Assembly (NCBI GenBank): GCA_036488585.1
Contig: DASXHH010000004.1
Location: forward strand, 65,254-129,253
Source: Candidatus Saccharimonadia bacterium
GTDB taxonomy: Bacteria > Patescibacteriota > Saccharimonadia > UBA4664
DNA: 64,000 nt
Direction: 5' to 3'
The notes under the pieces were generated by a model. That model did no database searches. It was not told the origin of the DNA and worked only from the letters and a program-made list of their open reading frames with translations. How positions within the stretch are numbered: position 1 is the first letter of the stretch; the number at the start of each line of letters is the position of its first letter. Shown here in pieces: positions 1-64,000 of the stretch. Position numbers and translations under genes: made by a program.

Positions 1-745
1 ACAATTTTTCGGCGTTGTGGGTGGTAGCACGTCCGAGGTCTTCGAGCGATTCGCCGCGCAGCTCAGCCAGAAAGCGGGCGGTATGCTCAATGTAGGCGGG
101 CTCATTGCGCTTGCCGCGCATAGGTACGGGTGCCAGGAACGGGCAATCGGTTTCGAGAATGAGGCGGCCTTGGGGCACGCGGCGGGCGGCCTCGAGTTGG
201 TGCTCGTCTTTGGTGAAGGTCATGATGCCATTGAGGGCTATGTGGAGGCCGCGTACAAGCGAGCCTTCGAGCTCGCGGGTGCCGGCGGTGAAGCTGTGAA
301 CCACACCGCGAACGCCTTGGTAGTCGTCGAGGATGCGCCAGAAATCCTCGAAGGCCTCGCGGACGTGAAAGATCATTGGTAGGCCACACTCCAGGCCGAG
401 CTCTATCTGGAACCGCAGGGCGCGCTCTTGGTCTTCGAGGCTTGTCTCAGATTTGTACTGGTCGAGGCCGCACTCCCCGATCGCCACCACCGATTCGTGC
501 TCGGCCAGTGCCTGAACTTCCTCGAGGGCTTCGTAGCCGCGGTCGGCGTCGTGCGGGTGCAGACCAACGCTGGCCCAGAGGTTTTCGTAGGCGCGGGCGA
601 CGGCCACGGCTTGGGCGGAGTCGGCATCGTTTACGCCCACTACCAGCATCTTGTTGACGCCGGCCGCGTGAGCGCGATCGAGCACATCTTCTATCTCGTC
701 GCGGAATTCATCGAAATGGATGTGGGAATGGGTATCAACTAGCAT
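1..745 (-). CDS. TatD family metal-dependent hydrolase (DNase); C-terminus runs off window start
   Basis: Reverse-strand translation from ~745 begins MLVDTHSHIHFDEF and continues with TatD-typical HxH, IGECGLD and ILETDCPFL motifs. There is no stop before position 1. The ORF track omitted it because it has no in-window stop. Confidence 0.8.
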   Translation of the reverse strand, partial: MLVDTHSHIHFDEFRDEIEDVLDRAHAAGVNKMLVVGVNDADSAQAVAVARAYENLWASVGLHPHDADRGYEALEEVQALAEHESVVAIGECGLDQYKSETSLEDQERALRFQIELGLECGLPMIFHVREAFEDFWRILDDYQGVRGVVHSFTAGTRELEGSLVRGLHIALNGIMTFTKDEHQLEAARRVPQGRLILETDCPFLAPVPMRGKRNEPAYIEHTARFLAELRGESLEDLGRATTHNAEKL

Positions 746-1253
746 GGGCTGAATCCTTTAGGGTTTTTACCATAATTAACTCATCACCTTTGGTGCCGGC
801 CAAGTACTGGGTGGTGCCGTGCATCTTGAAGCCGAACGATTCGTAGAGGTGAATGGCCCGAGGGTTGTGCTCCCAGACCTGCAGCCAAACCTGACTGGCG
901 GCCGCAACACGAGGGTGGTCAAGGGCGGCCCGGAGCAGACGGCGGCCAATGCCCTGGCCTTGATGATCGGTTGCAATGTAGAGACGGTGGATTACCTGAT
1001 CGCCGGGCTCAGTATTAACGTCGGGCCACTCTGGATCCCCGAATTGAATGTAGCCAAACAGGCGGTCACTCTCGGTGTCGACCAATATAGTGTCGTGCTT
1101 AAGAGCGCGATGAAAATAGGCCTCCGAGCGGTTTTCCCTGAGTTCGGTCGTCAGGCGCTCGGGAGAATAGGTGTCACCAAATGTGTCCGCAAACGAGCTC
1201 GCAGCCAACTCTGCCAGCAAAGGCATGTCCGGCTGCTCGACCGGGCGGATCAT
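735..1253 (-). CDS. GNAT family N-acetyltransferase
   Basis: The in-frame M at MIRPVEQPDMP... overlaps the metG stop as ATGA. GNAT-like core includes HRLYIATDHQGQGIGRRLL and VWLQVWEHNPRAIHLYESFGF. The longer ORF upstream of that M is an Arg-rich overlap with metG and is probably not translated. Confidence 0.7.
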   Translation of the reverse strand: MIRPVEQPDMPLLAELAASSFADTFGDTYSPERLTTELRENRSEAYFHRALKHDTILVDTESDRLFGYIQFGDPEWPDVNTEPGDQVIHRLYIATDHQGQGIGRRLLRAALDHPRVAAASQVWLQVWEHNPRAIHLYESFGFKMHGTTQYLAGTKGDELIMVKTLKDSAHAS

Positions 1254-2722
1254 TTGGCCTCGGGCTTGACCTTGCCGCCGGTGGCGTGGGGCTGGTCTTG
1301 CTTGGGGAAGAGCAGGCCGACTTCGGGCCGTGCCACGCCGCCGGCGAAGGTGGCGGCGATTTTTTGGGCCGTGGTGGGCATGAACGGCATGATCATGGTG
1401 GCGATCTGGATGAGATCTGCAACGGCGTGATGGAGCACCTCGGCCAGGTGGTCTTTGTCGGATTTGGCCAGCTCCCACGGTTTTTCCTCTTCGAGGTACT
1501 GGTTGAGGCCGCGAATGAGCAGCCAAATCTCGGCCAGGGCTTTGTCGAAGCGGAGGTCAGCCATAGCCTCTTCGTAGGGCGTGGTGTCGTGCGAATGCGG
1601 CGGCAGATCGCCAACGATACCTTTGAAGTACTTGCCAAACATGACCTGTACGCGCTGCACAAGGTTGCCGAGATCGTTGGCAAGGTCGGCGTTGTAGACC
1701 TGCTCCATGCGGGCCCACGAATAGTCGCCGTCGCTGTCGGCGGGGATTTCGCGCAGTAGGTAGTAGCGCAGAGCGTCCACACTGTACTTATCGATAACGT
1801 CTTTTGGAGCCACAACGTTGCCAAGCGATTTGCTCATCTTGTGGCCCTCGCTCGAAATGAAGCCGTGTGCGTAAACGGATCTGGGGGTTGCGAGACCGGC
1901 GCTCATGAGCATGGCGGGCCAGAGGGCGGCGTGGAAGCGGGTGATGTCTTTGCCGACAACATGCACATCGGCCGGCCAGAAGTCGACAAATTTCGGAGCC
2001 TTGGTGTCCGGATAGCCGAGCGCCGAGATGTAGTTGGTGAGCGCATCGAACCAGACGTACATGACGTGGTCTTGGTCGTCCGGAACCTGGACACCCCAGT
2101 CGAGCTGGCCCTTCTCGCGGGAGATGCTAATGTCTTCTAAGCCACGCTCAAGGAGTGCCATGACCTCGTTTTTGCGGGATTCAGGCCGGACAACAAGGGC
2201 GCCAGAGCTAATGAGTTCTTTGACGCGATCGGTATAGGCGCTGAGTTTAAAGAAGTAATTTTCGGCCTTCATGTGCTCGAGCGGCTTTTTGTGGATGGGG
2301 CAAACGTGGTCGGGTACGTCGAGATCGGTGTAGAAGGCCTCGCAGCCGGTGCAGTACCACCCCTCGTAGTCTTTCTTGTAGATGTCCTTTTTGCAGGCAG
2401 CCCATAGTGCCTGGGCAGCTTCTTTGTGCTTGGGATCAGTAGTACGTATGAACTGGTCAATGGAGACGTTGAGGGTCGTGGCCAGATCCTTAAATTGCTT
2501 CGAGATATCGTCGACGTAGCCTTGCGGGGTCTTGCCGGCGGCCTCGGCGGCCTGCTTGTTCTTGTTGCCGTGCTCGTCGGTGCCGGTGAGGAACCAGACT
2601 TGATCGCCCTGCGCACGGTGGTAGCGCGCCAGCACATCGGCCTGAATTAGCTCCATGGCATATCCGATGTGAGGAGCGGCGTTGGTGTAGGCGATGGAGG
2701 TGGTGATATAGAATTTTGGCAT
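1250..2722 (-). CDS. metG: methionyl-tRNA synthetase
   Basis: 490-aa class I aaRS. N-terminal P-HIGY (HIGH-like) motif, KMSKS motif (KMSKSLGNVV), and CxxC...CPxH zinc knuckle. Confidence 0.9.
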   Translation of the reverse strand: MPKFYITTSIAYTNAAPHIGYAMELIQADVLARYHRAQGDQVWFLTGTDEHGNKNKQAAEAAGKTPQGYVDDISKQFKDLATTLNVSIDQFIRTTDPKHKEAAQALWAACKKDIYKKDYEGWYCTGCEAFYTDLDVPDHVCPIHKKPLEHMKAENYFFKLSAYTDRVKELISSGALVVRPESRKNEVMALLERGLEDISISREKGQLDWGVQVPDDQDHVMYVWFDALTNYISALGYPDTKAPKFVDFWPADVHVVGKDITRFHAALWPAMLMSAGLATPRSVYAHGFISSEGHKMSKSLGNVVAPKDVIDKYSVDALRYYLLREIPADSDGDYSWARMEQVYNADLANDLGNLVQRVQVMFGKYFKGIVGDLPPHSHDTTPYEEAMADLRFDKALAEIWLLIRGLNQYLEEEKPWELAKSDKDHLAEVLHHAVADLIQIATMIMPFMPTTAQKIAATFAGGVARPEVGLLFPKQDQPHATGGKVKPEAK

Positions 2723-2805
2723 ACCGAGTCCGGTTTATTACGCGGCCTATCTTACATTAATTTGACCTTTAAGGGAATTTTTGTAGGGGCGGATCAAGTA
2801 ATATT

Positions 2806-3639
2806 TCAGAGCAAATTTTCGCCCAGGGCGACGCGGTACAGGCGCTCCCAATCGTGGAGGCCGAGTTCTTGGGCGCGAGTGGTGGGGCTGAGCTTGGCCG
2901 CGGCCACGAGTTTGGCGGCATAGTCGGGGCTGAGGTTGAGGCCGCCGGCGAGAGCGTTCTTGAGTTGCTTGCGCTTTTCGCCGAAGCCGGCTTTGATGAG
3001 CCGGAACAACTTGTGGGCGTCCGCCGGGAAGGCGGGACCGGAGATTACCACTCGGAGAACGGCCGAATCAACCTCGGGCGCCGGCCAGAATTTGTGGCGC
3101 TCTACCAGGCGCACTAACTCGGGATGGCCGTAATATTGCACCGATAGCGCCAGTATAGAGAGCTCGCCGGGGGCGGCGGTAATGCGTTCGGCCACCTCTT
3201 TTTGGATCAGCATCGACATCACAGACGGCGGGTTGGGGCTTTCGATGAGAAGACGAAAGATTTTGGAGGTGAGGTAGTACGGTATGTTAGCGATCACTTT
3301 GTAGCCGGCTGGAAGCTGCTCCAGATCGAAGCGGAGGATGTCTTGCTCCACCACCTCAAGGTTGGCTGGGGCGTCACGGCGAAGGAGATCGGCCAGCACG
3401 TGGTCGGTTTCAACGGTCACTACGCGGCCTGCCAACTTGGTGAGCGGCCGGGTCATGACGCCAAGGCCAGGGCCGATCTCTAGCACCGTGTCGTTGGTGG
3501 TGACGGCGGCTGCATCCATGATGGCCTCGAGGCTGGGCTTGTCGACCAGGAAGTGCTGGCCCAAATTTTTATTCGGCTTAATACCCGCTAGCTTGAGGGC
3601 GGTGCGAACATCTTCGGCTCGGGATAAATCCATATGCAT
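2806..3639 (-). CDS. rsmA: 16S rRNA (adenine1518/1519-N6)-dimethyltransferase RsmA/KsgA
   Basis: GQHFLVD, LEIGPGLG (SAM-binding) and NIPYYLTS motifs. Start taken at MHMDLS rather than the upstream extension. Confidence 0.85.
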   Translation of the reverse strand: MHMDLSRAEDVRTALKLAGIKPNKNLGQHFLVDKPSLEAIMDAAAVTTNDTVLEIGPGLGVMTRPLTKLAGRVVTVETDHVLADLLRRDAPANLEVVEQDILRFDLEQLPAGYKVIANIPYYLTSKIFRLLIESPNPPSVMSMLIQKEVAERITAAPGELSILALSVQYYGHPELVRLVERHKFWPAPEVDSAVLRVVISGPAFPADAHKLFRLIKAGFGEKRKQLKNALAGGLNLSPDYAAKLVAAAKLSPTTRAQELGLHDWERLYRVALGENLL

Positions 3640-3664
3640 TATCTTAACAGGTGGGCTGGAACGT

Positions 3665-4219
3665 ATGAATAAGTCGATATTTTTGGCTGTGGTACCGGTG
3701 ATTTTCGTGATGGTGGTCGTTATATTCACGATGATTAATCATCGGCCGGGGAACATGAACCAACCAGGGAGCAAGGGTATGACAATTACGAGCACCGCAT
3801 TTCAAAGCGATACCGCAATACCGCAGCGGTACGAATGTGAGGGTGATGGCGTAAATCCGCCGCTGGCCTTTGATGGGGTGCCGAGCGAGGCGCAGGCGTT
3901 GGCGTTAGTGGTGGACGATCCGGATGCACCCAGCGGCACGTTCGACCACTGGGTACTGTGGAATCTGCCTGCTACGCTTAGGGAAATTCCCGAAAATTGG
4001 GAGCCGGAGCCGGGCGTGAGCGTGGGGGCGAACGGTGCTGATAAGAATTCCTGGTATCCGCCGTGTCCGCCGAGCGGGACTCATCATTACCATTTCAAAT
4101 TGTATGCTCTGGATGAAAAGTTAGACCTGGCGGAGGGGTCGAGCAAAGGCGAGCTCGAAAAGGCGATGCAGCGGCATATAGTGGCTCAGTCGGAGCTGGT
4201 GGGGACTTACTCCAAATAA
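3665..4219 (+). CDS. YbhB/YbcL (PEBP/Raf-kinase-inhibitor-like) family protein with N-terminal membrane anchor
   Basis: MNKSIFLAVVPVIFVMVVVIF transmembrane segment followed by the PEBP signature ...DDPDAPSGTFDHWVLWNLP...YPPCPPSGTHHYHFKLYALD. Transcribed divergently from rsmA. Confidence 0.75.
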   Translation: MNKSIFLAVVPVIFVMVVVIFTMINHRPGNMNQPGSKGMTITSTAFQSDTAIPQRYECEGDGVNPPLAFDGVPSEAQALALVVDDPDAPSGTFDHWVLWNLPATLREIPENWEPEPGVSVGANGADKNSWYPPCPPSGTHHYHFKLYALDEKLDLAEGSSKGELEKAMQRHIVAQSELVGTYSK

Positions 4220-4222
4220 TAA

Positions 4223-5398
4223 CTATTCGCTGGCGCAGGCACCGGTGGAGACAGGACCGTTGGTGGCGGCGGCGTTTAGGTCGGGTAGGATTTCGTTCGA
4301 TGTGAGGGCGTAACCGATGTTGCCGTCGGTGGTGGACATGGCAAAAACCACCCCTACCACGGTGCCATCTGGAGTAATGAGCGGGCCACCGGAGTTGCCG
4401 GGTCGGACCACAGCCTGGAGTGTGTAGATCTGGCGTCGGGTGAGGCCAGAGTCGTAGATGTCGCGGCCGAGGGCGGTCTGCTCGGACAGAATGGCAGCGG
4501 GCGACACGGTGAAGCTGCCGCCGCCCGGATAGCCGAGCACGGCGCCGACCACGCCGCGGGATTGCAGCGAGCCGGCGAGTGGCAGGGGCGCCGCAGCCAG
4601 ATTGGTAGTGCGGAGGACAGCAAAGTCGAGGCTAGGATCGAAGAAGACTACGGTGGCGCGGTGTGAGCCGTTGGCGTCGACGACTACGGGCTGATCGATA
4701 CCGGCGACTACATGCGCGTTAGTGGCGACGAGGCCAGGCCCAGCTACGAAGCCGGAGCCTTCGAGTAGACCGCCGCAGCCCAGACCCTCGATGCGGACGG
4801 TGGCGGCCCGGCCGGCGTTGGCTGCTGCGGTAACCGCGGCAGCGTTGGGGCCGGTAACCGGTGGGGCCGGCGAGGGTTCGAGGCCAGTGAAGACACGCGG
4901 AAAATTATTAACTCCCAGGGCGCGTTCAAAGCGGGCTAGCACATCGGGCGCAGGCGGAAGGTCACGATCGAGCGATTGCAGAATGCGCGAGTTTTGGATG
5001 TCGGTGGCCAAGGCGGGGCCGGCTGAACGAGCGAAGGTGGCCGCCAACATCCAGACCGTAAACAGGGCCACCCCGATGCCGAAAGCGGCACCGAGCACGG
5101 CGTCGAGCAGGGTAAGGCGGTAACGCTCGGCCAGGCCAGAGAGCGCGTAGCCCAGCGTCTCACCTAGCCCGCCGATCATAATGGCAACGCCGAAGAACAC
5201 CACAAGCACAACCATTGAGCGTGAGGTGCCGGGCGGAAAAGCGCTGCCAAGCCATGGGGCAATCACGGCTCCAGCCATTAGGCCCAGCACAAACCCACCG
5301 AGCGAGCCGGCTTGGCGCAGGAATCCGGAGGCAATACCGCGGGCAGCCACGGCGAGCACCAAAACAACAATGACGAAATCCAGGAAATTCACAGCCAC
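4223..5398 (-). CDS. CvpA-family membrane domain fused to trypsin-like S1 serine protease (MarP-like)
   Basis: N-terminal multi-TM CvpA-like region. The C-terminal chymotrypsin fold carries the catalytic triad context TNAHVV (His), DFAVL (Asp) and GNSGGPL (Ser). Confidence 0.75.
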   Translation of the reverse strand: MAVNFLDFVIVVLVLAVAARGIASGFLRQAGSLGGFVLGLMAGAVIAPWLGSAFPPGTSRSMVVLVVFFGVAIMIGGLGETLGYALSGLAERYRLTLLDAVLGAAFGIGVALFTVWMLAATFARSAGPALATDIQNSRILQSLDRDLPPAPDVLARFERALGVNNFPRVFTGLEPSPAPPVTGPNAAAVTAAANAGRAATVRIEGLGCGGLLEGSGFVAGPGLVATNAHVVAGIDQPVVVDANGSHRATVVFFDPSLDFAVLRTTNLAAAPLPLAGSLQSRGVVGAVLGYPGGGSFTVSPAAILSEQTALGRDIYDSGLTRRQIYTLQAVVRPGNSGGPLITPDGTVVGVVFAMSTTDGNIGYALTSNEILPDLNAAATNGPVSTGACASE

Positions 5399-5459
5399 AG
5401 TATACTACCACGAGCTGAGAAAAGGCCTTAGACGCTGAGTATTGGCTGTGCGGCCGCTG

Positions 5460-6515
5460 CTATTTGCACTGCCAGGGCGTGGTTCCCTGAGGGCCGGCCA
5501 TAATTTTGGCTGCGATCTGGATTTGGACGTTGCCGTCCAAAATGTTGTCCGCGGTGCCGCCATTGGCGGTCCAAGTGGAGGGCAAGAATTGGAAGAGGCC
5601 AGTGGGGTGTTGGCCGTTCACGATGAATGCGCTGACCTCCGTGGCGTTGCCGTGCGATTCGCAATTCATGATCCGTAGCATCATGTTGGGATCGAGGCCC
5701 CACTGAGTGGCCGCGGCCTCCACCTTGGGGCGCCAGTATTCGACTGAGCCGGCGAAGATTACCTTGGTGCCTACCGCCACAACTTGCGGCACAGGTGCGG
5801 TCTGGCTCACTACCTGCAACACTTCGCGACTGGTTTCGACGCCGTTTTGGTAGTGAATGCGGTAGGTGGTGGTCTTTTGCCCGTCGGAACCTTCTTGCTG
5901 CACAGCCGTTTGGCCCTTGAGCATGGTGGGGTCAGTAACGGTATGAACCGGGCGGGGCAACGTTTGCGTGAGCGTAACTACCGCTTCAGTGACGCGAGTG
6001 ATATTGACAGTCATACCAGAAATCACCGGAGTACTCAGGCTGGTGGAAATCGTATCTTTGAGACCAAGCGAGATGCCGGCAGCCTTGAGTGCGTCACCGA
6101 CTGTGCTGGCCTGAGTGCGGAGGTGACGAACACCGCCGTCAACCTGGACGTCGAGCGGTGTAGCCCGTTGCACGGTCACTTTTTCGCCGATGGAATCGTT
6201 TTGCACGATGTTGGTGATGATTTCGGTGTGGTAATTGTCTTCGGGATAGAGAGTGAGGCCAGCCGCCAAGGCGAGCAGACGCGGACTCTGGTACGCGCTG
6301 TGTATATGGTAGGAATGCACACCATCAACTACAACCACGGGGCGGGCCCGGTAGACGTTTATGTTGAACTGGCCGCCGGACATAGCGGTGCCAGCCGCCG
6401 GCTCTACTAGGTCACTCTGCCCGAGCGTAACGTGCGATCGACTGAGCACATCGCCGACAGTGGTGGCAGTGGTGGGGAACAATTTCTTTTGCCCATCCAC
6501 ATACAGCGAGACCAT
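5460..6515 (-). CDS. Rpf-like protein: DUF348 repeats + G5 domain + transglycosylase-like (lysozyme-like) domain
   Basis: DUF348-type starts (VSLYVDGQKK...TVGDVL; VQVDGGVRHLRTQASTVGDAL), a G5-like middle region and a C-terminal NCESHGN...WQ transglycosylase-like domain. The annotated ATG lacks the expected N-terminal TM anchor; see findings. Confidence 0.7.
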   Translation of the reverse strand: MVSLYVDGQKKLFPTTATTVGDVLSRSHVTLGQSDLVEPAAGTAMSGGQFNINVYRARPVVVVDGVHSYHIHSAYQSPRLLALAAGLTLYPEDNYHTEIITNIVQNDSIGEKVTVQRATPLDVQVDGGVRHLRTQASTVGDALKAAGISLGLKDTISTSLSTPVISGMTVNITRVTEAVVTLTQTLPRPVHTVTDPTMLKGQTAVQQEGSDGQKTTTYRIHYQNGVETSREVLQVVSQTAPVPQVVAVGTKVIFAGSVEYWRPKVEAAATQWGLDPNMMLRIMNCESHGNATEVSAFIVNGQHPTGLFQFLPSTWTANGGTADNILDGNVQIQIAAKIMAGPQGTTPWQCK

Positions 6516-6793
6516 GCGCTGAGAATCAGCGCTGGCAGTTGGCGATAAGGGTAGGCGGCCCGTGGACAGGCCGAAAATAACGATGGTGATGAGGATTCCG
6601 AGTGCCAGAATATTGCGGGAAACGGAACCCGTGTCGTCGCGTAAAATAGTAGTCTCTCTCGTTAATACGAAGGGACTTTTTATTTTGTCGCTTTTGCTTT
6701 TTAAAACCCATCAAAGGGCTTGTGGTTATGGTACCGCGATATCTGGTGGTGGTCAATTCCGTGGCTGTGGAAATGACCGGTTTTGGAGCCCGG

Positions 6794-7513
6794 TCAGCTG
6801 ACCTTGGTGCCGATCGGCTCGCCCTCGATGACGCGGCGGATGTTGCCGTTGGTGAGGAGGTCGAAGATGACAATGGGAAGATGGTTGTCCATGGCGAGGG
6901 AGATGGCGGCATTGTCCATGACAGTCATGTGGGGATCGGTGAGAACCCGGTCGAAGCTGAGTGAGTCATGCTTTTTGGCGTCGGTGTACTTGCGGGGATC
7001 CTTGTCGAACACCCCTTCGACCTTGGTGGCTTTGAGCACAAGGGCGCACTCAAGCTCGAGCGCGGTGGTGACGGCGGCTGTGTCGGTGGTGACGTAGGGA
7101 TTGCCGGTACCGCCGGCCACTACTACTACCCTCCCCTTCTCCATGTGCCGGATACCACGGCGGCGGATGTAGGGCTCGGCCACAGAGTCGACACTGAGGC
7201 GAGTCTGCAGGCGGGCTGGCACGCCGTTTTGCTCGAGGATGTCGACCAGTGCAATGCCGTTGATGATGGTCGCGAGCATGCCCATGTAATCGCCGGAGGC
7301 ACGCTCGATGCCATTACCGGCCACGCTGGCGCCACGCATGATGTTGCCGCCGCCTACAACTACTGCCAGCTCGACGCCGGTGGCGTGGATGGTTTCGGCC
7401 AGTTCCTTGGCCAAGCGATCGATAAATTTGGGGTCAACTCCGTATTCACGATCGCCAGCAAATTGTTCGCCGGACAGTTTAAGAAGGACGCGGGGGTGTT
7501 TGCCTGGTTTCAT
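6794..7513 (-). CDS. pyrH: UMP kinase
   Basis: 239 aa with VLLKLSGE, VVGGGN and VVVAGGTGNPY(V)TTD motifs typical of PyrH. Confidence 0.9.
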   Translation of the reverse strand: MKPGKHPRVLLKLSGEQFAGDREYGVDPKFIDRLAKELAETIHATGVELAVVVGGGNIMRGASVAGNGIERASGDYMGMLATIINGIALVDILEQNGVPARLQTRLSVDSVAEPYIRRRGIRHMEKGRVVVVAGGTGNPYVTTDTAAVTTALELECALVLKATKVEGVFDKDPRKYTDAKKHDSLSFDRVLTDPHMTVMDNAAISLAMDNHLPIVIFDLLTNGNIRRVIEGEPIGTKVS

Positions 7514-7595
7514 ATGGCTTCAGCATAACAGAAGAAATACTAAACCGCCGGCAGGCCCCCCAATGTGGGTAGGTCCGCCGGCGGTCGAGTGGCGA

Positions 7596-7967
7596 TCACC
7601 ACCACGCCGGGATGCAATCGAAGGAAAAGGTAATGCCGGCACAATCCGTCGGTGACGCCAGCCTGATGACGAGGCCGTTGCGGAAATCACCGTCGGTGAC
7701 CGCGCTGTACAAGCTGACGCCATTCCGATCGAGTTCCATGGCTACGCTAAACCCGCGATGGCCGCCTTGGAAGTCGTGAAGTGGTCCGTGAACCACTCCT
7801 AGTCTCCAGGTGGCGCCCAGGTCGAGGGTGAACTTGATGGCGCGGCCAGTGTCCGGGTTTGCTGGCCCGGCATACCGCATGAGTACCTCGAGACTGGTGA
7901 TGTCGCTCGGTTGAAGGATGGGTGGTTCGGATGCGGCCCTAGTACGTTCGATGTCTTCGTCGGGCAT
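7596..7967 (-). CDS. hypothetical protein (~123 aa)
   Basis: ORF MPDEDIERTRAASEPP... The longer track ORF start overlaps the uvrD 3' end, so the internal Met was chosen. No recognisable domain. Confidence 0.4.
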   Translation of the reverse strand: MPDEDIERTRAASEPPILQPSDITSLEVLMRYAGPANPDTGRAIKFTLDLGATWRLGVVHGPLHDFQGGHRGFSVAMELDRNGVSLYSAVTDGDFRNGLVIRLASPTDCAGITFSFDCIPAWW

Positions 7968-8013
7968 GGAGTAGCTCCCTCCGGTTGTCAAGGCGTGATA
8001 GTTTACATCACAA

Positions 8014-10227
8014 TTATGAATCTTGGTCAATTTTCTCAATGGGAGCGAAGGAGAGGCTGAGGCGCTTGGTGCCGAGACCCTGAAAGGTGGCCGAAACCTC
8101 GTCGCCGTTCACTTGGGCCACGATGCCCTCGCCAAATTTGGTGTGTTTGATGCGATCGCCGGGCTGCAGATCAAGGCCGAGCATACGCTCACGATGGATG
8201 GCGGCGCCGGTTTCGGTGGTAGGCAGGCCGGCAAGGGTGGGTGCGGACCAACTGGCGGCGCCAGCGCCGTGGCCGCCGGCTGCGCGGTTGTGCACGCCCC
8301 ATTCGCTGCCTTCGGCTTGGAGTTCGGCTGGGATTTCGAGAATGAAACGGCTGGGCGGGTTGTGGTTGGTGGAGCCGTAGAGCAGGCGCGAGTTGGCGTA
8401 GAGCAAGAAGAGACGCTCACGGGCGCGGGTCATGCCGACGTAGCAGAGGCGGCGCTCCTCTTCCATTTGTTCGCCGTCGAACAGGGAGCGGGAGTGCGGG
8501 AAGATCCCCTCTTCCATGCCGGGAATGAAGACTACTGGGAATTCCAGGCCCTTGGCGGCATGGAGGGTCATGAGGGTGACAGCGTCGGTGGACTCGGAGT
8601 AGTTGTCGACGTCGGAGATGAGGGCGATTTCTTCTAGGAAGGCCTCGAGGTTGAGCTCGTTGTAAGATTCGGCCACGGAGAGGAGCTCTTTAACGTTTTC
8701 GATGCGGTCAGCAGCCTGGATAGAATTATCGTCGAGGAAGGTGAGGTAGCCGGAACGCTTGAGGACCAGGTCGAGGAGCGGGCCTACGGGGAGCTTTTTG
8801 GCCTCATTACGCAAACCGTCGATGAGGAGCGCAAAGTTGCGCAGGGCGTTAACGGCGCGGGTCTGGAGGCCGGGGCAATCCTCGCAGCGGCGGAGGGCGT
8901 CCATGAGGCTGAGGCCCTGCTGCAGGCGCCAAGATTCAAGGCGAGCGAGCGTGACGTCGCCGAGGCCGCGCGCCGGCAGGTTGATGATGCGGCCAAAGCT
9001 GACCAGGTCGTCGGGCTGGTAGACGAAGCGCAGATATCCAAGTGCGTCCTTAATTTCTTTGCGCTCGTAGAAGCGGGTGCCGCCGACGATTTTGTACGGC
9101 AAGTTGTAGCGCAGGAACGATTCTTCGAGTGAGCGGGACTGGGCATTGGTGCGGTAAAGGACAGCAAAATCGTAGAGGCTGCGACCCTCGGTGCGCCGCA
9201 GCTCCTCGATTTGTCGCACGATGGTTTCGGCTTCCTGGATTTCGTTATAGACGTTAACCACTGCGATGCCGGCCCCATCCCCGGCCTCGGTCCAGAGTTT
9301 TTTGTCGGAACGGACACGGTTTTTGGTGATGACGGCATGGGCGGCGTCGAGGATGCGCTTGGTGGAACGATAATTTTGCTCAAGTTTAACGACGGTAGCT
9401 TCAGGATAATCCTTTTCGAAGTCGAGGATGTTTTGGAAGTTGGCACCGCGCCAGGAGTAAATGGACTGCCAGTCGTCGCCAACCACGCAGATGTTGTGAT
9501 GTCCGGCGCTTAGCAGTTTGGTGATTTGATATTGAGCGTGATTGGTGTCCTGATACTCGTCGACCATGATGTACTGGAATTGCTGCTGGTATTTGGCCAG
9601 GATTTCGGGGTAGTTGAGGAGCATCTTAACCGTGCGGAAAATCAGGTCGTCGAAATCGAGGGCACCAGCATCTTTCAGAATGCCCTGGTAGATCGGGTAG
9701 ACTTTGGCGGCCGCAACCTGGGCCTTGCCGGTGGCGAGCTTGGTGTACTGCGTGTGGTCGATGAGCTCGTTTTTGGCGCTGGAGATGAGGCCGTGAATGA
9801 GGCCGGGGGTGAGCTGTTTTTCGTCGATACCTACCTGGCGCATGGCTCGCTTGATGGCGGCTTGGGAGTCGGCAGAGTCGAAGATTAGAAAGTTTGAGGC
9901 CAGGCCGATTTCGGTAGCTTCGCGGCGTAGCAGGCGAAGGCAGATGGAGTGGAAGGTGCCAATGAATGGAAAGTAGCTGCGGTTATTTGTATCGATGTCA
10001 AGCAACTTAAGCACGCGACCGCGCATCTCGGCGGCAGCCTTATTGGTGAAGGTGACGGCCAAGATATTTACTGGACGCACGTGTTGCTCTGCCACCAGGT
10101 AGGCGACACGGTGCGTGAGGGCCTTGGTTTTGCCCGAACCGGCGCCAGCCAGAATCAACACGGGTCCCGAGGTTGTCTCGGCGGCCAGGCGCTGTTGATC
10201 ATTAAGATCGGAGAGAAGGGGTGTCAC
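8014..10227 (-). CDS. uvrD: ATP-dependent DNA helicase UvrD/PcrA family
   Basis: 737 aa with Walker A GAGSGKT, DEYQDTN (motif II), QNYRST and a C-terminal UvrD_C region. Superfamily 1 helicase. Confidence 0.9.
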   Translation of the reverse strand: MTPLLSDLNDQQRLAAETTSGPVLILAGAGSGKTKALTHRVAYLVAEQHVRPVNILAVTFTNKAAAEMRGRVLKLLDIDTNNRSYFPFIGTFHSICLRLLRREATEIGLASNFLIFDSADSQAAIKRAMRQVGIDEKQLTPGLIHGLISSAKNELIDHTQYTKLATGKAQVAAAKVYPIYQGILKDAGALDFDDLIFRTVKMLLNYPEILAKYQQQFQYIMVDEYQDTNHAQYQITKLLSAGHHNICVVGDDWQSIYSWRGANFQNILDFEKDYPEATVVKLEQNYRSTKRILDAAHAVITKNRVRSDKKLWTEAGDGAGIAVVNVYNEIQEAETIVRQIEELRRTEGRSLYDFAVLYRTNAQSRSLEESFLRYNLPYKIVGGTRFYERKEIKDALGYLRFVYQPDDLVSFGRIINLPARGLGDVTLARLESWRLQQGLSLMDALRRCEDCPGLQTRAVNALRNFALLIDGLRNEAKKLPVGPLLDLVLKRSGYLTFLDDNSIQAADRIENVKELLSVAESYNELNLEAFLEEIALISDVDNYSESTDAVTLMTLHAAKGLEFPVVFIPGMEEGIFPHSRSLFDGEQMEEERRLCYVGMTRARERLFLLYANSRLLYGSTNHNPPSRFILEIPAELQAEGSEWGVHNRAAGGHGAGAASWSAPTLAGLPTTETGAAIHRERMLGLDLQPGDRIKHTKFGEGIVAQVNGDEVSATFQGLGTKRLSLSFAPIEKIDQDS

Positions 10228-10293
10228 TATCTGATTTTAGCGCACCGAACGGAGCCGAACTAGGTTGACATTAGTGGCAGTATATTGCTTGTG

Positions 10294-12279
10294 CTATTTA
10301 ACGTCGAGGCAGTACGGGGTAGGGCTGGTTTCAAGCTGAGTGTAGAGCGCGACGTAATGAGTGAGCGTACGACCGGGCGTAATGGCAGCTGCAGTGCACC
10401 GGCCGCCGGCCTTGTACTGAATTTGACCGAGTGCAGTCGGGGTGGTAGTACCAACCGTGTACGGCTGGCCGGTGGTGGGATCACTAGCGGCGATGGTGAC
10501 ATTCGGGGGAACCACAGGGTAGTAGCCGTTTTGCATGTGGGTTTTAAAAGCGGCGGCGAACAGGGCTAGGTTGCTTTGACGCTGAGAATCGCGGGCGATA
10601 GCTCCAGACTGAGCAGGTGACGGCGACGGACTAAGGCTGGGCGTAGGGGTAACGGGAGTGGCGGCGGGGTCGGTGTTTTCGGGGATATTGGAAGCCTGAG
10701 TAGATTGGCCGAGGACGGACTTATTGCTGGCCGCAGTCTTGGGCTGGAGGAGGAACAGGTATACCATGGCTGCGATTACGCCCACTACTAGCACACCGAT
10801 GATCATGAACACCAACTTGCTAGAGTTACGCGGATGGGTTTCGGGCTGAAGCGGGGCCTTGCCGGCTTGCGGTGCGTTGCTGGGAACTGGGCTCCCGGAA
10901 GCGGGTGCGCCTGGAGTGGGCTGGCCGGGGGCGCCTGTGGGAACTGGAGCAGGTGCTGCATCCGCCGGAGCAGGTGTGGTTGGAGCCATGTCAGTCGAGG
11001 CGGGCGATGCCGAAGGGTCGGTCGGGGGTGCGTCAGTTGAAACGGGAGCAGAAGCCGGGGCATCGGTCGATGGAGCGGCAGAGGTGTCAGACGGCTGGGT
11101 GTCCTGAGGGGATTGAGTGGCATCGGGCTGATCGCCAGCTGGGGCATCCTCTGGTGTCGACGGCATGGTGGCCGCATCCGGAGTGACGCGGGAAGAGACA
11201 TCACCCTCGGCCGACTTGTCATCAGCAGGGCCGTCATCGGATGGTTCGTCCTCGGACTCGGAATTGCTAGCTTCCGGTTGGCTTACGGATTCGGTCGAAT
11301 CGGAAGCGTGCTCGGAGGACGATTCGGTAGGTTCAGGAGTGCTGTTGGGCTGGGAGACACTACCAGATTCTGGTGCAGATTCGGTTACAGACTCGACAGA
11401 CGGGTCGGGCGAAGTGCTCGGCGGCGGATCGGTGGGCAGGTCGTCCGCCTTGGCATCGTCGGACGGGTGCTCGATCAGGTCCTTTTCTACTTGCTCCAAA
11501 GTTTTGGGCATATCCGGTTGTTCCTGCGCGGCTGCATCCGTTTTGACCTCGGAATCCTTGGAATTCTCATCAACGGTATCTTTATCATCGATTGCTTTTG
11601 CGCCAGAGTTAGGTCGATCCGAGTCTTCGTCTTTCGAGTCTTCGTCTTTCGAGTCTTCGTCCTTAGATTCCCCGTCTTGCTTCTTTTTGGACGGCTTGTG
11701 CTTCTTGTGGACATCAGAGGCTGTGACGGGTGCAAGATGGGTGATAGACGGAGACTTCTCTTGATCATCCTGAGGCTGCTTGTCTTCAGAAGGTTGAGTG
11801 TTGTTGTCGGCTTCGGGCTCGATTTCCGGCTTGGCTTCTGCCTCGGCCTTGGCAGAGTCGACTGAAGGGGATTCGGGGCTGGAAGTACTGGAATCCTTGG
11901 ATTCGGCGCCCTCCGTATTGCCAGATGAGGCCTTCTCCACCTCGGCCACCGCTTTTTCCACCGCATTCAAATCAGCGTCGGAAGGCACAGCCGATACCGC
12001 ATCCGGCTTATCCGAATCGGAAGATTCGGAATTATCGCTTGCAGCGTCGGCTACAACTGGCTCTGGAGTCGAGGGTTGATCGGTAGTACCAGCAGTAACT
12101 GGTGTTGAGGCTGCGGATTCGGTCTTGGGAGGATCTGAGCTCGGGATATTGGCATGATCAGTAGTGATAGTAGCCGAGGAGGCGGGACCAGAGCTATCTG
12201 GCACGATGTTGCCGCAAGAGACGCAAAGCCACCCTGCGCGTGAGCGCACCATATCGTTATTACAGTTGGGGCATTTCAT
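10294..12279 (-). CDS. zinc-ribbon / acidic low-complexity membrane protein
   Basis: N-terminal CPNC...CVSCG zinc ribbon, ~450 aa Asp/Glu/Ser/Pro/Thr-rich disordered region, one TM helix (LVFMIIGVLVVGVIAAMVYLFLL) and a ~140-aa C-terminal extracytoplasmic domain. Antisense ORFs in the track here are artefacts of low complexity. Confidence 0.6.
   Translation of the reverse strand: MKCPNCNNDMVRSRAGWLCVSCGNIVPDSSGPASSATITTDHANIPSSDPPKTESAASTPVTAGTTDQPSTPEPVVADAASDNSESSDSDKPDAVSAVPSDADLNAVEKAVAEVEKASSGNTEGAESKDSSTSSPESPSVDSAKAEAEAKPEIEPEADNNTQPSEDKQPQDDQEKSPSITHLAPVTASDVHKKHKPSKKKQDGESKDEDSKDEDSKDEDSDRPNSGAKAIDDKDTVDENSKDSEVKTDAAAQEQPDMPKTLEQVEKDLIEHPSDDAKADDLPTDPPPSTSPDPSVESVTESAPESGSVSQPNSTPEPTESSSEHASDSTESVSQPEASNSESEDEPSDDGPADDKSAEGDVSSRVTPDAATMPSTPEDAPAGDQPDATQSPQDTQPSDTSAAPSTDAPASAPVSTDAPPTDPSASPASTDMAPTTPAPADAAPAPVPTGAPGQPTPGAPASGSPVPSNAPQAGKAPLQPETHPRNSSKLVFMIIGVLVVGVIAAMVYLFLLQPKTAASNKSVLGQSTQASNIPENTDPAATPVTPTPSLSPSPSPAQSGAIARDSQRQSNLALFAAAFKTHMQNGYYPVVPPNVTIAASDPTTGQPYTVGTTTPTALGQIQYKAGGRCTAAAITPGRTLTHYVALYTQLETSPTPYCLDVK
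11621..11665. repeat. 15-bp tandem repeat x3 (gagtcttcgtctttc) inside the acidic protein gene, encoding (DEDSK)n
   Basis: Three consecutive near-identical 15-mers are visible directly in the sequence. They correspond to KDEDSKDEDSKDEDS in the protein. Confidence 0.8.
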
Positions 12280-12308
12280 AGCACCAGCATAACATATTGT
12301 GCTTACGC

Positions 12309-12740
12309 TTAGTATTCACTGGAAATTTCGAGCCGATCGATACCATTTTCTTCGAGTTCTTCACGATAACGCTCTTCGATCGGTCGCAGCTCTAACAAGT
12401 CGTCGTCGCGATTGATTTCGTCGGCGCCAACTCCGCGCTGGCGAGCCAAGTCACGTTGAGCTAAGCGCTCTGTAAGCTCATCCCAGAACACATGGTCGTC
12501 GTAGTCCAAAATATATTTGTCGTAAACCCCTTCGACCCATTCGGAGTCCAGATAGTACTCGCCGGTTTCTTCATCTTTGCTGATGGTGCCTGGGGGTGCC
12601 GCGGCCAGGACGCGCTGGATAACTATTGAGGCGGCCTCGTCTTGGAATTCGGTGTCGTGGTGGGCGTTGATTACCCATTCACCCAGGTAGATGAGCTCAA
12701 GGAGCTTGGCGTATTCCTCGGGGCTGAGTTCAATGTTCAT
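12309..12740 (-). CDS. hypothetical acidic protein (~143 aa)
   Basis: ORF starting MNIELSPEEYAKLLELIYLGEWV... It is highly acidic and has no recognisable domain. Confidence 0.5.
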   Translation of the reverse strand: MNIELSPEEYAKLLELIYLGEWVINAHHDTEFQDEAASIVIQRVLAAAPPGTISKDEETGEYYLDSEWVEGVYDKYILDYDDHVFWDELTERLAQRDLARQRGVGADEINRDDDLLELRPIEERYREELEENGIDRLEISSEY

Positions 12741-12908
12741 AGAATAGTGGGGCCTCTTAGCAGACAATGGGCACATTCTAGCGGATTTGGCGACAGGATG
12801 CGACTAACTAGGCGATACCGATGCTTCTGGACGCACCAGGAAGCAAACGGTCATGAGGTATCCCCTTATTAAATGATGATCCTGATGTTCGCTTTTGTTT
12901 GGTATTTA

Positions 12909-13691
12909 TCAAACGGTGTGTTGGTCTAGCTCTTGCGCCACCTTCACCATCCTGGCGAAGGACTCGGGGTTGAGACTGGCGGTGCCGGGGAGGAGGCCAT
13001 CGACATAGTCCATCTCGAGGTAGGCTCGAGCGTTCTCGTGGTTGGAGCTGCCGCCATAAAGTAGGCGCACTCCGGCCGAGCCCTCCTCGCCGTAGAGTTC
13101 CTCTAGGGTGTGGCGGATGGCGCGGTAGGCAAATCGAATGTCGTCGGGGGTAGCAGGCTTGGGCACTTTGCCGTCGTGGTGGTTAATGGCCCAAACCGGC
13201 TCGTAGGCTATCACGATGCCTGAGACATCGGCGGCGGTGAGCATGGCGAGGTCGGCAGTGAGCTGGTCGACCACAATCTTCTCGGCCAAACCATGCTGGC
13301 GGTCGTCGAGATTTTCGCCGATGCAAAGAATGGGCGTGAGGCCGTTGCGGACGGCGGCGGCCAGCTTGTTAGCGATGAGCTTATCGGTCTCGCCCATGGC
13401 TCGGCGCTCGGAGTGGCCGACGATCACATAGTTGACGAGCCCTTTGAGCATGCTGGCACTGATTTCGCCGGTGTAGGGACCTTCGTCTAGGTGGTGGAGG
13501 TTCTGGGCACCTAGCTTAAGTTTCTTATGGTCGAGATCCCTAGCTAATGGCGCGAGATCGATGAACGGGGGGCAAATTACCACTTCCACGCCCGGGTGAG
13601 GCTCGATCTTTTGCTCAATGCGCTTAACAAGCACACTGGCCTCGTGTGGGCCCAAATTCATTTTCCAGTTACCGGCAATTAGGCGAGCCAT
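12909..13691 (-). CDS. tpiA: triosephosphate isomerase
   Basis: MARLIAGNWKMN start with AYEPVWAI and GGSxN motifs. Located downstream of pgk. Confidence 0.9.
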   Translation of the reverse strand: MARLIAGNWKMNLGPHEASVLVKRIEQKIEPHPGVEVVICPPFIDLAPLARDLDHKKLKLGAQNLHHLDEGPYTGEISASMLKGLVNYVIVGHSERRAMGETDKLIANKLAAAVRNGLTPILCIGENLDDRQHGLAEKIVVDQLTADLAMLTAADVSGIVIAYEPVWAINHHDGKVPKPATPDDIRFAYRAIRHTLEELYGEEGSAGVRLLYGGSSNHENARAYLEMDYVDGLLPGTASLNPESFARMVKVAQELDQHTV

Positions 13692-13727
13692 AAATCCCTC
13701 TTTTCAGCACAATTATACTACTAACAC

Positions 13728-14930
13728 TTATTTGTCTTGCAGCGCCTCGACACAGGCCAGTCCCTTGCCGCTCATGAGTTCGAGGCTGGCGCCGCCGCCG
13801 GTGGAGACCCAGGTGAATTTGTCGTGCAGGCCCTCCGAGTCTACAAAACTGGCCGTGTCACCACCGCCGATGATGGCGGTAGCGTGGGACTCGATGATGG
13901 CATTCGCCATGGCCATGGAACCGGCTCGGAATTCGGGCACTTCGGTGATGCCGAGCGGCCCGTTCCAAATGACGGTGGCTTGGTCGTCAACGTCTAAGAA
14001 TTGCTCGATTGTATCGAGTAGCGTTTGGCCGTAGGAGTCGGCGGCATCAACGATGTAATCGAGAGGGGCGACGTCCTCGAGATCGACAGTGCGCACGTTT
14101 TTGGGACCTTCCAGGCTTTCGGATACCACGACCTGCTCGGGGATGATCATCTCAGTATTCTCTTTTTTGGCGATGGCTAGAAGTTTTTTCACCGCCGGCT
14201 CCTGGTCACGTTCGGTCACCGATTTGCCGATGTCATGACCGTAAGCCAAAGCGAAGGTGTTGGCGATGGGACCAGTGAGCAGCATGGCGTCGACTTTGGG
14301 GATGAGGTTGGTAAGGATCTCGAGCTTGGTGGAAACTTTGGCGCCGCCAATAACGGCGACGAGCGGGCGCTTGGGATGCTCGATGGCGCCGGAGATATAA
14401 TCGACCTCCTTCTCCACTAGCAGTCCGGCTACACCGGGCAGAATATGGGCCACACCCTCGGTAGAGGCGTGCGGGCGGTAGGAGGCGAAGGCGTCGTACA
14501 CATAGATATCGGCGCCCGAGTCGTGAGCAAGTTGTTTGGCGAAAGTGGGATCGTTCTTCTCCTCCTCGGGATGAAAGCGAACGTTTTCGAGGCAGAGCAG
14601 TTCTCCGGGCTGAAGGTCTTTTACCGCTTGAACGACTTCGGCGCCAACACAATCGCCCACGAATTTCACCGGGCGCTTTAGCACCTCGGCGGCCTTCTTG
14701 GCCACCGGTTCGAGGCTAAATTCGGGTACGGGCTTACCGTCTGGCCGGCCGAGGTGGCTGGTGATAACAATGCGGCAATCGCGCTCCCAGAGGTACTGTA
14801 GCGTGTCACGGGTGGCTTCGATGCGGAAGGAGTCGGTAACTTTGCCGTTTTTGACCGGCACGTTCCAGTCTAAGCGTGCAAAAATGGTTTTTCCCTGAAC
14901 GTCGATATCGCGAATGGTCTTTTTTGTCAT
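13728..14930 (-). CDS. pgk: phosphoglycerate kinase
   Basis: 400 aa with RxDxNVP N-terminus, SHLGRP and GGGA/GGGDT motifs. Confidence 0.9.
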   Translation of the reverse strand: MTKKTIRDIDVQGKTIFARLDWNVPVKNGKVTDSFRIEATRDTLQYLWERDCRIVITSHLGRPDGKPVPEFSLEPVAKKAAEVLKRPVKFVGDCVGAEVVQAVKDLQPGELLCLENVRFHPEEEKNDPTFAKQLAHDSGADIYVYDAFASYRPHASTEGVAHILPGVAGLLVEKEVDYISGAIEHPKRPLVAVIGGAKVSTKLEILTNLIPKVDAMLLTGPIANTFALAYGHDIGKSVTERDQEPAVKKLLAIAKKENTEMIIPEQVVVSESLEGPKNVRTVDLEDVAPLDYIVDAADSYGQTLLDTIEQFLDVDDQATVIWNGPLGITEVPEFRAGSMAMANAIIESHATAIIGGGDTASFVDSEGLHDKFTWVSTGGGASLELMSGKGLACVEALQDK

Positions 14931-15059
14931 ACCTGAAGTTTATATTCGCTGCTATCGCAATGGAAGGACTTCCGAGGGAGGCGCGGGCATGATTCTCGCC
15001 TTTGGTGACTAGGGCATGGCGAGATAGTGGTGCCGGTGATGTATTCGGTTTATTTTGGC

Positions 15060-16208
15060 TCAAGCATTTCGGCGCTTGAGGCCGGCGATGGCCAAGAGTG
15101 TGAACACTACGGTGAACACCGCGAGTATGGTCACATTGAGCCAGACTCGGTCAACTCCCCAGCCGCGCAACATAACATCACGCAGCGCATCTATGCTCCA
15201 CGTAGGCGGGATGAGGTAGCAGAATGGGCGCAGCCAGCCGGGAAGGCTGGCGACCGGTACGAAGATCCCAGATAGCAGGAACACCGGGAAAATAATGAAC
15301 GGAATAAACTGGATAGCCTGGCCCTCGCGCTGAGCAGCAGCCGATACGAGTATGCCGATGGCCTGGGCAGTAACTGCTGTGAGCACGACAAGCAGCGCGG
15401 CGACCCACAGCGGCCCGAGTACCAGGATGTGGTACACCCAGATTGCCACAGCCAGCACCAGAAAGCCCTGGACTGCGGCAATCAGGCCAAATGCTAACTC
15501 GTAGCCCAGTACAACCTCGGCTTCGGTTGCGGGCGACACGCGCAGGCGATTGAGAGTGCCGCTGGTGCGTTCACTGACAAAGGCCAGTAACGTGAGCAAT
15601 GTAGTAAACAGCATGACGGCAAAGGCCATGATTCCGGGTACAAAGTAGTCGATATAACGAGCATCTTTGGCTTTCGAAAAGGCATAACTAAGGTCGAATG
15701 CGATAGGGCTCTTGGCGCCTTGGTCTTGTGCAAGTTTAAGGGTGGCCGAGGCAAGTGATGGTATGACTACGGCTGAGAGTTGCTGATTAGTGGTATCCAA
15801 GTAAACCTGGGCGTGAGCGCCCTTGGGTGGCTGTGGAACGGCTACAGGTTTGCCGGCGACAAGTCTGACGGAGACCGATGGGCTCGACTCGGCGGTGAAA
15901 TCGGGGCCGAAGATCACGGCGCCAACCGCCTTACCGTCCCGAACTTGCTGACGGGCCCAATCAGCGTCGGACGAGGAGGTGAGCTGGAGCGTATCATGAT
16001 CGATCTTATCCACCAGCTTAGTGGCGGACCCGCCCTTATCTTGGTTGACGATGATGACCGGGATGTGCTTGGGTGAATTACCAAAGGCGAAGCCAAAGAT
16101 CAACATAGCCATAACGGGTGCGAACAGCATGAGAGCGAGCGAGCGCCGGTCGTGCTTGAGGGTGAGGAACTGTTTGCGGGCGATGGCCGTGACGTGCGCG
16201 ACTTTCAC
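15060..16208 (-). CDS. ABC-2 type transporter permease
   Basis: 382 aa with an N-terminal TM, a large extracytoplasmic loop and a 5-TM ABC-2 core. Overlaps the upstream ATPase gene by 4 bp. Confidence 0.8.
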   Translation of the reverse strand: MKVAHVTAIARKQFLTLKHDRRSLALMLFAPVMAMLIFGFAFGNSPKHIPVIIVNQDKGGSATKLVDKIDHDTLQLTSSSDADWARQQVRDGKAVGAVIFGPDFTAESSPSVSVRLVAGKPVAVPQPPKGAHAQVYLDTTNQQLSAVVIPSLASATLKLAQDQGAKSPIAFDLSYAFSKAKDARYIDYFVPGIMAFAVMLFTTLLTLLAFVSERTSGTLNRLRVSPATEAEVVLGYELAFGLIAAVQGFLVLAVAIWVYHILVLGPLWVAALLVVLTAVTAQAIGILVSAAAQREGQAIQFIPFIIFPVFLLSGIFVPVASLPGWLRPFCYLIPPTWSIDALRDVMLRGWGVDRVWLNVTILAVFTVVFTLLAIAGLKRRNA

Positions 16209-16951
16209 TTCGCCACCTCCTTTCGACCCGCTAGCTTGAGAAAGGCGTCTTCCAAGGATTTGGTGCCTGTCTTGCGGATAAGTTCGGCTGGCGCGTCTTC
16301 GGCGATGAGCCGACCGTGGTTTACTAGACCGACTCTCTCACAACGCATGGCTTCATCCATATAATGCGTGGTAATGAGGATGGTGGTGCCTTCGGCCTGC
16401 ATACTGCGGAAGCGATCCCAGAAGGTGGCGCGCAGCTCAGGATCGACACCAACAGTGGGCTCGTCCAAAATTAATAGCTTGGGCTTGGGCAAGAGGGCGG
16501 CGGCCAGCGACGCCCGGTGCTGCATGCCTCCTGATAGCTCGGTTATCACCTTGTCGGCCCAGTCGGTGAGATTGACGAATTCCAGTAACTCCTTGATGCG
16601 AGCCTTCAGGTATTTCTTGTCCATGTCGTACAGGCGCCCGAAGAGCTCCAGATTTTCCCGAACGGTCAGGTCAAGGTACAGGGCGGTTTCCTGAGGCATG
16701 TATCCGACGTGTGACCGCACGGCGGGATCGTTTGGCTGTAAGCCCAGCACACTCACCTGACCCCCACCCGCGCTAACCAGGCCCGTCATTACCCGAATAC
16801 TGGTGGTCTTGCCGGCGCCGTTTGGCCCGATCAGACCATATAGTTCGCCTCGTTTGATAGAAAACGTCAGGCCATCCAAGGCCCGAAAGGTTTTGTTGAA
16901 AGTTTTTGTAACGTCCCGGAAAACGACAGCCTGCGAAGCCTCAGGCTCCAT
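16205..16951 (-). CDS. ABC transporter ATP-binding protein
   Basis: Walker A GPNGAGKTT, signature LSGGMQHR, and Walker B LLILDEPT. Confidence 0.85.
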   Translation of the reverse strand: MEPEASQAVVFRDVTKTFNKTFRALDGLTFSIKRGELYGLIGPNGAGKTTSIRVMTGLVSAGGGQVSVLGLQPNDPAVRSHVGYMPQETALYLDLTVRENLELFGRLYDMDKKYLKARIKELLEFVNLTDWADKVITELSGGMQHRASLAAALLPKPKLLILDEPTVGVDPELRATFWDRFRSMQAEGTTILITTHYMDEAMRCERVGLVNHGRLIAEDAPAELIRKTGTKSLEDAFLKLAGRKEVAK

Positions 16952-16972
16952 GCACCCTCCTGCAATTCATTT

Positions 16973-16988
16973 TTCAACGCCTGTTGAA
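16973..16988. promoter_or_regulatory. perfect inverted repeat TTCAAC-N4-GTTGAA in the tetR/ABC divergent intergenic region (candidate TetR operator) next to a TATAAT box
   Basis: Palindrome and TATAAT (16994-16999) read directly from the sequence. It sits between the divergently transcribed TetR gene and the ABC operon. Confidence 0.45.
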
Positions 16989-17016
16989 TTTCTTATCTGA
17001 ACTATAATGTTGGCAC

Positions 17017-17616
17017 ATGAGCGAAGTCAATAGCATAAGCGGTAAGAGTTTAGGACGACGGCCTGGGCCTGGTGACGCCAAGGAGGCAATCGTTGAGGCG
17101 GCCCGGGTACAGTTCGCCAAAAATGGTTACGACCGCACTTCTATGCGCCAGGTAGCGGCGGAGGCATCCGTGGACCCGTCTTTGATAGTCCATTACTTTG
17201 GCACCAAGCAGCGGCTGTTTATAGAGTCGATGTTGCCGCTGTTCGAGGCACCCAAACTTCTGCCAGTTGCATTGGCGGGCGACAAGGGCACAATCGGTCT
17301 GCGCCTGGCGACGCTGTTTATCAAGATGACTTCAGACATGTCGGTACAGAAGTTGATGCTGGGGGTGTTCCGGTCGGTAAGTTCTGAAGAAGAAGCCTCC
17401 AAGATGGCGCGGAATTTTGTGCAGGACGGGATCATGGATCTGGTGGAGCAGTATTTGCCAGGTCCCAACCGAAAGCTGCAAGCCAATATTTTGGGAGGTC
17501 AAATGGTGGGATTATTCGTAGCCAGATACATAATTAAAGTCGAGCCGTTGGTGAGCGCGAGCCCAGACGAGCTGATCGAGTATCTAGCGCCCCGTTTACA
17601 GGCACATTTCGACTAA
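17017..17616 (+). CDS. TetR/AcrR family transcriptional regulator
   Basis: N-terminal HTH (AARVQFAKNGYDRTSMRQVAAEASVDPSLIVHYF) and a C-terminal ligand-binding helical domain. Confidence 0.85.
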   Translation: MSEVNSISGKSLGRRPGPGDAKEAIVEAARVQFAKNGYDRTSMRQVAAEASVDPSLIVHYFGTKQRLFIESMLPLFEAPKLLPVALAGDKGTIGLRLATLFIKMTSDMSVQKLMLGVFRSVSSEEEASKMARNFVQDGIMDLVEQYLPGPNRKLQANILGGQMVGLFVARYIIKVEPLVSASPDELIEYLAPRLQAHFD

Positions 17617-17626
17617 GCTGACGGTT

Positions 17627-19048
17627 TTAATCGACGATTTTAATCTGGACGCGGTCGGTACCGCCGACGAGCCCGGGCTGGTGGCCGGAAGCCAGCACCA
17701 CGGCATCGCCGGGCGTAAGGTTACCGGCGGATTTGAGTTGGCGGATTACACGGTCGGAGGCACCCTTCATGTCGTCCACCAAGAACGACTTGCCGCCCCA
17801 CACGATGGCCATCTGGTAGTAAACGCGCTCGCTGTCGGTGACCATAACAACTGGCATGCTGGGCCGGAGAGCGGCGATGTTGCGGGCGGTCTGTCCGGAG
17901 CTGGTCTCAGCCACAATCACCTTGGCAGGCAACTGGCTGGCCAACACCACGGCGGCAGCGGAGATGGCGTTTTGACGCTCACCACGCTCACCGAACGACA
18001 CCTGGCGGTCTGGCAGCTTGGATAGCTCCTCGCGCTCTGTATAGAGGATGACCCGTTTCATCATCTTAACGGCTTCCACGGGGAACAGGCCCACGGTGGT
18101 TTCTCCGGATAGCATAACGGCGTCGGCGCCTTCGAGTACAGCGGTGGCGACATCCGAGACCTCGGCGCGTGTGGGCTGGGCCGACTGAATCATACTCTCA
18201 AGCATCTGAGTGGCCACGATTACCGGCTTGCGATGATGCTTGCCGAGCTCAATCATGCGGCGCTGGACGGCCGGGACCGACTCGGGCTTGGTTTCGATAG
18301 CCAGGTCGCCGCGAGCCACCATCACCACATCGGTGACGGCAAAGATTTCTTCGAGGTTTTCGACGGCAGAGGCGGTCTCGATCTTGGCAATAATCTTGGC
18401 GTCACTCTTGTGTTTGGCTAGAATCTTGCGCAAGTTGTGGATGTCCTGGGCGGTCTGCACAAACGAGTAGCCGATGTAGTCGACGCCACTCTTGCAGGCG
18501 AACTCGATGTCAGCCAGGTCCTTCTCCGTGAGGATATCGCCACCGAGGTCGGTGTCGGGCAGGTTCATACCCTGATTGGAGTAGACCAACCCTGGAGCGA
18601 GCACCTTGCCGGTGATGAGTTTCTTCTCAATCTTCTCGACCTCAATTTGTACCTGACCGTCGCGCAGGAAAACCCGCTCCCCTTTTTTGAGGTATTTGGA
18701 AACGTCGTGCTGGACCGGAATGACGCCAGTGGCCTCGTAATCGGCGCCATACTCGAAGTGCACCACAGTGTCACGCACAAATGGTAGACCGTCGGGCGGC
18801 AGGGTACCGACGCGGATCTTGGGTCCCTGGATATCGGCTAGCACCGCCATAGGCTTTTCGTGCTTGGCCGACAGCTTGCGCGCCATCTTTAACACCTCGC
18901 CATGCTCCTCGTGGGTACCATGAGCAAAGTTGAGACGGTACATGTTTACGCCGGCAAGTAGCAGCTCCTCCAGAACTTGAGGAGAATTGGTGGCCGGTCC
19001 GATGGTAGCGACGATTTTGGTGCGTTTAAATGATGCGGCAAGCATAAG
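17627..19048 (-). CDS. pyk: pyruvate kinase
   Basis: KIVATIGPA, NFSHG-like NFAHG and MVARGDL motifs. Start chosen at the internal Met (MLAASFKRTKIVATIGP). Confidence 0.85.
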   Translation of the reverse strand, partial: LMLAASFKRTKIVATIGPATNSPQVLEELLLAGVNMYRLNFAHGTHEEHGEVLKMARKLSAKHEKPMAVLADIQGPKIRVGTLPPDGLPFVRDTVVHFEYGADYEATGVIPVQHDVSKYLKKGERVFLRDGQVQIEVEKIEKKLITGKVLAPGLVYSNQGMNLPDTDLGGDILTEKDLADIEFACKSGVDYIGYSFVQTAQDIHNLRKILAKHKSDAKIIAKIETASAVENLEEIFAVTDVVMVARGDLAIETKPESVPAVQRRMIELGKHHRKPVIVATQMLESMIQSAQPTRAEVSDVATAVLEGADAVMLSGETTVGLFPVEAVKMMKRVILYTEREELSKLPDRQVSFGERGERQNAISAAAVVLASQLPAKVIVAETSSGQTARNIAALRPSMPVVMVTDSERVYYQMAIVWGGKSFLVDDMKGASDRVIRQLKSAGNLTPGDAVVLASGHQPGLVGGTDRVQIKIVD

Positions 19049-19149
19049 AGTCTTCCAGATTTTAACAACACTCACCATACTCCAACTCTGCCGCGTACGC
19101 CAGCGTTTTATATCTAGCACTAACAAAACTGACAGTGCTGCAGAAGGCT

Positions 19150-20133
19150 TTAGTGGCTAATGCCTACGTTTATAGACGAAGAGGAGGAGTTGGTGATGTT
19201 GCCGGGCGTAACGGTACCGGACAAGGTGTTGCCATTAATGGTGATGCTGCCCGAGGTGGCCGACTGGGTAGAGTTACTGGTAATGGAGACGCTGGTGCTC
19301 GACGACGAATCCGATGAGAAGCTGCTGGTGCAGCGGACAATGTTGGTGGAGCCGGGACCGGTGTCGGTGATGCTGATGTTGGTCGGGCAGGGACTGGCGC
19401 TGGGTGACGGCGTGGGGCTGGGCGAGCCGCTCGGTGACGGCGTGGGTGACGGGCTGGTGGTAGAGACGGCCGTGAAGGTGTTGCCGGTGAGGCTAGCGGT
19501 GGATGTGAGCTGGGCGAGGGTGGAGCCGGTGGCCAGTGCGACCATTCCCACTGCCAAGACTAATACACCGGCGCGAATGTAGACGCCATCGAGGCGGCGC
19601 AGGCGGCGGATCTGACCGGCAGCTGCGGGCACAGAGCGCAGCAACGCGCGCAGATGCCGCAGCTCGGACAAAATTACCACTAGACCGGGAATAATGATAA
19701 GTAATACGAGCACCGCCGGATTGTGGAACAGGCCGAGCGCGCGGCCGAGCCCGGGCACTACGGTGGCCACGCGACCCACCACCAGACCAGCCGGCACTGG
19801 CTGGTCATTAACCTTATTGGCGTCGCCCTTGGTGGTGACGGTGGGGGTGCCATGTAGCCGGCCGGTGGCCACGATGCGGTGCGTGATGGTGACGCCGTGG
19901 TGGTGCGGGTCTTGGTAGGTCACCACTTGGCCAGGACGCAGGCTAGCAGCCGGCACCCGGTGCACCAGTACCAGCGCGCCCGGTGCGATGGCCGGTTTCA
20001 TGCTGGGCGTGAGTACATTGAGGGCCCGCCAGCCCAGTATGGGCGTGGTGAACATTATCACCAGGGCGCCGCATACCAGGTAGGCGGAGAGGCCAAGCCA
20101 TTTCCAGTTAAGTTGTGAGAGCCGGTGTTTCAT
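19150..20133 (-). CDS. SipW-like (S26B, archaeal/eukaryotic-type) signal peptidase I with C-terminal TM + cognate-motif + S/T/P-rich extension
   Basis: N-terminal TM, catalytic-Ser box LTPSMKP (cf. SGSMEP) and TKGDAN box. Then a second TM and ...TGSTLAQLTSTASLTGNTFTA..., followed by an SPSPTPSP linker and a Cys-containing tail. Confidence 0.75.
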   Translation of the reverse strand: MKHRLSQLNWKWLGLSAYLVCGALVIMFTTPILGWRALNVLTPSMKPAIAPGALVLVHRVPAASLRPGQVVTYQDPHHHGVTITHRIVATGRLHGTPTVTTKGDANKVNDQPVPAGLVVGRVATVVPGLGRALGLFHNPAVLVLLIIIPGLVVILSELRHLRALLRSVPAAAGQIRRLRRLDGVYIRAGVLVLAVGMVALATGSTLAQLTSTASLTGNTFTAVSTTSPSPTPSPSGSPSPTPSPSASPCPTNISITDTGPGSTNIVRCTSSFSSDSSSSTSVSITSNSTQSATSGSITINGNTLSGTVTPGNITNSSSSSINVGISH

Positions 20134-20156
20134 GACCTTCCTCTATTACAATTAGC

Positions 20157-20780
20157 TTACGGTGTTGAACTCGGACTTGGGCTAACGCTGGGACTGATGC
20201 TTGGGCTGGGCGTAACAGTACCGGTGGTGGTGCCGGTGAAGTCGAGGCCGAAGCTGGCATTTGCGACCGTGGCGGTGGATAATGCGCTGCTATCGAGCGT
20301 AACCCAGACATCGTATTCCGTGCCGGAAGTGGACGGCGTGTTGGTGAGAGTGACGCCGCTGCCGGAGCTGAGATCGGCCAAGGAGGCGGAGTTGTCGGTG
20401 TTAGTACCGGTCTTCTCGATGTGGATTATGACCTTAGAGTCATCGAGGTTGGGTGCCGACACGTCAGCGGCGGTCTCGTTGACGGTCACAGTGGCGTCGG
20501 TGGCGTTCTTGAGCCAGAAATGCTGGTGAGCGGCAGATGTTCCGCCCTCAGTGAGCGATCCGAAGTTGAAGCCCTGAGTGCTGGTGACAAAGGTACCGGG
20601 CGTACCGGAGTTGTCGGGCGCGATCAGGATTCCCCCGCTTCCCACCGAAAAAGTGTTGCCGGTGAGCGACGCAGTGCCAACCGTCGCGGCAAAAGTGGCG
20701 CCGATGACCATGGCGCTGGTGCCGCCGATAATGGCCAGGCTGCGCGCTATTTCTAGTGAACGTTTACTTAAATGTGATTT
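20157..20780 (-). CDS. TasA/camelysin-like secreted protein with SipW-cognate class signal peptide (copy 1)
   Basis: N-terminus ...IARSLAIIGGTSAMVIGATFAATVGTASLTGNTFSVGSG matches the TasA-type pattern (LVGGGTWAAFND...ATFASG). Beta-rich body and PS-rich C-terminal tail. SD GGGGGTG 8 nt upstream. Confidence 0.6.
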   Translation of the reverse strand, partial: KSHLSKRSLEIARSLAIIGGTSAMVIGATFAATVGTASLTGNTFSVGSGGILIAPDNSGTPGTFVTSTQGFNFGSLTEGGTSAAHQHFWLKNATDATVTVNETAADVSAPNLDDSKVIIHIEKTGTNTDNSASLADLSSGSGVTLTNTPSTSGTEYDVWVTLDSSALSTATVANASFGLDFTGTTTGTVTPSPSISPSVSPSPSSTP

Positions 20781-20940
20781 CATTCATACACCCCCTTACG
20801 CTTGAGTAAAATCAACATAAGGTATCTTCGTCCGGCGGACCGGACCGAGCCACGTGCATAGTTCCGAAAGTGGACAGCTCGCTCCACCGGTGGAGACAAA
20901 AGCAGCTTGGCAAGCTCGGCTAATGGCGGCCTGCAGGCGC

Positions 20941-21954
20941 TTACTGAATTGTAGTCGTGGTCGTGTTCGAATTAGTGGCGTCGCCGCTCGACGCGCCGTT
21001 ATCGGAATTGTTAGGGGTGGTAACGTCGCCGGTGGTGGCCTGTTGGTTGGACTGGTTTACGACGGTGACGTTGGTTGAATTGTTAATGCTTACGTGGGAG
21101 TGACTATTCGAATTTACGTACGCCACACACTGGCCCTGATTCTTGAATCGCGGCGAGCCGTCGGGGTCCTTAAACTGCTGCCAGCCCCCATTTTTGCAAT
21201 CGTCAGCCGAAGTGGGCGCCGCCAGGACGGTAATAATGCCCTGTGATTTGACCGAATTGGTGGTAGTGAGAGCGTAGGTATAACCAACCGGTAGGACTGC
21301 CACGAGTATCAGCAGGGCCAAGGTACGGGGACCCATGCCATCCAAGCGGCGGGTGGAGCGGCGAGTCGGCTGGGTTTCGGTAGGCGCGAGTGTGGGCGGG
21401 CCGGCCGGAGGCTCCTGGTCAGGAGGGTCGGATTTGGATCCAGACAGGCCGGTAGGTTTGCGGGCAAGCGACCGGCGCAGCGTTTGGATTTCGCCCCAGA
21501 TCACGAGTAGGCCCGGAATAATGATGAGAGCCAGCAGTCCGAGCGGGCTGTGCAAAATGTTGGCCAATTTCCCAACCATGGGCAGGTGCAGAACCTCTCG
21601 CCCGACGATCCGGCCACCGGCAAATGGCAGATCCGCCACCGAGTTGGCGTCGCCCTTGGTGACCACCATGGGCAGGCCGTCCTTCACCGGCAGCGCCACC
21701 ACACGGTGAGTAATGGTTTGCTGCGGGTGGACGGGATCGGTGTAGGTGACGACATCGCCAGGATGTATATCGCGCAATGGCACGCGATGAATAATTACGA
21801 GGTCGCCCGGCTGAATCCCCGGCCTCATGCTGCCGGTTAGCACATCGAGGGCTTTCCAGCCGCCAATTGGCAACACTGAAGCTACTATCACAACCGCACA
21901 GGCGGCGTAAACGAGCAGGGCGAGCCATTTGGCGATGGAGGCAGCAGATTTCAT
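20941..21954 (-). CDS. SipW-like signal peptidase I, paralog 2, with long C-terminal extension
   Basis: LDVLTGSMRPGIQPGDLVI and TKGDANSV boxes, paralogous to 19150-20133. Followed by a second TM, a Pro-rich linker, a third TM and an Asn/Thr/Ser-rich tail with 2 Cys. Confidence 0.75.
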   Translation of the reverse strand: MKSAASIAKWLALLVYAACAVVIVASVLPIGGWKALDVLTGSMRPGIQPGDLVIIHRVPLRDIHPGDVVTYTDPVHPQQTITHRVVALPVKDGLPMVVTKGDANSVADLPFAGGRIVGREVLHLPMVGKLANILHSPLGLLALIIIPGLLVIWGEIQTLRRSLARKPTGLSGSKSDPPDQEPPAGPPTLAPTETQPTRRSTRRLDGMGPRTLALLILVAVLPVGYTYALTTTNSVKSQGIITVLAAPTSADDCKNGGWQQFKDPDGSPRFKNQGQCVAYVNSNSHSHVSINNSTNVTVVNQSNQQATTGDVTTPNNSDNGASSGDATNSNTTTTTIQ

Positions 21955-21978
21955 TGCGGGCGACCTAAGAGTTATTGA

Positions 21979-22536
21979 TTAGTGGCTAACGGTACCATCG
22001 CTAGTGCCGGTGAGTTGAAGCGTGAAGTCGTTCAGCGCGTTAAGCACGGGCGTAGAGGCATCGGCGGTAACCCAGGCCTCGAGGTCATTAGAAGTACTAC
22101 CGGTGTTAGCGAGGGCTCCCAGACCGGCGAGGCTCGAGTCGGAGCTGCCGCCGAGGGCGCTAAACGGAATGCTTACTGTATTACCATTAAGCATGAAGTT
22201 CATGGTTAGATGAGACTCTTCTGCACTCACGTTGGTGTTCCATGTGGTGATTTTGGCCGATAGTTTGACGCTATTGGCCGGCTCGGTTGTCTCCAAGTAA
22301 ATGTGAGTGTGGGCAACCGATGGGCTACCCGGTGCAGTACTGAATACAAAACCACTGGCGGAAGGGCCGTAGTTTACATGGTCGCTGGAAATCGACAGGT
22401 TATCGGAAACGGCTACTGCACCGGTGGCCGTCACCGCGTTGGTAGTGGTGGCTGCGAATGTAGCCCCGACGATTAGGGCGCTAGTGCCGCCAATGACAGC
22501 CACGGCGCGCGCGATTGCAAACGTTCGTACGTTCAT
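21979..22536 (-). CDS. TasA/camelysin-like secreted protein with SipW-cognate class signal peptide (copy 2)
   Basis: Start at MNVRTFAIARAVAVIGGTSALIVGATFAAT..., nearly identical in its signal region to copy 1. SD GTGAGGT upstream. The 81-codon track extension upstream of that Met looks non-coding. Confidence 0.6.
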   Translation of the reverse strand: MNVRTFAIARAVAVIGGTSALIVGATFAATTTNAVTATGAVAVSDNLSISSDHVNYGPSASGFVFSTAPGSPSVAHTHIYLETTEPANSVKLSAKITTWNTNVSAEESHLTMNFMLNGNTVSIPFSALGGSSDSSLAGLGALANTGSTSNDLEAWVTADASTPVLNALNDFTLQLTGTSDGTVSH

Positions 22537-22639
22537 AGAAACCTCACAGTTTAATGCTGTTACCATGGTAAATCGCATTAGGGATTGGCACAATAATGTT
22601 TTTACTAAGCCAAAAGTTAAGAATTTGTTAAGAACGAAT

Positions 22640-23245
22640 GAGGCGTTAAAAATGAAACCGTCCGGCTGCACGAATGGCAACCGGACGAGGGGTGGCGCGA
22701 AGCCACGATGTGGTAGAACCACGGGGTCCGAGAGTTTTCTCGGGCACTTGGACCCCGTGGATTTTGTGAACCGAAGCATTCCTTGTCACTCTGCATCGGC
22801 GCCCCTAGTGTGGGGCTAGTTTATCACGCGCCATCAGTGAATCACCCGTGTTGATCCAAAGATGGTCCTCATGCTTCTGCATGGCATGAGGCTCTCGAGG
22901 AATAATATCCTGGAGGCGTGGTCCTGCTGGCCTTCCGAGACCTTGTTCCGGGTTCCATGACAAGCTGGAACGATCCGGGGTCTTGGCAGCAGGCGGCGCG
23001 AACCTTATCGGTAATCGCTGGCGCAACGGGAGGCACTTTCGCAGCGTCTGTCTAACTTCGCAGTACAGACTCGTCGCGAACTTCACGACGATTGCGATCC
23101 CGTGTGCCGGTGCAAGCGGTCGGATTTGATGGCTATGCGCCTCGCACCGATCGCTGAGGTCCCGGATATTTCCGTGGTGTGGGCCAATGATGGGCCCCGC
23201 GGATAGGTGGCCGGGTACCTCGACTATAAATCCGCCCCTAACTAA
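22640..23245 (-). ncRNA. candidate structured non-coding RNA (possible rnpB/RNase P RNA plus 3' hairpins), ending at an intrinsic terminator
   Basis: ~600 bp with no credible ORF and multiple perfect hairpins. On the minus strand GGAAAUAUCCGGGACCUC (23156-23173) resembles the RNase P P4 5' strand GGAAAGUCCGGGCUCC. GGAACCCGGAAC (22946-22958) resembles the P4 3' strand ACAGAACCCGGCUUA. A GAAAGUGCC motif is also present. The 3' end is the hairpin GUCCGG...CCGGAC followed by UUUCAUUUUU (22645-22672). Confidence 0.3.
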
Positions 23246-23295
23246 GAAGCGAACGCGCATATGTTAACACAGTGAATAACTTATGTCAACCCTTT

Positions 23296-23841
23296 TTAGA
23301 GACCGAGAGCACCGAGCGCACTAGTAACAGGACTGAGGACGTGTTTAACGAGGTTGGGTACGGGATTTTCAAGCTTAACGTTAACTTGAGGGGTGGCCGT
23401 GGGGGTATGGGCCAGCAGAGTGGGAGCGGGAGTGGTTTCGGCGGCCAAAACCCCGGTGGTGGGAACAGGCGTGGCGGACGGGCTGGCTGGCGTGCGGGTC
23501 GCTGCGACGGCAACCCTTGTGGCAGCTGGCGCGGACGGGGTGGCGCGGGTCGTGGCTGGATGCGAAGGCTTAATTTCCGAGCTCACGGCCTTAATGCCAC
23601 CGGCCGCCACGGCCAGAGTGACCACAGCGATCGCCACCGAGCGGGCCCAGGGCGGCAAGATGTTACGCATAAACCATTTACGGTGGCGAAAGCTGGCTTG
23701 CACCCGCTGAAGATCAGGACCGGTCAGCACCGTGGCGAGCTGGTCCTTGGGCACCCTTAGCTTGGTGCCGTCCTGAAAAACGAGCAGCACCTCTCCGTCG
23801 CCTTCGATCGAGAAATTCGCCAACTGCTTCATAGATACCAT
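23296..23841 (-). CDS. hypothetical membrane-anchored protein
   Basis: 181 aa with a soluble N-terminus, one TM (SVAIAVVTLAVAAGGI), and a Pro/Thr/Ala-rich extracytoplasmic tail. Confidence 0.5.
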   Translation of the reverse strand: MVSMKQLANFSIEGDGEVLLVFQDGTKLRVPKDQLATVLTGPDLQRVQASFRHRKWFMRNILPPWARSVAIAVVTLAVAAGGIKAVSSEIKPSHPATTRATPSAPAATRVAVAATRTPASPSATPVPTTGVLAAETTPAPTLLAHTPTATPQVNVKLENPVPNLVKHVLSPVTSALGALGL

Positions 23842-23920
23842 TTTAGCAAACGATCATGGCTGTTACTGCTTGAGCAAAGGCCGATTATCTGGTACTATTT
23901 ACCAGTTTCAAAAGCTACGT

Positions 23921-23996
23921 GGCCCCATCGTCTAGAGGTCTAGGACAGCGGGTTTTCAGTCCGTCAACCGGGGTTCGAATCCCCGTGGGGTCACCA
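23921..23996 (+). tRNA. tRNA-Glu (anticodon UUC)
   Basis: 76 nt. Acceptor GGCCCCA/UGGGGUC + A + CCA. D-arm UCGUCUAGAGGUCUAGGAC resembles E. coli tRNA-Glu. Anticodon stem GCGGG/UCCGU with loop UUUUCAG (UUC at 34-36, U33, A37). T-arm CGGGGUUCGAAUCCCCG. Confidence 0.85.
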
Positions 23997-24030
23997 TAAG
24001 CATTTATCAATGTCATTGTAATTATCGTTT

Positions 24031-24073
24031 GAGCTCGCCCGAATCAAGCTTGTGCGCTTGTCTCGGGCGAGCT
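24031..24073. terminator. perfect 12-bp inverted repeat hairpin (GAGCTCGCCCGA ... TCGGGCGAGCTC) between tRNA-Glu and the convergent small gene
   Basis: Seen directly. No clear U-tract on either side, so a terminator function is uncertain. Confidence 0.35.
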
Positions 24074-24117
24074 CTAGAGTGGCGCTGTATGAGCTTGGAG
24101 ACGCTGCTCCGGCCACA

Positions 24118-24420
24118 CTACTGTTCCACGGAACCCCGTACCGCCGGGGCCTCATTGGAATCGGCGGCGTAGCCACCAAATCCTTCATAAGGGTCCACGA
24201 CCAGCTTGGTGAGGGGCATACCGCCTGGTTTCCATGCCGGGGCGGGCACCTCAATTCCAAGTACCTCCCGCACAGAGCGGCGGCCTGCTTCTTCGGCCGC
24301 GACCGTCTCGGGATCATCTGAGTCGAAAATGCCTTCGTGCGGGTTGACCACCAATTCGGAGAGAGGCATTGCACCTTCATCTCGGGACGGCTCGCCGTGA
24401 GTATTCGTCAACTGAATCAT
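24118..24420 (-). CDS. small hypothetical protein with internal duplicated motif
   Basis: 100 aa with two copies of MPL[ST][EK]LVV[ND]P[HY]EG[IF]. Coding status is uncertain. Confidence 0.35.
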   Translation of the reverse strand: MIQLTNTHGEPSRDEGAMPLSELVVNPHEGIFDSDDPETVAAEEAGRRSVREVLGIEVPAPAWKPGGMPLTKLVVDPYEGFGGYAADSNEAPAVRGSVEQ

Positions 24421-24524
24421 CTCCCTTGCTCGCTTGTGTCGCCCACTTATTTAACGATGTTTTTCAAGATAGCACCAGAGGTGCCAGCGTATTACCTCAT
24501 CGTGGATAAGGTTCCAATTCGACT

Positions 24525-25112
24525 CTACCTCAGGAACTTATAGTTGAGGTAAACGAAACTGCTACTGCCTTTACCGTGGACCTGAACTCCCTCATCAAAT
24601 TTTTGTAAGCCAACTAGCTTTAGTTTTTGTTGTACCCCTTCCGGTAGCCAATAATTACCGCTCCCAACGATAATGGGCGCAATAAACTGATGCAGCTCAT
24701 CTACTAAACCGGCCCTTATGGCCTCCGCAGCTAAGTGAGGACCGCCAATACCAATATTCATATCGGATTTTGATTTTATACGACTAATTTCTTCAGCATT
24801 GAATTCGTGCTCAATTTCAGTGTTCTTTGTAGCGGGATTGGATAACGAGGAAGAATAGACGATTTTCTTCGCCGCTCGCCAAATCTTGCCATACTCGTTT
24901 GCAGCTGAGCTTGGCCCGTCTTCTGGCCAGGTTTCCCAAGCTGCCAAGGTTTCATACATATGGCGCCCGAGCAAAAGAATACCTGTGTCTCGCTCTATGT
25001 TATTGATGAATGCATGAACCTCTTCAGTTGGTGCCGCCCATTCGAAATTACCTTCTTTATCGGCTACATATCCGTCTAATGACGTCAGCATTAAATAAGT
25101 AAGTTTTGCCAT
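24525..25112 (-). CDS. dihydrofolate reductase family protein (RibD C-terminal-domain type)
   Basis: MAKLTYLMLTSLDGYVADKEGNFEW... and ...GGPHLAAEAIRAGLVDELHQFIAPIIVGSG, typical of YwjB/YyaP-like DHFR-fold proteins. Lower-GC gene. Confidence 0.75.
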   Translation of the reverse strand: MAKLTYLMLTSLDGYVADKEGNFEWAAPTEEVHAFINNIERDTGILLLGRHMYETLAAWETWPEDGPSSAANEYGKIWRAAKKIVYSSSLSNPATKNTEIEHEFNAEEISRIKSKSDMNIGIGGPHLAAEAIRAGLVDELHQFIAPIIVGSGNYWLPEGVQQKLKLVGLQKFDEGVQVHGKGSSSFVYLNYKFLR

Positions 25113-25119
25113 AATAGTA

Positions 25120-25761
25120 TTAGAGCCTACGCGTTTTCTTCACAAAATATCGAAGGAAAGTAGGCCCCCAAGAAGTCTCTTCGGCTGAAAATTCAATGGG
25201 CGTAAAGCCTGACTTATTGAGCTTCAATTCAAGCTCGTCCTCTTGATAATCTGAGAAGTGCCTGTCGGGCCAGTTGTTCGAAACATTAGGCCGCAGGTCG
25301 TCAAAATCCCCTTTCATTACTGATATAAATGCGACGCCTCCTGCCCTAAGAACTCTATGAAAACCCTCAAGAGTCGTATCGGCATCGGCCTTAGGGATAT
25401 GTAGAAAAGAAGCATTTACCCATAGACCGTCAAAAGATTCATCGGGAAGGTCGAGGTTGCGCATATCGGCAACAAAAAACTTCCCAGAAGGACATGCACG
25501 CCTGGCGACTTCAATAAACTCCTCCGTAATGTCTGTGCCCGTTACATTGAAGCCATGATCTAACAGATATTTTGACTCCCGGCCAGTCGCACAGCCAATG
25601 TCCAATACATCTTTACCGGGCATTATCTCAATAAATCGGTCGAGCAATTGCTGGATCTCAGAACGAAGCTTGGTGTTCTGATCGGCATACTCAGCATGTA
25701 TTTGACTGTACGTTTTCTGGGTCTGTGCAATATGAGAATTTGGATCTTCCTGTTCGGCCAT
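25120..25761 (-). CDS. class I SAM-dependent methyltransferase
   Basis: Motif I VLDIGCATGRES and post-I DGLWVNASFLHIP. Lower-GC gene. Confidence 0.8.
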   Translation of the reverse strand: MAEQEDPNSHIAQTQKTYSQIHAEYADQNTKLRSEIQQLLDRFIEIMPGKDVLDIGCATGRESKYLLDHGFNVTGTDITEEFIEVARRACPSGKFFVADMRNLDLPDESFDGLWVNASFLHIPKADADTTLEGFHRVLRAGGVAFISVMKGDFDDLRPNVSNNWPDRHFSDYQEDELELKLNKSGFTPIEFSAEETSWGPTFLRYFVKKTRRL

Positions 25762-25798
25762 AGAATAAGCATATCTCCACCATGATTCTAATGCATTT

Positions 25799-26410
25799 TT
25801 ACTCGGAACTAGGCGAATGTTTTCGATACGGCTTGCGAAAACGTATTGACGGTAGCAGCACTAAAGCCGCAATCAGCGAGTCAGTTAGCAGCACATAGAA
25901 ACCGTAGGCTGAGTTTGATACGGACCACATCTTGATTGTCAGCAGCGTGGTCAAGGCAGCGAGTGCTCCCCACAAAAACGGGAAACCGCTCTCAGACTCT
26001 GGTTCTAGGTATGATTTTTTGATGGTGGGCACGGCTGCAAAGAAGTCGGCAACAATACTTAGTACTAAAGCTACAAATCCCCTTCCGGTTAATGCCCACA
26101 GGACAAGTGCAAGCAGCGAAACAGACCCGCAGAGAATGTCAAAAGTTGTCAGCTTCCAGAAAGCCTTCCTGTTCACAAAGGATGCGATGAGTACAAGTAA
26201 CGGCCCGAAGCCAATGGAGAATGTAAGTAGACTTTGCAAGCCAACATGCTGGCTAAGTTGAGCGAAGAAGCCAATCATTGGTGCAACCGCCCACAAGGCC
26301 CAAGTAACACGGTTAGGGCGATTTCGGCCCTTTAGCGTGTCATAGGCGTACTGAGCGGCACTCGCCACAGTGATTAACCCTGATAGTATTACGAACTTAT
26401 CGCTTAGCAT
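25799..26410 (-). CDS. hypothetical polytopic membrane protein
   Basis: 203 aa with ~6 predicted TM helices and no recognisable motif. Confidence 0.5.
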   Translation of the reverse strand: MLSDKFVILSGLITVASAAQYAYDTLKGRNRPNRVTWALWAVAPMIGFFAQLSQHVGLQSLLTFSIGFGPLLVLIASFVNRKAFWKLTTFDILCGSVSLLALVLWALTGRGFVALVLSIVADFFAAVPTIKKSYLEPESESGFPFLWGALAALTTLLTIKMWSVSNSAYGFYVLLTDSLIAALVLLPSIRFRKPYRKHSPSSE

Positions 26411-26451
26411 ACGATTACTATGTTACCAAACTTCTCTGCTAAAATATCCGC

Positions 26452-27012
26452 ATGGCAAACGCAATTATTCTGCATGGGCAGCCGACTAAAAAACACTACT
26501 TTGACCCAGCATTTCCGGCTAGCAGCAATTACTACTGGATACCCTGGTTGCAAAAGCAACTTATTGTTCGCGATATACCCACGGCGACACCTGACGTGCC
26601 AAATAACTGGAAGCCAGAACTAGCTGTCTGGCGTAAAGAATTCGAGCGGTACGACATTAACGAGCAGACATTGCTGGTTGGTCATAGTTGCGGGGGCGGT
26701 TTCTTAGTTCGATGGCTCAGCGAACACCAAGAAATTAAACCTGCAAAAGTCGTGCTACTAGCCCCATGGTTAAACCCTAAGAAGCTCGAAGAAACGTGGG
26801 ACTTCTTTGAATTTAATATTGATAAAAGCCTAACTGAACGTACTAATGTGACGGTCGTCTATTCTGATGATGATATGCCCCAGATACTCGACACAGTTTC
26901 ATTACTGAAACAAGTACTGCCAGAAGCTTCATTTAAAGAGCTTCATGGTCGCCGACATTTCTACGATGACGAGTGCATGGAGATCCCCGAAGTTCTGGAA
27001 CTATTAGTCTGA
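26452..27012 (+). CDS. alpha/beta-fold serine hydrolase (RBBP9/YdeN-like)
   Basis: 186 aa with LVGHSCGG nucleophile elbow (GxSxG). The size and N-terminal ILHGQP are typical of the YdeN/RBBP9 family. Confidence 0.65.
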   Translation: MANAIILHGQPTKKHYFDPAFPASSNYYWIPWLQKQLIVRDIPTATPDVPNNWKPELAVWRKEFERYDINEQTLLVGHSCGGGFLVRWLSEHQEIKPAKVVLLAPWLNPKKLEETWDFFEFNIDKSLTERTNVTVVYSDDDMPQILDTVSLLKQVLPEASFKELHGRRHFYDDECMEIPEVLELLV

Positions 27013-27116
27013 GTTTCGACCAATAGCTCCAGAGATCTTGACCCTGCTCTTTTCTGGATACCGTTATACTCCCCTGGCGTGTATACTGTGCATGCTTCAT
27101 CCACAGAGAAGAAGGC

Positions 27117-27347
27117 GTGGTTATGGAAGAGCGGCCTAGTACATCCGATAACCGTGAGTTCAACCTCAAAACAGACGGGGGCATATGCCTAATCTTCGGC
27201 CTTGTGGTGACCATCTTTGCGGTGGGGCCATGGCCGTTGCCGTGGTGCATAGGCCTTGGAGCGGGGGCAGCTGTATTGGTGACCGTCGGCGCCGCACTGC
27301 TCCGGGCTGCACGACGTATTCGCAAGCGGCAGTACTACGGGGGCTAA
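27117..27347 (+). CDS. small hypothetical membrane protein
   Basis: 76 aa with two TM segments. Followed by a strong terminator. Confidence 0.4.
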   Translation: MVMEERPSTSDNREFNLKTDGGICLIFGLVVTIFAVGPWPLPWCIGLGAGAAVLVTVGAALLRAARRIRKRQYYGG

Positions 27348-27402
27348 ACTACTGCTGCCGGTCGTCGAACAACCCCGCACTCTCCTCCAACTGAGCAGAA
27401 GG

Positions 27403-27440
27403 CTCCGGGCACACAACAAGTGCCCGGAGCTAATTTGATT
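27403..27440 (+). terminator. rho-independent terminator (CTCCGGGCAC-acaaca-GTGCCCGGAG + T-rich tail)
   Basis: Perfect 10-bp stem followed by ctaatttgattt. Confidence 0.6.
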
Positions 27441-27489
27441 TAAAGGGCCAATACTGGATATGCTGATAACGAAACTGGAGCAAGCTGTT

Positions 27490-27867
27490 ATGCAAAAGAT
27501 TTTAATGATAGAAGATGACCCGTTAGTGGGTCGGCTGTACAAGCGCGTGTTTGAGCTCGAAGGCTTTACGATCGAGTGGGCCGAGAACGGCCAGGACGGG
27601 TTGGATAAGGTAAAGACGATGGGGCCGGATATCATTTTGCTGGACGTGATGATGAAAGGCTTGAACGGGCTCGAGGTGCTGACGCGGCTGAAAGACGAGC
27701 CGAAGACGGCCGGCATTCCGGTGCTAGTACTCACCAACGTGTCGGATGCTCGCATAACGCAGCTCGCGACCGAGAAGGGTGCGGTGGCGGCCATGGTGAA
27801 GAGCGAGACTGAGCCGGAAGGCGTGGTCGGGATGATAAAAGGAATTCTGGCAAAGGCCGGAAAATAG
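27490..27867 (+). CDS. single-domain response regulator (CheY-like receiver)
   Basis: KILMIEDD...ILLDVMMKGLNG...LVLTNVSD...MVKSE shows the receiver-domain Asp/Thr/Lys pattern. No output domain. Confidence 0.8.
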   Translation: MQKILMIEDDPLVGRLYKRVFELEGFTIEWAENGQDGLDKVKTMGPDIILLDVMMKGLNGLEVLTRLKDEPKTAGIPVLVLTNVSDARITQLATEKGAVAAMVKSETEPEGVVGMIKGILAKAGK

Positions 27868-29010
27868 ATGGGGATGCGTGAGGAGCAGGGCCTGGAGAAA
27901 CGGATCCGAGAACTCGAGGCGACCGTCAAACTCAGGACCGAGCAGCTGATTGCCTCCACCTCGCGGGCATACTCGTTTCTGGACAGCCTGCACATGGGTT
28001 TCATTATGTGTGACGTGAACCCGGAGGTGGTGCTCACCAACACCTCGGTACGGGGGTTTTTGTCGGATGAGGCACGGGGTGAATGGACGCTCGCTGAGAT
28101 CGACCAGCTGTTGGAGCCAAGCCTGCATCTGAAGGAACTCGTGACCCAGAGTCTGAAAGAGCAACGCTCGATGGAGCTTAACGAGGTGAATCTGGGTAAG
28201 CGGGTGCTGCGGCTGTTTATTGCGCCCATGGTTAATAATGAGGCGAAAGGTGACGTCCAGCCGATCGGAGCGGTGATTTTGGTGGAGGATGTGACCGAGA
28301 AAACGGTACTGGAACGATCGAAGGACGAGTTTTTCTTTATTGCTTCGCACGAATTGCGCACGCCGCTGACCGCTATTCGGGGGAACGCGTCGGTAATGAA
28401 AAAATATTATCCGGATGTAATGAAAGACCAGAATCTGAGCGCAATGGTGGATGATATTCACACTAGCTCGATGCGATTGATTGAACTCGTGAACGACTTT
28501 CTGGACGTGTCGGCGCTGGAGCAGGGCAAAATCCAGATGAACCCGGAGGCGTTTAAGCTGGATGACGTGGTGACCGAGGTGCTGCGTGAGCTGCAGAGCC
28601 TGGGCGATGCCAAGAGCTTGAAGCTGGTGGCCGGACCGGGTCTCGGCGGCACGCCGGCAGTGTTAGCCGACCGCAAACGGGTGAAGCAGGTGGTGTACAA
28701 CCTGTTGGGAAACGCCATTAAGTTTACCGACGGCGGGGGCATTACTGTGGATGCGCAGGCCGAGGGAAAATTCGCGCACTGTACCGTGACGGATACAGGC
28801 AGCGGGATGTCCGAGGAGAACCAGAAGTTACTATTTCGCAAATTCCAGCAGGCGGGCAGCAGCCTGCTGTCGCGCGACACCACCACGGGCACTGGCCTGG
28901 GGCTGTACATCTCGAAGCTGATCGTGGAGCTGTCAGGGGGCAAGATTGGTCTGGAGCACTCCGAAGTGGGCAAGGGTAGCACTTTTGGATTTACGCTGCC
29001 GGTAGCGTAA
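27868..29010 (+). CDS. cytoplasmic sensor histidine kinase (PAS-like + HisKA + HATPase_c)
   Basis: H-box FFFIASHELRTPLTAIRGN. N/G1/G2 boxes (NLLGNAIKFT, DTGSGM, GTGLGL). No TM segments. Confidence 0.85.
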   Translation: MGMREEQGLEKRIRELEATVKLRTEQLIASTSRAYSFLDSLHMGFIMCDVNPEVVLTNTSVRGFLSDEARGEWTLAEIDQLLEPSLHLKELVTQSLKEQRSMELNEVNLGKRVLRLFIAPMVNNEAKGDVQPIGAVILVEDVTEKTVLERSKDEFFFIASHELRTPLTAIRGNASVMKKYYPDVMKDQNLSAMVDDIHTSSMRLIELVNDFLDVSALEQGKIQMNPEAFKLDDVVTEVLRELQSLGDAKSLKLVAGPGLGGTPAVLADRKRVKQVVYNLLGNAIKFTDGGGITVDAQAEGKFAHCTVTDTGSGMSEENQKLLFRKFQQAGSSLLSRDTTTGTGLGLYISKLIVELSGGKIGLEHSEVGKGSTFGFTLPVA

Positions 29011-29056
29011 ATTATATCGCTTGACATTATATCGCGAGACGATATATATTGCAGAT

Positions 29057-29407
29057 ATGAATAATTCAGTGTCACCACTCACCCAGCCCGCATTTTACGT
29101 GCTGCTGGCTTTGCACCAGCACGAACGGCATGGGTACGAAATTATGAAGAGCGTAGAACAGGAATCCGGCGGGCAGACTCGCCTAGGCCCTGGCACGCTG
29201 TACGGCGTAATCAAGCGGCTGTTGAGCGAGGGCATGATCGAGGAATCGGGCGAGCGACCCGACCCGGAACGCGATGATGAGCGGCGGAAGTACTACAGGC
29301 TTACCGTGGCCGGGCGGCAGAGGCTGGGCGTGGAGCTGGGCCGCCTGGATCAGGCCGTACGGCGGGCACGGGAGCTGGGCATCAACTTCGCGGGAGCAGT
29401 GCGATGA
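29057..29407 (+). CDS. PadR family transcriptional regulator
   Basis: PAFYVLLALHQHERHGYEIMKSVEQESGGQTRLGPGTLYGVIKRLLSEGMIE is a PadR winged-HTH signature. Confidence 0.75.
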   Translation: MNNSVSPLTQPAFYVLLALHQHERHGYEIMKSVEQESGGQTRLGPGTLYGVIKRLLSEGMIEESGERPDPERDDERRKYYRLTVAGRQRLGVELGRLDQAVRRARELGINFAGAVR

Positions 29408-30027
29408 GTCGGCAGAGCCGGGCCGAGCGGTGGTACGGCCATCTGCTACGGTTGTACCCAGCCGACTACCGGGAGCGGTTTGGTGTGGAGATGCAGCAAA
29501 CGTTTCGCGACCTATACCGGGAGCAGCGCCACCCGGCGGCTGGTTTCTGGGCGCGGCTGGCGGCCGATGCCGTGCGGGGAGCGGCGAGCGAGAATTTGGC
29601 ATTAATGAGGAGCGGCGAGATGAAATTATATTGGTCGAATTCGGCAGACCAGCGGGTGCTAGCTTGGGGGATCGGACTGATGGCGCCGGCGGGACTGTTT
29701 TTCATGGCGGCAGCAGCGGGGGTGCTGCGGCGGGTCCAACTGCCAGTGCTGCGCCCATCGCTGCCGGTGCTTCAGATTTTGATCGTGGTGTTGCCGCTGG
29801 TGGCACTAGCTATTAACGCGGTGGCGTTGGCGCGCCAGATCACCAAGCGCAGGGACCGCGGGCTGAGCGAGAAATTTGTGACGAAATACTTTTGGACACT
29901 GGCGCTAATGATCGTGGCAGGGGGCTGGCTGGTGCTACTGTTTGGCCACGACACCATTGGTTGTGCGCTGCAGAACCTGCCGATGCTGAACTGGGCCGGC
30001 TTCCAGCATTGCTCCGCCACGCACTGA
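29404..30027 (+). CDS. hypothetical membrane protein (PadR-associated)
   Basis: Overlaps the PadR stop (ATGA). Soluble N-terminus plus 3-4 TM helices. Confidence 0.5.
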   Translation: MSRQSRAERWYGHLLRLYPADYRERFGVEMQQTFRDLYREQRHPAAGFWARLAADAVRGAASENLALMRSGEMKLYWSNSADQRVLAWGIGLMAPAGLFFMAAAAGVLRRVQLPVLRPSLPVLQILIVVLPLVALAINAVALARQITKRRDRGLSEKFVTKYFWTLALMIVAGGWLVLLFGHDTIGCALQNLPMLNWAGFQHCSATH

Positions 30028-30049
30028 GCGCAGGCGATATACTGCATAC

Positions 30050-30418
30050 ATGGTTAACGTTAGCGACGAAGAGTTTCAGGAGATGGTGAGGGAGGCCGTG
30101 GCCCGGATTCCGAAGCGATTTGCGGATCATTTAAACAATGTGAGCTTCATGGCGGCTGAGGAGGCTACACCGGAACAGCTACGCCAGAACCGGGTGCGCG
30201 GCCAATTGTTGGGCCTGTACGAGGGTATTCCCCTGCCGGCGCGCAACAACGGGTACAACGGGGTGCTGCCGGACATAATTACGGTGTTTAAGCGCCCGCA
30301 CGAGCGGATGGCGCGGGATAAGCAGGATTTATGGGAACAAGTGCGACATACGGTATGGCACGAGGTGGCGCATTACTTCGGACTTAACCATGACCGGATT
30401 CATGCGCTAGAGGGTTAG
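30050..30418 (+). CDS. zincin-like metallopeptidase family protein (HExxH)
   Basis: 122 aa with HEVAHYFG (HExxH) near the C-terminus, as in the COG3824-type family. Confidence 0.6.
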   Translation: MVNVSDEEFQEMVREAVARIPKRFADHLNNVSFMAAEEATPEQLRQNRVRGQLLGLYEGIPLPARNNGYNGVLPDIITVFKRPHERMARDKQDLWEQVRHTVWHEVAHYFGLNHDRIHALEG

Positions 30419-32085
30419 GCCGCTGCGGCGGGCGGGTTCGATGCGGGCGCCGACGGAGGTGTGGGCTGGGCGGAGCCGGCGGGTGTCGCGAGTGGCAGGC
30501 TGAAGCCAATGGTGGTGCCAATGCCGAGCGCCGAGGAGTCGACCTGGATGGAGCCGCCCATTTGTTCCACGATTTTTTTGGAAATGAACAGGCCTAGGCC
30601 GGAGCCGCGCAGAGCGTCCTTGGCCTGGACCTGTTTAAAGCGCTGGAAGAGCTGGCGCGAGGTGACCTCGTCCATACCGCGGCCGGTATCGGTGACATAG
30701 ACGTGCATCTTGCCTTGATCGGGCTCGGCCTTGATGGTGATGCCGCCGGTCTCAGTAAACTTCATGGCGTTGCCAAACAGGTTGAGAATTACCTGGCGCA
30801 CGCGCTCCTGATCAGCCAGCACCGGCGGCAGGTCGGCGGGGACTTGGATTTCGACATGCAGGTTTTTCTGGTGGGCAGTGGCCTTGAGTTGCGGTTCGAG
30901 ATTGGTGACGAGGCCGGCCAGGGCAAAGGCCTTGGGCTCCCACGGGATCTTGCCACTCTCGAGGCGGGCGGCGTCGAGGTAGACGTTGACCACGCCGATC
31001 AACTGCGAGCCGGCCTGGTCGATGCTATCGGCCATGTGGTCGAAGCTTGGGTCTTTGATGGTGTTCGAGAATTTGAATTTCATGAGCTGGGCATAATTGC
31101 GAATAACGGTGAGCGGTGTGCGCAGCTCATGGTTAGCGATGGAGAAGAATTCGTTTTTGAGGGCAATGGTGCGATCGCGGCTACGCAAAAGCATCATAAA
31201 TATCACTACGACTACGGTCGAAAGGACCAGTAGCAGGACTGAAATGAACATAAATTTGCGGATTGCGCCGGTGGCGGTTTGATGGATTTCACGTGGACTT
31301 TGGACCCGGGCCACCAAAGCAGGGTGGCCGTACACATCGTTGACAGTCTGATAACCAACGATGGTGTTGTCTGAAGGAGTGGCGACGGCGGTCTTCGTGG
31401 TGGTGGGCTGCCCAATCAAGGCGGTCACGTCGGCCGGGCGCGACTTGTCGTCTAGCCGGTAGAAGGCCGTTTTTAGGTGTGTGACCTGGGAGATTAGATT
31501 AACATCATCGGAGGTGATAACGGTGGCGAAGACTAGCGTGCCATGGTATGGGCCAGTGGAGTCTGATGTGAGTATCGGCAGGGCGACGAATTTGACCGTC
31601 TGCTCCCCTGGTAGAGCGATGAACCCCTTAGATTCGCTGGTAATACCGGTGGCCAATAGTTTGCTGCCAGGCATGAAGGCGCCGAGCAAGGCCTGGGGAA
31701 TAGTCGAATCCTGGCCGGTAACGGGATCGACGGCTTTCGACTCCACCAGTTGTTGCTGTACGTTATAGAACAGCATGTAGTGGATGCCGAGATTGTTGAG
31801 TGCGCCGCTAACTAAGTTAGACTTGATGTAAGCGGGATTGTGGTTAAGGACGAAGGCGTAGGTGTCGTCCCACGAGGCCCAGTCTGTGGCCTTAAACTTA
31901 AGGTTGTCTATCTGGTTGGTGAGAGCGTCAACGGCGCGGGCAGTGTCTTGTTTCGCGTTGTCGGTTTCGACCTTGCTAAAGGCCTGATTTATTACGGTGA
32001 TGGTGGCAAAAAAGAAAAAACTGATCGCCACAAGCATAATAAGCAAGGCGGCAGGTAAGAACCCGATCTTGAGTTTCAGGTGCAT
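30415..32085 (-). CDS. membrane sensor histidine kinase with periplasmic sensor domain
   Basis: TM1 near the N-terminus, a ~250-aa extracytoplasmic domain, TM2, H-box FSIANHELRTPLTVIRN and an HATPase_c (NLFGNAMKFT, DTGRGM, GSGLGL). Pro/Ala-rich C-tail. Confidence 0.85.
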   Translation of the reverse strand: MHLKLKIGFLPAALLIMLVAISFFFFATITVINQAFSKVETDNAKQDTARAVDALTNQIDNLKFKATDWASWDDTYAFVLNHNPAYIKSNLVSGALNNLGIHYMLFYNVQQQLVESKAVDPVTGQDSTIPQALLGAFMPGSKLLATGITSESKGFIALPGEQTVKFVALPILTSDSTGPYHGTLVFATVITSDDVNLISQVTHLKTAFYRLDDKSRPADVTALIGQPTTTKTAVATPSDNTIVGYQTVNDVYGHPALVARVQSPREIHQTATGAIRKFMFISVLLLVLSTVVVVIFMMLLRSRDRTIALKNEFFSIANHELRTPLTVIRNYAQLMKFKFSNTIKDPSFDHMADSIDQAGSQLIGVVNVYLDAARLESGKIPWEPKAFALAGLVTNLEPQLKATAHQKNLHVEIQVPADLPPVLADQERVRQVILNLFGNAMKFTETGGITIKAEPDQGKMHVYVTDTGRGMDEVTSRQLFQRFKQVQAKDALRGSGLGLFISKKIVEQMGGSIQVDSSALGIGTTIGFSLPLATPAGSAQPTPPSAPASNPPAAAA

Positions 32086-32158
32086 GTTGCTCCGGATAAA
32101 TGCTTTGGCTTTATTCTACGATAATTCTTATGCTAGATCGAGGGCTTTGGCGCCGGTA

Positions 32159-33058
32159 TCAATGCGGAGTTGTAAACCGTCGAGTGGACTTATTTGCGGC
32201 GCATAGGCCCGGCACTGACGATAATACTGAAATGGGACCCCGCGCGCATGGCGCAAGGTCCCGTAATGAATTGGATTCCAGCTTGAGCTCGTTGAAGACC
32301 AATGGCGGCCAATGCCAGCGGGGACGCGCGTTGTCATCGAGGCGCATCTGCTTGAGCTGGTCGTATCGGGGCCGCCGCAACCTCACGGTCACCCACTTGT
32401 AGTCACGGCCGAGAACGGTGGCCATGCGGTAGGCGGTAAGCCAATCGCCGGCCGGCGGGTACGAGTCGGCCTCAACCAGAGTTAGGGCATCCGACAGGTC
32501 GTAGTGCCCGGAGCTTCTGCCGTGGTCGGTGAGGTAGGACCCGGCTGACTTGCCCTGCTTGAGCCTCCGTCTAACCGTTTTAGGATGGCGCCCGGTGCGG
32601 CGGGCGATTTCGCTGCACGTTCCGAGCGAAACTGGAGCGAACTCGTCACGCAACCGTTGCAACTTGAGGAAGGCATTGGGTGACAGGGCGTAGGTTACGT
32701 GGCCGTTAGTGTCAGTACGCTTGGCTAGTTTGGGCAAGCGGTACTCTGGCTTACCCATGCGCTTAATGATCCATACCTTGTTGCACCCAAGCTCTTCCGC
32801 GGCACGGGCGAGAGCATACCAATCGCCAATGGGCGGGTACTTGTCCCTTTGCCGCTTGAGCGCTATTTGGCATGCAGGCGAGTAACAACGGCGACCGCGC
32901 GTAGGCCATCTGGGGTCGGAGCGCGTCTCAGGCTGCCATTTGCCGGCTTGAATCCGGGGCAAGGCCCAGCTGCGGGTGACACCAAGCCAGTCACTGATTT
33001 CTTCGACGGTTCGCCAGCCGTCTTTCGGCGGCCAGCTATGTTTTGGTGCTCCAGACAT
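32159..33058 (-). CDS. DNA-binding protein with four tandem excisionase/MerR-type (HTH_17-like) helix-turn-helix repeats
   Basis: Four ~60-aa repeats: WRTVEEISDWLGVTRSWALPRIQAGKW; DWYALARAAEELGCNKVWIIKRMGKP; CSEIARRTGRHPKTVRRRLKQGK; DWLTAYRMATVLGRDYKWVTVRLRRP. Start taken at MSGAP, preceded by GGAGGTG. Confidence 0.6.
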   Translation of the reverse strand: MSGAPKHSWPPKDGWRTVEEISDWLGVTRSWALPRIQAGKWQPETRSDPRWPTRGRRCYSPACQIALKRQRDKYPPIGDWYALARAAEELGCNKVWIIKRMGKPEYRLPKLAKRTDTNGHVTYALSPNAFLKLQRLRDEFAPVSLGTCSEIARRTGRHPKTVRRRLKQGKSAGSYLTDHGRSSGHYDLSDALTLVEADSYPPAGDWLTAYRMATVLGRDYKWVTVRLRRPRYDQLKQMRLDDNARPRWHWPPLVFNELKLESNSLRDLAPCARGPISVLSSVPGLCAANKSTRRFTTPH

Positions 33059-33154
33059 ACGTTCACCTCCGATGGAGTCTGGGTATGACATTTTTACCAA
33101 AGCTAGGGAAAAGGAGAAAGCATAAGCTTGTATCCAAGGGTGTAAAATAAGCGC

Positions 33155-33649
33155 ATGGCATGGTTTAAACCCCACAACTTGCTCGACCGAACCTTCGAGA
33201 TCGGGATTATTCTGAAGGGAATCGACGGCGTCGTGGAGGTGATCGGCGGTCTGTTATTGCTAGTGGTGCCCGCGAGCCTCATCAACAGCCTGGCCGTGTC
33301 ATTGACGCGCGGGGAGTTGTCGGATGATCCGCACGATTTTATTGCTACTCACCTACTGCGGACGGCCCACGGCCTCACCGGTACCGGTTTGTGGTACGGC
33401 GCACTGTATTTGTTGTCGCACGGAATCTTGAAGATCGTGATTGTGTGGGCGCTGCTGCGAAACAAACTATGGGCTTACCCGTGGGCTATCGCTTTTTTGC
33501 TGGTATTCATTGTGTATCAAACCTACCGGGTGGCGCTTGACCACAGCCTGGGTCTCACCGGCCTCACCATTTTCGATATCTTAGTGGTCTGGCTGACGTA
33601 TCGCGAGTGGAACCAGCAGCGGGCGCGGCTGAATGTTACAGATAAATAG
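33155..33649 (+). CDS. DUF2127 family membrane protein
   Basis: RTFEIGIILKGIDGVVEVIGGLLLLV... with 4 TM helices is the characteristic DUF2127 N-terminus. Confidence 0.65.
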   Translation: MAWFKPHNLLDRTFEIGIILKGIDGVVEVIGGLLLLVVPASLINSLAVSLTRGELSDDPHDFIATHLLRTAHGLTGTGLWYGALYLLSHGILKIVIVWALLRNKLWAYPWAIAFLLVFIVYQTYRVALDHSLGLTGLTIFDILVVWLTYREWNQQRARLNVTDK

Positions 33650-33690
33650 TTAGCGACAGCCAGCCAAAAGCCAAGTATAATGATCCCCAT

Positions 33691-34749
33691 ATGAGGGTTC
33701 CGAAACTGAGCTTTAACGACGCTCAGCTTGGGCGTTTGCTGTCGTTTCTGGGGGTGGTGATGGTATTGGCAGGCGCCGGCTGGGCTCAAGCGCGGGCATG
33801 GCCGCAATCTGATCTGGCGCCGTCCTATAACGTGAGGTTTCCATCGGACTTGCGTAAGAGTTACGCCAAGGTGGTGCAAAACGTGAGGCTGTTTGAGGAC
33901 CGCCAGCAACGCGTGCACAACACGGTGGCATCCGATAGGCAGTTACAGGATATGTTGTCGGCGGTGCAGCTGGATGCAGCCAACGGAAATTTTGTGTTGG
34001 CGCAACAGGACGCGACTGGAGTGCAAAAAGCGCTTGATAATTGGAACCTGGAGCTCAGCGGCGGCACGAAGCCAGCGGACAATCCCCTCGCCAACGTTTT
34101 TCTGCCGATACTCATATATCACTACACTCCACCGAATTTTGACGAGCAACTGACCTACCTCGAGCAGCACGGTTACACGGTAATTGATCTGGACCAGGCG
34201 ATGCTGGGATTACGAGGTGCGGCGGAGCTACCGCCCAAGCCGGCGGTGATTACATTTGATGATGGGTTTGCGAACCAGATGGCGGCGTTCACGATACTAC
34301 AGCGGCACAATATGAAGGCGACTTTTTTCATTATTAACGGCGGGGTGGCCAGCAACTGGTGCATCGGTGCAGGACGCAAATACGGCCTGCCATCGCAGCC
34401 GCCGAATGGTTGTGGCGACCAGTACCTTAGCTGGGACCAGGTACGCATGCTCGACCACAGTGGACTAATTACGATTGGCGGTCACACACTGGACCATTCG
34501 AACTTGGCTGGGATGTCGCCAGACAAGCAGCGACACGAGATTGCGGATTCGAAAGCTGGGATCGAGCAAGAGATCGGCCATCCGATTCGTGACTTTGCTT
34601 ATCCGTACGGTGCCTATAACAACACCACCATACAGCTGGTAAAAGAGGCCGGGTATGATACGGCGGTAACGACACTGCCGGGCGATTACCAATCGTGGGA
34701 CTTCCAGTACACGCTGCGGCGGGTGCGCGACACGCTGGAATTGCCTTAG
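33691..34749 (+). CDS. polysaccharide deacetylase (CE4/NodB homology domain) with N-terminal TM anchor
   Basis: VITFDDGFANQ (TFDDG motif), GGHTLDHSNL and FAYPYG motifs. Confidence 0.8.
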   Translation: MRVPKLSFNDAQLGRLLSFLGVVMVLAGAGWAQARAWPQSDLAPSYNVRFPSDLRKSYAKVVQNVRLFEDRQQRVHNTVASDRQLQDMLSAVQLDAANGNFVLAQQDATGVQKALDNWNLELSGGTKPADNPLANVFLPILIYHYTPPNFDEQLTYLEQHGYTVIDLDQAMLGLRGAAELPPKPAVITFDDGFANQMAAFTILQRHNMKATFFIINGGVASNWCIGAGRKYGLPSQPPNGCGDQYLSWDQVRMLDHSGLITIGGHTLDHSNLAGMSPDKQRHEIADSKAGIEQEIGHPIRDFAYPYGAYNNTTIQLVKEAGYDTAVTTLPGDYQSWDFQYTLRRVRDTLELP

Positions 34750-34840
34750 GGCTGGTATATTAGCGCTTTTGGGTGAGGATAAGGGGCAGGCCCCGGAGCC
34801 GGTAATAACCGGTCCGGAACCTACCCCGTGGGTAGTTGAA

Positions 34841-36742
34841 CTAGGCGCTGCAGGCCGTGTGTTGAGCCGCTGTGGCGGCGGTCTGGCAGTAGTTGGGGTT
34901 GCCGTTGGCCATGTCGGCCGGCGAATTGCTGTCGAACACGGCCTTGGCGTAATACGGCCCGACCGGCTGAAGCACGAAGGTCTGGCCCACTTGCGGGTCC
35001 GGCGGGTAGGCCGGGTTGCCAGACTGGAACTTCAGCCCGATGCTCCCATCGCCAACCTGGGTGACGGTTAGGTCCGATTGGTTGGCTGCGGACCAGCTAA
35101 TGCTGGCTGACAGCCCGCTGCCCCCGGGCTTGAACGTAAGCAGGACGCCGTGTACCCGCCAGACGCCTCCGTCCTGTAGCCAGTACCCAGGGTAGGAGAA
35201 CTGGTTAGCGGGTGCGGGCAGGCTGGCGAGGTAGGCGCGGATCGCGTTCGCTGTATCCTGTTCCACCTGAAGGCTGTGCGGCAGCGACTTGTGCGAGCAA
35301 GAAGCATCCAGATGGGTCGGAGTAGCGGTGCACGACACTACTAGATCCGATCCACTGCTGGAATCACGGGTCTGTAGCGCAGACTTCTGTCCGACGACGA
35401 TGTCGGAATGAGTGTTATCGATCGCATGGACTCCGAATACGACGGTGCCAATGGAGAGGTCGCCGCCGATAGCGGTGACACCGATGTTGGGCGGCAGCCA
35501 CGGCAGGCTCTGGATTTGAGGCGAACGCTCACTGAGCCCCTGGAGCGCAGAAATGTCGGGACAGGCGCTTACATTTGGGCCATACAGGCTTATCGGCGCG
35601 GTCGATCGGCAGGCAGCCTGAAACATCGGATCGACAACGTTGGCCCAGGCACTGCCCAGGTTGGGCGTGCCGATAGTGACTTCGTAGCCGATGTACCGAC
35701 CTGCACCACCGTTAGTGGCCGCCCAGCGGACAGCGTCGCCGCCCATGGAATGGGCAACGATTACGACCCGGCCGGGACCCCCGGCTTCGGCCGAAGCGGC
35801 AGCATCGCATTTGATGGTACCGGCGAGAGCCGGTCCGATAGCCGGGTTGTCGACCCAGGATGTGTTGACCGACGAGTAGTCGAACGTGGTCACGTCGATG
35901 CCCGGAATTTTGCTGAGTACCGTGAGCATGGAATGCGGATCGCTCAGTGTGCCCCAGGCTTCCGTAGGACTGCCCAGGAAGCCGTGGACCAGAATCACGG
36001 GCAGCCTGGTACCGACCCCCGGTAGGCAGTTGGTGCTGTACGAGGATTGCAGGCGGGCCAGGGTGGTGGCCTGAAAGACAGAACGGGTAGCGGTGGTGGC
36101 GACTGTGGTCTTGGCCATCCCGCCGAGGCGCGTGCCGTAGATCAGCCAGCCGGACTTGTCCTGGTATAGGCCCGCAGTGTAGACCCGGCCTTGCGCGTCA
36201 CCTGCTTGCACGAGCCCGAGATGGCCCTGGCTTCGGAAAGTCGACGCGTTGAATTTGACACCGGTGAGTCCCGGCTGCGTTATTGCGCCTCCGGGAACCA
36301 TTGCCAGGTCGGGTGCGAGGGCGCGGGCCTGAACACTGCGGTCTGTTGAATTGACCTCACGCTCCAGCACATGAAGGTTGGCTTGGAGCGCGGTCTCAGT
36401 ACGGGAGCTCGGCCCGCTGCTCGGGGCTGGCTGCCCGCCGTTCGGGGTTGGACCGGGGGCTGGCGGCATGTGAGCCGGCGCGGTCCCGGTCCAGACCGGC
36501 GCTGAAGCTGCTGCGCTGGAGGTCGAGGTAGGCGCCGAAGAAGAAGTGGTAGGCGCGGGCGATCGCTCAGCCGCGTGGACCGGCTGCTGGGCTGAGTGAT
36601 GGAAGAACAGATACCATGTCCAGAGAAACACGGCCACGATGCCCATTACAACTACCGAGACCCGCACCAATATGTCGAGCCTGGTGAGTCGTTGCCAGGA
36701 CTGGCGCGAGAAGGGCCAGATCGACCCTCGCCCATCCCTCAT
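34841..36742 (-). CDS. membrane-anchored alpha/beta hydrolase (lipase/esterase-like) with large C-terminal domain
   Basis: N-terminal TM plus Pro/Ser-rich linker. VILVHGFLGS and AHSMGG (GxSxG) are typical of lipase class 2/PGAP1-like folds. Confidence 0.7.
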   Translation of the reverse strand: MRDGRGSIWPFSRQSWQRLTRLDILVRVSVVVMGIVAVFLWTWYLFFHHSAQQPVHAAERSPAPTTSSSAPTSTSSAAASAPVWTGTAPAHMPPAPGPTPNGGQPAPSSGPSSRTETALQANLHVLEREVNSTDRSVQARALAPDLAMVPGGAITQPGLTGVKFNASTFRSQGHLGLVQAGDAQGRVYTAGLYQDKSGWLIYGTRLGGMAKTTVATTATRSVFQATTLARLQSSYSTNCLPGVGTRLPVILVHGFLGSPTEAWGTLSDPHSMLTVLSKIPGIDVTTFDYSSVNTSWVDNPAIGPALAGTIKCDAAASAEAGGPGRVVIVAHSMGGDAVRWAATNGGAGRYIGYEVTIGTPNLGSAWANVVDPMFQAACRSTAPISLYGPNVSACPDISALQGLSERSPQIQSLPWLPPNIGVTAIGGDLSIGTVVFGVHAIDNTHSDIVVGQKSALQTRDSSSGSDLVVSCTATPTHLDASCSHKSLPHSLQVEQDTANAIRAYLASLPAPANQFSYPGYWLQDGGVWRVHGVLLTFKPGGSGLSASISWSAANQSDLTVTQVGDGSIGLKFQSGNPAYPPDPQVGQTFVLQPVGPYYAKAVFDSNSPADMANGNPNYCQTAATAAQHTACSA

Positions 36743-36875
36743 CGGGCTTCCCCTTTCGATCGGAAACGTGAAAGGCCTAGTAAGGAAATGGGCCGTAATG
36801 GCCCTTCTTTACCGCTGCGTTACGATACTATAATTGCGTACTTCCATCAACAGACGGAATACTAGTTGCTGTGAC

Positions 36876-37055
36876 TTAGCGGCCGACGTTGGTGACGAAG
36901 GCGTAAATGGCCATGAGGACGGCGAAGGCCCAGGAACCCCAGTGTGGGGACCAATCGGGGGTGCGGCGGAGGTGGTAGTAGAGCCATTCGGCGGCGCGGA
37001 GACCCAAGAAGACTAAGGTGAAGATGGCAAAGGCGGTGAGGAGCGACCTAAGCAT
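36876..37055 (-). CDS. possible small membrane protein (59 aa), not in ORF track
   Basis: Manual translation: MLRSLLTAFAIFTLVFLGLRAAEWLYYHLRRTPDWSPHWGSWAFAVLMAIYAFVTNVGR, with two hydrophobic helices. AGGGG 7 nt upstream. Followed by hairpin GGGCCATTACGGCCC. Confidence 0.3.
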   Translation of the reverse strand: MLRSLLTAFAIFTLVFLGLRAAEWLYYHLRRTPDWSPHWGSWAFAVLMAIYAFVTNVGR

Positions 37056-37064
37056 ACGCCGCCC

Positions 37065-37514
37065 CTATTTGCCGTCTATACCAAGCTTTTTGGCAATGGT
37101 ATCGAGTACCTGGCGAGGTGTGAGTTCGGCTTTCACCAGATACTCGGCGCCGTACGAGATGGCTTTTTTGCGATCGCCCACGTCGTTGGAGTTGGTGAGG
37201 ACGATGACGGGCATGGAGCCGAAATCGAAGCCATCGCTTTGCAGCGCGCCCAGTACCTCCAGGCCGGTGAGCTCAGGCATGTTGAGGTCGAGGACGGCGA
37301 GGTCCGGGCGCTGGGCCTTAATGGACTCGTAGGCCTCGCGGCCGTTGGTTTTGAGCACCACCTTAAAGCCGGCGCCCTCCAGCTTAATCTGGTACATGCG
37401 TGAAATAAATGGGTCGTCCTCGGCAATGAGAATAGTCTTACCGCCCCCGGATTGGGTGTCCTTGGATTCGGTTTTGGGTTCGTCAGTGGGACTGGGCATG
37501 TTTGGTGTCCTCAT
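37065..37514 (-). CDS. single-domain response regulator (CheY-like receiver)
   Basis: ILIAEDDPF...LAVLDLNMPELTG...VIVLTNSND...KAEL. No output domain. Overlaps the 3' end of the upstream kinase gene. Confidence 0.8.
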   Translation of the reverse strand: MRTPNMPSPTDEPKTESKDTQSGGGKTILIAEDDPFISRMYQIKLEGAGFKVVLKTNGREAYESIKAQRPDLAVLDLNMPELTGLEVLGALQSDGFDFGSMPVIVLTNSNDVGDRKKAISYGAEYLVKAELTPRQVLDTIAKKLGIDGK

Positions 37515-39663
37515 GTTTTACGGGTTTGGGCTTGAACGGCAGTTCGAAGCCGAATGTCGAGCCCTTACCCTCTACGCTGTTGAATATAATTGTACCATCC
37601 TGGTCTTGGATAACGCGCTTGGCCAGATATAGGCCCAGCCCGGTGCCGTCAGGCCGGACGATTTGGGCGTTTTCGGCGCGATAAAACTTAGTGAAGAGTT
37701 TTCTGCGGGCTTGTTCGGGCACACCGATGCCGGTGTCGTGAACCTCCAGATGAACCATGTCGCCGGTTTGTTTGAGGACCACTCGAACTTCGCCTTTTTG
37801 GGTGTAATAGATGGCGTTGTCGATGAAGTTCATGACCACCTGGCGAGTCTTGTTTTCGTCGATTTCCACAGGCGGGAGCGGATGATCGGGCCGGTCGAAC
37901 ACCAACTTAAGGCCCTTGCCGTCGGCATGCTGGGTGGCTTGGCGAACCTCATCTTCGATCATCTGCACCATGTCGGTGGGGGTGCGCTGGATGAGGAAAC
38001 GGCCCGCGTTAAGACGGGAGATGTTGAGCAGATCAGAAATGAGATTCACCATGCGCTCAGAGGAGTCGAAAGCGAACTGAGCAAATTCTTTTTGGCCCGG
38101 CGAGATGGGGCCGGCGTCGCCTTCAAGCATCATCGATAGGTAACCTTTGATGGTGGTAAGCGGGGTGCGGAGCTGGTGTGAGGCCATGGAAATGAACTCA
38201 TCTTTGGCCTTATCGAGCTCTTTGAGATGGCGGTTGGCGACCCGCAGGCGATTGGTAGCGTGGTCTACACGGGCCTGGAGCGATGCGTTGAAGGCCTGGA
38301 TTTCAGCGTAGGCCTTGGCGTTTAGAATTGCCACCGCTAGCTCGTTACGAATGATTTCGAGCAGCGCGATGTCTTGGTTGGAGTAGATATCACCGGAGAG
38401 TTTGTCGCCGAGGAGGAAGTAACCCACAAACTGGTCATGGGTGGACAGCATCATACTTATGCGTACGCCATGACCTTCCAGGAGACTTTTGCGCTCGCCT
38501 CCCTCGAGCTCGTCGGCCACCAGAATGCTGCGGTTAAGGCGCCGCAACTCTGGCGCCACCATGAGCCTATGCGGGAGCGGGCCGTAATGCTCGATGCGGT
38601 AGACACTGTCATTGTTAAACACAATAATCTGACCGAACTGGATGCGCAGACTATCACATAGGGTGGTGAGGGCTTTTTTGAGGATGCGATTGAGGTCGAG
38701 CTCAGAGACTAGAATCTGAGTGAAATTATTGAGAACAACCTGGGAATCATAATGGTCACGATAGAAAACTCTTTCTGTGATTCGTTCAAAGAAGCGACGA
38801 AGCTGCTGAAATGTGAGGGCGAGTATGAGCGCCATCGCCAGGTATACGAAGCTTTGAGAGACTTCCACCCTGTGTGCAGGGAACAGAACCTGCGAAATCG
38901 CAAAAATGGCAAGAACATAAATAACCGCCACAGTGGCGAGGACAAGAACAAATGCAACGGACCTAGCTACGGCTAGGCGGATGTCAAAAAGCCGGTGTTT
39001 GACTATGGCATACGATATGCCACAAACAAGAAAAAGGGTTGAAAATGGACCATAGTTTGCGAGCGTGAAGTTGTGCGCTAATAATGGCAGGATTAAGTTG
39101 GTCGTAAGCGCCACCACAAATGATGACAGGATACCAGCAATAATATAGCCGAGCCGAGCACGCGTAGAGCCTGTGGAGTGCTTGAAAGAGAACAGGAATA
39201 TCCCAAGGGCTAGTCCGAAATACGCAATAAGGTATGCGAAATACATAGGTACAGCAGGCCCAAATACTATTCCGACCCCTTGGGGAACAATAGTAATACC
39301 TTCAACTACCAGCTTAGTAGAACTTAAGCCCGACTCAACGAATGCTATTAGGGTTGCCGAAACGACGAGCCATTTTGAGGTGCGCCCTAGAATTCCCGTA
39401 AATGAAGCACTAAAGCCTAGCACGAAGAAGGCAGACAAGGCCGGGAAGACAAAAATGGCAGAATTTAATACAAGAAGAACACCAGAGCTTTGGGTAGAAT
39501 CATTGCTAAAGTAGTTTGTAACCAGCCAACCGATAACAGTAAGTACGAAACCAAAGAAGAATAGATTCGACTTATCCTGTTTGTTCTTCAGAAGAACAAA
39601 CAGCCCAATCATCAGATGAATTAGGCATATCAGAACTAGTGCTATTACGCTTACGCCCACCAT
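37483..39663 (-). CDS. multi-TM sensor histidine kinase (7TM-type sensor + GAF-like + HisKA + HATPase_c)
   Basis: About 7 N-terminal TM helices and a central region. H-box SMASHQLRTPLTTIKGY. NAIYYT, DTGIGV and GTGLGL boxes. Confidence 0.85.
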   Translation of the reverse strand: MVGVSVIALVLICLIHLMIGLFVLLKNKQDKSNLFFFGFVLTVIGWLVTNYFSNDSTQSSGVLLVLNSAIFVFPALSAFFVLGFSASFTGILGRTSKWLVVSATLIAFVESGLSSTKLVVEGITIVPQGVGIVFGPAVPMYFAYLIAYFGLALGIFLFSFKHSTGSTRARLGYIIAGILSSFVVALTTNLILPLLAHNFTLANYGPFSTLFLVCGISYAIVKHRLFDIRLAVARSVAFVLVLATVAVIYVLAIFAISQVLFPAHRVEVSQSFVYLAMALILALTFQQLRRFFERITERVFYRDHYDSQVVLNNFTQILVSELDLNRILKKALTTLCDSLRIQFGQIIVFNNDSVYRIEHYGPLPHRLMVAPELRRLNRSILVADELEGGERKSLLEGHGVRISMMLSTHDQFVGYFLLGDKLSGDIYSNQDIALLEIIRNELAVAILNAKAYAEIQAFNASLQARVDHATNRLRVANRHLKELDKAKDEFISMASHQLRTPLTTIKGYLSMMLEGDAGPISPGQKEFAQFAFDSSERMVNLISDLLNISRLNAGRFLIQRTPTDMVQMIEDEVRQATQHADGKGLKLVFDRPDHPLPPVEIDENKTRQVVMNFIDNAIYYTQKGEVRVVLKQTGDMVHLEVHDTGIGVPEQARRKLFTKFYRAENAQIVRPDGTGLGLYLAKRVIQDQDGTIIFNSVEGKGSTFGFELPFKPKPVKHEDTKHAQSH

Positions 39664-39709
39664 TGGTTATAGTATATATCAAAGAGCTTGTGCTTGTTGT
39701 GGTACCTCG

Positions 39710-40606
39710 CTAACCAAGGTCCATGGGGTCATGTAGCCGTAATGCATTTAGCAGGAGTGCCTTGAATAGCGTTGCATGATGGTGCAGAAAGGGCCATCTG
39801 ATTAACCGGCTCGTACGTTCTTTCACGTCAATATGGAGGACTGCTGGTGCAGGAGGCTGAACTTTGAACCCAACAAGAAGCCCAAGAACGAGTGTGGCGG
39901 TCATTGAAGCACAGAGATCAACGGCAGGAGCGATTGCCGGCGCTTCAATACTCCCGTCTGATACCGCCCGCAATACTTGAAGATCGCCATAGCTCGGGAT
40001 ATGGGGCAGCCAACGCCACAGGTTAACTTTCGCATTCCCTGAGTTGAATTGCTCCAAGTTTATATCTTTTGATAAACCCAGATATCTTTCATAGGCATAC
40101 CCAACTGGATCAAACCAAGTTACCGTTGCACCAAAACCAATTTCTACTCCCATAACTAGCGCAATCTTCTTATCTCGTGCCAATCGGGCAAGTTGTATGC
40201 CAAGCTGAGGAAGTTTGAAGTCTATTGCCTCAATAATGAGGTCGCTGCCAGAGACAAAATCCCTGATATTGGAATCGTTGATTCCGATTTCGAGTAAATC
40301 AAGCTTAATCTTAGGGTTGATGTCGCGGCACAGTTTAGCAATTGTATCTGCCTTGGATTTGCCAATTGTGCTTTGGTAGCTCCCCTCTTGACGATTTAAG
40401 TTTGATATAGAAAAGACTTCAGGATCTGCAATTTTCAGATGCCCCACTCCGAGGCGCGTGAGCTCAACTGCGATTCTGCCACCGACGCCCCCCACACCTG
40501 CAATGGCTATGGTGGAGTTCCCAAGCTTGTCTTGTTGGGTTTTACTAATAAATCCAGTATTTCTGCTTAGGTGATTTTCTTCCGGTTCACGCTTCATCGA
40601 CTGCAT
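39710..40606 (-). CDS. ThiF/MoeB/HesA-family E1-like adenylyltransferase
   Basis: Rossmann P-loop IAIAGVGGVGGRIAVELTRLGVGHLKIAD. No obvious C-terminal CxxC or rhodanese domain. Confidence 0.8.
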   Translation of the reverse strand: MQSMKREPEENHLSRNTGFISKTQQDKLGNSTIAIAGVGGVGGRIAVELTRLGVGHLKIADPEVFSISNLNRQEGSYQSTIGKSKADTIAKLCRDINPKIKLDLLEIGINDSNIRDFVSGSDLIIEAIDFKLPQLGIQLARLARDKKIALVMGVEIGFGATVTWFDPVGYAYERYLGLSKDINLEQFNSGNAKVNLWRWLPHIPSYGDLQVLRAVSDGSIEAPAIAPAVDLCASMTATLVLGLLVGFKVQPPAPAVLHIDVKERTSRLIRWPFLHHHATLFKALLLNALRLHDPMDLG

Positions 40607-41420
40607 CTCTTAATACTTCATCGCCACGACTATAGTTTAATGCTCTCAGATGATGAGGTTTGAGATATTTAGTGGGAAGCCCCTCCAGGAAGAACCGAAT
40701 ATACTCCCGGTGAAGAAGACGCTGGGCGGGGTTAAGGCTTCTAGAGTTTGAGATCATTATATCCAGCGAGCGATCAACCTCAAGCGCGGCCGGTATGACC
40801 CTACTCCCCATATAGAAGGTTTCTTCACCTATCTGCATAAGAGCATCACGAAACAAGAACTTGAGTCGGTTGTAGTAGATCGCATCACATGCCATTAACC
40901 AAAGTTGGTGCTGAGCCCGAACCGAATGCTGCCATAATGCACGATAAATTAGGAAGCTAGCGAAGCTTGAGTAGCCTTTTCGTTTTGCTAGAGCTGAAAT
41001 CTCCACACATTGCATGGGATCTAACGATTCTATGGCTTTACGAACGTTATTTTCAAGTTTCAGCTTTTCCATGGTCGGGAAGGAAGCGTGGCCTTTCTTA
41101 CCTTTAGGGTGGATCTGCCTAGCTGTGGCGACAATTTGCTCCTCGCTACCGTTCATTTCCACGACAACAAAATATGTCGCGTGAGACTGATATGGGTCAT
41201 GCTCAACAGAGATGGTGCCATTTGCGTCTATATGGCCGGGCTCTATATATCCGTTTTCAAGATACACCTCGGCATGGAGACGCTTTGCTTGGTGAAGATG
41301 AGTTTGTTTGGTTACACGTAACACCTTCAGGTTCGGGTGCCCAGATCTCAGAAGGCGACGGTACGCGAGCATCCTTGAAATTTTTCGGATCATTAAGAGT
41401 CCTTTTGCTTGCCTTAACAT
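40587..41420 (-). CDS. GNAT-fold autoinducer-synthase / N-acyl amino acid synthase-like protein
   Basis: AKRLHAEVYLENGYIEPGHIDANGTISVEHDPYQSHATYFVVV follows the a.rLR..VY.eelg....dg.E.DeyD..a.h.l pattern of LuxI/N-acyl-amino-acid-synthase (PEP-CTERM-associated) families. Call by motif only. Confidence 0.45.
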   Translation of the reverse strand: MLRQAKGLLMIRKISRMLAYRRLLRSGHPNLKVLRVTKQTHLHQAKRLHAEVYLENGYIEPGHIDANGTISVEHDPYQSHATYFVVVEMNGSEEQIVATARQIHPKGKKGHASFPTMEKLKLENNVRKAIESLDPMQCVEISALAKRKGYSSFASFLIYRALWQHSVRAQHQLWLMACDAIYYNRLKFLFRDALMQIGEETFYMGSRVIPAALEVDRSLDIMISNSRSLNPAQRLLHREYIRFFLEGLPTKYLKPHHLRALNYSRGDEVLRDAVDEA

Positions 41421-41463
41421 GGCATTATGGTAAAAATATAGCAGCTACTAATATAAGAATGAA

Positions 41464-42135
41464 GTGATAGACACAGATCGTGCCGCTCCGAAAGTAACAT
41501 GGCTTGATTCCGATGTTGCGGCTCGGATTATCCACGCAAACTCATTATTATGCTATTGGTTATCAAAGGGAGTTGGCAATTTACTTAGCCACTCTACTCG
41601 CATTTCTCTAGACGAGGGAGATATTGACCCCAAGTCACTCTATGTTGTTGCTGCAAATCACCAGTGTCGCATTGATCCTTTTCTGATTTGTGCACAGATG
41701 CCATACTCCGCATGGAAAAGGCTCGGAGACTTCAGATACTTTCTCTACAATCCGTTATTGGACATACCCGTGTTGGGGTCTGTTTTGCGCGGACTTGGTT
41801 GCTTTCCTGCAAAATATCACACAAAGTACCCATACGGCTTAGGCTACGCCACAGAACAGCTCTCAAAAGGAAGAAGCATATTTATATTCCCCGAGGGACG
41901 CCGTACGATTCAGGGAGAATACCCCGCACACAATGGAGTGGCAGTGCTCGCAAAGCTCCCACGGGTGATGATAATCCCTGCACATATTGAATGGCGCGAT
42001 CGAGGGGCTTGGCATGGCTTTAAAATCGGCATCGGAAAGCCTTTTAACGGCAAAGACCTGACGGCACAAGAGATACTCAATAGAGTATATGAAGTTCCGG
42101 TTGATAAGCCCTTACGGATAAGAACGAGAGCTTAA
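41464..42135 (+). CDS. lysophospholipid acyltransferase (PlsC/LPLAT family)
   Basis: VVAANHQCRIDPFL (HX4D acyltransferase motif) and FPEGRRT (motif III). Confidence 0.75.
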   Translation: MIDTDRAAPKVTWLDSDVAARIIHANSLLCYWLSKGVGNLLSHSTRISLDEGDIDPKSLYVVAANHQCRIDPFLICAQMPYSAWKRLGDFRYFLYNPLLDIPVLGSVLRGLGCFPAKYHTKYPYGLGYATEQLSKGRSIFIFPEGRRTIQGEYPAHNGVAVLAKLPRVMIIPAHIEWRDRGAWHGFKIGIGKPFNGKDLTAQEILNRVYEVPVDKPLRIRTRA

Positions 42136-43121
42136 TGAATAATAGTTACCCTAACGAAGCGAGCGATATAAACCCAAAACACATTGAGCTATTGAATGCC
42201 AGCCTCCGGGCGCCCTCTGCACACAATGCGCAGCCCTGGCGAATAAAGCCAATAGACAGCCACAAATACGAATTACATTACATTCAAAGCTCTGACCTAC
42301 CAGAAGACCCAAACAATAAGGACGCGTATCTCACAATGGGTGCCTTCGTGGAGACAATGGCCTTGCAAGCTCCAAATTTTGATCTTAGTGTGAAAGTTGA
42401 GGCGGTTTTGACCCGCCATGATACGGATTTCCTCATGGCTATGGTGACAATTGACGACACGAAAGATAGCCATGCCGACCCCTTGAGTAAGTGGGTAGAC
42501 AAAAGGGTTACGAATAGAAATAGCTACCTAAAAGAAGACTTGCCGCCAGAGCTTGAAGTCAAGCTAAAGAACCTAGGAAACGTGCTATTAGATCCAAAGT
42601 TACTGAAGGGTGCTGTCCTTGAGGCTAGCATGAAGGGCTGGTCAAATAGGAGATTTGTTTCAGATTTGAAGAATTGGCTCAGAACTGATGATTCTGCACC
42701 CGATGGTCTGAGCGTGGGCCTGATGAACTTAACGGCAATAGATGTTATGGCCCTACGCTTCGCGTTCTGGAAGGGCAGCTTTAAGTCGAAGTTAATGCAG
42801 TGGGTGTTTTCTTCAAGCGAAGTGTCTATGTTTGCAACAGCCCCGAAGGTGGCAGTGCTTACTTCGCCTGGCATGACCCCCTCGGCCCTCTTTGGGGCTG
42901 GTAGAAGGTTGCTACGGTCTTGGGTAGAAATTACTTCTGCTGGTTACACCACACAACCATACTCAGTGGGAGTGGATGACGAGGCTGCGGCTCTCAAGGT
43001 GGCGGAGGTGGCCGGCGGCGGAGTACCTGTGGCACTTTACAGGATAGGTAAGCCCTCGAAGCCCTTGAGTGCCCCCTCGCACAGAAGGCCTCTTAGCGAC
43101 GTGCTCATACCACGTTCGTAG
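42135..43121 (+). CDS. nitroreductase-superfamily protein, long form (SagB-type dehydrogenase-like?)
   Basis: LRAPSAHNAQPWRIKP is the nitroreductase FMN-binding signature. At 328 aa it is much longer than classical NfsA/NfsB, closer to SagB/McbC-type or Acg-type. Confidence 0.6.
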   Translation: MNNSYPNEASDINPKHIELLNASLRAPSAHNAQPWRIKPIDSHKYELHYIQSSDLPEDPNNKDAYLTMGAFVETMALQAPNFDLSVKVEAVLTRHDTDFLMAMVTIDDTKDSHADPLSKWVDKRVTNRNSYLKEDLPPELEVKLKNLGNVLLDPKLLKGAVLEASMKGWSNRRFVSDLKNWLRTDDSAPDGLSVGLMNLTAIDVMALRFAFWKGSFKSKLMQWVFSSSEVSMFATAPKVAVLTSPGMTPSALFGAGRRLLRSWVEITSAGYTTQPYSVGVDDEAAALKVAEVAGGGVPVALYRIGKPSKPLSAPSHRRPLSDVLIPRS

Positions 43122-43214
43122 CTAAGCCGTTTGACGCCATGGAATGAGCGCACAAGAGATATTGGACCGGATACTGGCGTTGCCGGTAAAGTAACAAGCG
43201 CCTATACTGAGCAC

Positions 43215-43598
43215 ATGAGTAACCAAAAAGTCAAAGTCGCAATTATCGAGGACGATATTGCGATTGTTCAGATGTACCGGACCAAGTTTGAGAACGAGGG
43301 CTACGAGGTGGCGACTGCCGGCGATGGCGTGACGGGCCTGGAGCTAATTGAGTCGTTTGACCCCGATATAATTTTGCTCGACTTAATGATGCCGAACATG
43401 AACGGGCTCGACATGCTGAGCAAACTGCGGTCGCAGCCGAATGGTCGTGAGGCCAAGGTGGTGGTGCTGACAAACATGGGTGATACCGAGACTGCGACTA
43501 AGGTATACAAGATGGCGGCCGATGATTACATCGTGAAGGCCGAGATGACGCCAAAGGAAGTAGCCGAGCGCGTACGGGCGCTATTGGCGAAAAAGTAA
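43215..43598 (+). CDS. single-domain response regulator (CheY-like receiver)
   Basis: KVAIIEDD...ILLDLMMPNMNG...VVVLTNMGD...VKAE. No output domain. Confidence 0.8.
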   Translation: MSNQKVKVAIIEDDIAIVQMYRTKFENEGYEVATAGDGVTGLELIESFDPDIILLDLMMPNMNGLDMLSKLRSQPNGREAKVVVLTNMGDTETATKVYKMAADDYIVKAEMTPKEVAERVRALLAKK

Positions 43599-43614
43599 GC
43601 TAATCCGCGACTGG

Positions 43615-44385
43615 CTACGGGCGGCGCTGGGCGGCGATGAGGAGATTGTCGAATAAGGCGGTCACTGTCATGGGGCCGACGCCGCCAGGATTGGGCGTGA
43701 TGGTAAGATCGTCACGGTCATAGAGTGCTGGGTCGAGTTCGGGCACGGGTGAGCCGGCGTCTACTACCACGGCGCCGTGTTTAACCATGTCTGATTTAAC
43801 GAGGTGCTCGCGGCCAGTGGCGGTGAAGATGGCTTCGGCCTGGAGGGTGGCAGCTGGAAGGTCTTCGGTGTGGATATCGCAGCGCACAACATCATGGCCG
43901 GAGGCGGCGAGGCGGTCGGCCAGCGGTTTACCCACCAGTCTCCCCTGCCCCACCACCACGATGCGGCCGTGCAGGTCAACGTTGTGGGCGGCCAGTAGCC
44001 AGAGCACTGCCTTCGGCGTGGCGGCCTCAAACGGCGATCCAGGCGCAAGGCCGTCGACGTCTTTGCGGAGGTCGACGGCGGCGGTAGCGATGGCGGTGAT
44101 TTTGGGATCGGTGAGCGGCAGCTGAATGATAATGCCGGTGACGGTGCTGTCGCGGTTGAGCTCATCGATGCGGCCGAGGATAGTGCCCGAAGTTTCCACA
44201 TACAGGTCCACCGGCACACCAATGTCTTCGCCGTACGCTCGCTTCATTTTGAGGTAAAGATCGCCGGCCTCATTGTCCCTCGAGCGAATGATGGCCAAGC
44301 GGGGCGGCACCGATAGGCCGGCTACCTGCCCGGCATGGCGCTGTTTAATAAAATCGGCGGCCGCGCGGCCGTCTAGCAGTTTCAT
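43615..44385 (-). CDS. folD: bifunctional methylenetetrahydrofolate dehydrogenase/cyclohydrolase
   Basis: MKLLDGRAAA..., ...GIIIQLPLT..., ...VVVGQGRLVGKPLA... and ...VVVDAG... are FolD hallmark blocks. Confidence 0.9.
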   Translation of the reverse strand: MKLLDGRAAADFIKQRHAGQVAGLSVPPRLAIIRSRDNEAGDLYLKMKRAYGEDIGVPVDLYVETSGTILGRIDELNRDSTVTGIIIQLPLTDPKITAIATAAVDLRKDVDGLAPGSPFEAATPKAVLWLLAAHNVDLHGRIVVVGQGRLVGKPLADRLAASGHDVVRCDIHTEDLPAATLQAEAIFTATGREHLVKSDMVKHGAVVVDAGSPVPELDPALYDRDDLTITPNPGGVGPMTVTALFDNLLIAAQRRP

Positions 44386-44394
44386 GGTATTAGT

Positions 44395-44763
44395 CTACCC
44401 TGCCAGCCATCGCCGTACCAGCTCCTCGGCAACCAGATCAGGCGTATAGTCGGACTTAACCCAGAAATCTTCGGCACCGAGGCGCCTTACTATGTCTTGC
44501 TGTCTGGCGCCGGCCATGTTTGAGAACACAATAACGTGAGTTTTATGTACGCGCGGGCCCAATCGGCGCAGGAATTCCTCACCGCCCATTACCGGCATCA
44601 TCATGTCTAGCAGTATAAAATTGGGATCAAAATCAGATAATTTGCCGAGTGCGACCTGGCCATTTTCCGCGACCTGAATGCTGAAACCAACCAGCTCAAA
44701 CTTCATGGCGTAGATTTCGCGGATGGCCTCATCGTCTTCTATGAGCAAAACTTTAGGTAACAT
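44395..44763 (-). CDS. single-domain response regulator (CheY-like receiver)
   Basis: VLLIEDDEAI...ILLDMMMPVMGG...VIVFSNM...VKSD. No output domain. Confidence 0.8.
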   Translation of the reverse strand: MLPKVLLIEDDEAIREIYAMKFELVGFSIQVAENGQVALGKLSDFDPNFILLDMMMPVMGGEEFLRRLGPRVHKTHVIVFSNMAGARQQDIVRRLGAEDFWVKSDYTPDLVAEELVRRWLAG

Positions 44764-44822
44764 AAATCACCTATACCTACCCAAGTATCAGCATGAGCTA
44801 AGCGCGGGGCGAGAGCAAGAGG

Positions 44823-47246
44823 CTAGAGATCGACGCGGCGGTAGAATTGGCGTTTCACTACCTCGGCCAGCACCAGATACACCGCCACAATGCCAATAAC
44901 GGCCGCGATGGCGGAGACCGGAACCGGACCGAAACGAAAATACTTCCCGAACGAGCTCAGTGCGATGGCGTAGCCGATTAGCACGGTGCCCAGGGTGGAA
45001 ATAACCAGGAACGGGCTGGGGCGCGACTGCACAAAGGGGATTTTGCGGGTGCGAATAATATAGACAACGAAGGTTTGGGTGGCGACCGATTCCAAAAACC
45101 AACCAGCTTGGAACGAGGCCTCGCCGAAGTGGAACACCAGCAGCAGGGCAGCGAAGGTGGCGAAATCGAAAATGGAGCTTAAAGGGCCAAAGACCCACAT
45201 GGCCTGCTTGAGCGCCGAGATTTTGAGGGTGCGAGGACGCTTGAGGCTGTCGGCGTCGACGCCGTCGAGGGGCAAAGCGAACTGGGAGGTGTCGTAGAGC
45301 AGGTTGGTGAGCAGGATCTGGGTGGCCTGCATCGGCAAAAATGGAAGGAAGAGCGAACCGGCGGCCATGGAGAACATATTGCCGAAGTTGGAGCCGAGCG
45401 ACATCATGAGGTACTTGAGCGTGTTGGAGTAGGTGCGGCGACCCTCGATGATGCCATCAATGAGGATACTGAGCGATTTGCGCAGCAATATGAGGGCGGC
45501 CGTGGATTTGGCGACGTCGACGGCATTGTTGACTGAGATGCCTATATCAGCGGCCTTGAGTGACGGCGCATCGTTGATGCCGTCGCCCATGTAGCCGACC
45601 ACGTGGCGATTAGCACGCAGAGTCTGGATGATTTGGAGTTTTTGCTCGGGATTAACGCGAGCAAAGATGGTGGTGCGCTCGACGGCTTCGCGGAGTTGGA
45701 CCTGGCTCAGGCGCTCGATCTCAGATCCGGTGAGGATACCTTTGATTTCGAGGCCGATGTCCTGGGCGATTTTGCGGGTAACGAGCGCATTGTCGCCGGT
45801 GACGATTTTGACCTCGATGCCATGGTCACGAATTTTTTCGAGGGTGGGGCCGGCTGACTGTTTGGCAGGATCGAGGAAGGCTAGGAAGCCGACAAAGCTG
45901 AGGCTACGCTCGATGGCCGGCTCGTATTGTTTTTCCTCGGGCACATGGTGAGCGGCCACCGCCAGCACCCGGAATCCCTGGGCGCTGAGCGATTCGTACT
46001 CGGCCTCTACCTCGCTTTTGACGGCCTCAAACGGACGGCCGCCCACGTAGTGACTGCAGATGCGCATGATCTCTTCGGGAGCGCCCTTGGTGATGAGCAG
46101 CCGGCGGCCGAGGTGACCCACCACTACGGATTCACGTTTGCGCTCGAAGTCGTACGGGATTTCGTCGATTTTTTTGTACTCGCTGGCTTTAACCTGGCTC
46201 TTGAAGGCCTTAACGGCGCGGTCGAGTGGGTTTTCGAAGCCGGTGGAGAAGGTACTGGCAAGATAGCCGTAAAGCAGAACTTTGGGTGAGTCGGCGCCGA
46301 ATCCATCCAAATGGCGGACCAGCGCGATGTGGTCCTCGGTGAGAGTACCGGTTTTGTCGGTGCACAACACGTCCATGGAGCCGAGGTTTTGGATGGAGCT
46401 GAGTTTTTTAACGATGACACCATGGCGAGCCATGGCGAGTGAGCCCTTGGTAAGGTTGAGCGTAATAATGAGCGGCAACAGTTCCGGGGTGAGTCCCACG
46501 GCCAGAGCCACGCTGAAAAGCAGCGATTCGAGCAGACTGTGGCGGAAAAAAATATTGACCGCGAAGATGAAAATCACCAGGAACGTAGTGATTTTAATAA
46601 TGAGCAGGCTGAAATCCTTGATTTCGCGGTCAAACTCGGTGGGCTGGTCGGCGGCAGTGAGGGCGTGGGCGACGTGCGAAAACTTGGTGCCACGGCCGGT
46701 GCGTTCCACGCGCATGGTGGCCTCGCCGCTGGTGATACTAGCGCCGAGATAGAGGGGGGCTTTGGGGGGCTTGGGCTGTGGGAAGGATTCGCCCGTGAGG
46801 GCCGACTCATTGGCGTACAGATCTTTGCTACTAATGACCTCGCCGTCGGCCGGGATGAGCCTCCCGGCCGCAAGTTGCACTAGATCGCCAGGCACCAGGG
46901 TGCGCAAGGGCAGGCTCGCCCATTTGCCGTCGCGCATGACGGTGGCCTCCACCCGTACCCGCTCTTTGAGAGCCTCGGCGGCTCGCTCAGAGCGGAAGGT
47001 ATTAACAAAGTCGAGCACGGTGCTCACCATTACGATGGCGATGATGATGATAAAGTTGACGCGGTCGCCGGTGAAGGCCGACACCACGGCGGCCAGTACC
47101 AGGATGATGACCAGTGGGTTGGTGAAACGGGACAAGAAGGCCACCACTGGCGACGCATGCTTGGTTTCGATCAAAGTGTTGGGGCCGTATTGCTTGAGGC
47201 GCTTGGCTGCTTCGCGGCTGGTGAGGCCGCCGGTTTGGGTATTCAT
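44823..47246 (-). CDS. P-type cation-transporting ATPase (MgtA-like Mg2+ importer family)
   Basis: CTDKTGTLT phosphorylation site, TGES-like LTGES, MGDGINDAPSLKAADIG hinge and 10 TM segments. The N-terminus LTSREAAKRLKQYGPN is typical of the MgtA/Ca-ATPase family. Confidence 0.85.
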   Translation of the reverse strand: MNTQTGGLTSREAAKRLKQYGPNTLIETKHASPVVAFLSRFTNPLVIILVLAAVVSAFTGDRVNFIIIIAIVMVSTVLDFVNTFRSERAAEALKERVRVEATVMRDGKWASLPLRTLVPGDLVQLAAGRLIPADGEVISSKDLYANESALTGESFPQPKPPKAPLYLGASITSGEATMRVERTGRGTKFSHVAHALTAADQPTEFDREIKDFSLLIIKITTFLVIFIFAVNIFFRHSLLESLLFSVALAVGLTPELLPLIITLNLTKGSLAMARHGVIVKKLSSIQNLGSMDVLCTDKTGTLTEDHIALVRHLDGFGADSPKVLLYGYLASTFSTGFENPLDRAVKAFKSQVKASEYKKIDEIPYDFERKRESVVVGHLGRRLLITKGAPEEIMRICSHYVGGRPFEAVKSEVEAEYESLSAQGFRVLAVAAHHVPEEKQYEPAIERSLSFVGFLAFLDPAKQSAGPTLEKIRDHGIEVKIVTGDNALVTRKIAQDIGLEIKGILTGSEIERLSQVQLREAVERTTIFARVNPEQKLQIIQTLRANRHVVGYMGDGINDAPSLKAADIGISVNNAVDVAKSTAALILLRKSLSILIDGIIEGRRTYSNTLKYLMMSLGSNFGNMFSMAAGSLFLPFLPMQATQILLTNLLYDTSQFALPLDGVDADSLKRPRTLKISALKQAMWVFGPLSSIFDFATFAALLLVFHFGEASFQAGWFLESVATQTFVVYIIRTRKIPFVQSRPSPFLVISTLGTVLIGYAIALSSFGKYFRFGPVPVSAIAAVIGIVAVYLVLAEVVKRQFYRRVDL

Positions 47247-47319
47247 GCTTATGGTTATTATACCCTTATACGCCGACCCAAGCGCTTAGTGCGAGCCTAC
47301 CCGTGTGTAGCTCACGTTA

Positions 47320-47353
47320 ACGAAAAGCCCCGGCATGCGAGATGCGGGGGCTT
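47320..47353 (-). terminator. intrinsic terminator/attenuator hairpin within the mgtA-like leader (GCCCCCGCAU-CUCGC-AUGCCGGGGC + UUUUCGUU)
   Basis: 9-bp GC-rich stem with one mismatch plus U-tract, ~75-105 nt upstream of the ATPase start codon on the minus strand. Confidence 0.55.
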
Positions 47354-47604
47354 GGCGAGAAAGAATTATTGCGAAGCGCCTCCCGGCGCGAAGCTATTGT
47401 ATGGGTATTGCCGACCGAAGTCGCGGGAGGGTTGGTTTGTCCTGGCCGGAGGCCAGAGCAAGAATTTGGGGTGAAAGCAGACCGATAGGTCGTTTCCCTC
47501 GACGTTAGCCGAGGAGTCTTTCGCCCATAGGCGAACTCCATTTTGGTGGTTTTTGAGAGTGCGCCTACGGGCGAACGACGCCCGGTTTTTCAAAGTAATG
47601 GATG

Positions 47605-47633
47605 AGTATATCAGGTAGCTTTAACTTTGTCAA
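47605..47633 (-). promoter_or_regulatory. consensus sigma70 promoter (TTGACA-17-TATACT) for the mgtA-like gene, overlapping the last codons of ndh
   Basis: On the minus strand: TTGACA aagttaaagctacctga TATACT. The predicted TSS is ~350 nt upstream of the ATPase ATG. Confidence 0.55.
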
Positions 47634-48855
47634 TAGGGGTGGTGGCCGGGGTGCCGGAACAAATCGGGCAGAGGTCTTCGCGGCGACCATCCTGGAGCCA
47701 GAGTTTGATTGCCTTAGGCCAGCTTTCGATATCGGCGTAACCGACTAGATCGGCTAGGCGGCGCAGGATGTAGCCAGCCATGCCATAAAGCTTGAGGCTC
47801 CCCCACTCGGCCGTTGCCCAGTGCTCGCCCACCGGGATTACACTGATCGGCGCTTTAGGCTTGTAAGCGGGGCGGGGGTGACCGGCTAGAGCACGTGCAA
47901 GATCGGCAGCCGCATAGTCGGCGTCATAGAGAGCGGTCTGAGCCATGCCGGAGAACTGGGTGGCGGCATTGTCACCGAGCACATACACGTGCGGCCGGGC
48001 TTGCAGGTGCTCGTCCACCTGGACCTTGCCGCGCTCATTAATTGTGAAAGCGGAGGCGTTGTCTTTGAAGAACGGGTTGTTGGCGACACCGGCGGTCCAG
48101 ACCACGGTCTTGGTTTGGAGCGTTTTGTTGCCTAGAGTTAGCGCCTCAGCCGTTTCGCCCTTCACGGTCTGGCCGGTCATAACGGTAACGCCGAGTGATT
48201 CGAGCTGGCGCTGGACCCGGACGCTCACGGCTTCGGGCGAGCGGGGCAAAATGCGGGGTGCAGCCTCGATGAGATCGATTTTGTACTGAGGCTTATCTAG
48301 CCCGTGCAGCCGAGTGATGCGATGAAGGTAGCTGCCCAATGCGGCTGCCAGCTCCACGCCAGTGGGGCCGGCACCGACCACCACATAGTTGAGATCGGTG
48401 CGCTTCTCCTCTACAAGCTGACGGTGCAGATGCTGTTTGAAGCGTTCGGCGCCGGCAATGGATTTAATGCCATAGGAAAACTCTTTGAGGCCCTCAATGC
48501 CGAAGTAGTTGGTGATGCTGCCGAGTGATAGCACCAGTTCATCAAAAGCGTAACTGGCGCCGGAAGCGGTAGTAATAGTGTTGTGATCGGGGTCGAGTTT
48601 GGTGACCGTGTCGCGCACAACGCGCACAGGCAGGCCGCCCAGTAGCTCGGCGAGCGGAATTGACGACTCGGAGCGGGAGCCGCCAGTGGCCGAGTGGTAG
48701 AGCTGCGGATAGTAGGCGAAACTGTCCTCGATGGAAATAAGCGTGAGGTCGAGGTTAGAGTGCCTGGCCAGCTTGTGCGCGATTCGAACACCACCGAAGC
48801 CGCCCCCCACGATTACGACTTTGGATTGGCGTTGATTTTGGGTTGACGTCGACAT
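47611..48855 (-). CDS. ndh: type II NADH:quinone oxidoreductase (NDH-2)
   Basis: Start at MSTSTQNQRQSKVVIVGGGFGGV (first GxGxxG). Second dinucleotide fold YVVVGAGPTGVE. The 150-codon Arg-rich upstream extension in the track is unlikely to be coding. Confidence 0.8.
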   Translation of the reverse strand: MSTSTQNQRQSKVVIVGGGFGGVRIAHKLARHSNLDLTLISIEDSFAYYPQLYHSATGGSRSESSIPLAELLGGLPVRVVRDTVTKLDPDHNTITTASGASYAFDELVLSLGSITNYFGIEGLKEFSYGIKSIAGAERFKQHLHRQLVEEKRTDLNYVVVGAGPTGVELAAALGSYLHRITRLHGLDKPQYKIDLIEAAPRILPRSPEAVSVRVQRQLESLGVTVMTGQTVKGETAEALTLGNKTLQTKTVVWTAGVANNPFFKDNASAFTINERGKVQVDEHLQARPHVYVLGDNAATQFSGMAQTALYDADYAAADLARALAGHPRPAYKPKAPISVIPVGEHWATAEWGSLKLYGMAGYILRRLADLVGYADIESWPKAIKLWLQDGRREDLCPICSGTPATTPIDKVKAT

Positions 48856-48890
48856 GATGCCCCAATCATAAGCGTCTTTATCTGAAACGT

Positions 48891-49751
48891 CTAGGTTTGC
48901 CGGATAAGATCGATCGCGATGCGGGCGCGGGCGATGGCCGAGATGGCGTCGCCGCCGGGCTTGTTGATGTGCCAGGACACATCGGCCAGCATTTTGTAGA
49001 CCGCGTGAATGCGCACAGCTTCGCGATCGGACACCTGGAGCGTGTGTTGCAGAACGAGATCGCGCGAGTCGGCGTAGCCTAGCAGTGAGTACCACAGCGA
49101 CATTAGATCTTGAGTAACGTCGCCGTAGCCGGCCTGGTCCCAATCGAGAACGCCCGAAACGACGCCGTTTTGCAGTAGCACCTGTGTGTAACCCATGTCG
49201 CCGTGCACGAGGTCGGTTTTGGGCAACATTTTGCCCTGGAGGCCGAGCACAAGATTTTCGATGTCGGTGACAAGAGCGGAACTGTCGCCGGAAAATTGCA
49301 TGAGGGCGCGCACCAAACCCCACTCTCCGCGGAATACCACATCCATTAAGTACCAGACCCAATCTTGGCCCTGGACTTCGGAGATGGCTTGGTTTTTCTG
49401 CAGGTCGACGAACTGCAGCAGGCTAGTGACGGCCGGGGGTGTGGGTTCGGCGCTCATGCCAGGAAGTTCGCTTTGCAGTGAATAGGTGCCGCGATCGGTG
49501 GAGCCGGTCACCAGATATTTTGGCACCGGATAGCCCAACCCAGCCAGGTGCGTGGTGGCGGCTTTGGCGCGCTCCACCTGGCGGATCCATTGCGGATTGG
49601 TGTTAACCTTGAGCACCGCGCGAGTGCCGTCGGCGTTCACTACCCGGTAGGCGCCGTGGTCTTCGCCGCCAGAATATTGCGCATTGAGAGAGTAAGAAGT
49701 ATGCTCGGATGCATTGATGAGTTCGAGTGCTTCTTCGGGAGTCATGGGCAT
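48891..49751 (-). CDS. aminoglycoside/choline-kinase-type phosphotransferase (APH family)
   Basis: Brenner motif LVHGDMGYTQVL (HGDxxxxN-like) and DWDQAGYGD (DxD) are typical of the APH/ChoK family. Confidence 0.7.
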   Translation of the reverse strand: MPMTPEEALELINASEHTSYSLNAQYSGGEDHGAYRVVNADGTRAVLKVNTNPQWIRQVERAKAATTHLAGLGYPVPKYLVTGSTDRGTYSLQSELPGMSAEPTPPAVTSLLQFVDLQKNQAISEVQGQDWVWYLMDVVFRGEWGLVRALMQFSGDSSALVTDIENLVLGLQGKMLPKTDLVHGDMGYTQVLLQNGVVSGVLDWDQAGYGDVTQDLMSLWYSLLGYADSRDLVLQHTLQVSDREAVRIHAVYKMLADVSWHINKPGGDAISAIARARIAIDLIRQT

Positions 49752-50005
49752 ATTATAGTTGTTCAGTCTATCCTCAGGGAAGCATTTGATAATCTATAAT
49801 AGATAGTTGTAAACGTTAGGGATCGGTCTGTGATTAGATTTTTCGCATATGTTGACCCGGGCACCGGCAGTTTCGCTCTGCAAGCAGTTATAGGAACGGT
49901 AATGGGTGTATCGTACGCCGCTCGAAACCGGATCAAAATGATTGTTGGAAGATTTAAGAAGGGCTCTCCGGCGACCTCAAAGACTGACAACCACGGAGAC
50001 TAAAA

Positions 50006-51385
50006 TTGTTGCAAAAGGACCCGTCATCGTTTCGCGACAATTTTGGGTTCGTGTTCTGGACGGGTGGTCGCGTCTACCGACAGATTAATCCGGCGGGCAA
50101 GGCTACCTATGACCAACTTATGGTTAGCGGGCTGCATAAACAGCTAGTAAAAGACGGCCTCATAGTAGACCACGAAGAAGTGCCGCCGGGTAGCGTGGGC
50201 GCGGACGGAGCCTACAGGGTGATACGGCCTGAGCTGGTACCGTTTATATCCTACCCGTACGAGTGGTCGTTTTCGCAGTTGCAAGACGCGGCTCTAGCAA
50301 CTTTGCGCGCGCAGAAATTGGCGCTTGATGCCGGCATGACCTTGCGCGACGCCACGGCCTACAATGTGCAGTTCGTAGAGGGACGGCCTCGTTTGATCGA
50401 CACATTGTCGTTTGATGAATACCTGCCGGGCGATGCTTGGGTGGCCTACCGGCAGTTTTGCCAGCACTTTTTGGCGCCGTTGGCGCTGATGAGCCGGGTG
50501 GACCCGGATTTGTTGCAGTTGATGCGCGTGTATATTGACGGTATTCCCCTGCCGCTGGCAGCAAAGCTGCTGCCAGCGCGGGCCGCCCTGAACCTGGGGT
50601 TGGCCACTCACGTGCATTTGCACGCTCGGTTCCAGCGGAGGCATGAAGGTACCGGCCAGAAGGCGGCGGCAAGCGTGAGCCGGGAATCGCTACTTGGTCT
50701 GATCGACAGCTTGGAGCGAACGGTGCGAGCCATGCGGCTTAGTAGCGTTTCGAAAACCGAGTGGGGCGACTACTACGACAACACCAACTACACCGACGCG
50801 TCATTTAAGGCCAAGGAGCAGATTACCAGCGAGTTTGTGCAGCGGGTGGAGCCGGACGCGGTGCTCGATCTGGGCTCCAACGATGGCACCTTTAGCCGGA
50901 TCGCGGCCAAAGCTGGTGCGCTAGTGGTGAGCGCCGACATCGACCCGCTGGCGGTGGATGCCAACTATCTGAAGGTGAAGAAAAACCATGAGACGCGGTT
51001 GTTGCCGATTTTGGTGGACCTCCACAACCCCAGCCCGGATTTGGGCTGGGCCAATCAGGAACGGTCGAGCTTCGCCAAGCGGGCGCGGGCCAAGATGGTG
51101 CTATCATTGGCACTCATTCATCACCTGGCCATTTCCAACAATCTCCCGTTCGATCGGATCGCTGAGTACTTTGCCGGATTGGGTACGTGGCTGGTGATTG
51201 AGTTTGTGCCGAAATCGGATTCGAAGGTGAAGCGGCTGCTGGCAACTCGTGAGGACATTTTCCCTGAATACACGTCAGAGGGTTTTGAAAAGGCCTTCGG
51301 TGAGTACTACGAGATACGCGAGAAACAGAACGTGGCGGGCTCGGAGCGCATTATGTACCTAATGCAGCGCAAGGACGCGCGGTGA
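50006..51385 (+). CDS. class I SAM-dependent methyltransferase-like protein with large N-terminal domain
   Basis: The C-terminal half has VLDLGSNDGTFSRIAA (motif I) and VVSADIDP (motif II). The N-terminal ~270 aa is unassigned. Confidence 0.55.
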   Translation: MLQKDPSSFRDNFGFVFWTGGRVYRQINPAGKATYDQLMVSGLHKQLVKDGLIVDHEEVPPGSVGADGAYRVIRPELVPFISYPYEWSFSQLQDAALATLRAQKLALDAGMTLRDATAYNVQFVEGRPRLIDTLSFDEYLPGDAWVAYRQFCQHFLAPLALMSRVDPDLLQLMRVYIDGIPLPLAAKLLPARAALNLGLATHVHLHARFQRRHEGTGQKAAASVSRESLLGLIDSLERTVRAMRLSSVSKTEWGDYYDNTNYTDASFKAKEQITSEFVQRVEPDAVLDLGSNDGTFSRIAAKAGALVVSADIDPLAVDANYLKVKKNHETRLLPILVDLHNPSPDLGWANQERSSFAKRARAKMVLSLALIHHLAISNNLPFDRIAEYFAGLGTWLVIEFVPKSDSKVKRLLATREDIFPEYTSEGFEKAFGEYYEIREKQNVAGSERIMYLMQRKDAR

Positions 51386-53154
51386 AATCAAACCGGGGGC
51401 GCTGGCAACAACGCTGGCGGAGTTTTCGGCGATGGGCGCCGTACTGGGGCCTGTTTAGCGCCCTGGCGCTAGTGCCGAGCGTAAGCAATTTTTTATATAA
51501 CCGTTACCAGGTGTCGATGCAAGATCTGGGGCTGCCAGTGGTGATCGCGCTACTGCTGGGCGCCGTGGTGGCGGGGGCGGTCTGGCGGCTAGTGGTGCGC
51601 GACCGGTTGGCTGGAGTGGTGGCGGGCACTTTGGCTACGTTGGTGATGGCGCAGGGATTTGACGCGCGGCTGAGTGGACTATCGCCCATACTGCAGGCGC
51701 TGACGCCGATCAGTCTCGGCGGAATCCAAAACACGGTATATTCGGTGGTAATAGCGGTGGCGGTGCTATGGCTGGCGGCGCTGGCCGGTCGGGGCGTTAG
51801 CCGGCTAGTGGACAGGCTGGGGTGGAAGAGCCGCGACATCGCCACAGCGGTGGCGGTGGCAATCGTGGGCATGGCGGCAGTGCAATTTTGGACTCTGATA
51901 ATGGTGCTGGGGCAAGAGTGGCCGCAGTTCTTTTACCACGCGCCGAAACTAGCGGCAGCGCCGGCGGCAGCCAAAGCATCGTCGGCCAAGCCCGATATTT
52001 ATTACCTGGTGCTGGAAGATTATGCCAGCCAGGATGTACTCAAAAACCAGTTCAGCTTTGACAACAACGACTTCATGAGTTTCCTGAAGAGCAAGGGCTA
52101 CTACGTGAACCCGACGCAGCGGGTGAACTACCCTTACACGGCCATGTCGGTGGCTTCAACGCTGAGCGCGAATTACCTAAACGATATCGTGCAAAAGTTT
52201 AGCAAGGCGCCGAAGCAGACCGTGGTACCGTTTAACGACGCGACGCGTGACGCCCCGGTGGCGCAGGCGCTGAAGTCGGCGGGTTACAAGTACATAGAGA
52301 TTGGCAACTGGTACGAAGCATTCGATTCCTCGCGATCGGACGACCAGATTTACCAGCCCAATGGCCTGCTGACTGTGTTCGGCCACACCTTTGTGCTGAA
52401 TAATTTTCCAAAGTACAAGCTCACCGAGAGCCTGTTTGGGTCATTACTTGAAATGGGCATTCATCTGGGCAAATTCACGGTGCTCGGATACCAAAACCTG
52501 GGCGACGTGGACTTGGCGCACTACCAGCTGAGCACATTGAAGAACTTGGTGAGTCAGCCATCTGGGGGCCGATTTATCATGGCAGATATCCTGGTGCCGC
52601 ACGAAGCGCCGTTTTACTTCAATGCCGATGGGTCGATCTCACAAACCCCGGACGGTAATAATAACGGTGAGCCGCTGCGGAAGAAATACGTGGGTGCGGT
52701 GAAATACATTAACGCCCAGGTGAAGACCATTCTGCAGCAGATTGACGACCAGAGCCATGGCCGGGCGGTGATAGTACTAATGTCGGATGAGGGGCCGCAA
52801 ATTCTGAATGTGAACGATGAGAGCTATGACCAGGGCGATTCCGGGGACGAGCTGCTAGGTGGGGACATGCGTAAATGGAGCCAAGAGAATTTGGACCTAA
52901 AGTATGGGGTGCTGGCGGCGTTTAGCCTGCCGGGGGTGGACCAATCGGCGGTATCAGCCAACAACACCAGTGACGTGAATATTTTTCGGCTGGTACTCAA
53001 TTCGTATCTGGGGTACAGCCTCCCCTACCTGCCAAACTGCAACTTTGCCTACCCGGACGGTCGCAATTTTCCAGAGCGGTTCGTAGACATTACGGCGCGA
53101 GTGAGCGGCACTTCGGACGCGCGCTGCCAGGCTAACGGAACCGTTAAGCCGTAA
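51382..53154 (+). CDS. membrane protein with C-terminal sulfatase-like (alkaline-phosphatase superfamily; LtaS/EptA-like) domain
   Basis: About 5 N-terminal TM helices, then PDIYYLVLEDYASQ, resembling the N-terminus of sulfatase/phosphotransferase domains. Overlaps the upstream gene by 4 bp. Confidence 0.55.
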   Translation: MKSNRGRWQQRWRSFRRWAPYWGLFSALALVPSVSNFLYNRYQVSMQDLGLPVVIALLLGAVVAGAVWRLVVRDRLAGVVAGTLATLVMAQGFDARLSGLSPILQALTPISLGGIQNTVYSVVIAVAVLWLAALAGRGVSRLVDRLGWKSRDIATAVAVAIVGMAAVQFWTLIMVLGQEWPQFFYHAPKLAAAPAAAKASSAKPDIYYLVLEDYASQDVLKNQFSFDNNDFMSFLKSKGYYVNPTQRVNYPYTAMSVASTLSANYLNDIVQKFSKAPKQTVVPFNDATRDAPVAQALKSAGYKYIEIGNWYEAFDSSRSDDQIYQPNGLLTVFGHTFVLNNFPKYKLTESLFGSLLEMGIHLGKFTVLGYQNLGDVDLAHYQLSTLKNLVSQPSGGRFIMADILVPHEAPFYFNADGSISQTPDGNNNGEPLRKKYVGAVKYINAQVKTILQQIDDQSHGRAVIVLMSDEGPQILNVNDESYDQGDSGDELLGGDMRKWSQENLDLKYGVLAAFSLPGVDQSAVSANNTSDVNIFRLVLNSYLGYSLPYLPNCNFAYPDGRNFPERFVDITARVSGTSDARCQANGTVKP

Positions 53155-53259
53155 TTTTAACGAAAAAATTGGCCGAAAAGTCATGGAAATGTGGAAATGC
53201 ACAAATACTGTCGTGGCGGAATTTTGATAGTCTGATGGCCGTCTAACGGAGAGTAACTC

Positions 53260-53583
53260 ATGACAAAACGACGCGACGAAGAAGAATTCTATGAGGCGAT
53301 GCCTGGTACGATGCAGGGTACCCGGGTGCGGCGTGAGCGTGAACTCAATGATTATGCCGACCGGGAACAAAGCAGTAGCGTAATTGGCTGGGTGGCGTTA
53401 GCGGCAGTGATTTTGCTGGGGCTGCTCTTGCTGGGGACGGTAAATGCCCGCTCCCGGACGGTCACGCCCGGTGCCAACACCGGTAACGGCGTCCAGAATT
53501 TAAAGGGCAGCCAGCCCGGTAGTGCCGGCGGGACGCAGCAGAACGGCATCACGCCAGGTAGCGGCGGCCAAACGACGAAGTAG
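53260..53583 (+). CDS. small hypothetical membrane-anchored protein
   Basis: 107 aa with a charged N-terminus, one TM and a Gly/Asn/Gln-rich tail. GGAGAG SD 6 nt upstream. Confidence 0.4.
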   Translation: MTKRRDEEEFYEAMPGTMQGTRVRRERELNDYADREQSSSVIGWVALAAVILLGLLLLGTVNARSRTVTPGANTGNGVQNLKGSQPGSAGGTQQNGITPGSGGQTTK

Positions 53584-53617
53584 AATTAAAATATTGATCG
53601 CCCGCCAGGCCGCACTG

Positions 53618-53995
53618 TTACGGCTTGGGGGCGGGATTAGCGCATGATATAAAATACCGATCGCCGCCAGTGTCGCGCAGATGCCGCAATGTTCCGGAAA
53701 TAGGGATGATGGCGCCAGATTTTGCCACTAGTCGAGTTGAGAATCGCAGAGGCTCAGGGTACAAAACGGAAATGGTGCGCAGGACCCACGCGGCGTGATG
53801 CTGAGATTTTTCGATGGTTTGAGATAAATGCATACTCGTGAGCTCCTCGGCGGTAAAGCCGATGACAGCTTCATGGTTTGGAGATGCGTAAAGATAATAT
53901 CCGTTCCGGTCGAAGGCTGCGACCAAAGCCTCCGAGTGGTCCGACTCGAGGCGCTCAATATAGCCCAGTATTTTGGGAGGCAGATCCGCTTTCAT
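53618..53995 (-). CDS. hypothetical protein (PAS-like fold?)
   Basis: 125 aa with no diagnostic motif. Confidence 0.4.
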   Translation of the reverse strand: MKADLPPKILGYIERLESDHSEALVAAFDRNGYYLYASPNHEAVIGFTAEELTSMHLSQTIEKSQHHAAWVLRTISVLYPEPLRFSTRLVAKSGAIIPISGTLRHLRDTGGDRYFISCANPAPKP

Positions 53996-54178
53996 GTTGG
54001 CTATTGTACTCCCGATTTTATAGGCCTAACCGGCAGCTTTATTACACGTAAGCGTCCAGCCAACCTATTACGGCGAGACTTGTGCAAGTAGCTCAACGCC
54101 TAGGGTCAGGCTCTGGTAGTAAGTAGCCGGCTAAATGGGTGCGGGCAGAAAGCATATGGCCTGATAACAAAAATGGCC

Positions 54179-54215
54179 TGGAGGGCCATCTTTGATGCTA
54201 TCGCAACTACACGTC
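54179..54215 (+). repeat. conserved intergenic box, copy 1 (TGGAGGGCCATCTTTGATGCTATCGCAACTAC)
   Basis: Member of the box family TGCT(A/T)TGGAGGGCCATCGTAG-AGGCTATCGCA.. seen at least 10 times between 54.2 and 63.6 kb. Confidence 0.6.
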
Positions 54216-54221
54216 AAGCAA

Positions 54222-54977
54222 TTACCTCTGTTGATCCGTCGGGCGAATCAAGATTTCATTTACGTCAACGTGGTCTGGTTGGGTGACGGCGTAAAGTACC
54301 GCAGCTGCTATATCCTCGGCCTCAAGTTGCCTCACCGATTGCGCCCATTCATTCACCTGTCGCTTAGTTTCTTTATGTGTGATGTGATCACGTAATTCGG
54401 TCGCTACTAAGCCGGGCTCTATTAGTGTGGTTCTTATTTTGTGCTCTACCAGCTCCTTACGCAGCCCCTCGGTAAATCCGTTTACTCCCCATTTTGTCAG
54501 ATTGTAAACGGCACTGTCCAAATTGGCGGTACGGCCAGCCACGGACGAGGTCTGAACAATATGACCGCTCTTTTGCTTCACCATCTGTGGAAGTACAGCG
54601 TGCGTACACCAAATCAACCCGTACAGGTTTGTATCAATCATTCGCCGCCAATCCGTCACATCGGCATCGATTACCGGCCCGAGTAGCATCACTCCAGCAT
54701 TATTGAACAGTACATCGATCTTGCCGTACTTTTCCTGCGCCGTTTGCACCATATTATTAACACTGGCGTAATCGGTGACGTCGGTCGTAATTGCCAGCGC
54801 CCGCCCGCCGTCTTTATCAATATCTTTGCGCACCTGCTCAAGCCTGTCTTCTCGTCGTCCAGCCAGGACTGTAATGGCGCCTTCACGGGCTAACATTCTG
54901 CCTGTTGCTTCACCAATGCCGGATGTTGCACCCGTAATGATCACTACTTTGTCCTTGATACTATGCTGAGGCATCAC
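54222..54977 (-). CDS. SDR family NAD(P)-dependent oxidoreductase
   Basis: VVIITGATSGIGEA (TGxxxGxG), NNAG and the catalytic YxxxK context. Confidence 0.85.
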   Translation of the reverse strand: MMPQHSIKDKVVIITGATSGIGEATGRMLAREGAITVLAGRREDRLEQVRKDIDKDGGRALAITTDVTDYASVNNMVQTAQEKYGKIDVLFNNAGVMLLGPVIDADVTDWRRMIDTNLYGLIWCTHAVLPQMVKQKSGHIVQTSSVAGRTANLDSAVYNLTKWGVNGFTEGLRKELVEHKIRTTLIEPGLVATELRDHITHKETKRQVNEWAQSVRQLEAEDIAAAVLYAVTQPDHVDVNEILIRPTDQQR

Positions 54978-55070
54978 AATCTCCTTTTGGCATTAAGATA
55001 CGGAAACAGCAATCCTCTGAATTTAGGCTAAATGCTGAGAGCTGATCAAACCAACGCCCAAACAAAAGGT

Positions 55071-55110
55071 GCTATGGAGTCCATCGTGCTCGCCGTTGCA
55101 GCCGGAATTA
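55071..55110 (+). repeat. conserved intergenic box, copy 2 (GCTATGGAGTCCATCGTGCTCGCCGTTGCAGCCGG)
   Basis: Near-identical to copy 4 (GCTATGGAAGGGCCATCGTAGCCCCTATTGCAGCCGAG). Confidence 0.6.
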
Positions 55111-55370
55111 TGGACAAGGGGCCTTATATTGTTACGGCTAGATCATTCGAACCTCGTTAGCGGTTTGGTGGCGCGACGAACGACCGCGGCAGATTTGTGC
55201 TGTTGCTGGATCTTCAGCAAGGAGATCATTTCGGTGGCCGGGTAGAAGCCGTCGCTGGTGAACTGAGCAAGCGTATCCATAGCATTCACCGCGACGATCC
55301 AATCAACCTCCTTGGAGGAAAGTAACTGCTTGAGCCAGTTAAGGGCGCGATTTTTCTTATAGCGTAGGAG

Positions 55371-56297
55371 TCAGCGCCAGAATTCGGTGAGCTGGCCGGC
55401 GAGAGCTTTGCCTTGGCTGTAACCGACTTGCGCAGACGGCACCCACATAGATGGATCCATCACATTCATGCCTAACGAGTTGCGGGTGTTCAAGTCGTAT
55501 AGCACCCCACTATCGGGGAAGATGGTTTCGACTCTGCTGCCGCCGGCACGTAGTTCGTCGCTCTGGGTGGCGAGATGCATGCCCCAGTCTAGAGGCATCC
55601 GTGATCTGCCGCCGAATGGTGATAGCACCAGCACCCGCCCGTATCCGGCCGCCAGATCGGCGTTCTCGTTGCGCCGGTAGCCGCCGTCAATGTACCGGTG
55701 ATCGCCGATGATGTAGGGAGGGGCACCCGGCCCGGAAGTGCTGGCGGCGACGGCGTCCACCATGTCGACTCCGCTGTGGCGGTCGAACACGGCCGGTTCA
55801 CCGGTATGGGCATCAACCGCCGTGATCTGCACCGTTTGTTCCGGCCATTGCTGACTGGGCAGCCGGGCGGCGACGGTAGCCCGCCACTGCGTTCGCCTGG
55901 ATGCGTCCGAGACGGCATCCAGCTCGAGCGCCGACGCGCCCAATCTGCGGCGCATGTCAGACACGTCCCGCGCTGCAGCGATGATTGTGCTCATCTTTTC
56001 CAGAGGGCTCACCGCCGACCTATTCGGGCGCTGTACACCGCCAGATCCGGCCGGACTAGTTCGTAACTGGGACGGAGCGGCAAGAACTTCGGCCAGCAGT
56101 TTGGACGGGTTGGTACTAGTGATCTGGACCGCGGTCGTCGCTCCGGCCGAGGTGCCGATGATCAGATCGGCATCCGTCACATCCAGCCCGGCATCAAGCA
56201 AGCCGGCGATGACGCCGATCTCCCACCCATTGCCGGCCGCTCCGCCGCCGCCAAGGACCAACGCTCGCTCACCCCGCAAATTAGTGTCTTTACTCAT
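55371..56297 (-). CDS. patatin-like phospholipase
   Basis: GGGAAGNGWEIGV (oxyanion GGGxxG), GTSAG (GxSxG) and IDGG (DGA/G) motifs. Confidence 0.8.
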   Translation of the reverse strand: MSKDTNLRGERALVLGGGGAAGNGWEIGVIAGLLDAGLDVTDADLIIGTSAGATTAVQITSTNPSKLLAEVLAAPSQLRTSPAGSGGVQRPNRSAVSPLEKMSTIIAAARDVSDMRRRLGASALELDAVSDASRRTQWRATVAARLPSQQWPEQTVQITAVDAHTGEPAVFDRHSGVDMVDAVAASTSGPGAPPYIIGDHRYIDGGYRRNENADLAAGYGRVLVLSPFGGRSRMPLDWGMHLATQSDELRAGGSRVETIFPDSGVLYDLNTRNSLGMNVMDPSMWVPSAQVGYSQGKALAGQLTEFWR

Positions 56298-56396
56298 CGA
56301 TTTATTCGTTATTGTCGTCGAGGTTAATCTTGATAATAGTATCTGGCATCGGCTTCATAACTTAACTATAAAGACTATAAAGCTAAAGTAAAAAAG

Positions 56397-56460
56397 CAAA
56401 AACGACCTTCGGTTTAAGCATAAGTACTATAGAGGGCCATCATGGAGGCTATCGTGTTGG
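56397..56460 (+). repeat. terminator-like hairpin + conserved box, copy 3 (aaaaacgaccttcggtt TAAGCATAAGTACTATAGAGGGCCATCATGGAGGCTATCGTG)
   Basis: A-run/hairpin/T-run followed by the box. Overlaps the stop of the NTF2-like pseudogene. Confidence 0.6.
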
Positions 56461-56845
56461 CACTGAATGATGCTCGTGTTTGATAGTCCACGCTCCATTG
56501 ACCTTCTCCAACCCAATGGTGAGCCTGAAGTCTAATGGAATGAATACGCCGCCTACTTTATCTTCACACCGCATACCTGCGAAGCAGAAGGCCGCCCGAT
56601 CATCGGCGACTACATGTAGTTCTTTAATGTCGAACACGCCCTTTTTGGTGTTGGCAAAGAATATTTCCCAGGTTTTTCGGTACCCCCCCTAGCCCGATTA
56701 ATTGAAAGGGCTCGGGAACGTCGAACATTACCATATCCGGAGAATGATGGGCTAGTATCGTATCCAGATCTCGCGAGCGAACTGCCATTGCCCAATTCTG
56801 TACCAACTCTCGGACCGCCGACGATTCTTTTGACTCAGGGCTCAT
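56449..56845 (-). pseudogene. NTF2-like (SnoaL/DUF4440-type) protein gene interrupted by +1 frameshift in a C7/G7 homopolymer
   Basis: Two adjacent ORFs (56624-56845 and 56449-56637) in frames offset by one. Removing one C from the run at 56683-56689 gives a continuous ...FDVPEPFQLIGLGGYRKTWEIFFANTKKGVFDIKELHVVADDRAAFCFAGMRCEDKVGGVFIPLDFRLTIGLEKVNGAWTIKHEHHSVP. Confidence 0.6.
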
Positions 56846-56919
56846 TTTTAATTCTGCTATTTATGTGCGCTACGCGGCCATCGCTATTGCAACTGAAATC
56901 TCAGTTGGTGCCAAAACAA

Positions 56920-57264
56920 CTACTTATCTTTTACGTCCCAACCGAAATAGACTTCTAAACGGACGATTTTATGTGCATCAAATGTAACTATGTCGGTGTT
57001 ACGCCCCCTTGCACCGTCAGGCTTAGTGTATTCATGGGTAATTATAACTTCATTACCACTTTCTATTACTCGAATATATTCAATGTCCTTAAGGTTGCCT
57101 CCCTGAGGCCAACACCTCTTAAAGAAACCGGCACGATCCAAAAATGGGTCAGGCGGTGCCGAGAATGTGAAGTTAGGAGCCAACAATCTTTCTACAAAGT
57201 CATTTCGGTCTACCTCTGAAAATGCTTTATAGAACTGCTTTACAAGTCCAGGGCGATCACTCAT
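56920..57264 (-). CDS. NTF2-like (SnoaL_2/DUF4440-type) small protein
   Basis: 114 aa. FYKAFSEVDRNDFVERLLAPNFTFSAPPDP...VYFGWDV. Paralogous to 58368-58703. Confidence 0.6.
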   Translation of the reverse strand: MSDRPGLVKQFYKAFSEVDRNDFVERLLAPNFTFSAPPDPFLDRAGFFKRCWPQGGNLKDIEYIRVIESGNEVIITHEYTKPDGARGRNTDIVTFDAHKIVRLEVYFGWDVKDK

Positions 57265-57340
57265 GCAGACATCATATGGCGAGAATAGTTGGGTGTCTAC
57301 GATGGAGGGTATGGCCCCGTGCTGGCTAACTTTGCTAAAT

Positions 57341-57412
57341 AAAAAACGACCTGGCGGTCCTTTTAAGCATAATTGCTATGGAAGGGCCATCGTAGCCCCT
57401 ATTGCAGCCGAG
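57341..57412 (+). repeat. hairpin + conserved box, copy 4
   Basis: aaaaaacgacctggcggtcctttTAAGCATAATTGCTATGGAAGGGCCATCGTAGCCCCTATTGCAGCC. Confidence 0.6.
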
Positions 57413-58244
57413 CTCTCTGTAAGCCAACCCTATGTGTGCGATTTAGGTAAAGTATGATATCGGCTGCGGCGATCAAGATCGGCAAAGCACTTAGCCCGGC
57501 TACTACCTCCATTCCATAAAGAGCGGCACTGACTCCAAAGCCCAACCCGATTAAGCCATACCCGATTGCTGGAATCAGGAGCAAATAAGCCTCGGCGTAA
57601 TACTTTCCGGGTCTGCAATATTCATACAGCCTAAATATTCCCGTCACTACAACTGTGACAATGAACCAGCCCATAAAATTGCCAAGTGGAACACCGAAGT
57701 ATGCGCCATGGTCAAGCCACGTCCATGAACCTTCCCTGATTTTGACCGGATCCATAATTAAGTCGATTGCAACTGTGAGCACGCCATCAAGAGCAATGAG
57801 TGCCAGCAACGCAGTCCATGATGAAGATTTTTCGGATGGCCCCTGAGGGTCCAGCCAGCGCCTAAAGCCATTGGTGATAGAGTATGCCGTGTAAATGAAT
57901 ATTGCCCAGTATATAGGTATGATATATGGGACGCCCCAAAGCTTGGGCTGGCCTCCATTATATGTATAGTGACCGCCAAAGAAGGTTCCGCTTTTTAAGC
58001 CCCAAATCTCAAAAAACAGGCCGGTTAAAGCAGCTAGCATGAAAAAAGAAACGGCTCTTCTGGACCCGAGCTGCCACTTTGAGTGCAAGGCTAATAGGCA
58101 AGCCAGAGCCACTAATACGATCGACGCAGCGTAATCCTTGTTAGAATGCAGGCCGGCTGCTCGAAGAATAACATCTAAGACGCCACTGACTGCGGCAATT
58201 ATCAGCAGAACATACATCCATTTTGCATTTTGGCCAAGCTTCAT
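57399..58244 (-). CDS. DUF422/carotenoid-biosynthesis-associated-type membrane protein
   Basis: GVPLGNFMGWF is the hallmark of the DUF422 (COG2324) family. About 7 TM helices. Confidence 0.65.
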   Translation of the reverse strand: MKLGQNAKWMYVLLIIAAVSGVLDVILRAAGLHSNKDYAASIVLVALACLLALHSKWQLGSRRAVSFFMLAALTGLFFEIWGLKSGTFFGGHYTYNGGQPKLWGVPYIIPIYWAIFIYTAYSITNGFRRWLDPQGPSEKSSSWTALLALIALDGVLTVAIDLIMDPVKIREGSWTWLDHGAYFGVPLGNFMGWFIVTVVVTGIFRLYEYCRPGKYYAEAYLLLIPAIGYGLIGLGFGVSAALYGMEVVAGLSALPILIAAADIILYLNRTHRVGLQRARLQ

Positions 58245-58258
58245 GCCGCTATCATAAC

Positions 58259-58325
58259 AAAAACGACGCTTCGTTAAGCATAAGTGCTTTGGAGGCCATC
58301 TGTAGCAATCGATTACAAGCTAGTC
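58259..58325 (+). repeat. hairpin + conserved box, copy 5
   Basis: aaaaacgacgcttcgtTAAGCATAAGTGCTTTGGAGGCCATCTGTAGCAATCG. Confidence 0.6.
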
Positions 58326-58367
58326 CGCTGCTATTTATAGCTGGGTTATGACTTCCAGCAACTCCTC

Positions 58368-58703
58368 CTACTTAACGTCCCACCCAAAGTAGACCTCGGA
58401 TCTGCAGACTTTGTCACCGTCAAATGTGAGTACTTCGGTATTGCGCCCTGCGGTTCCGTCCAGTTTTGTTGCCTCATATGTTACCACCACCTCGTCACTG
58501 TGCTCAATTAGGCGCACAAAGTTGAAGGTGCTGCGACTGCCAGCGCCTGGCCAGCATCGTTCAAAGAAACCATTCCGATCTAAAAGAGGATCCGGCGGAG
58601 CTGAGAACGTAAAGTCTGGGGCTAACAAATTATCTACGAAGTCACGATCGGCCTTTGCGAAGGCTAGGTAAAAATCTTTTGCTAGCTGGGCGTGGCGACT
58701 CAT
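58368..58703 (-). CDS. NTF2-like (SnoaL_2/DUF4440-type) small protein, paralog
   Basis: Start at MSRHAQLAKDFYLAFAKADRDFVDNLLAPDFTFSAPPDP... About 60% identical to 56920-57264. Confidence 0.6.
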   Translation of the reverse strand: MSRHAQLAKDFYLAFAKADRDFVDNLLAPDFTFSAPPDPLLDRNGFFERCWPGAGSRSTFNFVRLIEHSDEVVVTYEATKLDGTAGRNTEVLTFDGDKVCRSEVYFGWDVK

Positions 58704-58756
58704 AAGCACATTGTACGCCTGTAATCTGATGGGGATGTAAGATTTCACTCGTCTAT

Positions 58757-58806
58757 ACGCTGTTCAGCGTTGCACTGGAGGGGCCATCGTCGAAGCTGCC
58801 AGAACT
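58757..58806 (+). repeat. hairpin + conserved box, copy 6
   Basis: acgctgttcagcgt tgcACTGGAGGGGCCATCGTCGAAGCTGCC. Confidence 0.55.
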
Positions 58807-58849
58807 GCCTTAGTCCACAGCTTAACAGCAGATACTCTCTTGGCGGTTG

Positions 58850-59239
58850 CTATTTTATAAAAGACACCGTGCCCTTGGGATAGACTAGTGCGCCCTTAAG
58901 CTGGGTGATTGGTAGCCATACCACCTTATAACTGTTGGCAGATGTCTGCTTATGCTCTTCCATCCATACTGGCTCAGCGCTTTCGTCTAATGATGCCCTA
59001 ACAATCCAGGTCTCTCGGGCGGTTTGCGAGAGGTCTTTTTCTTTGTTCTCTACCGTAATATCAACCCCTAACTCTTCTTTCATTTCCCGAATAGCAGCCT
59101 GCTCCGGTGTCTCTCCCTCTTCTACCCCACCTCCCGGTAATACATAGTACATGGGCTCAGGAGTCCTGGTGCGCTCAATTAAAAGCAACATGTCGTCTTT
59201 AATGATAAGGACTGCGCTTCTTGCTTTCTGTTGCATCAA
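58850..59239 (-). CDS. NUDIX hydrolase
   Basis: Nudix box GGGVEEGETPEQAAIREMKEELG (GX5EX7REUXEEXGU). Confidence 0.8.
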   Translation of the reverse strand: MMQQKARSAVLIIKDDMLLLIERTRTPEPMYYVLPGGGVEEGETPEQAAIREMKEELGVDITVENKEKDLSQTARETWIVRASLDESAEPVWMEEHKQTSANSYKVVWLPITQLKGALVYPKGTVSFIK

Positions 59240-59751
59240 GAATATCCGTTTAAGACTCAGATTGTATCAAATTGGAAATACTCGAAACCTGGGTTGCAAA
59301 ACGTTTTTCAAATGCAAAGCTTGCCACCTAAGTACTTTGCTTATTAACGGCATCCTTAAACTAAGAGCTACTACGGATAAACAAAAGGGTGGAACATCAA
59401 ACATTACGAAATCCGCAGAGTGGTATCCAAGAATTGTATCTATCTCTCTTACGGACAGCTCTTCGGCCCAATTCTCACTAAGATTCTTTACTATACCAAA
59501 CCGGTGGGACTAAACCGGTGGGCACCGTGGAGACCACGAACATAAATAACAGTTTTGCAAAGCTGTTATTTATCCTGGAGTGTCATCATACTTCCAAAAT
59601 ATTACGCTTATATTGTATAAATGCACAATGCTTTTGCGGCGGGTTCGGTAATATTGTTTCCAAGTTGTATTCAGGCAATGTTGTATTCAGGCAATGATTT
59701 ATTAAACAGTAAACGTAAGGTGAGGACGTCTACTAATCAGGATCCTCCCCC

Positions 59752-60492
59752 ATGAACAATAAAGTTAAAAATTCCGCTAGGAGCAGGTACCCCAACCAGT
59801 TCAGCGAGAGATTATTGGTTGATTTGAAAGCGAAGTCGAACCAGCCGACCCTGGATTTGCGAGGTTATGGTGAAGAGCCGCGCAAATCCGCCCATGTTCT
59901 GGATTTGAGCCGTGATCAAACCAACAGGCTCGCCACTGAATTAAAGGACAATTTTTTTGAAATGATGCCGGCTACTCCTCTAGCGCCCAGGCGGTTTGAC
60001 GTCGACGGTATCAAGCCGGCCCTAGCCGACCGTCTTGGAGACAGGCACTGGCGCAAAGCGGCGCTTCCGATCGTCGCCATTGCCGGGCTGCTAGGTATAA
60101 TTGGTACCGCCCAGCTGATGTTCGCGCCTCACAATTTGAACACTAAACCCGCAGCCACCGAACCGGCCGGCAAGGGATCCAGCACAAGTTCCAGTACAGG
60201 TGTCAATTCGACAGCCCAATCCGGCTCGCAGCCCCCGGTCGTCCAGCAATCTGGGGGTGCTACAGTCGGCGGCTCCAGATCCACGTCCGGTGGCTCGTCA
60301 TCCTCATCCCCGGCTGGCGGGGGGACCTCTACGCATCCAGCAGCAGGCGGCTCGGGCGGCGCTGCAGGTAGCGGTGGCTCCGCGCAGACGCCTTCTGGCG
60401 GTTCGCAAACGATTGACCCGGCAATTACCGTTCCTGGTGCCGGTACCGCACGAGTAGAAGTCCAACCGACGCCAGCTCTGCTGGGTCCGTAA
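59752..60492 (+). CDS. hypothetical single-pass membrane protein with Gly/Ser-rich extracellular tail
   Basis: 246 aa with a charged N-terminus, one TM (AALPIVAIAGLLGIIGTAQLMF) and a G/S/T-rich low-complexity C-terminus. Higher GC than its neighbours. Confidence 0.45.
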   Translation: MNNKVKNSARSRYPNQFSERLLVDLKAKSNQPTLDLRGYGEEPRKSAHVLDLSRDQTNRLATELKDNFFEMMPATPLAPRRFDVDGIKPALADRLGDRHWRKAALPIVAIAGLLGIIGTAQLMFAPHNLNTKPAATEPAGKGSSTSSSTGVNSTAQSGSQPPVVQQSGGATVGGSRSTSGGSSSSSPAGGGTSTHPAAGGSGGAAGSGGSAQTPSGGSQTIDPAITVPGAGTARVEVQPTPALLGP

Positions 60493-60520
60493 TATCGAGC
60501 TAAGCTTTGCGGTAGTGAAT

Positions 60521-60578
60521 AAAAATAACGGCTGTAGAGCCGTTATTTAAGAATAAGTGCTTTGGAGGGCCATCGTAG
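60521..60578 (+). repeat. bidirectional terminator hairpin + conserved box, copy 7
   Basis: aaaaataacggctgtagagccgttaTTTAAGAATAAGTGCTTTGGAGGGCCATCGTAG. Lies between convergent genes. Confidence 0.65.
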
Positions 60579-60675
60579 TAAATAGTACCACTTTGTAGCA
60601 CTGTGCGATTTTGCCGCTGAAGTGTTCATAGAAAACTTGCGTGGGTCGGGAAGGCTATCGTGGGCGCTGTCGTAA

Positions 60676-61224
60676 CTATATTTTCCTCATACGAAGTAGA
60701 ATCAGCCGAATAGTTTTAGGTGTCCGACTCGTAATGTCTTTGCCGAACTGCTTTTCTAGCCATGTCATATAGTCTGGGGTTTTGCCACTAGTTAAATCAA
60801 CGGACCCGTACGTAGCGTTCGCTATACGGCCCAAGAGAGTGTATGGTTTGTTCTTCGGTGTGTGGGGCAATTCCAGTGTAATAGTTTGTGCATGCCTAAA
60901 GAATGTAATTAACAGGTAAGAAGATTTGTTATGATCTTGCTCAAGGCCCTTAAACGGGTCAGAATCAATCAAATGTTGGAGTTCTGACTCGCTTCTTACT
61001 ATGACGCTTCTGCTAAATCCAAGTTTTTGCGGCAAAGCTTTTTCTATACGCCCAGCCAAAGCTTCTTCATCGTTGCTTGGGCTTTCAAATATAATATTTC
61101 CACTAGCGAGTACGACCTGAACGCCAGTAAACCCGAGACCCTCAAAGAAAGACTTAAACTTTTCGCTCGTCATGTTAGGGTCGCCTGGCCCAATCCCTCG
61201 TAACATGGCGGCATACTTCATCAT
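60676..61224 (-). CDS. DUF1697 family protein
   Basis: MKYAAMLRGIGPGDPNMTSEKFKSFFEGLGFTGVQVVLASGNIIFES matches the DUF1697 N-terminal consensus (MxYxALLRGIN-G---). Confidence 0.7.
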   Translation of the reverse strand: MMKYAAMLRGIGPGDPNMTSEKFKSFFEGLGFTGVQVVLASGNIIFESPSNDEEALAGRIEKALPQKLGFSRSVIVRSESELQHLIDSDPFKGLEQDHNKSSYLLITFFRHAQTITLELPHTPKNKPYTLLGRIANATYGSVDLTSGKTPDYMTWLEKQFGKDITSRTPKTIRLILLRMRKI

Positions 61225-61267
61225 GAGACCACTATAGCAAAACACTCCACGTTTCGAGGTTATACCA

Positions 61268-61340
61268 AAAATAACGGCTTTGTGAAGCCTTTATTTTGCG
61301 AATTATGACTGGAGGGTCATCGTAGAGGCTACCGCAACGG
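61268..61340 (+). repeat. hairpin + conserved box, copy 8
   Basis: aaataacggctttgtgaagcctttattttgcgAATTATGACTGGAGGGTCATCGTAGAGGCTACCGCAACGG. Confidence 0.6.
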
Positions 61341-61368
61341 AATTCCAGCGCCGGCCCGCAGGGTTACA

Positions 61369-62343
61369 TCATTTCTCGACGAATGAACAGAGCTCATCCC
61401 AAATTGGGTCGGCGATGTCGATTTCGTCCAAAGAGTTTGCCTTGTCGGTGAGCTGATCGCCGCGCTCGCCCGGCAGCAATACCATCTGGCCGGCGAGCGG
61501 CTTGGCCGAGGCCACTTTCCCGACTAACTCTGTGGCATTTTTAAGGTACGCATCTTTGCCAATAAGTAAGCCGGGGTCGAGTGCCATAACAAACATGCCT
61601 GCACCCTCATCTTTATTGGCGTCCACAAATGACGCGCCGGAGAATGGTCCGCCGAGAAGCTGGACGAGTAACGAGAGGCCAAAGCCCTTATGTCCGGCAA
61701 AAGTCGAGACGGAGCCGTCGAGAGCTTTGGCGGCATCAGTGGTGGGGTTGCCATCGGCATCGAAGCCAACGCCTTCCGGCAGTGGCTCACCCTTGAGCTT
61801 GTACTCCATGACGCCAAAAAAGGCCATGGCAGCGGTGGCGGTGTCGAAGACGACGGATTGCTTGCTGGTTGGAAAAGCATAGGCGAGCGGGTTGGTGCCG
61901 AGCTTGGCTACAGACGAGCCGTGGGGCGCGACGAAAGGGGGTGTTCCGACGCAGATGAGACCGATGTAGCCGGCATCGGCGATCTTGCGGGCGAAGTAGC
62001 CAATGGCGCCGGAGGAGGTGAAGGTGTGGTTTGAGCCGACAATACCGACGCCATGCTCGGCCGCGAGTTCGTTGGCGAGTTTTACGGCCTTGTCGGTGGC
62101 AACCATGGCATGGCCGCCCGAGATGAGTGCGCCGCACTTATTGCGTTTGACCACCCGGTATTCTTCGACTTCGCCGGCTTTGGGCACGCCGCCCGTGGCG
62201 ATTTTGGTGATGCCTTGGTTGTTGCCTCGGAGTTGCGCGTAGAGCAGAGTTTCGGCGATTATTTTGGCCTCCTCCCCCTTATAGCCAAGCTTGGCCACCC
62301 CAGCATTTACTTTGCCCTTGAGTTCCTGAACCTTAACTTTCAT
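61369..62343 (-). CDS. Ldh_2 family (malate/L-lactate/sulfolactate-type) NAD(P)H-dependent dehydrogenase
   Basis: GHKGFGLSLLVQLLGGPFSGA and ...VGSNHTFTSSGAIGYFA... are characteristic of the Ldh_2 (PF02615) family. Confidence 0.75.
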   Translation of the reverse strand: MKVKVQELKGKVNAGVAKLGYKGEEAKIIAETLLYAQLRGNNQGITKIATGGVPKAGEVEEYRVVKRNKCGALISGGHAMVATDKAVKLANELAAEHGVGIVGSNHTFTSSGAIGYFARKIADAGYIGLICVGTPPFVAPHGSSVAKLGTNPLAYAFPTSKQSVVFDTATAAMAFFGVMEYKLKGEPLPEGVGFDADGNPTTDAAKALDGSVSTFAGHKGFGLSLLVQLLGGPFSGASFVDANKDEGAGMFVMALDPGLLIGKDAYLKNATELVGKVASAKPLAGQMVLLPGERGDQLTDKANSLDEIDIADPIWDELCSFVEK

Positions 62344-62391
62344 GCTCGTCCTCGATGCGGTTATGTGGCCCTTACTATAGCAAAAAGCTAC

Positions 62392-62472
62392 ATAACAAAA
62401 TAACGGCTCCGTGGAGCCGTTATTTTGTTAATAATTCCCGTAGGACCACCGTGAAGGCTATCGCATCTGCGG
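62392..62472 (+). repeat. hairpin + conserved box, copy 9
   Basis: aaaataacggctccgtggagccgttattttgttAATAATTCCCGTAGGACCACCGTGAAGGCTATCGCATCTGCGG. Perfect 9-bp stem with A/T flanks. Confidence 0.6.
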
Positions 62473-62493
62473 TTCAGTTTGCCGAAACCTCAC

Positions 62494-63501
62494 CTATTTT
62501 AGAATCCGAATTCTCTTAAAGTTCTTTCCGGTAAGCTTGGGGATCTCCATATCCACAAACTCGAAACTGGTTTCTTCTAGCTGGGCAGGCGAAAGAATTA
62601 GTTGCCGATAACTGTCGACTTTTGGCCTGAGGACGCCTGCACCCACCCAAAATTTCATGACGGAGTCTTTCGTTGTCCCTACCGAAATCATGGTGCCGGA
62701 CGGCAGGGGCTGCGTAAAGACTAGGATCTTTTCGGGACGATTCTTGTGATAACCAGGCTCAGCCTTGGTTGCCATATAAGCGTTGTGAAGGTGATAGACC
62801 TTTTCCTTCCAGAGCGGATCCCGAGTCTGATCAAGTGTGACCTTAGTGTTGAGCTCAACAGAGGCGCGTTGCTCGGCGGTGAGCTGCGGCAAACCGCCCG
62901 GGGTGGCTGCGATGAGCTTCGCTAGACTTCGTGTCAGTGATTGGTCAAACGCCTCAGGTGACTCAAACCGACTGCCAACCGGAGTGATAGTCATTTTGAG
63001 GTTTTTGGGCTGATAGGGTTTGAGAAAATCCATCACTGCTTGGTAGCTCGAGATGTATGTATGAATGTCCTTAAGCGGAATATTATCGATTTTGGGCACA
63101 ATGAGATCATCCACAAAGAAATCAAACCAGACGCCGGGTTCATAGATTTCGCAGATGGCCTTTACCCAGCGGGTGTAATACATTAGGGCAAAGAGCTCGG
63201 CCCAGTCTGCCTCGGGCGATTCCTTGAGCCGCCAAAGTTTGTACGCGCCGTGGAGGAAGGTGAAGTTGATGGGATGGCGCTGCTCGACATTGACACGGAT
63301 AGCTTCGCGAACATGTTCGACCAGGGTGTCATTTGCCGAGTACTTACGAAATTTTTTGGACATGACGGCTCTAAAAATGGCCTCTTGCAGCCCATAATCG
63401 TTCGCGGGCACTGGCTGAGCAGAAGGCTCGGCAAGATCATCTAGTTTGGATAGGATGTAGTCTTGAGGTGTCATAGGTAATTGGAGATGCGGGGTGGACA
63501 T
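62494..63501 (-). CDS. hypothetical protein (~335 aa)
   Basis: ORF from MSTPHLQLPMTPQDY... with no recognisable motif. Lower GC. Confidence 0.45.
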   Translation of the reverse strand: MSTPHLQLPMTPQDYILSKLDDLAEPSAQPVPANDYGLQEAIFRAVMSKKFRKYSANDTLVEHVREAIRVNVEQRHPINFTFLHGAYKLWRLKESPEADWAELFALMYYTRWVKAICEIYEPGVWFDFFVDDLIVPKIDNIPLKDIHTYISSYQAVMDFLKPYQPKNLKMTITPVGSRFESPEAFDQSLTRSLAKLIAATPGGLPQLTAEQRASVELNTKVTLDQTRDPLWKEKVYHLHNAYMATKAEPGYHKNRPEKILVFTQPLPSGTMISVGTTKDSVMKFWVGAGVLRPKVDSYRQLILSPAQLEETSFEFVDMEIPKLTGKNFKRIRILK

Positions 63502-63586
63502 GACTCCACCGTGGTTAGCTTTGCAAGCTAGCACCTATTCTCGGCCACCGCATCGCCACGGATAATTGTCACTGTTGCAACTGCCG

Positions 63587-63617
63587 TAAGGGGCATCGGG
63601 CGTGAGCTGCATACGGC
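63587..63617 (+). repeat. degenerate copy 10 of conserved box (GTAAGGGGCATCGGGCGTGAGCTGCATACGG)
   Basis: Resembles copy 6 (GGAGGGGCCATCGTCGAAGCTGCC). Lower identity. Confidence 0.35.
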
Positions 63618-63714
63618 GTCCCTTACCTAGCGCTCGATTTCCCGATAAAGCGTATACACTACTTGGGCGTAGCGAGGGAGCACTACGGCTTCATAAAATT
63701 GTTCGAGAAACTTT

Positions 63715-64000
63715 TCATCCATAATAATTCCCAACACCCCGGTTTACCGGCTCGGTCATTTCTAAGTCCCAGACTGCGCAATTAGGGATTTGTTCTGTGA
63801 TTAGACTTTCAAGTGTAGAGACTCCTAACGCTGCACGAATTACCCTCATTGGGCCACCATGGGCCACTACTAGTACATCCTCATCTGGACGCTGATCGTA
63901 TATCTCATTCAGGAACTCTAATACGCGTTCACTTAAATCTGTCCACGACTCACCACCTGGAGCTTTCTTGGTTAAGGCGGTCCCCTCTAGTAGTTGCCAG
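63715..64000 (-). CDS. histidine phosphatase (phosphoglycerate-mutase-like) family protein; N-terminus outside window
   Basis: Reverse translation ends ...ESWTDLSERVLEFLNEIYDQRPDEDVLVVAHGGPMRVIRAALGVS...* The VLVVAHGG block is typical of the His-phosphatase superfamily. Confidence 0.6.
   Translation of the reverse strand, partial: WQLLEGTALTKKAPGGESWTDLSERVLEFLNEIYDQRPDEDVLVVAHGGPMRVIRAALGVSTLESLITEQIPNCAVWDLEMTEPVNRGVGNYYG

Follow-up and report, generated by a model that had tools for sequence, protein, structure and literature searches.

In the 64,000-nucleotide stretch of DNA analysed here (the window), which derives from a metagenome-assembled genome of Candidatus Saccharimonadia, a tiny-genome Saccharibacterium, four adjacent genes were identified that are read, with a probability of about 0.6, as a Saccharibacterial form, with its genes split, of the N-acyl-oxazolone (azlactone) pathway described for OxzAB, TyzACB and TrzAS. 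The characterised pathway, which is used by mycobacteria and proteobacteria, combines an acyltransferase, a ThiF cyclase and a desaturase of the flavin-dependent oxidase (FDO) type (PMC10404671, PMC12856293), and the support obtained in this analysis consists of the folds, motifs and homology of these three families and of their recurrent linkage or fusion. Going by the published enzymology of homologs for each chemical step, the GNAT-type acyltransferase would N-acylate an amino acid using acyl-CoA or acyl-ACP as the donor, the ThiF enzyme would adenylate the free carboxylate of the resulting N-acyl amino acid, attack by the amide oxygen would close the 5(4H)-oxazolone ring and the Acg-like flavoprotein would use O2 to introduce a double bond between C-alpha and C-beta. 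The initial annotation of this DNA had proposed that an acylated small molecule, for instance an N-acyl amino acid, is made. This is supported and can be sharpened, the GNAT, the ThiF enzyme and the flavoprotein making up the published N-acyl-oxazolone set; the annotation's statement that the product could not be inferred was too pessimistic at the level of the compound class, the amino acid and the acyl chain excepted.

All four open reading frames previously proposed between 39710 and 43121 were recovered, as was their location between a histidine kinase of the HisKA_7TM type and a single-domain response regulator. The conserved unit also includes the kinase, a response regulator and an open reading frame of 59 aa, which the initial annotation had missed. 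Please refer to Table 1 for the coordinates of all features. GNAT and ThiF overlap by 20 nt, LPLAT and FDO overlap at an ATGA, the kinase gene starts 46 bp past the ThiF stop, and the kinase and response regulator genes again overlap. The low GC content noted for the four genes relative to their flanks was borne out (0.476 for the cassette vs a window mean of 0.555, sd 0.038 in 3.4-kb windows, rank 25/606), with GC3 values of 0.45-0.54 in the cassette and 0.65-0.75 in the flanks. The low-GC tract extends into the N-terminal sensor half of the kinase (38401-39663), and the same dip was displayed by seven of eight related loci, indicating that it is a property of the cassette and not a sign of recent insertion here. 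No promoter was called in the gap between the divergent arms by a scan that as a whole performed no better than shuffles. The conserved neighbours of the locus further include FolD and a P-type ATPase.

Table 1. Coordinates of the cassette genes and adjoining features in the window.
Feature	Position	Strand	Basis or remark
59-aa small hydrophobic protein, last gene of operon	36876..37055	-	Conserved position; N-terminal TM by hydropathy
Single-domain response regulator	37065..37514	-	PF00072 E=5e-21; overlaps kinase gene 3' end by 32 nt
Sensor histidine kinase with 7TM N-terminus; candidate sensor/regulator of the cassette	37483..39663	-	HisKA_7TM, HisKA, HATPase_c
ThiF-like adenylating enzyme; predicted ATP-dependent cyclase (TyzB/OxzB-ThiF analogue)	39710-40606	-	298 aa; PF00899 E=2e-34
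FeeM/LuxI-fold GNAT; predicted N-acyl amino acid synthase (OxzA/TyzA/NasY analogue)	40587-41420	-	AF2 fold, Foldseek, hhalign
AT-rich divergent intergenic region	41421..41463	.	43-70 bp, length depends on GNAT start
PlsC/LPLAT-family acyltransferase; accessory, putative role	41464-42135	+	223 aa; PF01553 E=3e-13
Nitroreductase-superfamily protein; Acg-like monomeric FDO	42135-43121	+	328 aa; NF047509 E=2e-39
Single-domain response regulator, co-directional with LPLAT-FDO	43131..43598	+	PF00072 E=2e-25

The 277-aa protein was placed in the GNAT/autoinducer-synthase superfamily, as had been claimed, by its FeeM/LuxI-type fold in Foldseek searches, and it carries the pattern AKRLHAEVYLENGYI...VEHDPYQSHATYFVVV quoted in support of that claim. 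In its relatives, translation begins at the counterpart of M10, so that the start is probably at 41393 (268 aa). The best Foldseek matches of its AF2 model (pLDDT 92) were LasI, FeeM (TMt 0.75-0.80), MesI, TofI and BjaI, and FeeM, LasI and BjaI are also the nearest structures given for TyzA (Grigg et al., 2023, PMC10404671). Alignment of the window GNAT to triad-associated GNATs using hhalign gave a probability of 96% (E=4e-9). The GNATs of canonical triads pass the Pfam cutoffs for FeeM, Acetyltransf_5 or Autoind_synth; the window GNAT matched FeeM (PF21926) with E=3e-4 and 21.1 bits, under the gathering cutoff of 27 bits that was passed by its relatives P0345 (27.8 bits) and the GNAT of related locus L052 (52.9 bits), and its match to TIGR03694 was likewise sub-threshold. 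Judged by these scores, it is classed as a divergent FeeM relative at the superfamily level. The sub-cutoff scores, and an Ala at the position of an Arg in triad GNATs, weigh against the oxazolone reading.

The earlier assignment of the adjoining gene to a stand-alone ThiF-family enzyme held (Table 1). Its best NCBIfam models (PRK08223, PRK14851, PRK14852 and PRK07877, the Rv1355c family) all scored under their cutoffs; these models are common to the window ThiF and a 636-aa ThiF-FDO fusion in locus L021, with PRK08223 the top model for both the window protein and the ThiF half of the fusion. The closest solved relatives are TcdA cyclodehydratases. Across 21 clade members, G37xGGxG42, D61, N71, R72 and K85 are invariant, and neither CxxC (zinc) motifs nor a conserved Cys was found. 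Position 129 holds D in the window and, among the clade members, either D or E, and this acidic residue would correspond to D217 of TrzS, an equivalence drawn via the TcdA alignment and not from a direct TrzS alignment. The window ThiF scored far under every cutoff of the ThiF, MoeB and TcdA equivalog models and no ThiS/MoaD-like open reading frame was seen near its gene. The adenylation motifs are intact and there are no features of a sulfur relay.

The 328-aa protein belongs to the nitroreductase superfamily, as the initial annotation had stated, but not to the SagB/McbC type that it had suggested, an identity rejected because TIGR03605 (SagB-type dehydrogenase) gave no match at E<=0.01 and no McbC or SagB structure was among the top 50 PDB fold matches of the AF2 model (pLDDT 94). 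The sole full-length structural match among these 50 was M. smegmatis Acg (2YMV; E=1e-15, TM 0.73), which has also been reported as the nearest homolog of known structure for the FDO domain of TrzS (Kleetz et al., 2025, PMC12856293). The alignment to NF047509 (Acg family FMN-binding oxidoreductase) spans the full length (2-319) with 136 bits against a cutoff of 199, and the N-terminal part also matches the fused models PRK07877 and PRK14851. The FDO clade linked to oxazolones is FDO-A, whereas the best NCBIfam model is named for Acg/Rv3131, members of FDO-B, a group regarded as uninvolved in oxazolone synthesis by the authors who described it (PMC10404671); pairwise similarity to the FDO-B1 relative MsAcg was weak (E=1e-3). 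The window FDO shares 52% identity with the FDO half of the L021 fusion and 58% with the L012 FDO that adjoins a GNAT-ThiF pair, and is itself separated from ThiF by two genes and a strand switch over 1.5 kb. Most homologs are unlinked: GNAT and ThiF genes lie near the FDO in 2 of 23 well-flanked FDO loci, plus L055, and the other nine cassettes of the window's GNAT subfamily have no FDO. The FDO is accessory to the cassette and, with so few of its loci near GNAT and ThiF genes, could have entered this operon as a lipid desaturase with no relation to the pathway. The initial annotation had made its reading depend on linkage of the genes in related genomes, which holds for GNAT-ThiF and GNAT-LPLAT but mostly fails for the flavoprotein.

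GNAT-ThiF pairs with overlapping reading frames recur across phyla; pairs of the GNATb type were also found in Microbacteriaceae (Rathayibacter), and the same ThiF clade also in Leucobacter. The same families are joined in four gene orders (those of the window, L012, L021 and L052/L055), and L021, in which the fusion is preceded by a GNAT gene and followed by the orthologous kinase, has exactly the fused architecture of OxzAB and TrzAS. As in OxzAB of Pseudoalteromonas rubra (de Rond et al.) and TrzAS (Rv1356c/Rv1355c; Kleetz et al., 2025, PMC12856293), the chemistry of which is ATP-dependent cyclisation plus O2-dependent desaturation, the window has an N-acyltransferase immediately upstream of the ThiF cyclase. 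It differs from both in that ThiF and FDO are unfused, 1.5 kb apart and on opposite strands, and its proteins reach 58 bits against the Rv1355c-family model, for which the curated cutoff is 476. TyzACB of M. tuberculosis (Rv2336, Rv2337c, Rv2338c; PMC10404671) resembles the window in consisting of three separate proteins, namely an N-acyltransferase with the FeeM/BjaI fold, an FDO (~340 aa) that is monomeric and Acg-like, and a ThiF cyclase (~300 aa) that stands alone, with the acyltransferase on the strand opposite to part of the cluster. However, the tyz FDO and ThiF genes are adjacent in one operon with the acyltransferase divergent, whereas in the window GNAT and ThiF are coupled and the FDO lies on the divergent arm behind the LPLAT; for tyz, neither an LPLAT nor a two-component system at its flanks is reported, and the host of the window is a CPR bacterium.

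Among the relatives, a methyltransferase takes the place of ThiF in 6 of 10 cassettes, with hydrophobic N-terminal extensions in those of L017-L020, and GNAT-methyltransferase fusions exist among the relatives. Given a SAM methyltransferase (sometimes membrane-anchored) in ThiF's place in sister genomes, the products of the lineage would seem to be a family of N-acyl amino acids with modified head groups. Stieleriacines, kyonggic acids and thalassotalic acids are associated with clusters of NasY, methyltransferase, ThiF and nitroreductase, and strains without the last two make saturated N-acyl tyrosines (PMC12479983), a variability that parallels that of ThiF, methyltransferase and FDO among the Saccharibacterial cassettes. 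However, the methyltransferase accompanies ThiF in the NasY clusters, whereas its Saccharibacterial counterpart replaces ThiF and is sometimes fused to the GNAT or hydrophobically extended at its N terminus.

The divergent PlsC-type acyltransferase with an HX4D motif described previously was confirmed by its PF01553 match (Table 1), the motif being H66QCRID71, and has FPEGRR at residues 142-147. The known oxazolone pathways (OxzAB, TyzACB, TrzAS) have no LPLAT counterpart, which counts against the oxazolone reading. By loose analogy to OlsA/GlsA-type enzymes, the LPLAT probably adds or supplies a second acyl group. The OlsB/OlsA and GlsB/GlsA pairs combine an Acetyltransf_5/FeeM-like N-acyltransferase with a PlsC-family O-acyltransferase; cassettes of the window type differ in the addition of ThiF or a methyltransferase and of a kinase. 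It is conceivable, if rather unlikely, that an aminolipid of this type is made, in which case the GNAT would form an N-(hydroxy)acyl amino acid and O-acylation by the LPLAT would turn it into a membrane lipid free of phosphorus. ThiF and FDO would then either have tailoring functions or be unrelated, and envelope remodelling would be under the control of the two-component system. The LPLAT is indeed the divergent neighbour of the GNAT in all nine GNATa loci with the upstream side present, it carries both the HX4D and the FPEGRR motif, the related GNAT of L011 weakly matches OlsB models, and the hydrophobic extensions of the L017-L020 methyltransferases suggest a membrane-embedded substrate. 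However, the window GNAT gave no significant match to OlsB models in the NCBIfam search, the GNATb cassettes (L011, L012, L021) keep ThiF and kinase but have no LPLAT, and the GNAT gene overlaps ThiF and not the LPLAT. Such an aminolipid would in part be compatible with the oxazolone reading rather than exclusive of it.

In all 10 GNATa loci, and also in L011, L012 and L021, the gene directly downstream of the GNAT-X pair encodes an ortholog of the kinase. The response regulator that follows the kinase has an ortholog (70-78% identity) directly past the kinase in L001-L006 and L015-L017, and the 59-aa protein, which had no match in Pfam, follows the response regulator with conserved sequence and position in L001 and L005, with a 59-60-aa open reading frame called at the same position in L002, L003/L004 and L006. 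A hairpin at 36790-36804 past the 59-aa gene was returned by a scan that was no better than chance. The biosynthetic genes are likely co-transcribed with the kinase, this response regulator and the hydrophobic protein. The response regulator on the other arm has an ortholog (56-88% identity) directly past the LPLAT in relatives, and since tblastn alignments begin at query residues 22-35, its true start is likely near 43215. Our reading of this arrangement is that a regulatory or sensing link connects the lipid product to the two-component system.

Pairs of a LuxI homolog and a putative sensory kinase, 18 of them in CPR genomes, have been reported and suggested to form complete quorum-sensing systems (Bernard et al., 2020, PMC7567580), and the adjacency of a LuxI-like gene to a sensor kinase is the same here. 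Together with the kinase downstream in every locus, the fold matches to LasI, TofI, MesI and BjaI and the Autoind_synth cutoff reached by the GNATs of L011 and L021, these pairs favour classical AHL signalling, with the GNAT as a SAM-using synthase of the LuxI type and the kinase as a LuxN-like receptor. This is nevertheless improbable, as the window GNAT had no match to Autoind_synth (PF00765) in the Pfam search and scored best with FeeM and TIGR03694, both of them N-acyl amino acid synthase types that do not form lactones, and its motif E140-I-S142-A143 (EISA vs EVSR) has Ala where LuxI-type and triad GNATs have the Arg of ExSR. In addition, the obligatory partner (ThiF, or a methyltransferase that in some cases forms a fusion with the GNAT) implies that a free carboxylate has to be modified, and an AHL has none. 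The passages of Bernard et al. (2020) considered here treat the pairs as AHL synthases and do not mention ThiF, FDO, methyltransferase or LPLAT partners, which point to N-acyl amino acid or oxazolone chemistry.

The neighbourhood could also be coincidental, with ThiF a housekeeping sulfur-carrier or tRNA-modifying enzyme, the LPLAT a PlsC, the FDO a stand-alone Acg-like protein and no pathway shared between them. Most FDO homologs are indeed unlinked to ThiF or GNAT, and broad synteny is conserved around the locus, so that the conserved neighbourhood within one lineage partly reflects general synteny. We consider this quite improbable in view of the ThiF scores far under every ThiF, MoeB and TcdA equivalog cutoff, the missing Zn site, the overlapping GNAT-ThiF pairs in several phyla and the ThiF-FDO and GNAT-methyltransferase fusions. 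The YcaO-less RiPP-like tailoring set that the initial annotation had offered, in which activation of a peptide C-terminus would fall to ThiF and azoline oxidation to the flavoprotein, was rejected despite the peptide-acting ThiF relatives MccB and PaaA and the conserved 59-aa open reading frame, because the flavoprotein is not of the TIGR03605 or McbC/SagB type, no RiPP precursor-like open reading frame was seen near the cassette, the 59-aa protein is hydrophobic and kept in L003/L004 (a methyltransferase cassette without ThiF or FDO), and all ThiF relatives here are paired with a GNAT and not with a peptide gene.

For the N-acyl-oxazolone reading, the unusual elements are the splitting of the genes over divergent arms, the LPLAT partner, the exchange of ThiF and methyltransferase, and the adjoining kinase. 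A more tentative possibility, which we regard as doubtful at present, is that the cassette together with the kinase, response regulator and 59-aa protein is a complete signal-synthase/receptor module, in which the 7TM kinase, co-transcribed with the biosynthetic genes, would sense a labile N-acyl oxazolone, or in sister genomes its methylated analogue, once it has been made. If true, bacterial oxazolones would gain in this kinase a first candidate receptor, and with this module a first defined role. Cultured Saccharibacteria have Actinobacteria as their hosts, and as GNATb-type GNAT-ThiF pairs also occur in Microbacteriaceae, the signal might be shared between epibiont and host. The proposed enzyme trio, encoded in separate genes beside a membrane sensor kinase, provides a testable clue to the function of a poorly understood group of lipids.

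Four adjacent genes in two divergent pairs form the cassette, and the placement of their open reading frames in the initial annotation was reproduced exactly (see table). The genes for the GNAT and the ThiF protein overlap by 20 nt, and the stop codon of the PlsC-type acyltransferase (LPLAT) gene and the start codon of the flavin-dependent oxidase (FDO) gene share the sequence ATGA.

Genes of the cassette, in window coordinates
Feature	Position	Strand	Characteristics
ThiF	39710-40606	-	298 aa, PF00899 E=2e-34
GNAT-like protein	40587-41420	-	277 aa ORF
LPLAT acyltransferase	41464-42135	+	223 aa, PF01553 E=3e-13, H66QCRID71 and F142PEGRR
Nitroreductase-superfamily protein (FDO)	42135-43121	+	328 aa

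The combination of an acyltransferase, a ThiF protein and an Acg-like flavoprotein is that of a characterised pathway, the biosynthesis of N-acyl oxazolones, which was worked out in 2021-2025 and whose role is described by its authors as unresolved, with signalling suspected. OxzA/OxzB consists of an N-acyltransferase and a ThiF-nitroreductase fusion termed "oxazolone synthetase" (de Rond et al.). The TyzA/TyzC/TyzB system of M. tuberculosis comprises an acyltransferase closest in structure to FeeM and BjaI, a desaturase that is a monomeric Acg-like FDO and, as third enzyme, a ThiF-type ATP-dependent cyclase (Grigg et al. 2023, PMC10404671). In TrzA/TrzS (Rv1356c/Rv1355c), ThiF and FDO are fused in TrzS, whose cyclisation step is abolished by D217A and whose desaturation step is impaired by R540A; the solved FDO closest to it is 2YMV, and oxazolones are destroyed by acids and alcohols (Kleetz et al. 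2025, PMC12856293). Planctomycete and proteobacterial N-acyl dehydrotyrosine clusters contain a methyltransferase in addition (PMC12479983). By homology with these enzymes, the function of the cassette is most likely the synthesis of an N-acyl amino acid by the GNAT, its cyclisation to an oxazolone by ThiF, which would proceed via adenylation of the carboxylate, and desaturation of the oxazolone by the FDO. Oxazolones are mentioned in none of the papers listed by a literature search with paired oxazolone and CPR terms, and the supplement of the published FDO paper contains no CPR entries.

Compared with the known oxazolone systems, the probable one described here is distinguished by its split divergent layout, the added LPLAT, an exchange of ThiF and methyltransferase, strict kinase linkage and the CPR host. 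Ten distinct loci carry the GNAT subfamily of the window, GNATa (the window, L001, L002, L003/4, L005/6/15 and L016-L020). The LPLAT, whose counterpart is absent from the known pathways, is the divergent neighbour in all nine of these loci in which the upstream side is present, and an OlsA-like O-acylation is our best guess for its activity, held with low confidence. An alternative reading of the cassette as an aminolipid system is partly compatible with the oxazolone pathway. The FDO was found in the window only, and the gene between GNAT and kinase encodes ThiF in four loci and a SAM methyltransferase in six; some of these methyltransferases are fused to the GNAT, 4/6 have a hydrophobic N-terminal extension, and at L017-L020 methyltransferases of ~325 aa with such extensions occupy the ThiF position. 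GNAT-methyltransferase fusions were confirmed by Pfam domains for the protein entries P0021 (485 aa) and P0337 (529 aa) and are presumed for P0265 and P0318 from their length of 485 aa alone; other family members of 400-540 aa carry C-terminal extensions without a Pfam match. At L005/L006, which have the same sequence, the LPLAT (about 7177-7758) is called in L006 (Logan record) and the NCBI record of L005 lists a 78-aa ORF, an annotation difference only, as tblastn gives an identical intact match in both.

Few sequences are close to the GNAT (22 clusters among 5.8 billion), and 671 relatives were recovered when 1.84 billion representatives were searched with a profile; all six relatives in reference genomes belong to Saccharimonadia, as does the source, a Candidatus Saccharimonadia MAG. 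The AF2 model of the GNAT (pLDDT 92) comes closest to LasI, FeeM (TMt 0.75-0.80), MesI, TofI and BjaI, and the sequence scores 21 bits against Pfam FeeM, under the cutoff of 27, and matches TIGR03694 below threshold. The deposited entry begins at a downstream start, which explains why an exact-sequence match for the 277-aa ORF is absent. A second subfamily, GNATb, scores above the Pfam cutoffs for Acetyltransf_5, Autoind_synth or FeeM; comparison of the GNAT family with one GNATb protein by single-sequence hhalign gave a weak result (7% probability), and homology of the two subfamilies was established by profile-profile hhalign (96%, E=4e-9), with EISA aligned with EVSR. The extra N-terminus of ~300 aa in PRK14852 was considered as a GNAT-like domain of a three-domain Rosetta stone, and was rejected as neither the window GNAT nor GNATb proteins matched it. 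Bernard et al. 2020 (PMC7567580) read 18 CPR LuxI homologs adjoining sensory kinases as AHL systems; an AHL quorum-sensing function, with which the similarity of the model to LasI would agree, is unlikely for the cassette.

The ThiF protein retains G37xGGxG42, D61, N71, R72, K85 and an acidic residue at position 129, and no CxxC motif or conserved cysteine was found in it or in any of 21 clade members examined. Its closest solved structures are TcdA cyclodehydratases, and an NCBI entry on a 129.8-kb contig is 100% identical to it. A Dehalococcoidales MAG (L009/L010, 3201-10043) has another ThiF of this clade, encoded divergently to a HisKA_7TM-GAF-GGDEF-HD protein; its other neighbours are a B12-radical SAM enzyme and a GH3-like (acyl-acid amido synthetase) protein. 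This locus lacks a GNAT and may represent an amide-forming and ThiF system of analogous type that is linked to a 7TM c-di-GMP enzyme.

The FDO aligns along its entire length with NF047509 (Acg family) at 136 bits (cutoff 199), and further matches of its N-terminal part are to PRK07877 (Rv1355c family) and PRK14851, models of fused ThiF-nitroreductases. The only full-length match to its model (pLDDT 94) was M. smegmatis Acg (2YMV; E=1e-15, TM 0.73), classical dimeric nitroreductases covering half of the model; phmmer against the PDB, used towards placing it in subgroup FDO-A or FDO-B, gave a weak Acg match only. The SagB/McbC-like, RiPP-tailoring role offered in the initial annotation was rejected, as no McbC or SagB appeared among the top 50 fold matches. 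The deposited gene (P0143, VGH44_01245) encodes just 261 aa; its start is probably too far downstream, since homologs span 96-99% of the 328-aa ORF and extend over the conserved flavin-site motif RAPSAHNAQPW (residues 25-35).

Linkage of the three families recurs among GNATb loci. ThiF is immediately preceded by GNATb in the actinobacterium Rathayibacter (L007), in the soil contigs L052 and L055, and in L011 and L012, whose gene context is Saccharibacteria-like. The order is FDO-GNAT-ThiF-kinase in L012, FeeM-FDO-ThiF in L052/L055, and GNAT, a 636-aa ThiF-FDO fusion and the orthologous kinase in L021, the FDO of L012 and the FDO half of the L021 fusion being 58% and 52% identical to the window FDO, respectively. 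Together with the window, the same families are thus joined by four gene orders and one fusion. A metagenome sample centred on the FDO points the other way: GNAT and ThiF were nearby in 2/23 loci whose flanks measured 3 kb or more on either side, L055 (shorter flank) being a third. The FDO is thus a facultative recruit, as FDOs in general have been described (Grigg et al., PMC10404671). In Rathayibacter sp. (L007/L008, 5291-6933), an unannotated 237-aa ORF overlaps the ThiF start and encodes a GNAT that resembles FeeM/TIGR03694 and contains the motif EVSRL; DUF8320, a HATPase_c-containing protein and a LuxR-type response regulator (RR) come after it on the opposite strand, which suggests that Microbacteriaceae hold uncharacterised GNAT-ThiF systems without a local FDO.

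A 7TM histidine kinase comes after the GNAT and its partner gene in 10/10 GNATa loci, followed at every locus checked by an RR and a 59-60-aa ORF. The order GNAT-X-kinase-RR-small protein is constant while X is ThiF, a ThiF-FDO fusion or a methyltransferase, and intergenic distances are short or overlapping, from which we infer that product and kinase are connected through regulation or sensing, with the caveat of general synteny, as FolD and a P-type ATPase are conserved nearby as well. Regulators at other triads are a kinase-like protein with a LuxR-type RR (Rathayibacter) and a large LuxR-family regulator (L052). The 59-aa ORF was rejected as a RiPP precursor because it is hydrophobic and occurs in a cassette that has neither ThiF nor FDO. 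Three stand-alone receiver-only RRs fall within an 8-kb stretch inside the window (37065-37514, 43131-43598 and 44395-44763); in L001-L004 the P-type ATPase and the third RR are separated by a CHASE3 histidine kinase, a gene not seen in the window. Just downstream of the operon, a 633-aa protein (34841-36742, - strand; GC 0.64) without a Pfam match combines a hydrophobic segment at its N-terminus with a linker rich in Pro, Ser, Thr and Ala and a lipase-like VIVAHSMGG motif. It could be a secreted or anchored esterase/lipase, which would bear on lipid scavenging; in relatives its place is taken by a polysaccharide deacetylase and DUF2127.

The low GC content ascribed to the cassette was borne out (0.476, compared with a mean of 0.555 for the window; rank 25/606, 3.4-kb windows), with GC3 values of 0.45-0.54 compared to 0.65-0.75 in the flanks, and the tract extends over the sensor half of the kinase gene. 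The same dip recurs in 7/8 related loci, which rules out recent horizontal transfer specific to the window and makes it a property of the cassette. Two further tracts of similar depth (0.46-0.50) were observed at 23500-25100 and 55800-56700, the former surrounding the only tRNA found (23921-23993); this was the sole feature in an Rfam scan of the window, with no riboswitch near the cassette. Promoter and terminator counts equalled those in shuffled sequence and were therefore not used for operon definition.

The pathway genes are kept in a genome of roughly 1 Mb, and one orthologous 7TM sensor kinase lies directly downstream of them in every locus examined. As the kinase stays while the tailoring gene varies, a concrete receptor or regulator is nominated for testing. 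CPR "LuxI + kinase" pairs are also reinterpreted as N-acyl amino acid/oxazolone systems rather than AHL systems, raising the question of the acyl-donor source in a bacterium thought to be host-dependent for lipids.

Follow-up and report, generated by a model that had tools for sequence, protein, structure and literature searches.

Relationship to known tRNA-linked islands

Additive flexible genomic islands occur at tRNA genes, as exemplified by fGI1 of Alteromonas (PMC4119200), and have also been described in Methylopumilus. The array analysed here, from an uncultured Saccharimonadia bacterium, lies at one end of a 64-kb window (the whole stretch of DNA that was analysed). It has in common with them that a conserved tRNA gene is targeted, that variable accessory units are separated by direct repeats of that gene's 3' end, and that size and content vary between relatives; the Methylopumilus island shares the very tRNA species with it, Lys(CTT). 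It differs in that almost all units comprise a single gene (median 705 nt), that a conserved 20-nt non-tRNA arm stands beside only 12 nt of tRNA sequence, and that the units come with a trailer and terminator of tRNA type and with a -10/N6/ATG start. The host furthermore belongs to the Patescibacteria, and the enzyme associated with these arrays, a large serine recombinase (LSR), is not found in the array itself. In Prochlorococcus, tycheposons and tRNA-linked islands (bioRxiv 10.1101/2020.12.28.424599) are also comparable. Tycheposons measure 4-200 kb and carry integration and replication modules. The genome is likewise streamlined and tRNA genes are the target, for some elements by way of large serine recombinases; later insertions displace earlier ones into the island, where partial tRNAs are scattered. 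The units described here lack both modules, and their size is much smaller and more uniform.

Two further systems bear comparison. Integrons share with the array a fixed proximal site, behind which small, mostly single-gene accessory cassettes are stacked in the same orientation, each ending in a conserved site, with variable, reshuffled content that includes toxin-antitoxin genes. Streptococcal ICEs undergo site-specific accretion with cis-mobilisable elements (CIMEs), including at tRNA-Lys(CTT); CIMEs are integrase-less, att-flanked and arranged in tandem with an integrase-bearing element, with which they can be carried along on excision via an outer att site. They are few in number and kilobases long, and the enzymes involved are tyrosine recombinases. 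The likeness lies in att-flanked units without an integrase in tandem at one tRNA gene, while up to about 15 sub-kilobase units and a candidate serine recombinase set the present array apart. Additive tRNA-linked islands are already known, and the compact single-gene variant is new: the array is likely to be an unusually regular, integron-like island of this additive kind, built up by LSR-type serial insertion at tRNA-Lys.

Anatomy of the boxes

On the gene (minus) strand, each box comprises a conserved arm of ~20 nt, AGTTGCaAtAGCnTnTAC, followed by GATGGCCCTCCA (consensus of 30 boxes: nAtntcAGTtGCaAtAGcntntAC GATGGCCCTCCA). This 12-nt core is identical to the 3' end of a gene for tRNA-Lys(CTT) situated 2.8 kb past the window end, and covers the last T-stem base, the acceptor 3' strand, the discriminator base and CCA. 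The tRNA gene terminates in ...CCCCA|GATGGCCCTCCA, after which come trailer, hairpin and T-run; the boxes have the 12 nt, trailer and hairpin in common with it and diverge immediately upstream of the 12 nt, with the arm consisting of non-tRNA sequence. This identity was missed by an earlier note on the same DNA, whose overall interpretation was partly supported: the "GGAGGG element" it described is the complement of the CCCTCC(A) of the tRNA, and its "palindrome" AAGCATAAGTGCTT is tRNA-trailer sequence.

Downstream of the box on the gene strand, sequence resembling the tRNA trailer leads to a terminator hairpin with T-run and, often, to TANNNT-N6-ATG. A hairpin and T tail are present in 36/40 good junctions, while TANNNT-N5-8-ATG opens an ORF in 21/40, with a spacing of exactly 6 nt in 18 of these 21. 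The arm is usually located within ~25 nt of a stop codon, and more than 30 units display the same tight order of trailer, terminator, -10, N6, ATG, gene and arm. Lying between stop codon and terminator, the box is probably transcribed in each mRNA. Two arm alleles combine with two trailer types in each of the four possible ways (4, 3, 2 and 6 junctions), which points to exchange between arm and trailer, i.e. at the core. The boxes are considered probable att-type (attachment-site-type) junctions.

The position of the box and the hairpins, which retain their structure despite sequence variation, would also fit a shared 3'-UTR motif acting in processing, stability or regulation, or a small MITE/REP-like repeat of the non-autonomous kind, both of which the earlier note had raised. 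However, no conserved pairing involving arm or core and no Rfam match for the box were found, and the boxes lack terminal inverted repeats as well as target duplications. The repeat is not dispersed, with no copies outside 54179-63587 in the 64-kb window by profile search, and the 12-nt identity to tRNA-Lys and the anchoring at this gene in ten loci would be left unexplained. A regulatory or processing role of the box itself is unsupported, and explanations of this type are very improbable. Small, mostly same-strand accessory genes between repeated sites, together with toxin-antitoxin genes in relatives, could similarly suggest a classical integron array without integrase (CALIN), with the boxes as attC sites. 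Neither IntI nor any other tyrosine recombinase is encoded nearby, the junctions lack RYYYAAC/GTTRRRY inverse-core/core pairs ending an imperfect, attC-type folded palindrome, and there is no pairing between arm and core. In place of attI stands a copy of the tRNA 3' end, and the units have promoter-like sites and terminators, apparently their own, rather than relying on Pc. The search for attC/attI features that the earlier note had proposed thus fails on the defining ones, and this reading is scarcely credible. Classical integron, MITE/REP element and RNA motif were each rejected for the boxes.

Organisation of the array

About 15 small accessory-gene units are stacked behind the tRNA-Lys(CTT) gene. 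The array runs past the window end, where three further units are followed by tRNA-Lys(CTT) at window-equivalent positions 66789-66865 (source contig, L001), the tRNA-Arg/tRNA-Lys genes directly preceding the array. Using GGAGGGCCATCGTAG with up to three mismatches, seven matches were obtained in the 64-kb window, all on the plus strand within 54180-61325; shuffled sequences yielded a mean of 1.9 matches, with 0/100 reaching seven. A box profile seeded mostly from other loci (20/25 seeds) matched ten times, always on the minus strand and within 54179-63587 (54179, 56432, 56876, 57383, 58781, 60563, 60651, 61310, 62446 and 63568). The recurrent box in one orientation is present at or near every position previously listed and is confined to this part of the window. 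All ten listed copies are present, but those at 55071, 58285 and 63587 are degenerate and visible by eye or regex, and three decayed copies (about 56876, 59576 and 60651) had been overlooked. The second and fourth copies, said to be almost identical, are only about 70-75 % alike, and the A/T-flanked hairpins, though genuine, follow the box on the gene strand rather than precede it. The lower GC content noted before is borne out (0.46-0.54, vs 0.56-0.60 elsewhere), as are the gene families (Pfam). Similarity between junctions is confined to ~85 nt, and the long alignable flanks of a local tandem duplication, which the earlier note had named as evidence against its reading, are therefore not present.

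All features below are on the minus strand unless stated otherwise, and are listed by ascending coordinate. Box 1 (arm + GATGGCCCTCCA; 54179..54213; nhmmer 29.3 bits) is the outermost well-kept junction, with a perfect 12-nt core and no terminator after it. It is followed by a short-chain dehydrogenase gene (54222..54977; Pfam adh_short, E = 7.6e-62) and a decayed box read in the sequence as GCAACGGCGAGCAC GATGGACTCCAT on the gene strand (55071..55105; nhmmer 4.8 bits only). A stop codon cuts off the tail (55130-55370) of the patatin-like phospholipase gene (55371..56297; Pfam Patatin, E = 3.9e-16), the product of which shares 66 % amino acid identity with a fragment in the L021 array. The junction at 56395..56465 comprises a box (56430-56465; 16.9 bits), trailer TAGTACTTATGCTTAAA and a weak hairpin with T-run (56395-56416), and is succeeded by a frameshifted SnoaL/NTF2-like pseudogene (56449..56845; overlapping ORFs 56449-56637 and 56624-56845) and a decayed box, CAGTTGCAATAGC GATGGCCGCGTA (56871..56906; 13.3 bits). 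The SnoaL_2 gene (56920..57264; Pfam) is preceded by the promoter-like TAGACA-17-TATGAT-6-ATG; its product is 78 % identical to that of an L013 cassette, and the gene is present also in L014. The next junction (57340..57415) combines a box (57380-57415; 21.0 bits), trailer ATAGCAATTATGCTTAAA and a terminator-like hairpin with T-run (57340-57365). TATGAT-6-ATG likewise lies upstream of the Caroten_synth/DUF422 membrane protein gene (57399..58244; Pfam, E = 4.1e-26). In the junction at 58255..58322 the core has a 1-nt deletion (GATGG-CCTCCA, 58290-58300), followed by trailer AAGCACTTATGCTTAAC and a hairpin with T-run (58255-58277).

A second SnoaL_2 paralogue (58368..58748; Pfam) and a box without terminator, GGCAGCTTCGAC GATGGCCCCTCCA (58777..58812; 13.5 bits), are followed by a NUDIX hydrolase gene (58850..59239; Pfam, E = 1.9e-17) and a decayed junction (59542..59600) with core GATGACACTCCA (59576-59587; two mismatches) and then a hairpin formed by an inverted repeat (59542-59573). 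The only reverse-oriented gene of the array (59752..60492, plus strand) encodes a 246-aa Ser/Gly-rich protein without family match. Beyond it, the junction at 60520..60598 (exact 15-mer match) has a box (60563-60598; 22.9 bits) with perfect core, trailer AAGCACTTATTCTTAAAT and a hairpin (60520-60549), while a decayed box (60648..60683; 11.0 bits) overlaps the stop codon of the DUF1697 gene (60676..61245; Pfam). The latter is preceded by TGCTATAGT-6-ATG and its product shares 44 % identity with that of an L021-array cassette. A junction (61268..61345; box 61310-61345, 28.8 bits; trailer; terminator-like hairpin 61268-61298) separates it from the Ldh_2 dehydrogenase gene (61369..62343; Pfam, E = 2.2e-70), which encodes a product 87 % identical to that of an L013 cassette at a different array position. 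The junction at 62393..62474 incorporates a box with diverged core GGTGGTCCTACG (62439-62474), a trailer and an 18-bp perfect hairpin (62393-62430) with T-run. The 346-aa protein encoded at 62494..63534 has no matches in Pfam, NCBIfam or PHROGs. One or more decayed boxes (63553..63617; 8.7 bits, E = 0.15), with arm-like GTATGCAGCTCACGCCC + GATGCCCCTTAC and then CAGTTGCAACAG, precede the 3' part of the next cassette gene, assigned to His_Phos_1 from the source contig (63715..64000).

Arrays in related genomes

The tRNA-anchored array, with other genes inside, could be distinguished at no fewer than 14 independent loci in Saccharimonadia: tRNA-Arg(TCG)/tRNA-Lys(CTT) followed by boxes in ten, array fragments in two and LSR-linked arrays in two. 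Unit spacing (33 intervals; median 705 nt) mostly corresponds to one gene in box orientation, and the content is accessory and genome-specific, including kinases, APH, ROK, BrnT/RelB, NUDIX, SnoaL, DUF1697 and restriction-modification genes. The Ldh_2 and SnoaL cassettes recur at 78-87 % amino acid identity with changed order and neighbours, and their upstream trailers and terminators are not the same. The trailer type of tRNA-Lys itself also varies between genomes, as would be expected if each insertion replaces the trailer. That the boxes separate single-gene units, that one module bounds unrelated genes in these loci and that homologous cassettes are reordered upholds the proposal of the earlier note that they mark a cassette boundary or recombinogenic element. 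In the syntenic relatives L022 and L023, small accessory genes follow tRNA-Lys, and no boxes were found. The unit order is identical in two other assemblies of the species, and neither a free circular cassette nor an empty/filled polymorphism was seen.

Junction modules of unrelated units are 78-85 % identical over 80-96 nt, and certain arm + core stretches show no difference over 30 nt. Furthermore, in L011 and L017 the tRNA, trailer and terminator are 95 % identical and divergence begins only past the T-run, which suggests a breakpoint outside the core. Together with the absence of a local recombinase, this could indicate that the ~85-nt modules serve as portable homology for RecA-type swap, gain and loss after DNA uptake, with a site-specific enzyme acting at the origin of the array only, or never. 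As a full account this is unlikely: the identical stretches are short for efficient homologous recombination, and the tRNA 3'-end copy and non-tRNA arm in every unit, the constant tRNA-Lys start and the arm at the ends of LSR elements would be unexplained. Homologous recombination between the modules probably contributes to the way in which units are shuffled and lost.

Candidate recombinase and proposed origin

Neither the 64-kb window nor the 8 kb past its end encodes a recombinase, and the units are thus either moved in trans or fossil. In four independent loci of relatives, a gene for an LSR (Resolvase + Recombinase + Zn_ribbon_recom domains) is convergent with and overlaps tRNA-Lys(CTT). 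The far end could be read in two of these elements only: that of L026 (11.5 kb) is flanked by TGGCCCTCCAA repeats and has the terminus GGTTGCGATAGCGTCTAC + core, while that of L027 (~6.7 kb) has the terminus TAGTTTCGATAACAGATAC + core. Clear dyad symmetry was not found in the inferred attP. An LSR of the family adjoining tRNA-Lys(CTT) in related Saccharibacteria is most likely the enzyme involved. Enzymes of this family are known to join attP to attB only, or attL to attR given a directionality factor, and serial insertion at one tRNA gene therefore needs an extra assumption.

From these patterns we infer that small units would insert repeatedly and site-specifically into the 3' end of tRNA-Lys, either alone, as autonomously moving single units, or dragged along with a recombinase-bearing element. 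Every insertion would rebuild the tRNA, supply a fresh trailer and terminator, and displace the older units outward, leaving an arm + core junction. The arm would belong to the inserted unit, while the trailer, hairpin and T-run would be a copy of the sequence normally following tRNA-Lys; an extended -10-like TANNNT, with a spacer of exactly 6 nt to the next gene's ATG, often forms part of the junction.

Alternatively, the units may be deletion-trimmed remains of full-size recombinase-bearing elements inserted at tRNA-Lys, with the boxes as dead attR scars and single units that were never mobile. This is possible, although we consider it the less probable explanation. It is consistent with canonical LSR directionality, with the 6.7-11.5 kb rather than 0.7 kb size of the L026 and L027 elements, and with the several decayed boxes and pseudogenes in the window. 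The first "unit" of L021, which belongs to the same clade as the window, is moreover a 50-codon remnant of an LSR C-terminus directly after tRNA-Lys, and such remnants occur in tycheposon islands (bioRxiv 10.1101/2020.12.28.424599). However, tblastn detected no LSR fragment in any array but that of L021, and random deletion would not give rise to one tight architecture in more than 30 units. The normal trailer and terminator are kept at the tRNA-proximal junction of every array, and the boxes of L003, all five of which score 26-37 bits, are not decaying.

Boxes and genes of the array

A pattern search of the window with GGAGGGCCATCGTAG, allowing up to three mismatches, returned seven matches, all on the plus strand and located between 54180 and 61325, as compared with a mean of 1.9 matches in shuffled controls, where 0/100 shuffles reached seven. 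The recurring motif described in the earlier note is thus borne out and is restricted to one region of the window. A profile built from the boxes of the window and of other loci gave ten window matches, every one on the minus strand (54179–63587), while a repeat search clustered the box copies into families of 24–35 nt and also recovered structures consisting of an A-run, a hairpin and a T-run, for example with perfect 18-bp arms at 62393–62430. The GC content drops to 0.46–0.54 over 54–64 kb, from 0.56–0.60.

With a single exception, the genes which separate the boxes are on the minus strand. They code for an SDR protein, a patatin-like protein, two SnoaL/NTF2-like proteins and a frameshifted third, a Caroten_synth/DUF422 protein, a NUDIX hydrolase, a DUF1697 protein, an Ldh_2 dehydrogenase and two proteins without a family match. 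The lone gene in reverse orientation (59752–60492, plus strand) encodes a protein of 246 aa, which is rich in Ser/Gly/Pro in its C-terminal half and matches no family, and uses the hairpin at 60520–60549 as terminator, in common with the junction found there. Gene decay is seen in the patatin gene, the tail of which is severed by a stop codon (55130–55370), and in the frameshifted SnoaL/NTF2-like gene (56449–56845). A short NTF2-like remnant (59390–59450; repeat family D7) lies inside the long spacer at 59240–59751.

Junction anatomy and the tRNA-Lys(CTT) copy

The source region of the array, L001, was reached through the Ldh_2 protein with 10-kb flanks on the JGI contig Ga0376663_0000068 (152,941 bp), and corresponds to the window in reverse complement (L001 position x equals window position 72344 - x). 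Genes for tRNA-Arg(CCG), tRNA-Arg(TCG) and tRNA-Lys(CTT) sit just past the window end. The last of these (L001 5479–5555) forms the start of the array, with three further units between it and the window end, and approximately fifteen junctions occur over 12.6 kb in L001. The tRNA-Lys gene ends in ...GGGTTCGAGCCCCA GATGGCCCTCCA and is followed by GTTATTATACTTAGAATAACGGCTTCGTAGAGCCGTTACTTTTTT; the box, read on the gene strand, ends in ...AGTTGCGATAGCCTCTAC GATGGCCCTCCA and is followed by a trailer, hairpin and T-run resembling those of tRNA-Lys. As both end in GATGGCCCTCCA, the core of the box reproduces the final 12 nt of tRNA-Lys, which consist of the last base of the T-stem, the 3' strand of the acceptor stem (ATGGCCC), the discriminator base T and CCA, and the sequence after the core is a copy of the region downstream of the tRNA. 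The 20 nt preceding the core, referred to as the arm, are not tRNA sequence, and the consensus of thirty well-kept boxes is nAtntcAGTtGCaAtAGcntntAC GATGGCCCTCCA. A degenerate tRNA T-arm as the source of the arm, and a dif/Xer-like site as the identity of the box, were both rejected on reading the sequences.

From the stop codon, the order on the minus strand is box, approximately 17 nt, hairpin, T-run and the start of the next gene. The earlier note had placed a hairpin with A- and T-rich flanks ahead of the box; the structure itself was recovered, but on the gene strand the box comes first, and the hairpin looks like an ordinary intrinsic terminator of the upstream gene. As a generic scan for promoters and terminators gave no more matches than shuffled sequence, a purpose-built count was made on forty good junctions (ten tRNA ends and thirty boxes). 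A hairpin and then a T-rich tail, at most about 55 nt from the CCA, are found in 36/40 of these, by which the junction hairpins qualify as predicted intrinsic (factor-independent) terminators. The hairpins form several unrelated sequence classes (AATAACGGCT.., AACGACC.., AAAGACTCC.. and AAAGTCCC..), with the structure retained. Furthermore, in 21/40 junctions the hexamer TANNNT is followed after 5–8 nt by an ATG that starts an ORF of 40 codons or more. This distance is exactly 6 nt in eighteen of the twenty-one, and a TG is often present one base upstream of the hexamer (TGTTATGAT). The combination TG-n-TANNNT-N6-ATG resembles a putative extended -10 promoter, which would yield a leaderless cassette mRNA. 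Examples of TG-n-TANNNT right behind the T-run occur at window positions 57265–57300, 58245–58260 and 61246–61262, as well as in L003, L005, L006, L008, L010 and L017, which are among the loci fetched for comparison.

Each of the two common arm alleles, GTTGCTACAGCCTGTAC and GTAGCAATAGCTTCTAC, is found with either of two trailer types (4, 3, 2 and 6 junctions for the four combinations), and genomes differ in which trailer type lies directly behind tRNA-Lys. Both would be expected if exchange takes place at the core and insertion replaces the 3' flank of the tRNA.

The sequence CCATCGTAGACA(Y)GCAACT is present after the terminator at window ~57294–57314 (L001 ~15030–15050), at L001 5615–5633 and at ~1060–1080 of the tRNA-anchored locus L014. 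Apart from a gap of 4 nt it matches the box arm AGTTGC..TCTACGATGG in reverse complement, and it also provides a -35-like hexamer (TAGACA) 17 nt upstream of TATGAT/TATTAT. It may represent either an att half-site in inverted orientation or simply a promoter.

Distribution and cassette content in other loci

An exact-pattern scan of 185,579 species genomes identified two Saccharibacteria MAGs, while a scan of JGI metagenomes gave thirteen loci, three of them chance matches within a coding gene. A search with MurB, which is encoded beside the tRNA cluster, added a syntenic relative of the window locus (L021). In ten independent loci (L001, L003, L005, L006, L008, L009, which equals L017, L010, L011, L014 and L021) tRNA-Arg(TCG) and tRNA-Lys(CTT) are followed by boxes in the tRNA orientation, and two further loci, L012 and L013, are array fragments. 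The spacing from box to box has a median of 705 nt (33 intervals), which usually accommodates one ORF in the orientation of the box. In a more distant syntenic relative (L022/L023; MurB 67 % identical) small accessory genes are found behind tRNA-Lys and boxes are absent. A phage origin was rejected, with three box patterns giving 0 matches in 2.9 million viral contigs.

In other genomes the units carry different genes, among them those for AAA_18 and PRK kinases, ROK, Polyketide_cyc2, APH phosphotransferase, Exo_endo_phos, DUF3800, His_Phos_1, BrnT, RelB, 2'-5' RNA ligase, DUF998 and TetR/DoxX. Gene content at the tRNA-Lys site differs between L001, L003, L013, L017, L021 and L026, and the box marks the borders of variable gene cassettes in relatives, one of the options raised in the earlier note. 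Some cassettes are held in common: Ldh_2 (87 % aa and 80 % nt identity) and SnoaL (78 % aa identity; also in L014) by L001 and L013, and DUF1697 and patatin by L001 and L021. These occupy different positions with different neighbours. For example, the order in L013 is SnoaL, a BrnT unit and Ldh_2, and in L001 Ldh_2 lies five units ahead of that SnoaL. Among unrelated units the similarity of the junctions is confined to a module of about 85 nt, from arm to T-run, and ends there, so that simple local tandem duplication with long alignable flanks, the competing explanation named at the outset, is excluded. When the SnoaL, Ldh_2 and 346-aa proteins of the window were sought on other contigs with different neighbours, as a sign of recent mobility, only the same arrangement was found, and neither excised circles nor empty sites were seen among the contigs carrying window proteins.

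A large serine recombinase family at tRNA-Lys(CTT)

Pfam comparison of all larger ORFs of the window and loci, together with NCBIfam and PHROGs comparison of the unknown cassette proteins, identified no recombinase domain, either in the window and L001 or among the units of any array that lacks a large serine recombinase (LSR). An island-encoded recombinase, in each case an LSR, is present only in the related arrays L026 and L027. In L026, which extends the locus L004 of a Saccharibacteria MAG, a 558-aa LSR (Resolvase, Recombinase and Zn_ribbon_recom domains) comes next to tRNA-Lys(CTT), is convergent with it and overlaps it. Cargo beyond the LSR consists of small ORFs, including a DUF5659 protein, and restriction-modification genes, and at 11.5 kb from the tRNA GGTTGCGATAGCGTCTAC GATGGCCCTCCA is found, followed by three more boxed units. 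The direct repeat TGGCCCTCCAA occurs at both ends of this element, with arm and core at the far end. The element of L027 (~6.7 kb) has different cargo and likewise terminates in arm and core.

The LSR family comprises 1,154 proteins at E <= 1e-20, the best 120 of which are nearly all of ~545–575 aa, and the gene likewise abuts tRNA-Lys(CTT) in 3/3 further loci examined (L027/28/29, L030 and L031). A module of DUF5659, two to three small ORFs and an LSR of ~555 aa, convergent with tRNA-Lys(CTT), is located at L026 4333–6044, L027 10001–11706, L030 10001–11706 and L031 1610–3312. The called LSR ORF enters the tRNA gene by about 40 nt, with its last ~13 codons being antisense of the tRNA 3' half. 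A C-terminal LSR remnant of 50 codons (42 % identity) lies immediately behind tRNA-Lys in L021 (8665–8811), a member of the window's own clade which is syntenic with the window genome (RNR-NrdR-Trx-TrxR-MurB-tRNAs). The main rival explanation sees in the array a graveyard of full-size elements that were cut down. The uniform compact build shared by more than thirty units, and the absence of recombinase debris outside L021, speak against this as a complete account.

Given that the LSR elements of L026 and L027 end in arm and core, and given the remnant in L021, the arm is best read as the element-side half of the attachment site of this LSR family and the boxes as att-type junctions. The resident tRNA of L026 and L027 has CCTGGCCCTCCA at its end, whereas the boxes keep G(A/G)TGGCCCTCCA, which suggests that the core travels with the units and is not copied from the local tRNA.

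Comparison with integrons, additive islands and small repeats

Integron attC sites are imperfect palindromes of ~57–141 nt with RYYYAAC ... GTTRRRY ends, which fold as single strands. Cassette size and orientation in the array fit an integron. The units do not look promoterless, however, since -10-like hexamers precede the ATG by 5–8 nt in 21/40 junctions. The test for attC and attI features which the earlier note proposed had a negative outcome: reading of the junctions for R''/R' motifs gave no RYYYAAC/GTTRRRY pairs, arm and core have no partner and show no conserved pairing (RNAalifold, 23 junctions), the hairpin ends AAATAAC/GTTATTT fall outside the attC consensus and a second hairpin class lacks such ends entirely, and no IntI-type tyrosine recombinase (Phage_integrase) or other recombinase domain occurs in the window or L001. 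A classical integron was thus rejected; the array is alike in logic, but without the defining features of an integron.

Among the other readings initially put forward, a MITE/REP-like element is at odds with copies confined to one array and one orientation, with no terminal inverted repeats and no fold of the box. A shared regulatory or processing site finds no counterpart in the pairing of arm and core, nor in Rfam, where only tRNA-Glu reached the gathering threshold across the whole window and no family matched the junctions. That of a cassette boundary was right, with variable and reshuffled genes in the units between boxes.

As in a tRNA-linked additive island, the array lies directly 3' of an intact tRNA in L001 and nine other loci, inserted units are bounded by direct repeats of the tRNA 3' end (the 12-nt GATGGCCCTCCA, ~15 in L001 and five in L003), and content varies between related genomes at one site; no recombinase or integrase is encoded in the window's array. 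The kind of structure is already known. In additive flexible genomic islands tRNA genes serve as insertion targets and repeats of their 3' ends bound the added gene cassettes (PMC4119200), and the tycheposon islands of Prochlorococcus arise by successive tRNA-targeted insertions, some by serine recombinases (bioRxiv 10.1101/2020.12.28.424599). The window's array differs from both in its regular single-gene format, a conserved 20-nt arm beside no more than 12 nt from the tRNA, a trailer and terminator of tRNA type built into the units together with a -10/N6/ATG start, the tie to one specific LSR family and Patescibacteria as the host lineage. No description of this array was found in the searchable literature, and nothing specific for such arrays in Saccharibacteria.

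Proposed mechanism and significance

Most likely, site-specific recombination brings units carrying the arm, the tRNA-end mimic and the trailer with terminator to the 3' end of tRNA-Lys, with every insertion restoring tRNA-Lys and moving older units outward. LSR-bearing elements of the same family would use the same site, and, through an outer box, could excise along with neighbouring units, much as in accretion and cis-mobilisation. Units could further be lost or reshuffled when junction modules undergo homologous recombination with one another. This insertion mechanism has several weak points. The enzyme is absent from this genome segment, and no circles or empty sites were seen. Serine integrases canonically recombine attP with attB only, so that serial insertion does not follow from this directionality alone. 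Their att sites span ~40–50 bp and show an imperfect dyad symmetry centred on a dinucleotide; no clear symmetry of this kind was found in the inferred attP, which at best matches at 11–12 of 21–25 positions with an inconsistent centre. In addition, comparison of L011 and L017 puts the breakpoint after the terminator and not in the core.

It is conceivable, if rather doubtful, that the array is active and serves Patescibacteria as a functional counterpart of the integron, with an LSR in trans moving single cassettes. The tRNA-Lys(CTT) 3' end would then take the role of attI and the junction of arm, core and trailer that of attC, and the trans-supplied LSR would excise and insert individual sub-kilobase cassettes, each bringing a tRNA-compatible trailer, a terminator and a leaderless promoter. 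Reduced-genome epibionts would thereby maintain a pool of single accessory genes which is private to them and open to exchange.

The genomes of Saccharibacteria and other Patescibacteria measure ~1 Mb, with few mobile elements recognised in them, and to our knowledge the gain and exchange of their accessory genes are poorly understood. The locus behind tRNA-Lys(CTT) is a conserved hotspot in which single accessory genes, including those for small enzymes, toxin-antitoxin pairs, phosphotransferases and restriction-modification, follow one another in a uniform format, self-contained and made up of terminator, putative minimal promoter, gene and att-type site, and which is linked to a widespread LSR family targeting the same tRNA. 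If single units are mobile, cassette capture would have evolved a second time and independently, here on the basis of a serine recombinase and a tRNA gene, and the system would be a source of tRNA-targeting integrases which are new and have defined sites. Even in a fossil array, the box provides a simple marker for the flexible gene pool in Saccharimonadia metagenome bins.

Other low-GC regions and tRNA genes

A second low-GC stretch of the window (38000–42000; 0.46–0.49) contains ThiF-family and unknown genes beside a histidine kinase, with no boxes and no tRNA. At 23921–28000, tRNA-Glu(TTC) is followed by low-GC (0.48–0.51) small accessory genes, including RibD_C, a methyltransferase and a Ser_hydrolase-like gene. 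A second array at this tRNA was rejected, as its 3' end is not repeated there and LSR remnants are absent. In L031 (9256–11008) a second, different LSR of 572 aa likewise overlaps the 3' end of tRNA-Glu(TTC), beside a Replic_Relax gene, and tRNA-targeting serine recombinases may be a general feature of these genomes.
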